From contig JBDLIZ010000002.1 of NCBI GenBank assembly GCA_039714615.1, positions 1 through 32,002 of the forward strand: DNA of 32,002 nt, written 5' to 3'. Shown in pieces: positions 1 through 32,002 of this stretch (the stretch's first letter is position 1; every line of letters begins with the position of its first letter). The translations under genes were made by a program, and so were the position numbers. The notes beneath the pieces are model-generated. The model saw only the letters and a program-made list of their open reading frames with translations. It had not been told where the DNA came from and searched no databases. The stretch comes from Pseudomonadota bacterium. GTDB taxonomy: Bacteria > Pseudomonadota > Gammaproteobacteria > JAAEPA01.

Positions 1-100
1 TTCTGCGGATTTCTGCGGATTTCTGCGGATTTCTGCGGATTTCTGCGGATTTCTGCGGATTTCTGCGGATTTCTGCGGATTTCTGCGGATTTCTGCGGAC
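1..100. repeat. Tandem array of the 10-bp unit TTCTGCGGAT, 10 copies; the array starts at the window edge and may continue upstream
   Basis: Direct reading: bases 1-90 are nine identical units and 91-100 is TTCTGCGGAC. There are no spacers, so this is not CRISPR-like. Confidence 0.97.
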
Positions 101-146
101 ACAATACTCAATTAACGTAGGCGTGGAAGTAAATAAGTATTGTGTC
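98..146. repeat. Perfect 11-bp inverted repeat GACACAATACT / AGTATTGTGTC with a 27-nt spacer, fused to the last tandem unit
   Basis: Arms at 98-108 and 136-146 are exact reverse complements. A CCAGAAAT motif follows twice (148-155, 164-171). Confidence 0.85.
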
Positions 147-191
147 TCCAGAAATGCATGTCCCCAGAAATATCTGTGCGGTGCGAACCCG

Positions 192-217
192 CATGCCGGG
201 TGGCATGGGAGGGAGGG
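192..217 (+). repeat. Left copy of a bipartite motif (CATGCCGGG ... GGGAGGGAGGG) flanking the DUF4160/DUF2442 cassette
   Basis: CATGCCGGG at 192-200 and GGGAGGGAGGG at 207-217. The same two blocks occur in inverted orientation at 841-876. Confidence 0.6.
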
Positions 218-256
218 GGGATTAAAACCCCTTCCTATTCCTCTTGGCTGAATTTT

Positions 257-502
257 TTAGTGTGTGCCAGCCAATAAACCTGCAACGCTGAGATCTTCAT
301 CAATTTCTGGCCAATGTATTCCTTCTCCATCTCCAAGTATTTCCCATTTTTGAAGCTGCTCAGAGGATGCTTTTGATAAGCGTGGAAACCAAATAAGAGG
401 GACAGTGACTGTACGGCCATCAATTAATTCGACAATAACAGACGTTTCGGTGCATACAACATTCTGTGCTAGAGGGTGTAATTCAACCGCTAAAGTACTC
501 AT
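257..502 (-). CDS. DUF2442-family small protein (putative antitoxin-like partner of DUF4160)
   Basis: 81-aa ORF starting MSTLAVELHPLA. GGAGG lies 6 nt upstream of the ATG at 502; the longer ORF start at 529 has no RBS. The C-terminal ...W..LGDGEGIHWPEIDEDL pattern is typical of DUF2442. It overlaps the upstream DUF4160 gene by 20 nt. Confidence 0.75.
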   Translation of the reverse strand: MSTLAVELHPLAQNVVCTETSVIVELIDGRTVTVPLIWFPRLSKASSEQLQKWEILGDGEGIHWPEIDEDLSVAGLLAGTH

Positions 503-719
503 TCCATGCCTCCATGAGAGTATGTTCATTTTCAGCCACTAATGTTTCAAGTTTTCGAAGCTCTTTTGCTGAGAAACGCGTTGAACTTGCAAGAACAATA
601 GGGCTTAGCCAAAATTTTGCCAGCATATTATCTCTTTGGATATGAATGTGTGGCGGTTCACTACTTTCATTGCTGTAGAAGAAAAAACGAAAAGGGCCTA
701 TACGTAATATCGTTGGCAT
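483..719 (-). CDS. DUF4160-family small protein (putative toxin-like partner)
   Basis: 78-aa ORF with N-terminus MPTILRIGPFRFFFYSNESSEPPHIHI, the hallmark DUF4160 motif. It is paired and overlapping with a DUF2442 gene, as is usual for this family. Confidence 0.8.
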   Translation of the reverse strand: MPTILRIGPFRFFFYSNESSEPPHIHIQRDNMLAKFWLSPIVLASSTRFSAKELRKLETLVAENEHTLMEAWNEYFSG

Positions 720-813
720 TGGGTTATTTTACTAAAGTTGGTGCGATTTTTCATTTTTAAGCTAACGTAAGGCTGAAGGGCACGGACCACAGAACTGAGC
801 GAAACCGCCAAAC

Positions 814-841
814 CTGAAAAAGCCGCGTTTTGGCCCGCGGC
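814..841 (-). terminator. Rho-independent terminator candidate on the minus strand, downstream of the giant membrane-protein gene
   Basis: Minus-strand reading gives GCCGCG-GGCCAAAA-CGCGGC followed by TTTTTCAG. The stem is 822-827/836-841 and the T-tract corresponds to 814-821. Confidence 0.5.
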
Positions 842-876
842 CCTCCCTCCCCAGCTTTTTGTGTATGCCCGGCATG
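841..876 (-). repeat. Right, inverted copy of the bipartite motif flanking the DUF4160/DUF2442 cassette
   Basis: CCCTCCCTCCC at 841-851 and CCCGGCATG at 868-876 are the reverse complements of the blocks at 207-217 and 192-200. Confidence 0.6.
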
Positions 877-1031
877 GGCATGATCTTATGGGGTACAAGT
901 CCCCTGTACATTTTTCGGAAATGGGTCATTCTGACAACTTTAAAATGTACTAGCCGGCGGCAAGGGCTCAGAGGCGACCCGATGGACGCGTCCTGTATTC
1001 TCGAAATACCCATCCACCATGGGTATTTCAC

Positions 1032-4000
1032 TCATCTCGGCCCTTGCGGTTCGGTAACCGCCTTCTTTTGGCTATTAGGCCTACGCCTTTTGATCTCCAG
1101 TTGAATCGCGCGCCATATTCCCTGGTCGGAAAAACAAGCCCAACCCCAGCGCAACCAGCCCAATAGTGCAAAAGCCAGCCACAGGGCCCAGGCGAGCATC
1201 AATACCCTATAGACAAGCAGGGGAACGGAAAGCACCCAGGCCCGTGGCAGAGTGTTTTGGATCCGGTCCTGATACCAGTTCAGTTCATGGGCATAGGAAC
1301 GGTTACCCGCGATCTGCATCTCCGGGACCCCCAACAGGCCCTGTTGGACGACGTAGAACAATGCGATCAGGGCCGATAGCGTCAGCAAGACGAGACCGAG
1401 CTGTACGGTGTTGAAGGTAAACTTGGAGACCCCTTCCGGGATCCTTGCCCTCAGGCCCAAGGCCAACAGCCAGCCCGCCACGATTACTGCGATCCAGGAC
1501 GGCGCTTGGCTCAGCCCTATACCTAACAGAACCCATTGCCAATACCCTAGGGGGGTGAGCCGAATACGGGCAAGCCCGATGGCAATCAGAACGATGACCA
1601 GTAGAACCCCCCAGAACAGGACCGCGGGGCCCAGCCGCGGCCCCCCCGTGGCAAGCACCCAGCGATCTCGTCCCAACTCGACCGTGATCGAGCTGTTGAC
1701 GCTGGCAGCCCCCAGATCCATTTCCGGTGTCTTTAACCGGCTATGGATACCCTCGGCGCGACGCCAGTTCATACGGATGTCCTGTTTCCCAGGCCTGATC
1801 GGCAGGTCCACCTGCCGGCCTTGTTGGCGGATGGGTTGGGCAACCCCGTCGATGCTGACCGATTGCAACCGTACCTGCTCGGGCAATATCAACCGGTGCC
1901 GGCCTCCTTGACTGCTGCGTATCGTCAGCGCCAGGTTAGCCTCCGTGGCGCGCCGTCCGGTAGATATCCGCAAATGACTTCTGTCTATGGTAATAGTCTG
2001 TCCCGCTACACCCTCAGGCCGGGTGATGTCTAACTGTACCTGTTCCCCCGGCCAGGGACGCCATTCGGGTAACCAGCGTTGGCTCGGGTCCTGGTGATGG
2101 ACGACCGGGATACCGCTCAATTCGACATGCCAGATCGGACCGATATCAGCACGCCACAGCTCCGACCAGGCAGGATCATCACCCGCGCTCAGCACGATCC
2201 GTTGGTTCTGCTCGAGCCTGGATGACCATTGCAACTGCTTCTGCTCGGGGCCCATATTCACCAAGACCTTACCCTGTTTAACCCGGATTCCAGCACTGAG
2301 CACCGACTCGCCTGGCAACAGGGGAATCTGCAATACCACGGGCACCCCCGTGGGTGAGCTGCGTACGATGCGCGTCCTGACGTGCCAATCCAAACCTAAT
2401 TGCAGGGTGCGCTCGACGCTGACAAAAGGCGGTAAGGCCGCAGATTCAAACGCACCAGCTTGCTCTGTATCCCCTTGAATACGGGTGAATTGCAGCTGTT
2501 GATCCGGCACCCCGTCTTCATGCACGCCCGCTACCGTCCAGCCCTGGGCATTCACCTCGACATGATGGGGTTTGAGAGCCAGCGGCAGTTGAAGGCGTTC
2601 AAACCCCGTCAGCACCCCGGAGAACTGTACCAGATGGCGCCCTTTCTCTACCTGTATCCACAGCGGCCCGGAAGCGGATCGAAACAAGGCTTGGGTCTCG
2701 GCGCCATCGATGAGCACCTGCTGTGGGGCCCAATGCCGTACATCGATGGGCAGGGGGATGGCGCTCTCATCCTGGGCATAGACCTCCAACCGGGCGTGTA
2801 TGTGCTGATCGGAGAGATCCAGGCGCAGGCGTGCAATCTGCGCACACTGGGGCAGGCATTCAGGGGCTTGCAGAAGTCGCTGTTCGAGCTGTTTGAGCAT
2901 CTCAGGAGTGGGAAATTCGGCCCCTGCGTCCTGAACCATCGAGCCGCCGAGCAGCCCGAGGACTAACAGCAGCACGGCGCCATGGCTAGTAACCCGGGGG
3001 ATGCGACGTAAAAGTTCGCCTGGATTAAAAACACGCAAGCTAAATCCCGCCAACAACAGCACGCTTATTAGGTTCAATACAAGATTGATGCCGGGAGACA
3101 GTAAAGACAGGGTGATGGTCTGGTCCTTGTCCACGGGCCCCTGCCAGCTCAGCGGGATGGATGCCCATTGCCAGCGTGGCAGTCCCGGACCGGTCTGAAT
3201 GTTGGCCTTGGGGTCGATCTTGACAAACGGTGCCCTTGAGCTCGCTCTTTTCTCTGCCGGGGCCATTGATTTGTATTCTGCAAGGATATCGGCCTCATAA
3301 CGCTCCACCGACCTCCTGCCTTGTTTCTCAGCTGTTGCCGGGGCGGCACCCTCAGCGGCGCCCACCGAACGCCATGGATATTCCAGCTGAGGATAAAGCC
3401 CCGTACGCACCTCCTGGACCATGAATGGCAAGGCCACCAACACCAGCGCAACAAGACTGGCATTACGATACCAGCGCACCAGGAATTGTATACGTCCAGC
3501 CGGTAATACCCTCAATAAGGCCACGGCCGCCAGGATATTGAGCCAGATATATCGCGGGGCCCCGGGTTCGTGCCAGATCAACCCCAGAGTGACCAAGGCC
3601 AGCACACCCCAGGGCCATCCCCATAGGCGGCCCACCGCGATGGCAACGATCAACACGATAAACAGGTCCAGCAGGGTCCAGCGCTGCAGCCAGGAATTGG
3701 GGACATTATCTACCCCCGAGACCGAAAACAGCTTCCAACCCGGTGGCAGATGCAGATTGGCCCGCACCTGTTGGAAATCTTGACCCCAGCCCGTGACCGG
3801 CAGAGTGTGCACTTCACCGAGATATCGGCTATCGGCGCTAAGGCTGATGGCCCCCCTGCGCACCTCCAGGCCACGTTTATCCGTACCGGACAATCTAGTA
3901 ATGAACTGAGGCGTCCCGTCTACGGCCACCCGGCCCAGGGCGATCTGCTCATTGGCCTCCAACCGCCAGCCCCGGGTCATGCTGCCGGTGATTCGATCCT

Positions 4001-5114
4001 GCAAGGTATATCCATCGCCGCTGAAATCCAACCACAGATTGCGCTCCAGGGACAGTTGATCGGGCTCGGGTTCGGGGTCGCCCCGGCGAACGACCTCCAG
4101 ATCCAGCATATCCCCGGTTGTTAGCCGGTAGGCCGGTAGATTGCGCCATGGCTCGGGGAGCTTGGTCTGGCGTGGGTCCACCATCGGTGCCCCCTTGAGT
4201 TCCACTAGCCGCAGATGGGGCCGCGCATCAAAGACCCAGACCTCTTCCTGCGGCCAGGGCGGCGCGGATTCCTGCACACCGATCCGAGTGATATCCCCGG
4301 GGTGACGCGCCGTAAACTCAACGCTCCAGTGCCCGGGACGTAGCTGCAATCGAAGCCGACCTTCCCGCTCCAATCGAGCGGGCAAGCGACTGTCGAGCCG
4401 CAAAGGAATGAAGTCATCCAACAATGCCCCGTCAAGCAGCACCTCACGTGGTGCGCCGGAAACCTCCATCTCGATATGGGTAATAAGCCGCAAGGGATTG
4501 TCATCGATCAGCCGACGAAAGACCTGCAGTTCCAGCCGTTCGCTGGGTGGTGCTTGTGTCTTACGATCGGAATCGCGTTCCCGCAGCCAAAGATGGCCAT
4601 TGGAATCGACATCTGGGATAGGTATCACCCGGCCCTCAACGGTGAGCGTCACCAAGGCGCTGGCCGCCGGAATGGGCAGGGTCTTGGGCAGGCGGTCCCA
4701 GACAAAGCGCCCTTCGATGCGCTGCTGACCGACTTCGAGCCAGAGGCTTGGGCGGCCCTCATGGCTGGCCACCAAGGCCGTCTCACCATTGAGCTGGACA
4801 TCTTGCGGCCAGAGCTTGCCGTCGCCGGGCAGCTTCACCCGGCTTTTTGCATAAACCCGCCAGGATTGACTGAACGTCCCACCCTGTTGATCGAGTCTCA
4901 ATTCGAGCCGCACGGGCCATGCGCATCGCCGATGGCTGCTGTTGTACACATGTGGGCAGGCCCGGTCTTGGTGGTCCAGCAATACCCAGTCAACCCATGG
5001 TTGCAGTGGCTTGGGAATATCCTCGGACGAGAGTGCTGCTCCAAGAGCGAAACTTGAAAACGACAGGATTGCAATGAGTACTGTGAAACGGATGGTGTGC
5101 ACAGCAAACTCCAT
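1032..5114 (-). CDS. Very large (about 1,360 aa) multi-pass membrane protein of unknown function with an internally duplicated architecture
   Basis: Uninterrupted 4.3-kb ORF. The start is placed at MEFAVHTIRFTVLIAILSFSSFALGAALS (signal-peptide-like) rather than the ORF-track start at 5324. It has two long soluble modules, each followed by clusters of hydrophobic helices. No known catalytic motif was recognised. Confidence 0.8.
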   Translation of the reverse strand: MEFAVHTIRFTVLIAILSFSSFALGAALSSEDIPKPLQPWVDWVLLDHQDRACPHVYNSSHRRCAWPVRLELRLDQQGGTFSQSWRVYAKSRVKLPGDGKLWPQDVQLNGETALVASHEGRPSLWLEVGQQRIEGRFVWDRLPKTLPIPAASALVTLTVEGRVIPIPDVDSNGHLWLRERDSDRKTQAPPSERLELQVFRRLIDDNPLRLITHIEMEVSGAPREVLLDGALLDDFIPLRLDSRLPARLEREGRLRLQLRPGHWSVEFTARHPGDITRIGVQESAPPWPQEEVWVFDARPHLRLVELKGAPMVDPRQTKLPEPWRNLPAYRLTTGDMLDLEVVRRGDPEPEPDQLSLERNLWLDFSGDGYTLQDRITGSMTRGWRLEANEQIALGRVAVDGTPQFITRLSGTDKRGLEVRRGAISLSADSRYLGEVHTLPVTGWGQDFQQVRANLHLPPGWKLFSVSGVDNVPNSWLQRWTLLDLFIVLIVAIAVGRLWGWPWGVLALVTLGLIWHEPGAPRYIWLNILAAVALLRVLPAGRIQFLVRWYRNASLVALVLVALPFMVQEVRTGLYPQLEYPWRSVGAAEGAAPATAEKQGRRSVERYEADILAEYKSMAPAEKRASSRAPFVKIDPKANIQTGPGLPRWQWASIPLSWQGPVDKDQTITLSLLSPGINLVLNLISVLLLAGFSLRVFNPGELLRRIPRVTSHGAVLLLVLGLLGGSMVQDAGAEFPTPEMLKQLEQRLLQAPECLPQCAQIARLRLDLSDQHIHARLEVYAQDESAIPLPIDVRHWAPQQVLIDGAETQALFRSASGPLWIQVEKGRHLVQFSGVLTGFERLQLPLALKPHHVEVNAQGWTVAGVHEDGVPDQQLQFTRIQGDTEQAGAFESAALPPFVSVERTLQLGLDWHVRTRIVRSSPTGVPVVLQIPLLPGESVLSAGIRVKQGKVLVNMGPEQKQLQWSSRLEQNQRIVLSAGDDPAWSELWRADIGPIWHVELSGIPVVHHQDPSQRWLPEWRPWPGEQVQLDITRPEGVAGQTITIDRSHLRISTGRRATEANLALTIRSSQGGRHRLILPEQVRLQSVSIDGVAQPIRQQGRQVDLPIRPGKQDIRMNWRRAEGIHSRLKTPEMDLGAASVNSSITVELGRDRWVLATGGPRLGPAVLFWGVLLVIVLIAIGLARIRLTPLGYWQWVLLGIGLSQAPSWIAVIVAGWLLALGLRARIPEGVSKFTFNTVQLGLVLLTLSALIALFYVVQQGLLGVPEMQIAGNRSYAHELNWYQDRIQNTLPRAWVLSVPLLVYRVLMLAWALWLAFALLGWLRWGWACFSDQGIWRAIQLEIKRRRPNSQKKAVTEPQGPR

Positions 5115-5444
5115 AGACGTGAGTGGGAAAGCGACTCGAGCATCAAAAAACGGCAATCTATTCGATCGAGCACTTACTGTGTAACCGGTAATCGATCGCT
5201 GCCGCATCATTCCCGATAACACCCTATTGGGTTCACCGAAAGCGGTTCTAGATGACTTCTTGCAGATTAGCCAATAAGCAACGGTTATACACGGATGCGC
5301 ATATTTTAGTAGCGGGAGCCACATGAGTTTCCCTACAATGAGTCAGTTTATCACTTGGGGTTAGCACCGTTGCGGCAGGCACGCGACATAAAATCTGAAA
5401 CGATCGCGAACCCTACAACTTTCAATGCTAAATGGGAGAACTAC

Positions 5445-6635
5445 ATGATTAAACCCCATGGGTCCGAGACCCTGAACCCCTTGTTTGTATACGACCAGGG
5501 CAAGCACGATGCGTTACTGCATGAGGCGGAGAGCCTGCCCGCGCTCATGCTGAGTTCCGCGGCCGCCGCCAATGCCGTCATGATGGGCGCCGGCTACTTC
5601 AACCCCCTTACCGGCTATATGAATGCCGCCGATGCGATCAGCGTAGCGCAGCGCATGCATACCACCGATGGTCTTTTCTGGCCCACACCGATATTGAATA
5701 TGACCAATAATATCGAGGTGGTCAAGGGGCACAAACGTATCGCCTTGCGTGATCCCAATGTCGAGGAACACCCCATCCTGGCGGTGATGGAGGTAGAGGA
5801 TATCGAAGAGCTGACCGATGCCGAGATCAATCTCATCACCGAAAAGGTCTATCGCACCACTGATATGGAACACCCCGGTGTCGCGGCCTTCCAATCCGCG
5901 GGCAAATATGTCATCTCCGGGCCGATTCAGGTGCTCAACTGCAGTTACTTTCAGCAAGACTTCCCAGACACCTTCCGCACTGCGGTTGAGATCCGCAATG
6001 AGATCATGGAGCATGGCTGGAACAAGGTGGCCGCCTTCCAGACCCGTAACCCCATGCACCGCGCCCATGAGGAACTGTGCAAGATGGCCATGGACGCGGT
6101 CGGGGCCGACGGCGTCATCGTTCACATGCTGCTGGGCAAACTCAAACCCGGCGATATCCCGGCCCCGGTCAGGGATGCCTCCATTCGCAAAATGGTCGAA
6201 CTCTACTTCCCGCCCAATACCGTCATGATCACCGGCTACGGATTTGACATGCTCTATGCGGGACCGCGCGAGGCCGTACTGCACGCCATTTTCAGACAGA
6301 ACATGGGGGCCACCCACCTGATCGTCGGTCGCGATCACGCCGGTGTAGGCGACTACTACGGCGCCTTCGATGCCCAGACCATCTTTGATGAAGAGGTGCC
6401 CGAAGGGGCCCTGGAGATCGAAATCTTCCGTGCCGACCACACCGCCTACTCCAAAAAGTTGAACAAAGTGGTCATGATGCGCGACGCCCCGGATCACGAC
6501 AAGGAAGACTTCGTACTGCTTTCAGGCACCAAGGTCCGCGAGATGCTCGGCCAGGGTATTGCACCGCCCCCGGAGTTCTCCCGCCCCGAGGTCGCCCAGA
6601 TCCTCATGGATTATTATCAGAGCAAAAATAAATAA
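5445..6635 (+). CDS. sat: Sulfate adenylyltransferase (ATP sulfurylase), dissimilatory type of sulfur oxidisers
   Basis: 396 aa starting MIKPHGSETLNPLF, with GGGAGA 6 nt upstream of the ATG. It contains QTRNPMHRAHEEL and GRDHAGVGDYYG motifs and is near-colinear with the Riftia-symbiont/Allochromatium Sat as I remember it. Confidence 0.95.
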   Translation: MIKPHGSETLNPLFVYDQGKHDALLHEAESLPALMLSSAAAANAVMMGAGYFNPLTGYMNAADAISVAQRMHTTDGLFWPTPILNMTNNIEVVKGHKRIALRDPNVEEHPILAVMEVEDIEELTDAEINLITEKVYRTTDMEHPGVAAFQSAGKYVISGPIQVLNCSYFQQDFPDTFRTAVEIRNEIMEHGWNKVAAFQTRNPMHRAHEELCKMAMDAVGADGVIVHMLLGKLKPGDIPAPVRDASIRKMVELYFPPNTVMITGYGFDMLYAGPREAVLHAIFRQNMGATHLIVGRDHAGVGDYYGAFDAQTIFDEEVPEGALEIEIFRADHTAYSKKLNKVVMMRDAPDHDKEDFVLLSGTKVREMLGQGIAPPPEFSRPEVAQILMDYYQSKNK

Positions 6636-6666
6636 TAACTATAATCAAAATCGTCTGACCTGCCTT

Positions 6667-6695
6667 CCCACCCCGCTCGGGGTGGGAATTTTATT
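6667..6695 (+). terminator. Rho-independent terminator after sat
   Basis: CCCACCCC-GCTC-GGGGTGGG stem-loop (6667-6686) followed by AATTTTATT. Confidence 0.8.
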
Positions 6696-6768
6696 GTGTC
6701 TTTATTTTTCCGTTGCGAGAGGGAATCATGTAACCTGGGTATTTCATGAATTCGCGTGAAACTCGCAA

Positions 6769-7683
6769 ATGAACGATCCCAAAAAAATGAATGGCACCCG
6801 ACAACGGCGCACCGAGGCAAGAGCGGGTTACGGATTTCTTCTACCTGCCCTGTCGGCCATCGCAGTTTTCTTCTTCCTGCCGGTGGTGGCGGCGCTCAGC
6901 CTCAGCTTCACCGACTTCGATATCTATGCCCTGGGGAATATCGACTATTTGCGCTTCGTCGGCTTACGAAATTATTTCCAGCTGGGAGAAAACCCCCTGT
7001 TCTGGAAGGCCTTGGGAAATACGCTTTATTTTGCGCTCATCGGTGGGCCGCTCTCAGTAGGGATCTCACTGGCTGCGGCGATGCTGGTCAGCTCAAAACT
7101 GGTTCGATTCAAGGGTCTGTTTCGTGCGGTCTTTTTTCTGCCCGTGGTGACCACCCTGGTGGCGGTCGCCGTCGTGTGGCGGTATCTATACCATCCAAGC
7201 TACGGATTACTCAACTATGGGCTCGGTCTGTTGGGCGTGGATCCCATCGATTGGCTGGGCGACCCCGATTGGGCCATGCCGGCCATCATCCTGATGGCGG
7301 TGTGGAAAAATTTCGGTTACAACATGATCATTTTTATCGCCGGCCTGCAAAACATCCCGGAACAGCTCTATGAGGCAGCGAAAATAGACGGTGCCAACGC
7401 ACTACAGCAGTTCAGGCAGGTGACCCTGCCGATGTTAGCCCCCACTTTTCTATTCGTCGCCATCATCACCATGATCGGTTATTTCCAGCTGTTCGCCGAA
7501 CCCTATGTCATGACCCAGGGAGGACCGTCCAATGCCACACTGAGCATTGTATTACTTATGTATGAGGAAGGCTTTCGATGGTGGAATATAGGTTACGCCT
7601 CGGCGCTGGCCTTTGTGCTTTTCATTATTATCCTATTTGTTACGCTGTTGCAGTTGCGGTTTAAGAAGGGTATCGAGCAATGA
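6769..7683 (+). CDS. Carbohydrate-type ABC transporter permease (MalF/UgpA-like)
   Basis: 304 aa with about 6 hydrophobic helices and the EAA-loop motif EAAKIDGANALQQFRQVTLPML typical of CUT1 sugar permeases. Confidence 0.9.
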   Translation: MNDPKKMNGTRQRRTEARAGYGFLLPALSAIAVFFFLPVVAALSLSFTDFDIYALGNIDYLRFVGLRNYFQLGENPLFWKALGNTLYFALIGGPLSVGISLAAAMLVSSKLVRFKGLFRAVFFLPVVTTLVAVAVVWRYLYHPSYGLLNYGLGLLGVDPIDWLGDPDWAMPAIILMAVWKNFGYNMIIFIAGLQNIPEQLYEAAKIDGANALQQFRQVTLPMLAPTFLFVAIITMIGYFQLFAEPYVMTQGGPSNATLSIVLLMYEEGFRWWNIGYASALAFVLFIIILFVTLLQLRFKKGIEQ

Positions 7684-8501
7684 GCTGGCAGCTAAAAAAA
7701 TGGCTCATCTATGGGCTGTTAGGCATCACCTTCTGTTTCGCCATCACGCCCCTGTTATGGATGCTATCCGCCTCATTCATGCCCAGTGGCGAGGCTAATC
7801 TTTACCCCCCGAGGATACTGCCTAGCCGATTTACCCTGGAACACTACCAGGCCCTATTTACCCGCCTCAACCTCGCTCGCTACTTGATCAACAGCACCGC
7901 GCTGGCCATCGCCGTGACACTGATCTCCTTGCTGCTCAATTCGATGGCGGGTTATGCCTTTGCCAAACTACGTTTTGCTGGGCGAGACCGGATATTTCGT
8001 GTCTTGCTCGGCGCACTGGTCATTCCCGCGCAGGTATCCATGCTGCCGTTGTTCCTGCTGCTCAAACAGTTTGGCTTCATCAATACCTACTGGGGTGTCA
8101 TCATCCCTGGAATGGCCAGCATATTCGGTATTTTTTTGATTCGTCAATATGCCCTGTCGATCTCCGACAGCCTGCTTGATGCCGCGCGTATCGACGGTGC
8201 CAGCGAGTTTAGAATCTATTGGTCACTGGTGTTACCCCTTTGCAAACCCATCCTGATCACGCTGGCGATTTTCACCTTCATGGGGACATGGAACGATTTT
8301 ATGTGGCCCCTGATTATTCTTACCGACAATGATATGTATACCCTGCCCGTCGCCCTGGCAAATCTGCTCGGCGAGCATGTCCAGGATACAGAATTGATGA
8401 TGGCCGGTTCGGTATTGACCACTTTGCCGGTCATGCTGGTGTTCATGGTCTTGCAGAAACACTACATCGAAGGCATCATGATCGGCGGCGTGAAGGAATA
8501 G
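7680..8501 (+). CDS. Carbohydrate-type ABC transporter permease (MalG/UgpE-like)
   Basis: 273 aa with EAA-loop DAARIDGASEFRIYWSLVLP. An ATGA start/stop overlap with the upstream permease indicates translational coupling. Confidence 0.9.
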   Translation: MSWQLKKWLIYGLLGITFCFAITPLLWMLSASFMPSGEANLYPPRILPSRFTLEHYQALFTRLNLARYLINSTALAIAVTLISLLLNSMAGYAFAKLRFAGRDRIFRVLLGALVIPAQVSMLPLFLLLKQFGFINTYWGVIIPGMASIFGIFLIRQYALSISDSLLDAARIDGASEFRIYWSLVLPLCKPILITLAIFTFMGTWNDFMWPLIILTDNDMYTLPVALANLLGEHVQDTELMMAGSVLTTLPVMLVFMVLQKHYIEGIMIGGVKE

Positions 8502-8683
8502 AAGAAGTCTTACAAACTGGGAAGTCTCAAGGCAAACGCAGTCAGCCGCAAACATTAATCAGTTTTTTCAGCCTTTTTAAGCTGATTTCCTAAGCGATAG
8601 TGTCCATAGGGCCGCAGAATTGGACCTTTCCTTCCCCATGGTGTGTCTCAACTTGTATCGCTCTTGACTGGAAACAAAACCGC

Positions 8684-11600
8684 ATGCAGTCGATCAAACC
8701 TGTTTTTGAAGATTCTTTCAGACAACTCATTCTGCTCGGCCTCTGCCTATCGATGGCGACCTGGTCATCCCAGGCAAACGGCATTGTATTAGACGATTTT
8801 GAGGATGTCGGTGATTGGAAAACGTCCACATCCGAGGGTGTCGATCTCGAAATCGCCCAGGATAAAGGCCATACCGGGATGGCGATGAGACTGGACTTCG
8901 ATTTCCATGACTACAATGGCGGTGGATTCGTGCTCGCGCGTAAGACCCTGCCAATCACATTACCTGCAAACTATTCCTTCTCTTTTTATATCCGTGGCGA
9001 AGCGCCGCTGAATAACTTTGAATTCAAACTGATCGATCCCTCCGGGCAGAATGTCTGGTGGTTCAATCGGCGAAATTTTGAATTTCCGCGTAAGTGGCAA
9101 AAAATCACCATCAAAAAACGTCACATCGGATTCGCATGGGGTCCGGCGGGAGGTGAGTTGAAAGAGGCTGCAACCATCGAGTTTGCGATCTCTGCGGGTA
9201 AAGGGAAAAAGGGCTCGGTGTGGATAGACGAATTAATCTTCGAAGAACGCGAACCCCTAGCCGAACATCATGAATTTCCCCTGGTACGCGCATCCACGAC
9301 GGCCGCCGGTTACGAGGCCTCCTCGGTGTTTGAAAAGGATCCGGCGACCATGTGGAAAAGCGGTTCCATTGCCGAGGGTCAGTGGCTGCAACTGGACTTC
9401 AAGCAAAAACGCGAATACGGCGGGCTGATCATCGATTGGGGCCTGGAGGATTACGCCGAGGCCTACGAGGTCCAGATATCCGATAATGGTAAAGACTGGG
9501 CGCGCGTCTATTCCGTTGCTTCCAGCAACGGTGACCGGGACTACGTCTACCTGCCGGACTCCGAGTCGCGCTATCTGCGCCTGGATCTGCAACGCAGCAG
9601 CCGAGGACAGGGTTACAGCATCGAGTCCATTGAGATCAAACCCTATCAGTTTTCGGCATCGCCAAATAACCTCTTTGCGGCCATTGCGCGCGATTCCGCG
9701 AGGGGCGCCTACCCGAGATATTTCTCCGGAGAGCAATCCTACTGGACTGTCGTCGGGGTGAACGGAGACCAAAAGGAGGCACTGATCAACGAAGAAGGTA
9801 TGGTGGAGATCGACAAAACCAGTTTCTCTATCGAACCCTTTCTCTACATCGACGATCGTCTGATCACCTGGAACGATGTCAATGTGAGCCAGGAGCTTGA
9901 AAACGATTACCTGCCTATTCCCTCCGTCCTCTGGGATCACTCAGGATTGAAGCTCAAGATCACGAGCTTTGCCGCGGGAGAGTCAGGAGAATCTTTGCTT
10001 TATCTGCGATACCAGGTAAAAAATACGACTGACCAAAAGCGCCAAGGCAAACTGTTCCTTGCATTGCGCCCCTTTCAGGTCAACCCCCCCTGGCAGTCCT
10101 TGAATATGACGGGAGGAATGGGGCATATCAAGGAGCTGTTCGCCGACAACGGCACCATACGGGTGAATAACAACAAGACCGTAATAAGTCTATCGGCAAC
10201 CGAGCACTTCGGCGCCGTGAAGTTTGCCCAGGGCAGTATCACGGATTTTCTTCGCACCGGCACCCTGCCACGCCAGAGTACTGTGTTCGATCATCTCGGT
10301 TACGCCTCCGGGGCCCTCGAATACCCTCTAGATCTACTGCCCAGAGAGAGCAAGGAAGTCTACCTCATCGTACCCTTCCACCAGACCAAGCCCCTGGTGT
10401 TAAAAGACCGCTCAGAGGAGGCGATCGCCCGCTTGTGGACCGAGGCATTCGATGCCACACACCGTTACTGGGAATCCAAGCTCAACCTCATCGATCTTCA
10501 ACTTCCTTCCTCACCGGCGACCCGCAAGATCGTCAATACCCTCAAGACCACCCTGGCCTATATTCTCATCAATCGTGATGGTTCCGCCCTTCAACCGGGC
10601 TCGCGCGCCTACGAGCGTTCCTGGATACGCGATGGTGCCATTACCTCGACGGCATTGATGAACCTGGGTCACACCCAAGAGGTGCGTAAGTTCATCGAAT
10701 GGTATGCGGATTACCAATTCAGCAATGGCAAGGTCCCCTGCTGTGTGGATACCCGGGGTGCGGATTCAGTCCCGGAAAACGACAGTCATGGGCAGTGGAT
10801 TTATCTGGTCATGGAGTATTATCGCAACACCCGGGACACCGGTTTTCTCACCGAGATGTGGCCCTATGTCGTGAAGGCCGCTAATTATATCAACCACCTG
10901 CGCCAGCAACGCATCACGGAGGCCTACCTGAAACCGGAGAAAAGCGTGCTATACGGTCTGGTTCCTGAATCCATCAGCCACGAGGGATACTCTTCCAATC
11001 CCGTGCACTCCTACTGGGATGATTTTTTCACCCTCAGAGGTCTAAAAGACGCCACAGATATCGCCACGATACTGGGTGAAGAGGAGTACGCGACCAACTT
11101 CAAACGCATACGTGATGCCTTCAGCGAGGCGCTGTTCGAATCCATTACCCGCAGCATCACCATGCATGGAATCGATTTCATCCCCGGCGCGGCGGAACTC
11201 GGGGATTTCGATCCCGCCGCCACCACCATCGGTATCGATCCGGTTGGTGAGATGGTCAAGCTACCGCAAGCAGCCCTGACCAGGACCTTCGAAAAATACT
11301 ACCAGATCCTGCGCGAGCGCAGCCAAGACGGCATGCATTGGGAGGCCTACACCCCCTATGAACTGAGGGCAGTGGGAACCTTTATCCGTATGGGACTCAA
11401 GGATCGCGCCCATGAAGCCCTGGATTTTTTCTTTCAGGATCAGCGTCCACCGGCTTGGAATCATTGGGGAGAGATCGTGTGGCGCGATCGCAATGCCCCG
11501 AAATTCATCGGCGACCTGCCTCACACCTGGGTCGGTGCGGAATACATTCGCGCGGTACGCAGCCTGTTCCTTTATGAACGAGAGAGGGACGACGCCCTGG

Positions 11601-11893
11601 TACTCGGAGCGGGCATTCCGGAACAATGGGTCGTAAACGGAACCGGCGTTACATTAAAACGCTACCCGACCTATTTTGGGACGCTCAATTACAGCATGAG
11701 TCATTTGCAGGACGGTGCTATCCATTTGCGCATGAGCGGTGACCTGAACCTGCCACCTGGGGGTATCGTGGTCCACTCACCGCTGAATTCCTCCCTCAAG
11801 GGGGTGACTGTCAACGGCGAGACGATCGAAAAATTTGCGACGGATAAAGTTATCGTCAGGCAATTCCCGGCAGAGGTTGTATTACACTATTAG
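8684..11893 (+). CDS. Secreted 1,069-aa discoidin (F5/8 type C) domain protein with a C-terminal six-hairpin glycosidase-like domain; putative glycoside hydrolase
   Basis: The start is set at MQSIKPVFEDSFRQLILLGLCLSMATWSSQANG (signal peptide). The discoidin-like segment is EGQWLQLDFKQKREYGGLIIDWG...YEVQISDNGKDWARVY. The C-terminal region has the RSWIRDGAITSTAL motif reminiscent of GH15-like (alpha/alpha)6 barrels. Confidence 0.7.
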   Translation: MQSIKPVFEDSFRQLILLGLCLSMATWSSQANGIVLDDFEDVGDWKTSTSEGVDLEIAQDKGHTGMAMRLDFDFHDYNGGGFVLARKTLPITLPANYSFSFYIRGEAPLNNFEFKLIDPSGQNVWWFNRRNFEFPRKWQKITIKKRHIGFAWGPAGGELKEAATIEFAISAGKGKKGSVWIDELIFEEREPLAEHHEFPLVRASTTAAGYEASSVFEKDPATMWKSGSIAEGQWLQLDFKQKREYGGLIIDWGLEDYAEAYEVQISDNGKDWARVYSVASSNGDRDYVYLPDSESRYLRLDLQRSSRGQGYSIESIEIKPYQFSASPNNLFAAIARDSARGAYPRYFSGEQSYWTVVGVNGDQKEALINEEGMVEIDKTSFSIEPFLYIDDRLITWNDVNVSQELENDYLPIPSVLWDHSGLKLKITSFAAGESGESLLYLRYQVKNTTDQKRQGKLFLALRPFQVNPPWQSLNMTGGMGHIKELFADNGTIRVNNNKTVISLSATEHFGAVKFAQGSITDFLRTGTLPRQSTVFDHLGYASGALEYPLDLLPRESKEVYLIVPFHQTKPLVLKDRSEEAIARLWTEAFDATHRYWESKLNLIDLQLPSSPATRKIVNTLKTTLAYILINRDGSALQPGSRAYERSWIRDGAITSTALMNLGHTQEVRKFIEWYADYQFSNGKVPCCVDTRGADSVPENDSHGQWIYLVMEYYRNTRDTGFLTEMWPYVVKAANYINHLRQQRITEAYLKPEKSVLYGLVPESISHEGYSSNPVHSYWDDFFTLRGLKDATDIATILGEEEYATNFKRIRDAFSEALFESITRSITMHGIDFIPGAAELGDFDPAATTIGIDPVGEMVKLPQAALTRTFEKYYQILRERSQDGMHWEAYTPYELRAVGTFIRMGLKDRAHEALDFFFQDQRPPAWNHWGEIVWRDRNAPKFIGDLPHTWVGAEYIRAVRSLFLYERERDDALVLGAGIPEQWVVNGTGVTLKRYPTYFGTLNYSMSHLQDGAIHLRMSGDLNLPPGGIVVHSPLNSSLKGVTVNGETIEKFATDKVIVRQFPAEVVLHY

Positions 11894-12138
11894 TGGGACG
11901 GCGGCATGGATACAGCGGATCTAGCAAGATGTCTGACGAACATCTTGCCCGCCAACACCCGTCCATCTTCACCTCCATGATGAAGCTCCGGTCGATAGCC
12001 TTCTTCTTTCCCTGCCCGGACAAAGGCCTCATATCTTTGTCGACACGTCTTCAGCCGTTTGGCAAACTGACTCAGTACCCAATCGGTTTCTAGCCAGCAC
12101 TGCAGGGGGACGCCGTAGACTGCGAACTTGCTGAGCAT
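11890..12138 (-). pseudogene. C-terminal remnant of an IS200-like / REP-associated tyrosine-transposase family gene
   Basis: The 82-aa ORF contains WLETDWVLSQFAKRLKTCRQRYEAFVRAGKEEGYRPE, resembling the C-terminal tail of COG1943-type transposases. The catalytic N-terminal part is absent. Its 3' end overlaps the stop of the neighbouring gene. Confidence 0.45.
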
Positions 12139-12160
12139 TGAGAAGGGGGAGCAAAAGGCA

Positions 12161-12176
12161 AGACCCGACCCTGTTT
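12161..12176 (+). repeat. Left copy of a 16-bp direct repeat AGACCNGACCCTGTTT bounding the AT-rich acyltransferase-PilZ gene
   Basis: AGACCCGACCCTGTTT at 12161-12176 versus AGACCAGACCCTGTTT at 13725-13740 (15/16 identical). Confidence 0.6.
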
Positions 12177-12339
12177 TCCTCGCAATAATTTTTGGTTTTT
12201 CACTATCAATTCACTGCGAACGGGCAACCTGAATTTATTTAAACATCCTGCTAGCAAGCAGCCTCATGTTATCGGAGTTCGTACCGATATCTTAGCTGTC
12301 AGAGTTGCTGAAAGATGATTAGATTCAGGGGGGAAATCG

Positions 12340-13605
12340 ATGAATTTGCACTCCTTACAGGTTGTTACCAATCAACTATTCAATTCTTTCGTAAACTTGA
12401 AGCCGGTTACCCCTTGTAAGTATCGAAAGAAAATTCGGCTTAAATATCATCTGGATAAGCCTTACAATGTCAAGATCGCCGATACCTTAAATGAAATCGA
12501 GCAAGCCTACACCATGCTACAAGATTGCTACCAAGAAAGTGGGATTTTACGCAATCGGAAGGATACACCGATGCGGATAACCAAGTATCAAATCATCCCG
12601 AGCACTTCTCTGATCGTTCTAAAACTTCACGACGAAGTCATTGGCACAGTCTCTCTGATTGAAGACTCGCCGTTCGGTCTCCCTGTTGACCAGATGAGTG
12701 ATCTGCGCTTCCTACGTAAAACCGGCAAGAAAATATCCGAAGTTTCATCCTTTGCCATCAAAAAAAAATATCGAATGAAGGGGCTGCAATTCCTGATCAT
12801 CAATTTTATTCTTAGATACTCTCAATCCATCGCTGGAATTGATTATTGGGTAATTTCAACCCATCCGAGAACCATCAATTTCTATAAAAAATGTCTCGGA
12901 TTTCTTCCGATCGACCGCAAAACCAGAAAGTACGGCTTTGTAGAGGGCTCCGAAGCCTACGCTCAATACTTAGATATCGACCCCAGCACCTATCGCAAAA
13001 CTCTGAGAAAAATGTATCACAACACGGAGAAGTCAAAGAACCTATTACAATATTTTGACACTGACTTCTCCAACCATTTTAAATTTCGAACCTTAAAATA
13101 CTACAATGCAACTTCCTACATTATGTCGCCTAAAATCGTCGATTATTTCTTCAAGCGACAATCGAATGTTTTAGAACAACTATCCTATTATGAAATCGAA
13201 TTTCTAAAATCCATCTACAATTCTGTCGACTATAAAAAGATCATTGATAACCAGGGCTATAACGACGAAATGGCTACTCAGTTCAAACAAAAGGTGGAAC
13301 AACGATTTTATGTGAACTGTCAAGGCAAGGTCTTGTACAACAACACCACTCGGGTTGGTGATGTCAAAATTATCGACGTTTCTCTCAATGGTTTAAAAGG
13401 TATTGTGGGCAAAAATCTTATACTAAAAAATGCAGAACATGTCATGTTGGTTTTAGAAATTGCCCATCGGAGCAACATTACTATTGAAGCCGAGGTGACC
13501 TGGCAACGAGAAAAGCGAATTGGATTTAAAATCTTGGTTTCACCGCATTCCCAGTGGCGAGAATTTATTGACTATCTTACCTGTTTTTATGAGAAGGTTG
13601 CGTAG
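12340..13605 (+). CDS. Fusion protein: FeeM-like (GNAT-fold N-acyl amino acid synthase-like) acyltransferase domain plus C-terminal PilZ domain
   Basis: 421 aa with GGGGGAA RBS. The N-terminal half (...VIGTVSLIEDSPFGLPVDQMSDLRFLRKTGKKISEVSSFAIKKKYR...FYKKCLGFLPI) resembles the FeeM/Acetyltransf_5 family. The C-terminal ~100 aa has a PilZ-like beta-barrel pattern with DVSLNG (DxSxxG). G+C is low: 19-23 of 60 on three sampled lines. Confidence 0.6.
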   Translation: MNLHSLQVVTNQLFNSFVNLKPVTPCKYRKKIRLKYHLDKPYNVKIADTLNEIEQAYTMLQDCYQESGILRNRKDTPMRITKYQIIPSTSLIVLKLHDEVIGTVSLIEDSPFGLPVDQMSDLRFLRKTGKKISEVSSFAIKKKYRMKGLQFLIINFILRYSQSIAGIDYWVISTHPRTINFYKKCLGFLPIDRKTRKYGFVEGSEAYAQYLDIDPSTYRKTLRKMYHNTEKSKNLLQYFDTDFSNHFKFRTLKYYNATSYIMSPKIVDYFFKRQSNVLEQLSYYEIEFLKSIYNSVDYKKIIDNQGYNDEMATQFKQKVEQRFYVNCQGKVLYNNTTRVGDVKIIDVSLNGLKGIVGKNLILKNAEHVMLVLEIAHRSNITIEAEVTWQREKRIGFKILVSPHSQWREFIDYLTCFYEKVA

Positions 13606-13724
13606 AATTCGGATCAGAGCAACTTTTCAAATGTATCCTTTGCGAGCCGAAACCAAGTTGGCATCCCCGACCGGGACTTGCACCCGGCAAGAAACACCAA
13701 GCTTTGCTTGGCGCACTAGAATCT

Positions 13725-13740
13725 AGACCAGACCCTGTTT
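13725..13740 (+). repeat. Right copy of the 16-bp direct repeat AGACCNGACCCTGTTT
   Basis: See the 12161-12176 feature. Confidence 0.6.
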
Positions 13741-13788
13741 GTGTTTGCTCAATTTATATTAATATCGATTTAAGTTCACGCCAAGTGA

Positions 13789-13868
13789 TTAAGTGTGCGA
13801 ACATCGGTCTAGGCTCGGCTGACGCTTTCGGTTAACGAAAGGGACCGATCATCCTGGCTTACACTTAA
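13789..13868. repeat. Nested inverted repeats forming a roughly 80-nt compound hairpin
   Basis: Three nested complementary pairs: TTAAGTGT (13789-96) with ACACTTAA (13861-68), ATCGGTC (13803-09) with GACCGAT (13843-49), and CTTTCG (13825-30) with CGAAAG (13836-41). Confidence 0.6.
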
Positions 13869-13903
13869 ATACGCTGTCAAAAGGGCTGGCATAACATCAA
13901 TTA

Positions 13904-14137
13904 CTAATTCTCCCTTGCGCGCCATGCCCAACGCTGGCCGAACCCGTTCGATGCCTCCGTAACTATGGACTTGCCATCGCCTGCAAATACAACCGCGAAA
14001 CGACCGTCATCGTAAAATGCGGCATTATAGAGCGCAGATTGAGAATGCTCCCATGTCATTAGTGCTGAGTCTCGGCCTTCACAGCCACTCAACGAGACAG
14101 CCAATATGATTGAATAGACAAGAGTTTTTGTTTGCAC
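13904..14137 (-). CDS. Small lipoprotein of unknown function
   Basis: 77-aa ORF (GTG start) with signal peptide and lipobox: MQTKTLVYSIILAVSLSG-C. The RBS is weak, so confidence is moderate. Confidence 0.5.
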   Translation of the reverse strand: MQTKTLVYSIILAVSLSGCEGRDSALMTWEHSQSALYNAAFYDDGRFAVVFAGDGKSIVTEASNGFGQRWAWRAREN

Positions 14138-14327
14138 GCCTGATCTCGAGTGATTTAAAAAGGAGTTGTTGCGTTCCCCTACCCCACGAACTCGTCCTGC
14201 TGTGTTCCAGTTTAGCGGCTTGAAGGGAACGAAATTTAATCCGCGGTCAACGATATCCTGTACCCATCATGGATAACTTCTGAGTTATAATCCGCTGACC
14301 TTGAATGATTAAAGCTGGAATCCTTAA

Positions 14328-14624
14328 ATGAACACAAACGACTGGTCGAAGGAAAAACGCATACTTGTGGTGATGAGAAAGCTCTTGGCAAATATAGTCA
14401 AAGACACCGCTCCCAGACCTGGATTGCATCATCCCTTGAAAGAACAGACCATTCAGGACATCCGAGAAGGCTTCAAGCTGATCTCCGCACGAGAACGCGA
14501 GCTGGCCGAGGAGGCGGGGTTGATCGTCAGAGATCGCCCACGATACGCCGATGAACCACAGAAGACTAAGGTGGTTTCCTTCAAGAGCGTAAAGAATAGC
14601 CGTTCTGAGGAATCGATGGATTAG
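14328..14624 (+). CDS. Conserved-looking small hypothetical protein (98 aa)
   Basis: ORF with ATG start and charged C-terminus. The segment VVMRKLLANIVKDTAPRPGLHHPLKEQTIQDIREGFKLISARERELAEE resembles a small gammaproteobacterial protein family I cannot name. Confidence 0.6.
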   Translation: MNTNDWSKEKRILVVMRKLLANIVKDTAPRPGLHHPLKEQTIQDIREGFKLISARERELAEEAGLIVRDRPRYADEPQKTKVVSFKSVKNSRSEESMD

Positions 14625-14652
14625 AAATGCGTATACACGAGGAGGTCCTCGA

Positions 14653-15093
14653 ATGAACTGCTATCTCAGTGTTTCCACTGCGGCCAAGATGGCCGGTGTT
14701 AGCCGCAGTCATATTCAAAAAAAGATTCGCAAGGGGAAACTGAGCACTTTTGAAGGCAAAGTATCGGTATCGGATCTTATCCTTGCCTATCCTGATATCG
14801 AACTCGAAGATACCACCGTACTGGAACGGATGTCCCGAATTCAACGAAATGCCACCCACAAAACCCTAGAAATCGATTGCCCTAAAGAACAGCTCATGGC
14901 GGCAGAACTGGGTCGTCTGCGCCTGGAACTGGCAGATTCCAAGGCTGAAATTCAGCGCTACCATAAACTGGTACTGGGTCTGAAACAGCGGTTGATGGAC
15001 ATTCAAGAAGAGGATGATTGCACGCGGCGGCAAAGGCTCGTTTTACAAGCACTCATCAGTTGGATGCTGCAAAAGGTAGAGCAACAAGCTTAA
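14653..15093 (+). CDS. Helix-turn-helix (excisionase/MerR-like HTH) protein with a coiled-coil C-terminal half
   Basis: 146 aa with a GAGGAGG RBS 7 nt upstream. The N-terminus LSVSTAAKMAGVSRSHIQKKIRKGKL is a typical HTH_17-like motif. The C-terminal half is heptad-rich. Confidence 0.65.
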   Translation: MNCYLSVSTAAKMAGVSRSHIQKKIRKGKLSTFEGKVSVSDLILAYPDIELEDTTVLERMSRIQRNATHKTLEIDCPKEQLMAAELGRLRLELADSKAEIQRYHKLVLGLKQRLMDIQEEDDCTRRQRLVLQALISWMLQKVEQQA

Positions 15094-15100
15094 TCTGTAT

Positions 15101-15177
15101 CATTAAGGAGTCATTAAGGAGTCATTAAGGAGTCATTAAGGAGTCATTAAGGAGTCATTAAGGAGTCATTAAGGAGT
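15101..15177. repeat. Tandem array of the 11-bp unit CATTAAGGAGT, 7 perfect copies
   Basis: Direct reading. The array fills the convergent intergenic gap between the HTH gene (stop 15093) and the hrpA 3' end (15205). Confidence 0.97.
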
Positions 15178-15204
15178 CACTGCCATCCCGGTCAGGAATG
15201 CGGA

Positions 15205-18200
15205 TTAAGCTTCCTCCCCACTCACCCGCCGCCATTGAGACTGCAGGCGTTTGGCGGAAATGGGAATGGATGTCTTAAGGGCTTGAGCAAAGAGGGATAC
15301 CCGAAACTCTTCCAACATCCAGCGATATTGAGTCAATTCATCGTCGTTATTTATTTTATCTTGTTGGTCCTGCCGGACTTTTTTGTATCTCCCCCAGAAC
15401 GGCAATATCTCAGCTCGCAGCCCACAGTCCTTCTCCGGGACACGCTGAAGCTTGTCAAGTCGGATACCTATCGCCCTCAAATACCGTGGTATGTATTCCA
15501 ACCACCGTGGCGGTGTGTTGAGGATAAAATCATCATGAATAAGATACCCTAGCTGTTCTTTGACATCGCTGATGACCTCTTTATGCAGACCCAAGGCATC
15601 GTCTTGCAGACGCAGGCGCAGAGTGTGATACTGGTCAAGTATGGTCGAAAGCAACTCACACAACCGGTTTGCTGTGGGGATCAATTTAGACCTACCCGCC
15701 TCAAGACGCTGCAAGAATTCGTCCCGACTCGTCGGTGGCCCCCCATCATGTAGAAATACCCTGTCGAACACCGCTTCGACGATCTCAGTTTTCATCGAAT
15801 CACAGCGACCCAGCGGCTGAAAGTGCATACACAAGGTCTGCGCATGGGGAAGATTTTTTTGCAGATATTTAGCCTGATCTTGAAGCTTGAGCAGATAAAG
15901 TCGGCGGATGCCTTTGCGACTTTCCTGGTTTGCCTTGCGGGCCGTATCATAGTGACACAAATCCACACTATTACCCCGATCCACTACCGCTCGATAAGCG
16001 AAAGCGCGGATTCCAGCCTGCTCGATCTCCACGGGTTCCGTAAGCCCGCCGAAGTCCCAATCGGTCATTGCGCTGCGCTCCATGTCTGCGGTCAATGTGG
16101 CGCTGAAACTGTGCAAGACCTGTTCGGCAAGTTTATTCTGCAACTGTCTCAGATCACGACCAGTACCCAGCGTATCCCCTTGGATATCGACAATCTCAAA
16201 ACGCATGCGCAGGTGATCGGGGACAGCATCGGGACGCCAGTCATGTGCAGTAACGCGAATGCCAGTCATTCGTTGCAACTCCAGGCTCAGGCGTTCGATC
16301 AAAGATCCCTCGTAAGGCAACATGGCCTCGATACAGGCTCGGGCGAAGTCTGGTGCGGGGACGAAATTTCTACGCAGCGGCTTGCTTAGACCCTTGATCA
16401 GTGCCACGACCTTCTCTTTGAGCAAACCGGGTACTAGCCATTCACAGTGGCGCGGATCAAGCTGGTTCAACAATGCTAGGGGCACCGTCAAGGTCACACC
16501 ATCGCGTTCATCACCGGGTTCGAAATGGTAATTCAACGCCAGTGAAGTGTTCGCTGTAACCATCCGATCGGGATAGTGTTGCTGCGTCCCCAAAATTGCC
16601 CCATCACAGATAAGTTGCGCACGGGTCAGGTAGAGCTTGGGCTCCTCACCACTGGTCTTCAGCCACTTTTCAAAGGCCTTACCACTGTAGATCTGCGATG
16701 GAATTCTTGCATCATAAAATCCGTACAGAATAGCATCACTAGCCAAGATATCGTGTCTGCGAGCCTTGGCCTCTTGTTGCATGATCTCGGCCACGAGGGC
16801 GTGATTATGTTGAAAAAACCCGGCACGCGTCTTGAAACGCCCACCAATCAATGCCTCTCGAATGAAGATCTCCCGAGCCTCAACAGGGGCTATCGGACCG
16901 TAGTTGATCCGCCTGCGTGGGACCAGCACCAGACCATATAGGGTAACCTTTTCAAAGGCGCCTACCTGGGCGGCGCGAGATTGCCAATGGGGCTCAAAGT
17001 GGTCACTCCTGCTCAGATGACGTGCAGCTTCCACAACCCAATGTGGCTCGATACTTGCCACCGTCCGCGCAAACAAACGACTGGTTTCGACAAGCTCTGC
17101 GGCCATAATCCATTTGGGCGGTTTTCCATGGAGCCCAGAACCGGGAAACACCCAGAATCTTCGATTGCGGGTGCCTTGATAGCCGTTTTTCTCATCCTTA
17201 AAACCGATGTGGCTTAGCAGACCAGTGAGCAGAGCCTTGTGTATCGCGGCATAATCTGCAGCTTTATTATTAACACTCGCCCCTAGCCCGGATACCCTAT
17301 TACACAACTGCCCATGAATGTCCTGCCATTCGAACACCCGGGTGACCGAAAGAAAATACTCCCGGCATAGCTTGCGAAATTTGGACTTCGATAAATGTTT
17401 ACGCTGCTCGCGCAAAAACTCCCACAATTTGATGAAACTCAGAAAATCAGAACGTGGGTCCTGAAAGCGTTTCTGTTTTTGGTCTGCGGTTTCTCGCCGA
17501 TCCAAGGGCCGTTCTCGAGGATCCTGTGCCGCAAGCGCACTGACGATGATAAGAACCTCCCGCAGACAATGCCCCTCGACCGCGGCGAGAACCGTCCTTC
17601 CCAGGCGAGGATCCACCGGCAGGCGGCTCAACTTCCTGCCGGTCTCCGTGAGCCTGCGACCTTGATCAATAGCCTGCAATTCCTCGAGCAGTTTATACCC
17701 ATCATTGATCAACCGCGCGTCTGGCGGATCCAGGAATGGAAACGATTCCACCTCACCGAGCCGCAGGTGATTCATTTGTAAAATGACTGATGCCAGGTTG
17801 GTGCGCAGTATCTCGGGGGGGGTATACTCAGGGCGGTTCTCGAAATCCCGCTCTGAGTACAATCTAATGCATACTCCAGGCGAGGTACGGCCACAACGAC
17901 CCGCGCGTTGATGTGCAGCGGCCTGTGATATGGGCTCTATCGGCAGCCGTTGCACCTTGCTGCGCGCACTATAGTGACTAATCCGGGCCGTGCCGCTATC
18001 AATAATATACTTGATACCAGGGACAGTGAGGGAGGTCTCCGCCACATTGGTCGCCAGCACAATCCGCCGCCCTGAATGCGGCTGGAACACCCGGTTTTGC
18101 TCTGCAAACGACAAACGGGCATAGAGTGGAAGAATCTCGGCGCCTTTGGGATGATGTTTTCTCAGCGCCTCGGCAAGCTCACGTATCTGGCGCTCACCGG

Positions 18201-19080
18201 GTAAAAATATCAATATATCTCCGGGCCCCAATCGGCTCAGTTCATCGACGGCATCGAGTATGCCTTGTTGCAGATCACGCTGTTCACCCTCGGTATCAGG
18301 CGACAAAGGTCGATAGCGCACATCCACGGGATAGCCCCGGCCAGAGACCTCGATGATCGGTGCGGCCTTGAAATAGCTTGCAAAGCTGTGCGGATCTATC
18401 GTCGCGGAGGTAATGATGAGCTTGAGATCCGGTCGCTTGGGCAATATCTGACTCAAATAGCCCAGCAGAAAATCGATATTGAGGCTACGCTCGTGCGCCT
18501 CATCTATGATGATGGTATCGTATCGAAACAATAGCCTATCATGCTGAATCTCGGCCAGAACGATACCGTCGGTCATCAGTTTGATATAGGCCCCCGCCCC
18601 AAGCTGGTCGTTAAATCGGACCTTGTAACCAACCGCATCACCCAGGGGTGAACCGAGCTCTTCGGCAATGCGCGTCGCCACGCTGCGTGCGGCGATACGA
18701 CGCGGCTGGGTATGCCCGATCAAACCGGTCACTCCCCGACCAGCCTCCAGACACATCTTAGGCAGCTGAGTCGTCTTGCCAGAACCGGTTTCACCACAAA
18801 CGATAACTACCTGATGATCGATAATGGACTGCACAATATCACCGCGCTTGCCCGTAATCGGCAGATCCGCTGGAAATGCAAGCCGGGGGAGGAGAGCACG
18901 CCGTTGGTTCAAGCGACCGTGCGAAGCGGAAATATCCTCCTGAAGCTGGGCCAGGCGCTTGGTCCGCGCCGCCGCACCTGCCTTTACCAGCCGCCGCAAC
19001 CGACGATGTAACGCGGGTCGGTCTGTTAGCATACAACCGGAGATTAAGCGCTGAAGTTGATCGATGGTCGGCTCAGCCAA
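15205..19080 (-). CDS. hrpA: ATP-dependent RNA helicase HrpA (DEAH-box)
   Basis: 1,291 aa with GETGSGKTTQLP (motif I), DEAHERS (motif II), SATID, and a long HrpA-type C-terminal extension. The N-terminus aligns with E. coli HrpA (..LMLRDR..RRL..). The start is TTG with AAAGG upstream. Confidence 0.95.
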   Translation of the reverse strand: MAEPTIDQLQRLISGCMLTDRPALHRRLRRLVKAGAAARTKRLAQLQEDISASHGRLNQRRALLPRLAFPADLPITGKRGDIVQSIIDHQVVIVCGETGSGKTTQLPKMCLEAGRGVTGLIGHTQPRRIAARSVATRIAEELGSPLGDAVGYKVRFNDQLGAGAYIKLMTDGIVLAEIQHDRLLFRYDTIIIDEAHERSLNIDFLLGYLSQILPKRPDLKLIITSATIDPHSFASYFKAAPIIEVSGRGYPVDVRYRPLSPDTEGEQRDLQQGILDAVDELSRLGPGDILIFLPGERQIRELAEALRKHHPKGAEILPLYARLSFAEQNRVFQPHSGRRIVLATNVAETSLTVPGIKYIIDSGTARISHYSARSKVQRLPIEPISQAAAHQRAGRCGRTSPGVCIRLYSERDFENRPEYTPPEILRTNLASVILQMNHLRLGEVESFPFLDPPDARLINDGYKLLEELQAIDQGRRLTETGRKLSRLPVDPRLGRTVLAAVEGHCLREVLIIVSALAAQDPRERPLDRRETADQKQKRFQDPRSDFLSFIKLWEFLREQRKHLSKSKFRKLCREYFLSVTRVFEWQDIHGQLCNRVSGLGASVNNKAADYAAIHKALLTGLLSHIGFKDEKNGYQGTRNRRFWVFPGSGLHGKPPKWIMAAELVETSRLFARTVASIEPHWVVEAARHLSRSDHFEPHWQSRAAQVGAFEKVTLYGLVLVPRRRINYGPIAPVEAREIFIREALIGGRFKTRAGFFQHNHALVAEIMQQEAKARRHDILASDAILYGFYDARIPSQIYSGKAFEKWLKTSGEEPKLYLTRAQLICDGAILGTQQHYPDRMVTANTSLALNYHFEPGDERDGVTLTVPLALLNQLDPRHCEWLVPGLLKEKVVALIKGLSKPLRRNFVPAPDFARACIEAMLPYEGSLIERLSLELQRMTGIRVTAHDWRPDAVPDHLRMRFEIVDIQGDTLGTGRDLRQLQNKLAEQVLHSFSATLTADMERSAMTDWDFGGLTEPVEIEQAGIRAFAYRAVVDRGNSVDLCHYDTARKANQESRKGIRRLYLLKLQDQAKYLQKNLPHAQTLCMHFQPLGRCDSMKTEIVEAVFDRVFLHDGGPPTSRDEFLQRLEAGRSKLIPTANRLCELLSTILDQYHTLRLRLQDDALGLHKEVISDVKEQLGYLIHDDFILNTPPRWLEYIPRYLRAIGIRLDKLQRVPEKDCGLRAEILPFWGRYKKVRQDQQDKINNDDELTQYRWMLEEFRVSLFAQALKTSIPISAKRLQSQWRRVSGEEA

Positions 19081-19150
19081 GGGAACCTTTCTGTATGGAC
19101 AAGTAAGTATGATTGACGTATGTTGTGAGCGAGTAGCTCATTCTAGTGCT

Positions 19151-19203
19151 CTAGGAGTCTGTCGGATTTAGGCGATGGTCGCGAGGAAAAGACGGGTTTA
19201 GGG
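19151..19203 (-). mobile_element. Truncated (about 53-bp) copy of the palindromic MITE-like element, terminal-inverted-repeat end only
   Basis: CTAGGAGTCTGTCGGATTTAGGCGATGGTCGCGAGGAAAAGACGGGTTTAGGG matches the reverse complement of the right end of the 23147-23315 copy (CTAGGAGGCTATCGGATTTAGGCGATCGTAGCGAGGGAAAGGCAGTTTGAGG). Confidence 0.75.
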
Positions 19204-19674
19204 ATGCACGGTATACCTGATCACCAACATATTCAAGTCGCTGTAATCCCCTTCAGAGTACGCCAGGGGCAACAGGAGATTTTGTTGGTCACGGCCCGCA
19301 AAAAGCAGCATTGGACGCTTCCCAAAGGAGACTACAATGATGATCTTTCCATGCAGGAGATCGCAAAAATCAAGGCCTTTCAGGAGGCCGGTATCAAGGG
19401 TAATGTCTCCGAGTCATGCATCGGTGTCTACCAATACCTCAAGAATGCGACCCCCTACCGGGTCTACGTCTTCGTCATGGAGGTCCACGGGATCCTGGAT
19501 CAGGCGTACCAGAAGAAACGCCGTCGAAAATGGTTACCCCTGCACCAGGCGATCGGCGAGATCAAACAGCGAGATTTACGCCTCATGATTCGACATCTCC
19601 CTGAGTTTTTAATCGAAGCCGAACTCAAAGAGCTCATCGGGCATCTCCCGATTTTCACGCGATTCAAAAGCTGA
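19204..19674 (+). CDS. Nudix-fold protein with a degenerate Nudix box
   Basis: 156 aa with the family-typical layout VAVIPFR...ILLVTARKKQHWTLPKG...AG.KG. The Nudix-box positions REx2EE read IKAFQE. Confidence 0.7.
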   Translation: MHGIPDHQHIQVAVIPFRVRQGQQEILLVTARKKQHWTLPKGDYNDDLSMQEIAKIKAFQEAGIKGNVSESCIGVYQYLKNATPYRVYVFVMEVHGILDQAYQKKRRRKWLPLHQAIGEIKQRDLRLMIRHLPEFLIEAELKELIGHLPIFTRFKS

Positions 19675-19737
19675 TAACCCCAAATACAAGAACTGCCAGC
19701 AGGGACTGGCCCCCTCATCTTACGGAGGAAATACGAG

Positions 19738-20493
19738 GTGTTCCCCCCACGATTGACATTCATTACCTACAACCTCTGGGGATCTAATCGCTGGCCCGAG
19801 CGAGCGGAGGCGCTACGCCAATTTGTCAATCTCTTCTCTCCCGATATCCTTTGTATTCAGGAACTCAGCGAACAAACCCGGACGGTTCTGGACCAGATCA
19901 TGCCTCGGCATGAGCGCGTTGAGGACGAATTGCCCGGTTGGCGCTGCGAAAGCAACATCTACTGGAATGGTGATCTTCTCGAAGAACTCGAACATGGCGC
20001 TGAAGATATTGGTCTTCTGGAAGCACATCGGCGATTTTTCTGGGTAAGACTGGCCCTGCGCGATCGCCGGCAATCCATCTTTGTCGGCACGGCCCATTTT
20101 ACCGCACAAAGCCATGGACCAGAGATCGATACCGGTTTTTCTCCCCGCCCAGGATATACCCGCAGGATTATCAGCGCCCTGCAGCGACTGGTCGGGACAG
20201 ATGAGCCGGCATTTATCATGGGAGATTTCAATGATCCGGTGATCCCCACGCGTCTGCTGCACGCCTGTGGTTACATCAGCTGTTTCTCCGCTCTTGGCAT
20301 GCCGCCTCCCCCCACCTGGAAATGCTACCCCACTGCCAATGTTGCCGCTGGAGCAGCGGTAATCACCCAATGCGTCGACTGGATCGTGGCCAATAAACAT
20401 GCTCGGGCCCTCTGCGCCCAATCACCACGCTGCTATCATGGTGATATAGCACCCTCCGACCACTGGCCGGTACAGGCCGTTTATCAGATCTGA
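19738..20493 (+). CDS. Endonuclease/exonuclease/phosphatase (EEP) family protein
   Basis: 251 aa with a GTG start preceded by GGAGGA. Motifs include TYNLWG, DILCIQEL, GDFN and a C-terminal SDHWPV. Confidence 0.85.
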   Translation: MFPPRLTFITYNLWGSNRWPERAEALRQFVNLFSPDILCIQELSEQTRTVLDQIMPRHERVEDELPGWRCESNIYWNGDLLEELEHGAEDIGLLEAHRRFFWVRLALRDRRQSIFVGTAHFTAQSHGPEIDTGFSPRPGYTRRIISALQRLVGTDEPAFIMGDFNDPVIPTRLLHACGYISCFSALGMPPPPTWKCYPTANVAAGAAVITQCVDWIVANKHARALCAQSPRCYHGDIAPSDHWPVQAVYQI

Positions 20494-20603
20494 GATCTTA
20501 TGAAATTAAATAGCGAATGACAAAATCATGAATAAAACCCATCCGTCATAGATATAGTAGCCGCTGCGATATCTACGCCCCATCAAACCCCTTCAACGTC
20601 ACG

Positions 20604-21383
20604 ATGCTCATCCTGCTATCACCCGCGAAAAAACTCGATTACGAAACGCCTGCCACTATTGCGCATTACACCCAGCCTGATCTATTGGATGATGCCGAAT
20701 ATCTCATCAATAAGCTGAAAAAACTGTCTTCCAGGCAGCTCGCTAACATGATGAAGATCAGCCCGTCCCTGGCACATTTAAACCACCAACGCTACCAGGG
20801 ATTCTATACCCCGTTCACACTCCAAAATGCCAAACAGGCACTCTTGGTATTCAAAGGTGAGGTATACATGGGCCTTGATGCGCAAACCCTTACCGAGGCT
20901 GAATTACTCTACACCCAAAATCATTTGCGGATTCTCTCCGGGCTTTACGGTCTGCTCAAACCCCTGGATCTGATACAGCCCTACCGGCTAGAGATGGGCA
21001 GCCGCTTTTCCGTAACCGCAAAAAAAACCAATCTCTATCTCTACTGGGGAAACAGAATTACCGAGGCCGTAAACAAGGCCCTGAAGGCGCAGGGGGATGA
21101 TGTGCTGATCAATCTGGCTTCTAATGAATATTTCAAGGCGGCGAAAGACAGTAAGCTCCTGGGGCACATTATCACACCGACCTTCATGGATCTTAAGAAT
21201 GGTCAATACAAACCTATATTTTTATGGGTCAAACAGGCCCGGGGGATGATGGCCAGATATATTATTGAAAACACCTTGAGCGATCCTGAGCAAATCAAGG
21301 AATTCGACAAAAAAGGTTATCGCTACAACGCCGAAATGAGCACATCGACGCGATGGGTATTCACCCGAGACGAGGTTCAATGA
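20604..21383 (+). CDS. yaaA: Peroxide stress protein YaaA (UPF0246/DUF328)
   Basis: 259 aa with N-terminus MLILLSPAKKLDYE and the ..GLYGLLKPLDLIQPYRLEMG.. motif characteristic of YaaA. Confidence 0.9.
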   Translation: MLILLSPAKKLDYETPATIAHYTQPDLLDDAEYLINKLKKLSSRQLANMMKISPSLAHLNHQRYQGFYTPFTLQNAKQALLVFKGEVYMGLDAQTLTEAELLYTQNHLRILSGLYGLLKPLDLIQPYRLEMGSRFSVTAKKTNLYLYWGNRITEAVNKALKAQGDDVLINLASNEYFKAAKDSKLLGHIITPTFMDLKNGQYKPIFLWVKQARGMMARYIIENTLSDPEQIKEFDKKGYRYNAEMSTSTRWVFTRDEVQ

Positions 21384-21398
21384 GGGGCTAGCCCCTCA
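21381..21398. terminator. Perfect 18-bp palindrome TGAGGGGCTAGCCCCTCA between convergent genes; possible bidirectional terminator hairpin
   Basis: The palindrome contains the yaaA stop (TGA 21381-83) and the redoxin stop (TCA 21396-98 on +). There is no flanking T-tract, so terminator function is uncertain. Confidence 0.4.
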
Positions 21399-21926
21399 TT
21401 CCAGCTGCCGGTCTTTGCCGACTCTGACCTGTCCAGCCCACCAAAGACGCACGCGTAGGCCCATCTCCGTGGTGTAACCCACCTCGGAAAACCGAATGTC
21501 TCCCTGCCCATCTATCACGAAGCTTGCGGGCACCCCCACGACCCCGTAGCGTCGCGCCAGGACACCCTCTTCGTCTATAATGACTGGAAAATGCAGGCTG
21601 TGCTCGACCAGGTACTGAGATACTTCCGCGGCATTACCTGACTGCATAGCCACGGTAACTACCGGCCAGTCCTTGGCAATCTCCGTGATACTGTTCTGCT
21701 CCAGTCGGCACACCGGACACCAAGTGGCCCAGAAATACAATAAAAGCGGTGCCCCTCGATCGTCGGACATATTGAAATGCGCGCCGTCGATTTGCTGAGC
21801 AGCGAAAACCGGGGCCTCGCCATGAATCATGCCTCTGTGCTGCCAGGCCCTCAAGCTGAGGTATAATCCAATAAAGAACAGGATCTCCACCGACCATATA
21901 AGCCATTTGGGATAACGACGTAACAT
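21396..21926 (-). CDS. Membrane-anchored TlpA/DsbE-like thiol:disulfide oxidoreductase (redoxin)
   Basis: 176 aa with an N-terminal TM helix (WLIWSVEILFFIGLYLSL) and a thioredoxin-fold active site, FWATWCPVCRLE. Confidence 0.85.
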   Translation of the reverse strand: MLRRYPKWLIWSVEILFFIGLYLSLRAWQHRGMIHGEAPVFAAQQIDGAHFNMSDDRGAPLLLYFWATWCPVCRLEQNSITEIAKDWPVVTVAMQSGNAAEVSQYLVEHSLHFPVIIDEEGVLARRYGVVGVPASFVIDGQGDIRFSEVGYTTEMGLRVRLWWAGQVRVGKDRQLE

Positions 21927-22066
21927 GAATTAACGTGCAGTATTTGTGGCGGTGAATTTGTCTATATAATTAAAATGATCGCTTCGCAGCTGAAACGATA
22001 TTAGAAGCAGTTTTTATCCTCTGATAACATACGCCCCATGAATTGCAAATTAAAGAACCCGCAGCA

Positions 22067-23122
22067 ATGAGTGCAATGACATCCCGAGCATATATTCCTC
22101 GATTTGAGATCCCGAAGACATCAATTATCGACGCTCAGACCCCCCATTTCACCGGGAAAAAGCGTCTTGATATGATCAACCACATCAAGCGCCTACTCAA
22201 AGCACAAGACGCGGTATTAGTAGCTCATTACTACACCGACAAGGACCTGCAACAAGTCGCCGACGAGACCGGTGGTTACGTATCCGATTCACTGGATATG
22301 GCACGATTCGGCAATGAGCACCCAGCCACTACCTTGGTCGTAGCCGGGGTACGTTTCATGGGAGAAACCGCCAAGATCCTCAACCCGGAAAAACGGGTCT
22401 TAATGCCCACCCTTGAGGCCACCTGCTCACTGGATATGAGTTGTCCGGCTGAAGCCTTCAACCCCTATTGTGACCAACACCCGGACCATACGGTGGTCGT
22501 TTACGCCAACACCGGCGCCGCGGTAAAGGCACGTGCCGACTGGGTGGTTACCTCCAGTATCGGGGTAAGGGTGATTTCTCATCTTATGGATGAGGGCAAG
22601 AAGATACTCTGGGCCCCGGACAAACATCTGGGTCGCTACATCCAGAAGGTCACGGGTGCGGACATGATACTCTGGCAAGGCACTTGTATCGTCCATGAGG
22701 AATTCAAGGCAAGCGCATTGCGCAAGCTCATGCAAAAACATCCAGAGGCGGGTGTATTGGTCCATCCCGAATCCCCCGAGGAAGTCATCGACCTGGCCGA
22801 TGTCGTAGGTTCGACGACTGCATTGATCAAGGCCGCACATGATCTGCCCAATAACGAGTTCATCGTCGCTACGGACAGAGGTATTTTCTACAAGATGCGC
22901 CAAGCCGCCCCAGGCAAAACCTTTATCGAGGCCCCAACAGGCGGCGAAGGCGCTACTTGCATCAGCTGTGCTCACTGCCCATGGATGGCTATGAATGGCC
23001 TGCACAATCTAGCCCATACCTTGGAAACGGGTACCAATGAGATCCATGTCGATGAGCCGGTACGCCTCAAGGCGCTGCGCTCTACCCAGCGCATGCTGGA
23101 TTTTGTCCGTAACCACGCCTAG
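22067..23122 (+). CDS. nadA: Quinolinate synthase NadA
   Basis: Colinear with E. coli NadA: [57 protein letters not shown]. The start is set at the ATG (MSAMTSR) rather than the upstream TTG. Confidence 0.95.
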
Positions 23123-23146
23123 GCGGATAGGCACTTTCAGCCCTGC

Positions 23147-23315
23147 CTAGGAAGCTGTCGGATTTAGGACTGATCTACTGCGGAAAAGCCGGATTTGGAC
23201 AGATTTCCCGATCCTTTTCGTTAAATAGCTAAGGCTATTCGCCTCAAAGGATCGAAAAATCTGCCTCAAACTGCCTTTCCCTCGCTACGATCGCCTAAAT
23301 CCGATAGCCTCCTAG
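23147..23315 (+). mobile_element. Full-length 169-bp palindromic MITE-like / REP-like element with about 22-bp terminal inverted repeats
   Basis: The ends CTAGGAAGCTGTCGGATTTAGG and CCTAAATCCGATAGCCTCCTAG are inverted repeats, and the interior is an imperfect long palindrome. Related copies lie at 19151-19203 and 31852-31996. Confidence 0.85.
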
Positions 23316-23443
23316 AAACAGAACGAGCATGCTCAGCGCTCGAAATCTACGATCAACGGTACAGTGAAGTCGTTAGGATATCTTTAAAATAGAATGTTCG
23401 CGCTAATCCTTACAGTCAAGAAACAAAAAAATCCCTGTTAGGG

Positions 23444-24700
23444 ATGCTACCGTGGCCAGTAGCTCAGCCGCCCGCAGGATCGTTTAAGCTGAGTATGATA
23501 TCCAACGCCAGACACAAGGCACCTAATCCGCTTTCTCCCGATGCATTTTGTCAGCTTGTAAAAGCCCTGCCTCCCGATAAGATATCGACCCTCCCCTTAG
23601 ATCGGCTACCCACGAATATCCCGGCCGATATGGGTGCTAACTTACCCCCGGCATCCCGTGCTGCTGTTGAGCATTTGTTGCATACAGCCTATTCTTCCCG
23701 TCAAATCCAGAGCCAAGAGAAAGAGCACAGCCTGAGGGACGAAGTAGTCACTATGCTCAAAAAGGCAAGTCTTCTGGAGGACAACATTAAGGTCAAGGTT
23801 TTTAAGGGAAAGGTCGGCAACCTGATTCAGATGCTGTCGCACTCCCGCAACGATACAAGCCAAGTCTACACCAAACGAATCGAAAAAAATCTCGGACATA
23901 TCAATAATTTATTATTCGACGTCAATAGTGAGTACGGCAGCTTTCTCGAAATGATCAAGAATCTCGAGCAAATCAATGCCAGCAACGATGCCGAAACAAG
24001 AACACTTGACATCAGTATCGATCGGTTACGACGCCAGTCGAATAGAATAACTCGGCTGTTAGGAGAATATTATCTCCTCAGGTTCAAAATCAGCATTCGT
24101 GCCATCCAAAGAAAGATCAGACAGATCGAGGATCAAGACCCATCGCTGACGAGTAAGAAGCGAGAACTCGGTACCCTATGTAAACGAATGGATGCCACTC
24201 AGAGTTTATGGAAACGCCTGTTCAGAAAACCCCGGGCAAGACAAGAATATAAAACGCTACAGGAGCGCATCGCTGCGCTGGTGAGTGAAATCAAGGTTCT
24301 TCAAGTCGTCATTGTTGAGAGCGATCTCACCAGATGGTTGGATGCGATCCATGATGCCAGCCTCAATCCATACTCAAGAAACCGTGTCTCGAAATCGACA
24401 CAAGAGGCCCATGTCGCACTGCGACGTATCCTCACCCGATATTGCACACTGCAGGAGGATACTGCGCTACAGATAGCCCACACCCCCTTTCTAGAGGACA
24501 CACCGAAATTCGCCATTGATTCCTTATTGACATCGGAACAATCGACGCTCCATTATTTCATCCGAGATAAAAAAGGCATCCATCCTTGGTTTGTTGATGA
24601 AGCCCAAAAAAAGCTGAAGGCGTTGAAGCGCCTGCGCAAGCGAACCTTCGCGGAGCTGCGCCGCACGAGTAAGGTCTATCGTCGAGTAGCGCAGGAATAG
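23444..24700 (+). CDS. Hypothetical protein: Pro-rich N-terminus, long coiled-coil-like body, basic C-terminus
   Basis: 418-aa ORF; an alternative ATG at 23495 gives 401 aa. No recognisable catalytic or binding motif. It has heptad-like Leu/Ile/Lys/Glu-rich stretches and a C-terminal KKLKALKRLRKRTFAELRR. Confidence 0.6.
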   Translation: MLPWPVAQPPAGSFKLSMISNARHKAPNPLSPDAFCQLVKALPPDKISTLPLDRLPTNIPADMGANLPPASRAAVEHLLHTAYSSRQIQSQEKEHSLRDEVVTMLKKASLLEDNIKVKVFKGKVGNLIQMLSHSRNDTSQVYTKRIEKNLGHINNLLFDVNSEYGSFLEMIKNLEQINASNDAETRTLDISIDRLRRQSNRITRLLGEYYLLRFKISIRAIQRKIRQIEDQDPSLTSKKRELGTLCKRMDATQSLWKRLFRKPRARQEYKTLQERIAALVSEIKVLQVVIVESDLTRWLDAIHDASLNPYSRNRVSKSTQEAHVALRRILTRYCTLQEDTALQIAHTPFLEDTPKFAIDSLLTSEQSTLHYFIRDKKGIHPWFVDEAQKKLKALKRLRKRTFAELRRTSKVYRRVAQE

Positions 24701-24798
24701 TGATTCGTGTTGAGATTTTACGATTGAAGATTACTCAAAGACAGACTGAAGATGAGATCTAAAATAGGTAAGGAATGGGTATATTGCTGAACAATTCC

Positions 24799-25398
24799 TC
24801 ATTCCCTGGCCATCACCAACAGGGTATCGATCTTGTTTTTACTTAGTTTGGCGCGGATTCGATTGAGTTGTTTACGATTGTTATAAGGCCCGATTCTGAC
24901 CCGGTACCAGGTACTACGATCCACACGAACTCTCTGAATATTGGATTCGACGCCCAGCAGGGCGAGTTGCGCCTTGAGGCTGTCGGCCTCATGGGGCTTT
25001 TGAAAAGATCCAACCTGCAAAATATAGGCGGGCGAAGAACGGGAAGGAGACTTTTTGCTATCCCGAGAAGCATCGGTTGCAGCAGGCCGAGAAATCTGTT
25101 GAGTTTGCTCTTGGCTAGGTGTCTCCGGAACCAAGACCTCTAACTCTGGAAGCAGGGTGTAAAAATCAAACTTGCGTCGCGTAGCCGGGGATGCCTCTTG
25201 AGACTGTTCGATAGCTCGGTCTTGAATTTCAGGGACTGGACTGAAGGCCGCGTGCCGGCTCTTCTTCAACGCCTGTTGGCCATTGAGATAGATAAAAAAC
25301 GCCACCACAAGTCCAACGGCCAACCCCATTATAAACCATAACCAGCCGGGTAACGGCTTGCCAGACTTGCGGTGAAGGTTTTTGTAATCCCTAGTCAT
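24799..25398 (-). CDS. SPOR domain-containing cell-division-type protein (FtsN-like architecture)
   Basis: 199 aa with a cytoplasmic N-terminus, one TM helix (WLWFIMGLAVGLVVAFFIYL), a low-complexity linker and a C-terminal SPOR domain (YILQVGSFQKPHEADSLKAQLALLG...WYRVRIGPY). It starts 2 nt after the argS stop, as in Pseudomonas. Confidence 0.85.
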   Translation of the reverse strand: MTRDYKNLHRKSGKPLPGWLWFIMGLAVGLVVAFFIYLNGQQALKKSRHAAFSPVPEIQDRAIEQSQEASPATRRKFDFYTLLPELEVLVPETPSQEQTQQISRPAATDASRDSKKSPSRSSPAYILQVGSFQKPHEADSLKAQLALLGVESNIQRVRVDRSTWYRVRIGPYNNRKQLNRIRAKLSKNKIDTLLVMARE

Positions 25399-25400
25399 AT

Positions 25401-27155
25401 CTACATGGTTTCCGGAGCTGATATACCCAGCAAAGATAAACCATTGTGGATGACTTGACGGGCAGCGAGTATTAGCATGAGCCGAGCATTGCGCAAAGCG
25501 CCATCATCGACAAGAAACTGGTGGGCATTGTAATAAGTGTGAAAAGCATTGGCGAGCTCTCTAAGAAAATGGGCCAATTGGTGAGGCTCCCGATTGAGCG
25601 CGGCCAATTCCACAACTTCTGGATAACGCGCGAGTTGCACACTCAGCGCCTGCTCGTGGTGCTCGTTAAGGCGTTGCAAATCGGCGCTGCTTGCATCGAA
25701 GCTCAAACCTTTCTCTTCCAGCTGGTGCATTACGCTGCAGATTCGCGCATGGGCATATTGGATGTAATAGACTGGATTATCGGCCGATTTCGATTTAGCA
25801 AGATCCAAATCGAAATCTAGGTGTTGCTCGCATTTTCGCACAACGTAAAAAAAACGGGCGGCATCCTTACCCACCTCTTTGCGTAATTGACGCAAAGTGA
25901 CAAATTCACCAGACCGGGTCGACATCTGAACCTTCTCACCACCACGGTAGAGATTGGCGAATTGCACCAACAGCACATCGAGCTTTGACGACTGATCTCC
26001 CAGGGCCTCCAAGGCCGCCCTGATCCTGGGAACATAGCCATGATGATCCGCCCCCCAGACATCGATCACCTCATCATAGCCTCTTTCGAGCTTATCCATA
26101 TGATAAGCAACATCTGAGGCGAAATAGGTGCTCTGACCATTCTCTCGCACCAACACGCGATCCTTTTCATCGCCAAAGGCCGTGGAGCGAAACCACAAGG
26201 CCAGATCCTTCTCATACACATGGCCTGCTTCACGCAACCGCTCTACAGCAAGATGAACTGCACCACGTTCAACCAGGGTTTTTTCTGAATACCATTCGTC
26301 GTAAACGACGCCAAACCTCTCAAGGTCATCGCGAATATCATCCAAAATAACATTCAACGCCAGCTCAAAAACGAACCGATAACGATTGTCCCCCAACAAC
26401 GCCTTGGTGCGCGACACAAGGGCGTCGATATGGCGCTCTTTGTCTCCACCGCCAGATTCATCGGGGGGAATACCGCGAAATATTTCTGCCGCGCTATGAC
26501 GGTAGATCTCACCATGGTCTCGGTGCAAGGTCGCGGCAATATCCCAAACATAATCGCCTTGATAACCGTTAGCGGGAAATGCAAACTCCTCGCCGGTCAG
26601 CTCAAGGTAACGCAGCCATACCGATGCACCAAGAATATCCATTTGTCGACCGGCGTCATTCACGTAATATTCCCGATGAACCCGACACCCGATGGCCTCC
26701 AATAAATTGGCCAGCGTTGCCCCATATGCCGCACCGCGACCGTGCCCTACATGTAAAGGACCGGTAGGATTTGCAGACACAAATTCGACTTGGACTCGCC
26801 TGTTGTTACCTATTTTGCTTTCTCCGAAACGCGCTCCCTGACTCAGGATGCTCTTAACGATGGAAAGGTAGGCCCCTGCCCGCAGATAAAAATTGATAAA
26901 ACCCGGACCGGCGATCTGCACCTTGTCGATATCGGGCGAATCGGGCAGCTGTTGGACAATGGCTTGGGCAATTTCGCGCGGCGCTCGCCGCGCCACCCTG
27001 GCCAGCGACATGGCGACGTTACAGGCAAAATCACCATGGGCCTTATTTCTGGTACGGGTAATCTGTATTTGTTGGCCCACACTACCGGGCAAGGTCCCAT
27101 CGGCCTGTAAACTTTCGATCGCCGCTTGAACCAATATGCGAATTTTCTCTTTCAC
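25401..27155 (-). CDS. argS: Arginine--tRNA ligase
   Basis: 584 aa with a GTG start. Class I signatures are [13 protein letters not shown] (HIGH) and QMSTRSG (KMSKS-like), plus the C-terminal DALR anticodon-binding pattern. Confidence 0.95.
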
Positions 27156-27342
27156 CCTTATTCCCTTACTTGAATTATCTGCAAATCATGCAATTCTAGT
27201 TGAACTCGGCTCTGTTGACATTGGTGCATCGATTTTATTTATGTGGGATTTGCGTGCTGACGAGGTATTTTTTTAGGGGCCGATTATTCCATGTTACACC
27301 TAAGAACAGGGTCGAAAGGACTTGACAGACTAAAACCCGTCA

Positions 27343-29553
27343 CTAAGAAAGATCAATAGGATCCACATCCAGAGACCAGCGGACTTTGCGGGTACTGCGC
27401 ATCGACTTAAATATTTTTATCCATTCATCGAGCAGATCCATGAGCGGGCCACGTTGCTCCGCAATAGCCAATAGATGAACCCGATACATTCCCGATCGCC
27501 TTTCCATAGGTGGTGGCGCCGGACCCAGGATGTTCAGCCCTTGGCAGAGGGCCTTGGTAGTTGAGGATCGAACCTGTTCCAGAAAGGCCTGGGGAGCATG
27601 CGGTTGCGTACCCTCGGCACGCAACAGGGCCATATGTCTATAAGGGGGAAGATCGGCGCTGCGCCGGTCCCGCAGCGCAGCCTCGCCGAAGGCCTCATAT
27701 CCTCTGGACAACAAGAGCTGCAGCAACGGGTGCTCAGGTTGATGAGTCTGCAATATCACCTTGCCAGGTTTACCGGCCCGGCCCGCACGACCGGCGACCT
27801 GAACGATCAACTGCGCCAGCCGCTCGGTGGCACGAAAATCGGTGCTGTATAGCCCGTAATCCACGTTTACGATGCCCACTAAGGTCACCTCTGGAAAATC
27901 GTGACCTTTGGACAACATCTGGGTACCAATCAGTATCCGATGTTCGCCTCGATGAATCTGCTCCAATTTGGTCTGCATCTCACCTCGGCGACGCGTGGTA
28001 TCCCGGTCGATGCGGATGATGGAGGTATCGTTAAACCGCTGTCTAAGCCCCTGCTCCAAACGTTCGGTCCCAGCGCCTAACTCACGCAAATCTGGGCTCC
28101 CACAGTCCGGACAGGTTTGAGGGCGAGACCGCTGCGCCCCACAGTGATGACAGCGCAGCGACCGATGAGCCACATGCACGGTCATAAAGGCATCACAGCG
28201 TTCACAACTTACGGCCCAGCCGCATTGATGACAAATGAGCACTGGCGCGAAACCGCGCCGATTAAGGAACAGTAACACCTGCCCATCGGCCTCCAAGTGA
28301 CGATACATCTCCTCAAACAGTGGTTTGGAAACCCCGTCCTCGATCTCCTGGGATCTGATGTCGATGACCTCGAACCCTGGCAGACTGGCCCCTCCCGCCC
28401 GCTCTCGCAGCTTGAGGAGCCGGTATCTGTGGAGTTGAACGTTGCGCAGACTTTCCAGAGAAGGTGTCGCCGAGCCGAGCAGCACCGGGATGCCATACTG
28501 CCTGGCCCGGTATACCGAGATATCCCTCGCATTGTAACGAAAGCCTTCCTGCTGTTTGAAGGAAGCATCGTGTTCCTCGTCGACGATGATCAATCCCGGC
28601 CGTGCTAACGGGGTAAAAACAGCAGAGCGCGTACCGATGACTACCCCGGCCTCACCCAAGCCCGCCATATACCAGGCACAATGGCGCTGACCATCGGACA
28701 ATCCAGAATGCAAAACGGCGAGAGGCTGCGAAAAACGACGGCGAAACCGGTTGACGAGCTGCGGAGTAAGCCCAATCTCTGGAACCAGCACCAATACCTG
28801 CCGACCCTTCTTCAACAGCTGGTCCGCGAGATTCAGATAGACCTCGGTCTTGCCGCTACCGGTCACCCCGTCCAATAGAAACGCAGTAAACTCCTCTAAG
28901 CGCGCGCTAACGGCGTTGACCACATGAGATTGCTGGCCATTGAGCTGCGGAGCATGATCCGCATGACCATGATCAGGTACCAGGCAGGGTCGATTAGTTT
29001 TTTGTACTAGCCCCTTTAGGGACAGACCCTTCATGGCTGGGTGCCAATGATATTGCAACTGATGCAGCTCGCAACCCCCTAGACCGGCGGGAGACTTATT
29101 CAACAGCTGTAACAATGCGAACTGTTTTGGAGCCCGTTTGAGCTGATCGGGAGTAATCAGGCGGCCCTGGTCCGTAATCCGCCATACCACTTCGCCTTCC
29201 ACCACTGCCTTTTGACCCTGACGTAAGCGTTTGGGCAAGGCGGTGCTGACCACCTCGCCGATAGGAAAGTGATAATAAGCACTCGACCATCGCAACAGCT
29301 CCAACAATTTCTGCTCGAGGACAGGTGCGGAATCCAGGACGTCGACTACCCGTTTCAGTCGATTTTGCGCAACTCGACTCTGATAGCTCAGCCCCATGAT
29401 CACGCCGATTGCCTGGCGCCGCCCGAAGTTCACTCTAACCCTCATTCCAACTTTGATACCCCCCCCTGCAGATCCAAGAGGTGGAAGATAATCGAAGGTG
29501 TCATACAACGGCGAGGGTACTGCAACCTGGAGAATCAGCGGTCCTGACATCAT
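27343..29553 (-). CDS. priA: Primosomal protein N' (replication restart helicase PriA)
   Basis: 736 aa with Walker A GVTGSGKTEVY, DEEHD, and the Cys-rich zinc module CHQCGW..CERCD...CHHCG...CPDCG. Confidence 0.95.
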   Translation of the reverse strand: MMSGPLILQVAVPSPLYDTFDYLPPLGSAGGGIKVGMRVRVNFGRRQAIGVIMGLSYQSRVAQNRLKRVVDVLDSAPVLEQKLLELLRWSSAYYHFPIGEVVSTALPKRLRQGQKAVVEGEVVWRITDQGRLITPDQLKRAPKQFALLQLLNKSPAGLGGCELHQLQYHWHPAMKGLSLKGLVQKTNRPCLVPDHGHADHAPQLNGQQSHVVNAVSARLEEFTAFLLDGVTGSGKTEVYLNLADQLLKKGRQVLVLVPEIGLTPQLVNRFRRRFSQPLAVLHSGLSDGQRHCAWYMAGLGEAGVVIGTRSAVFTPLARPGLIIVDEEHDASFKQQEGFRYNARDISVYRARQYGIPVLLGSATPSLESLRNVQLHRYRLLKLRERAGGASLPGFEVIDIRSQEIEDGVSKPLFEEMYRHLEADGQVLLFLNRRGFAPVLICHQCGWAVSCERCDAFMTVHVAHRSLRCHHCGAQRSRPQTCPDCGSPDLRELGAGTERLEQGLRQRFNDTSIIRIDRDTTRRRGEMQTKLEQIHRGEHRILIGTQMLSKGHDFPEVTLVGIVNVDYGLYSTDFRATERLAQLIVQVAGRAGRAGKPGKVILQTHQPEHPLLQLLLSRGYEAFGEAALRDRRSADLPPYRHMALLRAEGTQPHAPQAFLEQVRSSTTKALCQGLNILGPAPPPMERRSGMYRVHLLAIAEQRGPLMDLLDEWIKIFKSMRSTRKVRWSLDVDPIDLS

Positions 29554-29668
29554 TGGCTAGAATTCAGCGTTGACGAAGCGAGTATACGAAACGAAATAGG
29601 CAGCCTATACGCACCCAGGATATACCGGGCACCGCCTTAATATAGATTAGCTCTAGTTAAAAAGAGGG

Positions 29669-29703
29669 TTATCCACAAAAACTGTGGATAACTTTGTGGA
29701 TTA
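29669..29703. promoter_or_regulatory. Cluster of three DnaA boxes (one forward, two reverse)
   Basis: TTATCCACA at 29669-77 (perfect consensus), TGTGGATAA at 29683-91 (perfect, reverse orientation) and TGTGGATTA at 29695-703 (one mismatch, reverse). A tract of about 30% G+C follows directly. Confidence 0.75.
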
Positions 29704-30099
29704 GTTGTCATAAACCTGCAGATAATGACACTAATGGTCCTTTAATCAAAACAAACATATCCCACGAAAACTAAATAATAGGCTTATTAATCAATAAATT
29801 ATATACACCAGACTGATCGACGCACAAACCCGTCGACAACATATAGTGCAAAAATCGGGCATAATGCATTTTGTGCATAAAATGATATTTTTCATCGATT
29901 TGACCTTGACAAACCTAGACTTCAGTGCGCTCTTATATGCGCAACCAGCCGTAGGTCGAGGCTAAGTGTTTGATCCTGAGCGACTTGAGAATTGACCGTA
30001 CTTTGCATGGTGAGCAACTTTCCGCCCGGGAGAGGATCATATTATCGGATTATCAAGCCAGATTGAATAAGACCCTCAGCCCAGTAGCCTGTCCAAGGT

Positions 30100-30127
30100 T
30101 TGCATTTCCCCTGGGTTTGCATATAAA
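30100..30127 (+). promoter_or_regulatory. Candidate sigma70 promoter for the HNH endonuclease gene
   Basis: TTGCAT (30100-05), a 16-bp spacer, then TATAAA (30122-27), about 40 nt upstream of the GTG start. This is a sequence match only. Confidence 0.3.
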
Positions 30128-30166
30128 TTGCCCAGTAGCAGATCCTGTCCTTTGGAGGTGATCATC

Positions 30167-30757
30167 GTGTACGACTTGACTCAACAGGTACTGCGTACCG
30201 ACAAATCAGGCATGCCGTTGGAATGGATCGGCTATCAGGAGGCGGTGCGCCTCTACTATACCGATCAGGTCGCGTATTATTGCGGAACCGCCCTGTATCG
30301 AATCCATGGCGGTATTAGCGCCTGCACCGGTGCTCAAAGTGTCATCGAGATCAATTCAATCATTGCCACTAACGGCAGCAATAGATCAATACTCCATGAC
30401 TACGTCCCTCCGTTGAACAACCCTGCACTGTTCAGACGTGATGCGCAGCTCTGCCTGTATTGCGGTATTGCTTACCGCGATAAAGAACTCTCCAGGGACC
30501 ACGTCAGGCCATTGAGCTGGGGTGGCAAAGATCATTGGAACAACGTAGTCTCTGCCTGCAAACGTTGCAACAATCACAAGGCAGGGCGGACCCCGGAGGA
30601 GGCAGGGATGGAGTTACTGGCCATACCCTTTACGCCTACCCATGCCGAATACATCTACCTGCAGGGGCACAGGGTATTAGCTGATCAAATGGAGTTCCTG
30701 ATGGCCCACTTCCCGCGCAGTAGCCCATTGCACGAGCGCCTGCGCAACAGGATTTAA
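30167..30757 (+). CDS. HNH endonuclease family protein
   Basis: 196 aa from a GTG preceded by GGAGG at an 8-nt spacing. The HNH/zinc motif is CLYCG...SRDHVRPLSWGGKDHWNNVVSACKRCNNHKAG. Confidence 0.85.
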   Translation: MYDLTQQVLRTDKSGMPLEWIGYQEAVRLYYTDQVAYYCGTALYRIHGGISACTGAQSVIEINSIIATNGSNRSILHDYVPPLNNPALFRRDAQLCLYCGIAYRDKELSRDHVRPLSWGGKDHWNNVVSACKRCNNHKAGRTPEEAGMELLAIPFTPTHAEYIYLQGHRVLADQMEFLMAHFPRSSPLHERLRNRI

Positions 30758-30812
30758 TTTAAATCTAGATCCTGCAAGTGATCTCACTACACCATTAAAA
30801 ATTTACCAAGAT

Positions 30813-31853
30813 ATGAAATACCGCAGGGAATCCGAAGCAAGGCACAACAGTAAATCCCGTATCGGTGTGCTGTTGGTCAACCTCGGCACCCCGGATGCTC
30901 CGACCACAGCCGCCGTACGTCGTTATCTGGCCCAATTTCTCTGGGACCCTCGGGTGGTGGAGATCCCCAGGATACTTTGGTGGCCGATACTCCATCTGAT
31001 CATTCTCAACACTCGCCCGGCAAAAAGCGCGAAGCTCTACCGCAAGATCTGGACAGCACAAGGTTCACCGCTGCTGATAAATTCGCAACGCCAGTGTGAA
31101 GCCATAGCCTATCGTCTTCAGCAACGATTCCATGACCGTATCGCGGTATCGTTGGCGATGCGCTACGGACAACCATCGATCCCCAAGGGCTTGGAGCGAC
31201 TCCATGAGGCCGGGGCCAGAAAGCTTCTTGTCCTCCCCCTCTACCCTCAATACTCCGCAACAACGACCGCATCGACCTTCGACGCGCTTGCCGATGAGAT
31301 GAGGACGCGGCGAAGGTTGCCCGAGATACGGTTTATTTATGGTTATTGCGATGAACCGAATTATATCAAGGCCCTTGCCGCTAGGATTGAACAGGGGTGG
31401 CAGCAGCATGGCCGGGCGAAGCTCTTGTTACTCTCTTACCATGGCCTCCCCAGACGCTGCCATGAACTGGGAGACCCCTATTATCGGGAATGTCATAAAA
31501 CCTCGAAACTACTCGCCGAGCTACTCTGTCTTGAGGATACCCAATGGCGCACCAGCTTCCAGTCACGCATGGGACGATTGGAATGGCTCAAGCCCTACAC
31601 CGATAAGACACTTGAACAGTTGCCCGCGGAGGGAATTAAATCGGTCAGTGTGTTCTGCCCTGGATTTGCCGCGGATTGCCTAGAAACACTCGAAGAGATT
31701 GCGATGGGGAATCGGGAACTGTTTCTGGCAGCCGGTGGGAAGCGGTTCAGCTACATCCCCGCACTGAACGACAGCGTGGAACATATCGATGCCCTGACTA
31801 GCCTGATTCTACGCCATATCGAGGGTTGGCCACAGCGCTGCGGCGCACGGTGA
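30813..31853 (+). CDS. hemH: Ferrochelatase
   Basis: 346 aa, colinear with E. coli HemH: GVLLVNLGTPDAPT, LPLYPQYS, LLLSYHG.P, FQSR.G...WL.PYTD, CPGFAADCLETLEEI. Confidence 0.95.
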   Translation: MKYRRESEARHNSKSRIGVLLVNLGTPDAPTTAAVRRYLAQFLWDPRVVEIPRILWWPILHLIILNTRPAKSAKLYRKIWTAQGSPLLINSQRQCEAIAYRLQQRFHDRIAVSLAMRYGQPSIPKGLERLHEAGARKLLVLPLYPQYSATTTASTFDALADEMRTRRRLPEIRFIYGYCDEPNYIKALAARIEQGWQQHGRAKLLLLSYHGLPRRCHELGDPYYRECHKTSKLLAELLCLEDTQWRTSFQSRMGRLEWLKPYTDKTLEQLPAEGIKSVSVFCPGFAADCLETLEEIAMGNRELFLAAGGKRFSYIPALNDSVEHIDALTSLILRHIEGWPQRCGAR

Positions 31854-31996
31854 TCGTAGCGAGGGAAAGACAGTTTGAGACAGATTTTTCGATCCTTTGA
31901 GGCGAATAGCCATAGCGTGTAACGAGAAGGATCGGGAAATCTGTCCAAATCCGGTTTTTCCGCAGCAGATCAGCCCTAAGTCCGGCAGACTCCTAG
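31852..31996 (-). mobile_element. Inverted, 5'-truncated copy of the MITE-like element, lacking one terminal inverted repeat
   Basis: About 90% identical by eye to the reverse complement of 23147-23293. It begins at GATCGTAGCGAGGGAAAG immediately inside the hemH stop codon and ends with ...GGCAGACTCCTAG. Confidence 0.85.
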
Positions 31997-32002
31997 TTCC
32001 GA

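Follow-up and report, generated by a model that had tools for sequence, protein, structure and literature searches.

The window (the whole stretch of 32,002 nucleotides that was analysed) carries at 1032..5114, on the reverse strand, a gene for a protein of 1,360 residues plus stop, which the ORF list shows to be the largest gene present, as an earlier note on this DNA had stated. The open reading frame was confirmed and extends at most over 1032..5324 (-). The ATG at 5114 is the start given in that note; the position is uncertain by 12 nt, since the database copy of the protein (P0001) has 1,356 residues and implies a GTG start at 5102, with GGAG 6 nt upstream. The G+C richness remarked on earlier was measured at 0.598 for the gene, with a GC3 of 0.675 in line with the GC3 of its neighbours, so the richness stems from amino-acid composition. 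Tryptophan makes up 4.0% of the 1,360-residue protein compared to 1.5% in the other proteins of the window, and the whole protein has only five cysteines. A divergent spacer of 330 bp (5115..5444), of the extent first reported, separates the gene from sat, which encodes an ordinary TIGR00339 sulfate adenylyltransferase. The spacer yielded neither a promoter-like consensus nor an Rfam element, nor any motif common to the upstream regions of orthologues.

AlphaFold (AF2) models were made of each half of the protein separately and show one shared secondary-structure plan, with pLDDT of ~85-95 in the ectodomains. Each half consists of an anchor helix, a short helix ending at a conserved Cys pair, an all-beta ectodomain of ~400 residues that combines a jelly-roll with tandem beta-sandwiches of Ost1/ribophorin-I and LTA4H-N type, and then four short helices in the membrane, a beta-hairpin leading back to the side of the ectodomain, and one further membrane helix, the fifth. 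All parts of the protein are encoded on the (-) strand. The hydrophobic N-terminal helix (residues 1-28, 5031..5114; AF2 helix 3-21, also seen in hydropathy) is either a signal peptide, perhaps cleaved, or the first membrane anchor, and is poorly conserved (majority-residue fraction 0.37). Short periplasmic helices, seen in the model and in conservation, follow and end in C53/C64 (residues 29-64, 4923..5030). Ectodomain 1 (residues 65-456, 3747..4922; AF2 pLDDT ~90) comprises a jelly-roll and then tandem beta-sandwiches. Model and conservation define both the four helices of membrane block 1 (residues 481-573, 3396..3674) and, further on, the conserved QTGPGLPxWQW beta-hairpin with the fifth helix of module 1 (residues 634-696, 3027..3215). 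Between these lies a variable low-complexity insertion (residues 574-633, 3216..3395; AF2 pLDDT <50), 42-123 residues long across the family and rich in A/P/S/E/Q. This insertion had been taken for a charged linker joining the modules; it sits in the loop that, in membrane block 1, connects the fourth helix to the fifth. Module 2 actually starts at the junction formed by the short Arg-rich loop at ~697-710.

This loop, probably cytoplasmic, and an internal signal-anchor-like helix together span residues 697-729 (2928..3026). A periplasmic helix ending in the Cys pair C753/C757 (CLPxC; residues 730-757, 2844..2927) leads into all-beta ectodomain 2 (residues 758-1157, 1644..2843), which BLASTP, shuffles and hhalign show to be homologous to ectodomain 1. 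Membrane block 2 again has four helices (residues 1158-1261, 1332..1643) and is followed by a conserved beta-hairpin loop, GLLGxPxMQIAGNxS...NWYQDR (residues 1262-1298, 1221..1331); both are recognised in the model and in conservation. The last membrane helix (residues 1299-1329, 1128..1220) is delimited by conservation, and a variable Lys/Arg-rich C-terminal tail, predicted to be cytoplasmic, completes the protein (residues 1330-1360 and stop, 1032..1127). The description of a giant membrane protein is borne out, and several of the membrane helices are very short (11-18 residues in the half models). From the AF2 secondary structure, hydropathy and the positive-inside rule we infer a topology of (1+5)x2 helices, with ectodomains and hairpins in the periplasm and the module junction and C-terminal tail in the cytoplasm. 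Short K/R-rich loops alternate as the rule predicts and the tail is KRRR-rich.

The two halves had been called visibly homologous and the statistics agree. BLASTP of residues 1-640 against 641-1360 gives one colinear alignment, 538 residues long and 25% identical (E 1e-6). In Smith-Waterman comparisons with 300 shuffles, the soluble modules alone score 129 against 43+-7 (z 12.2) and the whole halves reach z 16.7, so that the self-alignment is significant by either method. Module-1 and module-2 profiles, each built from 145 diverse family members, align in hhalign over 583 columns with a probability of 98.8% (E 1.1e-16). All of the string pairs that had been quoted as matching do align to each other in the half-versus-half alignments. 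These include the strings from the first transmembrane helices, which lie colinearly; the membrane helices tested alone are not significant (shuffle z 3.5; hhalign E 0.096), and their similarity is credible solely where it extends the ectodomain alignment colinearly. That a single module was anciently duplicated in tandem and fused to give this protein is well supported. The two modules are equally conserved (majority-residue fractions 0.64 and 0.63), which indicates that both are in use.

Conservation was examined in 145 diverse members. W, G, P and paired R/D/E account for most of the residues conserved at >=95%, which also include the two Cys pairs; together they form no catalytic constellation. 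C53/C64 and C753/C757 are kept in >=95% of the 145 sequences, consistent with the earlier observation that a Cys pair opens each module, and each pair probably forms a disulfide that staples the short helix. HEXXH, CXXC and Walker A motifs are absent from the 1,360-residue protein, in which no catalytic motif had been recognised before. In membrane block 1, W479 and F485 are invariant; D483 (87%) and E516 (84%) lie at the outer interface, and H515 is conserved in only 58% of members. In membrane block 2, G1162, W1168, W1194, R1222 and Q1238 are conserved in 96-100%. The last helix (residues 1299-1329) is the most conserved segment of the protein (majority fraction 0.82); W1309 and W1312, both mid-helix, are like Q1238 100% conserved, and one face carries an aromatic stripe, Y1302-W1309-W1312-W1320-W1323. 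Conservation in the membrane part exceeds what a passive anchor would need, leaving room for a role as conduit or enzyme.

A transporter or translocase would place its pathway in the pseudo-symmetric (1+5)x2 bundle, for instance for a lipid-linked or polymeric substrate received and guided by the ectodomains, with the aromatic stripe serving as a 'greasy slide'. The predicted topology is that of RND/SecDF and ABCA-type exporters, which are internally duplicated and carry their large periplasmic domains between helices 1-2 and 7-8. The strong conservation of the membrane helices, among them the invariant W1309, W1312 and Q1238, the acidic D483 and E516 at the outer interface, and the hairpins that couple the membrane blocks to the ectodomains would also fit such a function. 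However, no transporter family of Pfam or NCBIfam is matched, no mid-membrane charge network or conserved mid-membrane D/E/K/R was found, several helices have just 11-18 residues, D483 and E516 reach only 84-87%, and no partner gene, be it for an ATPase, a synthase or another protein, is conserved. We consider transport unlikely.

Alternatively, the protein could be an enzyme embedded in the membrane (GT-C-, Wzy- or ligase-like) whose substrate is lipid-linked or part of the envelope, with its site at the outer interface (D483, H515/E516) and substrate bound by the ectodomains. The first helix that follows the ectodomain does carry acidic residues at its periplasmic end, and residues 1160-1261 weakly match the NCBIfam oligosaccharide repeat-unit polymerase model TIGR04370 (E 0.003; 16.6 bits, where the cut-off is 40). 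This match, far under its cut-off, falls within hydrophobic sequence and in the module that does not contain D483/E516, and scanning 30 family members against Pfam did not reproduce it. The weak conservation of H515 and the lack of recurring glycan-biosynthesis neighbours argue further against catalysis, and the membrane blocks are probably smaller than the known GT-C or Wzy folds would require. An enzyme seems very unlikely.

Searches of Pfam, NCBIfam, PADLOC and PDB sequences matched no family (no Pfam match for the window protein at E<=1; 0 PADLOC anti-phage defence families at E<=0.1), in keeping with the initial failure to recognise a characterised one. The family itself is large and comprises no fewer than 3,364 clusters (50% identity), most of which are gammaproteobacterial. 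The best 150 of these clusters are all two-module proteins except for two truncated entries and carry no extra domains. Sulfur oxidisers are numerous among the carriers (Chromatiales, Beggiatoales, Acidiferrobacterales, Sulfuriflexus), and methanotrophs (Methylococcales) have the family just as commonly; others are the Aeromonadales genera Zobellella and Oceanisphaera and the betaproteobacterium Azoarcus.

The position beside sat, across a 330-bp spacer, and the many sulfur-oxidising carriers are what would favour a role in sulfur metabolism alongside ATP sulfurylase, with both genes regulated together from the common divergent region, as the earlier note implied. The arrangement is not conserved. 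Not one of 87 related loci has sat linked to the orthologue: tblastn with the window's Sat found none within ~10 kb in 86 loci, and sat is absent from the Azoarcus plasmid pAZKH locus. The presence of the family in methanotrophs, Zobellella, Oceanisphaera and Azoarcus and the lack of a shared upstream motif point the same way. Neither apr, dsr nor sox was found among the window ORFs scanned; ORFs of <~150 aa beyond 9 kb and the ORF at 23444-24700 carry no assignment. The synteny data already largely refute the pairing with sat, and we find it scarcely credible.

When flanking ORFs were clustered de novo, no family of neighbours exceeded 14 of the 86 loci. Those that recur reflect local synteny within Methylobacter-type genomes or are generic ABC ATPases, the latter a cluster in 14/86 loci at a median distance of 4 kb and on mixed strands. 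A histidine kinase, or a response regulator with a kinase, adjoins the orthologue in two inspected loci (L001, L004/L005), which could hint at a sensor whose ectodomains detect an envelope or periplasmic cue and relay it through the membrane to a cytoplasmic partner. Yet two-component genes are not conserved neighbours, the protein has no cytoplasmic output domain, and its loops and tail on the cytoplasmic side are short, variable or of low complexity; signal transduction is very doubtful. The data support well a solo gene without conserved operon partner, encoding a stand-alone, vertically conserved inner-membrane protein of an unnamed family.

Foldseek searches of the PDB returned Ost1/ribophorin I (RPN1) as the best fold match of both ectodomain 1 (E 4.5e-5, probability 1.00), followed there by M1-aminopeptidase N-domains, and ectodomain 2 (E 8e-8, probability 1.00). 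The matches cover ~370 of 434 Ost1 residues with TM-scores of only 0.14-0.28 and rmsd of 12-26 A, a resemblance at the level of fold only. The next matches were LTA4H and M1-aminopeptidase N-domains (~150-178 columns, rmsd 4-6 A), ITIH1 and PIGT. A binding or holding role has been proposed for Ost1 and for the M1 peptidase N-domain, the role of Ost1 itself being unsettled.

By analogy, we tentatively propose that the window protein, as a fused pseudo-dimer, serves without enzymatic activity as a platform for binding or scaffolding in the periplasm, a reading that we regard as possible and short of probable. The pseudo-dimer would need no operon partner and would have no enzymatic site. The two Trp- and Arg-rich beta-sandwich ectodomains would form a membrane-proximal platform that binds or holds an extended periplasmic polymer, with a glycan, a glycoconjugate or an unfolded polypeptide as candidates. 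The conserved membrane helices and the hairpins tying them to the ectodomains would position this platform at the bilayer surface, where the aromatic stripe of the last helix may touch lipid or a membrane partner.

Several known systems share parts of this architecture. The module outline is that of Gram-negative YidC (signal-anchor helix, large periplasmic beta-sandwich domain, five membrane helices). Identity with a YidC/Oxa1 insertase was rejected: Pfam 60KD_IMP and YidC_periplas gave no match, the NCBIfam YidC model scored 10 bits (E 0.24) against a cut-off of 425, hhalign of a YidC sequence (L002) with the module and membrane-block profiles gave a probability of 0.1%, and YidC is absent from the top 50 Foldseek matches. 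Type VII ABC permeases (MacB, LolCE, FtsX) and LptFG are likewise (pseudo)dimeric, with periplasmic domains mechanically coupled to a small helix bundle, but ectodomain position and helix number differ; FtsX and LptF_LptG gave no domain match, and the ABC ATPases found near orthologues are not conserved neighbours. RND/SecDF proteins resemble the window protein in its predicted twelve helices and in the placing of the periplasmic domains. The domains of the window protein are, however, all-beta sandwiches rather than alpha/beta porter domains, its helix blocks are much shorter and it has no mid-membrane Asp/Lys relay; ACR_tran, MMPL, SecD_SecF and Patched (Pfam/NCBIfam) matched neither it nor 30 family members. 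With M1 aminopeptidases and LTA4H (also tricorn factor F3 and ERAP1), one sandwich per module superposes (probability 1.00), but the shared part is only the non-catalytic accessory fold, and the window protein, without peptidase domain, has neither HEXXH nor GXMEN nor a Pfam Peptidase_M1 match.

Ost1/ribophorin I has tandem beta-sandwich domains on the non-cytoplasmic side with a membrane helix directly after, as is predicted for each module here, and neither protein has a catalytic site. Its two similar beta-rich luminal domains bind glycosylated peptide (PMC7226087). Ost1, however, has one membrane helix and works with STT3 in the multi-subunit OST complex, whereas the window protein is bacterial and duplicated, with 11-12 helices, an extra N-terminal jelly-roll and no conserved partner gene. 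Pfam Ribophorin_I was found neither in the window protein (E<=1) nor in 30 family members (E<=5), and no STT3/PglB-like gene occurs among the annotated neighbours at inspected loci. A published HMM-profile search gave no promising prokaryotic candidates for non-catalytic OST subunits (PMC4973528). A more far-reaching reading, which we consider quite unlikely, makes the ectodomains genuine though very remote relatives of the luminal domains of Ost1/ribophorin I, and the family an unrecognised bacterial envelope machine. In this fused pseudo-dimer they would hold or guide an extended glycan or glycoconjugate, or else a nascent polypeptide under export, on the periplasmic surface of the inner membrane, and the invariant Trp stripe of the last helix would be part of a membrane-level substrate path. 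If so, the protein would be a bacterial counterpart to a non-catalytic OST subunit, with a new and widespread function in methanotrophs and sulfur oxidisers.

The protein encoded at 1032-5114 on the minus strand is a strongly conserved membrane protein whose internal duplication is real. The earlier note had read it as two homologous halves, and this architecture is supported: BLASTP of residues 1-640 against 641-1360 returned one colinear alignment of 538 residues (25% identity, E 1e-6). Smith-Waterman comparison with 300 shuffles gave z = 16.7 for the halves and z = 12.2 for the soluble modules alone. Profiles of the two modules, which draw on 145 representatives sharing 39-50% identity with the window protein, aligned over 583 columns with a probability of 98.8% and E 1.1e-16. 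The motif pairs quoted in that first reading are aligned to each other in the half-against-half alignments; the membrane-helix similarity it also cited is not significant when taken alone (z 3.5; profile alignment E 0.096). Orthologous halves are ~50-55% identical between species whereas the two halves within one protein are ~25% identical, thus the duplication is older than the radiation of the family.

The longest minus-strand ORF holding the gene is 1032..5324, and an ORF survey agrees with the earlier note that the gene is the largest of the window. The ATG at 5114 chosen there yields a product of 1,360 aa; an identical database protein (P0001, 1,356 aa) implies a start at the GTG at 5102, with GGAG 6 nt upstream. 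The translation start is uncertain by four codons. The G+C content of the gene is 0.598, and its GC3 (0.675) lies inside the range of its neighbours (0.53-0.75), which rules out horizontal transfer as the source of the high G+C. The excess sits in codon positions 1 and 2 and therefore reflects a composition rich in Arg, Gly, Pro, Ala and Trp rather than foreign origin. Trp accounts for 4.0% of its residues, versus 1.5% in other proteins of the window.

Residues 1-600 (mean pLDDT 80.7) and 639-1360 (78.7), modelled separately with AlphaFold2, show an identical plan in both modules. Each starts with a hydrophobic anchor helix (N-terminal or internal), followed by one or two short helices with a Cys pair at the end, an all-beta region of ~390-400 aa (pLDDT mostly 85-95), four helices of 11-33 residues each, a beta-hairpin and a long fifth helix. 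This would give a helix count of (1+5)x2, or 11 if the first helix is a cleaved signal peptide, and the two modules probably pack as a pseudo-dimer. Short loops containing K/R alternate with tips that lack them, and the C-terminal tail is rich in KRRR, a pattern that fits periplasmic beta modules and hairpins with a cytoplasmic junction loop (~697-710) and tail; we infer this topology for both modules. The whole protein has five cysteines, and C53/C64 and C753/C757, which 95% or more of 145 diverse members retain, would form periplasmic disulfides. The charged linker of the earlier note (574-633) exists but is not the joint between modules. Judged by homology with module 2, it would be an insertion in the periplasmic loop ahead of the hairpin of module 1; no other part of the protein is less conserved, its complexity is low and its length ranges from 42 to 123 aa across the family.

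Positions with at least 95% conservation in the family are mostly W, G and P, plus structural-looking R/D/E. Conservation, as majority-residue fraction, is equal in the two beta modules (0.64 and 0.63), thus neither is degenerate. It peaks in the last membrane helix (0.82), in which W1309 and W1312 are invariant and sit mid-helix, within an aromatic stripe (Y1302, W1309, W1312, W1320, W1323) along one face; Q1238 is also invariant. D483 (87%) and E516 (84%) lie at the outer interface of membrane block 1, and no mid-membrane charge network was found among the conserved residues. The main rival reading of the protein, a translocase, draws on the membrane domain being conserved best and on a topology that copies that of RND/SecDF proteins. 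Such a machine would, however, be at odds with the short helices, the missing charge relay and the absent energising partner, and we consider it unlikely.

A word-indexed database search gave at least 2,475 matches, the best 120 all being 1,297-1,408 aa long. When a two-row module profile was searched exhaustively, 3,364 clusters (50% identity level) matched, 1,646 of them at E<=1e-30. The best 150 of the 3,364 clusters are all two-module except for two truncated entries, although this list is saturated with two-module members and single-module relatives are not visible in it. The longest family members carry only low-complexity tails or linkers as extra sequence, with no informative domain fusions. 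A genome scan confirmed at least 427 relatives among the 600 pattern-matched stretches listed. Its best 80 loci belong mainly to Methylococcales, Chromatiales/Ectothiorhodospiraceae, Acidiferrobacterales, Beggiatoales (Thiomargarita, Thioploca), Sulfuriflexus, Zobellella and Oceanisphaera. Identity stays at ~40-60% across whole gammaproteobacterial orders, and the family reaches Betaproteobacteria with an orthologue on the megaplasmid of Azoarcus sp. KH32C.

In the region 8911-13919 of locus L087, on the 737-kb plasmid pAZKH, the Azoarcus orthologue (36% identity) has a stop codon that overlaps the start of an isoaspartyl peptidase/L-asparaginase gene by 4 bp, and both may belong to a local operon; the other loci did not show this arrangement. 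Orthologues of 50-55% identity also occur in metagenome-assembled genomes labelled Nitrospirae, Binatia, Syntrophobacterales and Desulfuromonadales (loci L012, L020, L036, L048, L055), either through horizontal transfer out of Gammaproteobacteria or through binning errors.

The window gene is flanked on one side by an AT-rich DUF4160/DUF2442 pair and on the other by the divergent sat, which encodes a standard TIGR00339 sulfate adenylyltransferase. The sulfur context proposed in the earlier note from this pairing was not recovered: with the window Sat, permeases and glycosidase as tblastn queries, none was found in 86 related loci. Neighbours all differ among seven annotated relative loci, and de novo clustering of all flanking ORFs found no family in more than 14 of the 86. 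Upstream of 85 orthologues there is no shared motif (sigma-54, sigma-E, sigma-70, PhoB, Fur, Crp, Fnr or common 8-mers). The gene has no operon partner, and the lack of recurrent neighbours and of a common upstream motif argues that it stands alone and that its adjacency to sat is incidental. Inviting as it is, the link to sulfate activation fails; a partnership with sat has little support and is very improbable.

The remaining window is ordinary chromosome, with ABC sugar permeases, a large glycosidase, hrpA, nudix, yaaA, nadA, argS, priA and hemH. Rfam gave no match over the whole window, and a promoter/terminator scan of 500-5600 stayed at background level. The small DUF pair (257-719, minus strand, G+C ~0.43), just downstream of the duplicated-protein gene, consists of DUF4160 (483-719, minus), which weakly matches the DhiT type II toxin, and DUF2442 (257-529, minus). 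In both L034 and L006 a DUF2442 homologue is found within a few kb of the orthologue, and in L006 a DUF4160 adjoins it. Directly downstream of sat, 6769-11893 (plus) holds two ABC sugar-permease genes and a gene for a 1,097-aa protein with F5/8 type C and six-hairpin glycosidase domains, which looks like a glycan uptake and degradation cluster unrelated to sulfur. A low-G+C island (12001-14000; 0.41-0.44 versus ~0.52 elsewhere) contains a FeeM-type N-acyl amino acid synthase gene (12340-13605, plus; G+C 0.39, GC3 0.47) and may have been acquired horizontally. Neither Pfam nor NCBIfam gave any match for a 418-aa ORF at 23444-24700 (plus), which makes its product the second unassigned one in the window, and a stand-alone HNH endonuclease gene (30128-30757, plus) sits between priA and hemH. 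Among the relatives, a histidine kinase directly adjoins the orthologue in two lineages (L004/L005, 7048-9928; L001, 8028-9374), beside an OmpR-type response regulator in L004/L005, an arrangement not kept elsewhere.

The window protein has no Pfam match at E<=1, and nothing recurs in 30 family members at E<=5. With NCBIfam, the only signals were noise below threshold (Wzy-like, E 0.003; YidC, E 0.24); hhalign ruled out a relationship to YidC. PADLOC defence models did not match, and PDB sequence searches with the family profile or each membrane block alone gave nothing meaningful. Every named database match is labelled 'hypothetical', as is the Azoarcus orthologue WP_015452075.1 by PGAP ('hypothetical protein'). 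The family has no curated Pfam or NCBIfam model and no description in the literature searched, where nothing relevant on a bacterial Ost1-like or duplicated membrane family appeared. HEXXH, GXMEN, CXXC and Walker A motifs are absent, leaving a protein without a catalytic signature; the reading as an enzyme has little support and is improbable, and that as a sensor, likewise little supported, is rated slightly lower.

We tentatively propose that the duplicated protein may be a self-sufficient, non-enzymatic platform that binds or holds an extended periplasmic polymer. The conserved helix bundle would place this platform at the membrane, and the hairpins would tie the bundle rigidly to the ectodomains.

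With more than 3,000 clusters lacking Pfam, NCBIfam or structural assignment, the family is a sizeable blank in the cell-envelope inventory, and its carriers include environmentally important methanotrophs and sulfur oxidisers. The finding overturns nothing known and points to no mechanism yet; its value lies less in surprise than in a well-defined target for genetics and structure, with a domain map, a topology model and a shortlist of invariant residues (two Cys pairs, Q1238, W1309, W1312). Genetic work could draw on the culturable carriers Methylobacter, Methylocaldum, Zobellella, Oceanisphaera, Sulfuriflexus and Azoarcus sp. KH32C.

Foldseek placed yeast Ost1 and human ribophorin I at the top for each module independently (module 1, E 4.5e-5; module 2, E 8e-8; probability 1.00, ~370/434 columns). 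The N-terminal beta-domain of LTA4H, M1 aminopeptidases and tricorn F3 followed (150-178 columns, rmsd 4-6 A), with ITIH1, PIGT and integrin-alpha legs lower. The models show the ectodomains as confidently predicted beta-sandwiches of the Ost1/LTA4H-N type, a likeness of domain type and order that, with low TM-scores (0.14-0.28), is no proof of homology. One HMM-profile search found no promising prokaryotic candidates for non-catalytic OST subunits (PMC4973528). Ost1 is one of these non-catalytic subunits; its two luminal domains are beta-rich and resemble each other, and it is reported to bind glycosylated peptide (PMC7226087); in the bacterial family, known fold types occur in a new duplicated polytopic arrangement.

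Follow-up and report, generated by a model that had tools for sequence, protein, structure and literature searches.

[quoted passage not shown] The frame starts with an ATG, is preceded by an in-frame TGA at 12316-12318, and ends with the stop codon at 13603-13605. An N-terminal extension (aa 1-44, 12340..12471) leads into the NAS domain (aa 45-214, 12472..12981), followed by the connector (aa 215-316, 12982..13287) and the PilZ domain (aa 317-421, 13288..13602), all on the forward strand. The full-length AlphaFold2 model is confident (pLDDT 92.2, pTM 0.91), and the high pTM implies that the arrangement of the domains is fixed. A preliminary description made from the sequence had recognized the open reading frame, both domains, an intact DVSLNG motif, the linker, and the AT-richness, all of which hold. 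The peptides it quoted are present in the sequence, and what has to be corrected is its register for the RRxxxR motif.

The gene is indeed AT-rich, with a G+C content of 0.394 compared to 0.524 for the window. Its one close homolog lies on a second contig, L001, where blastn aligns positions 12247 to 13608 at 89.4% nucleotide identity, between flanks that show no relationship. The two contigs have nothing in common beyond the gene and the 93 bp ahead of it (12247..12339, forward strand), and a gene of 0.39 G+C sits within two contigs of 0.52-0.54 G+C. Foreign composition and a sole close homolog in unrelated flanks together support the horizontal acquisition that had been suspected, and we propose that a unit of ~1.36 kb, the gene with its 93-bp leader, was taken up. 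This conserved upstream region, a 5' leader or promoter, contains a palindrome (TATCGGagttcgtaCCGATA), and a G-rich stretch resembling an RBS precedes the ATG. A simple scan recognized no consensus sigma-70 promoter, and neither the leader nor the small low-GC islet around the gene matched an Rfam family, c-di-GMP riboswitches included. Phage origin found no match in tblastn searches against phages, and plasmid origin found two distant plasmid relatives only. Locus searches with the single protein returned the known MAG contig only from genomes, and nothing from metagenome and viral contigs.

Foreign composition, an islet populated by short unannotated ORFs, and the lack of a recognized promoter in the scan would also fit a decaying, non-functional remnant of a transferred gene. 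We regard this as very improbable, because the 421-aa frame is intact and colinear with its family from end to end, every invariant family residue is present, the fold is predicted with confidence, and the whole-CDS dN/dS relative to the L001 ortholog is 0.149 at a dS of 0.38. Calculated per domain against this 89% ortholog, omega is 0.14 for the NAS domain, 0.12 for the connector, and 0.16 for the PilZ domain; purifying selection on the PilZ domain equals that on the catalytic domain.

The NAS domain matches the Pfam FeeM model PF21926 at 97 bits (cutoff 27, E=1.3e-27) across aa 55-207 and 153 of the 158 profile positions, and phmmer matches it to FeeM in the PDB (2g0b, E=4e-6). The preliminary description had named the Acetyltransf_5 model PF13444 as the one to search; this model has no match in the protein in the Pfam search, and the assignment to the FeeM type comes from PF21926 instead. 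In structural comparison the AlphaFold2 model superimposes on 2g0b with a TM score of 0.82 (Foldseek, E=1.8e-12, rmsd 3.2 over 182 columns, 26% identity), with BjaI and LasI as the next fold classes. Glu134 (codon 12739..12741, forward strand), the putative catalytic base, aligns in the phmmer comparison with the glutamate in the FeeM segment GKKLAEVVQFA. It is the equivalent of FeeM Glu95 and Nas354 Glu103, and it is invariant in 142 of 142 family members and likewise in a set of 110 relatives. FeeM therefore shares with the 421-aa protein its fold, its Pfam family, and the aligned catalytic glutamate. However, FeeM, a soil eDNA enzyme classed as a type I long-chain N-acyl tyrosine synthase, is a single domain of ~190-200 aa encoded within the fee cluster, and it has neither connector nor PilZ domain.

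The segments that flank the NAS domain are less familiar. The N-terminal extension, which falls outside the Pfam FeeM match, has a predicted helix at aa 3-18 of lower confidence (block pLDDT 64/61/75) and carries a basic segment, KYRKKIRLKYHLDK; the family consensus in the extension is LPxxxRxxxxR. The connector is family-specific and helical, with AlphaFold2 helices at 215-226, 235-240, 264-273, 277-280, 283-292, 296-302, and 309-315 (pLDDT >90 in the full-length model) and conserved residues Y226, N234, FF270-271, L281, E285, L289, and Y293. Modeled in isolation it is poor (pTM 0.43); it is predicted with confidence only as part of the full-length chain. No known domain was recovered with Pfam (27 members searched), a PDB profile search, or Foldseek with the separate model, in agreement with the earlier remark that ~100 aa between the two domains are unassigned; an NCBIfam match, PRK14852, spans aa 38-302. 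The connector also occurs in relatives of ~300 aa that have no PilZ domain.

The fusion itself is not unique, and the gene is a divergent further member of a published architecture. Thies et al. (2016, Sci Rep 6:27035, PMC4897644) described two metagenomic two-domain N-acyl amino acid synthases, Nas343 and Nas354 (GenBank KM669715 and KM669716). Nas354 consists of a NAS domain (1-200), a linker (200-278), and a PilZ domain (279-394); it produces N-myristoyl-L-tyrosine in E. coli without manipulation of c-di-GMP, and its E103A mutant is inactive. By this description the two proteins have a like layout, an N-terminal type I NAS domain with a catalytic glutamate, a linker of ~80-100 aa, and PilZ, and they are also ~400 aa long and encoded by stand-alone genes outside a biosynthetic operon. 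The 421-aa protein differs from Nas354 in having ~30 more N-terminal residues (Glu134 versus Glu103) and a slightly longer connector. The best matches reported for the Nas343 and Nas354 DNA are Dechloromonas and Sinorhizobium-like, whereas our gene is on a contig of gammaproteobacterial type.

The family is also large. An exhaustive HMMER search gave 2974 matches, ~400 of them strong, so the apparent rarity suggested by word-indexed searches, which found 2 proteins with the single sequence as query and 5 with the profile of 142 sequences, was an effect of the index. Counted at 50% identity, at least ~140 clusters have the full architecture, with representatives of 376-470 aa that are colinear with the 421-aa protein; identity to all relatives except one (P0001) is at most 34%. 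Given this family size and an architecture published in 2016 with its product identified (PMC4897644), the novelty implied by the preliminary description was overstated.

The C-terminal domain scores just over threshold against the Pfam PilZ model (PF07238, 25.4 bits, cutoff 22.5, E=1.9e-5, aa 320-413). With both domain scores above their cutoffs, the proposed fusion of a FeeM-type acyltransferase to PilZ is borne out. The AlphaFold2 model shows six strands forming a beta-barrel at aa 323-400, followed by a C-terminal helix at aa 403-420. Individual PilZ matches are found in 75 of the 110 relatives (best E=5.7e-14), and the other 35 miss E<=0.01. For the family C-terminal profile, the top PDB matches are VCA0042, BcsA, Alg44, and PA4608 (best E=6.8e-4), and Foldseek also matched BcsA chains. 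The RxxxR and DxSxxG motifs of BcsA (cellulose synthase), Alg44, VCA0042/PlzD, and PA4608 align with this profile.

The first of these motifs is altered in the 421-aa protein. The ‘RRxxxR’ position lies at the connector/barrel junction, aa 317-322 (13288..13305, forward strand), and reads Q-K-V-E-Q-R, a KxxxR variant; the register comes from an alignment of 142 family members and from the family profile against c-di-GMP-bound VCA0042 (RRKEPR). EQRFYV (aa 320-325), which had been assigned to this site, is two residues out of register, and because of this shift the arginines were described as missing. In fact, Arg322 is present, as it is in 142 of 142 members, and just the first arginine of RxxxR is conservatively changed, to Lys318. 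The family consensus is RxxxR, with Arg at position 318 in 111/142 and Lys in 8/142, compared to K318-V-E-Q-R322 here, and the leading extra arginine of ‘RRxxxR’ is not conserved across the family (K26/R16/Q15 and others). AlphaFold2 confidence dips locally at aa 301-320 (pLDDT 78/74), which suggests a flexible hinge between connector and barrel. The second motif, [D/N]xSxxG, is intact as D346-V-S348-L-N-G351 (13375..13392, forward strand), as had been claimed for aa 346-351; it aligns with DLSRSG of VCA0042 and fits the family columns (D52/N38/E36 at the first position, S348 in 132/142, G351 in 139/142). The protein thus departs from canonical PilZ receptors in its first RxxxR residue and, along with its family, in the leading arginine, and binding of c-di-GMP is here a prediction.

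In canonical PilZ domains, the arginine at the first RxxxR position touches the ligand. With Lys318 in its place, c-di-GMP binding by this member may be weak or lost (the preliminary description had suggested, on other grounds, that it is lost or altered), and its affinity is probably below that of canonical family members. PilZ domains that do not bind c-di-GMP exist, PilZ/PA2960 itself being an example. The NAS domain could be active next to a PilZ domain that has ceased to be a c-di-GMP sensor and serves as a structural cap or as a module for docking to a protein or membrane, in which case the enzyme would be constitutive, or under the control of a partner or of transcription only. Along with Lys318, the marginal Pfam score points in this direction, as do the family figures, since 22% of members lack Arg at 318 and 37% lack the complete canonical motif set, which is found in 90/142. 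The activity of Nas354 in E. coli, as described above, is also consistent with it. On the other hand, R322, D346, S348, and G351 are kept, and the PilZ domain is under the same constraint as the catalytic domain. Arg to Lys is the most conservative change possible, and Lys at 318 has at least six independent origins in the family, beside canonical neighbors and with the remaining motif intact, which is not the pattern of a decaying motif. Weighing these points, we consider a non-sensing PilZ domain a serious but less probable alternative to a c-di-GMP-responsive one.

Control of Nas343 and Nas354 by c-di-GMP was put forward as a hypothesis by Thies et al. (PMC4897644), and a literature search for experiments on c-di-GMP binding or regulation in any NAS-PilZ family member returned none. 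The same source cites NasP, a cAMP-activated N-acyl amino acid synthase (Clardy and Brady, 2007, as cited in PMC4897644). NasP is a precedent for direct second-messenger control of a NAS enzyme, although its nucleotide, cAMP, and its sensing module differ. Second-messenger control of the 421-aa protein, one of the options raised in the preliminary description, is the natural hypothesis. No diguanylate cyclase or phosphodiesterase is found among the window ORFs scanned.

The chemistry of the family can be approached through the gene neighborhoods of its relatives. In some of them a ThiF, nitroreductase, or methyltransferase gene lies alongside or is part of a fusion, and one (P0151) is a fusion with ThiF and nitroreductase partners. 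These three are tailoring enzymes for N-acyl-(dehydro)tyrosine and tyrazolone products (PMC10404671, PMC12479983), and the links therefore support aromatic N-acyl amino acid chemistry in the family. TyzA and NasY, from the tyzACB, thalassotalic acid, kyonggic acid, and stieleriacine clusters, are likewise NAS enzymes that acylate Tyr or Phe, TyzA with acyl-CoA as donor; unlike for the 421-aa protein, the papers on them make no mention of PilZ (PMC10404671, PMC12479983). The window ORFs scanned include no ThiF, nitroreductase, or methyltransferase gene and hence no cluster of the tyz or stieleriacine type, and a plain, saturated, non-cyclized N-acyl amino acid is therefore the product to expect.

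A different acyl transfer would also be compatible with part of this evidence. The enzyme might acylate ornithine, glycine, or lysine, as in the OlsB/GlsB-like aminolipid pathways, or another amine or a peptide, which would make its product a membrane lipid rather than a secreted surfactant or signal. Weak matches to Acetyltransf_5, the OlsB-type model, occur in 24 of the 110 relatives, two relatives (L002 and L006) have as neighbors genes for an MMPL lipid exporter and a LolA-like protein, and identity to characterized enzymes is very low, at 26% to FeeM. We nevertheless judge this unlikely, since FeeM is by far the best model and PF13444 finds no match in the protein itself, the relatives are linked or fused to a tyrosine-specific tailoring set, and the sole characterized protein with the NAS-PilZ architecture makes N-acyl-Tyr (PMC4897644).

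Our favored model, to which we give about an even chance, is a functional, horizontally acquired, stand-alone NAS-PilZ enzyme of the Nas343/Nas354 type in which lipoamino-acid synthesis is tuned by c-di-GMP. We infer that the FeeM-type domain would acylate an amino acid at its alpha-amino group, drawing the long-chain acyl moiety from an acyl thioester and using Glu134 as the catalytic base. By analogy with FeeM and Nas354 the donor would be acyl-ACP, with acyl-CoA conceivable as in TyzA, and the acceptor would most likely be an aromatic amino acid such as Tyr or Phe, giving a surface-active and membrane-active N-acyl amino acid. The connector is predicted to pack on both domains and to end in the KxxxR hinge into the PilZ barrel. 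Binding of c-di-GMP at KxxxR and DxSxxG could then shift the hinge together with the connector, thereby switching or tuning the acyltransferase, and lipoamino-acid output would follow the c-di-GMP state of the cell, that is, biofilm or sessility. The concept is the same as for BcsA, where an attached PilZ domain allosterically gates a biosynthetic enzyme, but the output enzyme of BcsA is a membrane glycosyltransferase, whereas here it would be a soluble GNAT-type acyltransferase.

In bacteria, N-acyl amino acids serve as surfactants and antibiotics and are candidate signals. If c-di-GMP acted as a direct switch on the synthase, lipoamino-acid production would be tied to the decision between biofilm and motility, and an acyltransferase would join the few enzymes gated in cis by PilZ, so far mainly cellulose and alginate synthases. 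More speculatively, NAS-PilZ proteins may form a widespread output arm of c-di-GMP signaling, in which the RxxxR hinge gates, through the connector, the synthesis of N-acyl aromatic amino acids that act as surfactants, antibiotics, or signals. Some lineages might in this way gate a whole pathway of ThiF, nitroreductase, and methyltransferase steps that leads to dehydrotyrosine or oxazolone lipids, and the recurrent Lys-for-Arg change might mark not a dead sensor but one tuned to low affinity or altered specificity, possibly for another nucleotide. A fusion seen first in two metagenomic clones proves to be a large family, with c-di-GMP motifs conserved at the family level and with members linked or fused to tyrazolone/stieleriacine tailoring enzymes, and these features make the hypothesis of 2016 directly testable. 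For comparison, the present gene supplies a naturally occurring KxxxR variant.

Taken by itself, however, the locus is an orphan copy, acquired horizontally and set among uninformative neighbors. No conserved operon partner was found in the window, where the neighbors are a glycoside-hydrolase-like gene, small ORFs, an HTH_17 (helix-turn-helix) excisionase-like gene, and hrpA. An 82-aa ORF at 11890-12138 on the reverse strand, which we took to resemble a transposase remnant, gave no match in Pfam, NCBIfam, or plasmid tblastn searches. A repeat search of the window identified a 16-nt direct repeat that brackets the gene, with a left copy (AGACCCGACCCTGTTT) at 12161..12176 and a right copy (AGACCAGACCCTGTTT) at 13725..13740, both on the forward strand. 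The repeat is absent around the L001 copy and is thus neither a conserved cassette boundary nor a shared att-like site. It is possibly an insertion scar, of uncertain significance: AGACCMGACCCTGTTT has two exact matches and one with 2 mismatches (at 2264), versus 0.02 expected in shuffles.

The open reading frame at 12340..13605 on the forward strand starts with ATG and encodes 421 amino acids, exactly as the preliminary description had placed it. An in-frame stop lies 24 nt upstream of the ATG, along with a G-rich ribosome-binding-like stretch. [quoted passage not shown] FeeM is also the sole significant match among PDB sequences (2g0b, E = 4e-6). An AlphaFold2 model based on 142 family sequences is very confident (mean pLDDT 92.2, pTM 0.91), and a Foldseek search with it returned FeeM at the top (TM 0.82, E = 1.8e-12), followed by the acyl-homoserine-lactone synthases BjaI and LasI, with the PilZ-bearing cellulose synthase BcsA likewise among the matches.

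This architecture is neither unique nor new. Almost no matches came from word-indexed searches, but the apparent rarity was an artefact of the index, as HMMER run exhaustively against 1.84 billion cluster representatives gave 2974 matches at E <= 1e-3, 383 of them at E <= 1e-30. About 140 of the best 150 of these 2974 are proteins of 376-470 aa that match in one stretch, from profile position ~10-40 to ~410-420, and in a sample of 110 relatives every protein has a FeeM match and 75 have an individual PilZ match (best E 5.7e-14). The window protein is a divergent member of a published, barely studied family. Judged by sequence identity, it forms a deep, rare branch with P0001, its close ortholog: no other relative exceeds 34% identity to it, the 90% cluster holding the pair has three members, and genome, metagenome and viral collections yielded no further close copies.

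The published members are Nas343 and Nas354, two genes cloned from metagenomic DNA (Thies et al., 2016; PMC4897644). E. coli expressing Nas354 alone formed N-myristoyl-L-tyrosine, the E103A mutant was inactive, both genes lay outside biosynthetic operons, and regulation by c-di-GMP was proposed by the authors (PMC4897644); a literature search found no follow-up work. The window protein is laid out like Nas354 but carries ~30 extra N-terminal residues, and we infer homology between them from architecture and shared family models. Glu134, the counterpart of Nas354 Glu103 and FeeM Glu95, is invariant across the family alignment. We consider it probable that the window protein has NAS activity.

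A key correction concerns the c-di-GMP motif, whose arginines had been described as missing with EQRFYV (aa 320-325) in their place. That register is wrong. We aligned the window protein with 141 full-length relatives, and also ran a profile of the C-terminal ~115 residues of the family against the PDB, in which the arginine columns correspond to R-R-K-E-P-R of the c-di-GMP-bound protein VCA0042 and the VSxxG columns to D-L-S-R-S-G. Because of these two alignments, the motif is placed at aa 317-322, Q-K-V-E-Q-R in window numbering. R322 is present and invariant (142 of 142 family members), and only Arg318 is replaced, by lysine; this position is Arg in 111 of the 142 and Lys in 8, the window protein and its ortholog among them. 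The leading extra Arg of RRxxxR is not conserved across the family. Since DVSLNG is intact, as originally noted, the window protein carries KxxxR plus a complete DxSxxG, which amounts to one conservative substitution. Lysine is found at position 318 in at least 6 lineages whose nearest relatives have Arg, with the remaining motif residues retained every time, and 90 of the 142 members have the canonical RxxxR and [D/N/E]xSxxG set. Whether the window protein itself binds c-di-GMP is about equally plausible either way, and the Lys318 variant would probably reduce affinity.

Nothing indicates decay of the PilZ domain. Between the window gene and its 89%-identical ortholog, dS is 0.38 and dN/dS is 0.149, with regional values of 0.136 for the NAS domain, 0.120 for the connector and 0.162 for the PilZ domain. 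These ratios and the intact frame contradict a dead gene, which we regard as extremely unlikely. Conversion of PilZ into a structural or docking module that no longer binds ligand is possible, though in our view less likely than not.

The ~100 aa between the domains had been called unassigned, and indeed no relatives of this segment were found in Pfam, PDB sequence or Foldseek searches. In the full-length model, aa 215-316 form seven short helices with pLDDT above 90, and Y226, N234, F270, F271, L281, E285, L289 and Y293 are conserved in the family. Modelled by itself, the segment reaches pLDDT 77 and pTM 0.43. Because the isolated model is less confident and relatives are lacking in those searches, we read the segment as a family-specific connector that would pack on both domains, not as an autonomous domain. 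The connector is found apart from PilZ as well: PRK14852 (NCBIfam) matches aa 38-302, and three PilZ-less proteins of ~300 aa stop after the connector (P0153, P0154 and a Methylorubrum plasmid gene product). The one pLDDT dip within the protein, to 78 and 74, falls over aa 301-320, and the KxxxR site is the junction of the last connector helix (aa 309-315) with strand 1 (aa 323-333), where the model fits what we would expect of a ligand-responsive hinge. Our preferred model, to which we give an even chance, is that an active NAS domain synthesizes N-acyl amino acids from acyl thioesters and that c-di-GMP binding at the C-terminal PilZ would tune this activity, with the signal passing through hinge and connector.

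As Thies et al. had observed, gene contexts of the relatives are variable. A single association recurs, with a ThiF-family gene of ~290 aa near the NAS-PilZ gene (contigs L002, L007, L008 and that of P0012); a nitroreductase-like gene follows it on the P0012 contig, and a class I methyltransferase gene lies between the ThiF and NAS-PilZ genes on L007 and L008. P0151 is one 949-aa polypeptide comprising methyltransferase, ThiF, FeeM and a PilZ-like C-terminus, which aligns with the family PilZ region (profile match to residue 938 of 949) and has no Pfam PilZ score. This Rosetta-stone fusion mirrors the order ThiF, methyltransferase, NAS-PilZ in metagenomic L007 (4287-7272) and L008 (1470-4455). 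These partners are the enzymes already known to tailor N-acyl tyrosines. In M. tuberculosis, acyl-tyrazolones are made by the NAS TyzA, the nitroreductase-superfamily desaturase TyzC and the ThiF-like cyclase TyzB (PMC10404671), and the thalassotalic acid, kyonggic acid and stieleriacine clusters are recognised by their NAS, ThiF and nitroreductase genes, in some cases with a methyltransferase gene as well (PMC12479983). By gene content, the fusion and the L007/L008 order link NAS-PilZ enzymes to a tyz/stieleriacine-type N-acyl-tyrosine tailoring pathway. Because of this association and the Nas354 product, the family most likely makes aromatic N-acyl amino acids; use of another acyl acceptor, in aminolipid-type chemistry, seems improbable. 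Whereas the ThiF/nitroreductase/methyltransferase set adjoins or fuses with these relatives, none of the three is found among the window ORFs scanned, and the expected product there is therefore an unmodified N-acyl amino acid.

The family size, family-level motif conservation, recurrent lysine variant and connector/hinge anatomy are new here, as is the link, fusion included, to tyrazolone/stieleriacine tailoring enzymes. These additions sharpen the hypothesis of c-di-GMP gating of lipoamino-acid synthesis.

Tandem NAS-PilZ paralogs immediately follow an MMPL (RND-type lipid exporter) gene on L002 (8737-11254) and L006 (373-2869), with a LolA-like TP_0789 gene and the ThiF gene also close to the pair on L002, which suggests that the lipid product is exported in this lineage. 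The NAS-PilZ relative P0021 (34% identical) sits on L005 (926-18038) inside a complete-looking tryptophan-to-kynurenine/3-hydroxyanthranilate degradation cluster (Trp dioxygenase, kynureninase, FAD monooxygenase, cyclase/formamidase, 3-HAO, amidohydrolase) and may be linked to aromatic amino-acid supply. On the mobilizable Methylorubrum populi plasmid pMPPM04 (L010, 5902-12545), the PilZ-less gene for NAS plus connector stands first in what looks like a small natural-product cluster with SAM methyltransferase, FAD oxidoreductase, tryptophan 7-halogenase and amidase genes.

The window is ordinary chromosomal DNA encoding ATP sulfurylase, ABC permeases, HrpA, NadA, ArgRS, PriA, ferrochelatase and a 1097-aa F5/8-type-C plus six-hairpin glycosidase-like protein. 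The NAS-PilZ gene lies in a ~3-kb low-GC islet between the glycosidase-like gene and hrpA (15205-19080, reverse strand), together with three small ORFs that include an excisionase-like one of HTH_17 (helix-turn-helix) type (14653-15093, forward strand). The gene is AT-rich, as had been described (0.394 G+C against 0.524 for the window), and at ~0.39 stands against ~0.54 in its neighbours both here and in L001, the contig of Gammaproteobacteria MAG GCA_024222475.1 that carries the ortholog. DNA shared by the two is limited to 12247-13608, the gene plus 93 bp upstream, and the L001 flanks are unlike those of the window (iPGM upstream, GH94 downstream). This limited sharing and the low G+C of the gene in both contigs support the view that a ~1.36-kb unit was acquired horizontally or relocated, in line with the horizontal origin first thought probable.

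A 16-nt direct repeat, AGACC[C/A]GACCCTGTTT, at 12161-12176 and 13725-13740 brackets the gene (0.02 matches expected by chance in the window); it is a possible insertion scar and is absent around the L001 ortholog. Neither a tRNA nor an Rfam element nor a recognisable transposase came out of the searches. An 82-aa ORF (11890-12138, reverse strand) immediately adjoins the end of the glycosidase-like gene and may resemble the C-terminal extension of IS200/RayT-type transposases, a likeness that gained no support from Pfam, NCBIfam or plasmid tblastn. The HTH_17 ORF has a weak match to NF038291 (E = 2.8e-6), a model for a DNA-binding protein of plasmid replication, and the short spacer between its end and that of hrpA holds a perfect 11-nt tandem repeat, TCATTAAGGAG x7.3 (15100-15179), possibly iteron-like or phase-variable. 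The contig opens with a perfect 10-nt tandem repeat, TTCTGCGGAT x9.9 (positions 1-99), and a comparable short-unit array of GGAATTAC type lies at ~5810-5855 in L001, upstream of the ortholog copy. The 1430-aa ORF at 1032-5324 (reverse strand), in a stretch of 0.59-0.62 G+C, encodes a large uncharacterised protein for which Pfam and NCBIfam gave nothing significant. An HNH endonuclease ORF (30128-30757, forward strand), located between priA and the gene for ferrochelatase, falls in a second patch of low G+C (0.46-0.48, ~29000-30500), possibly another small insertion.
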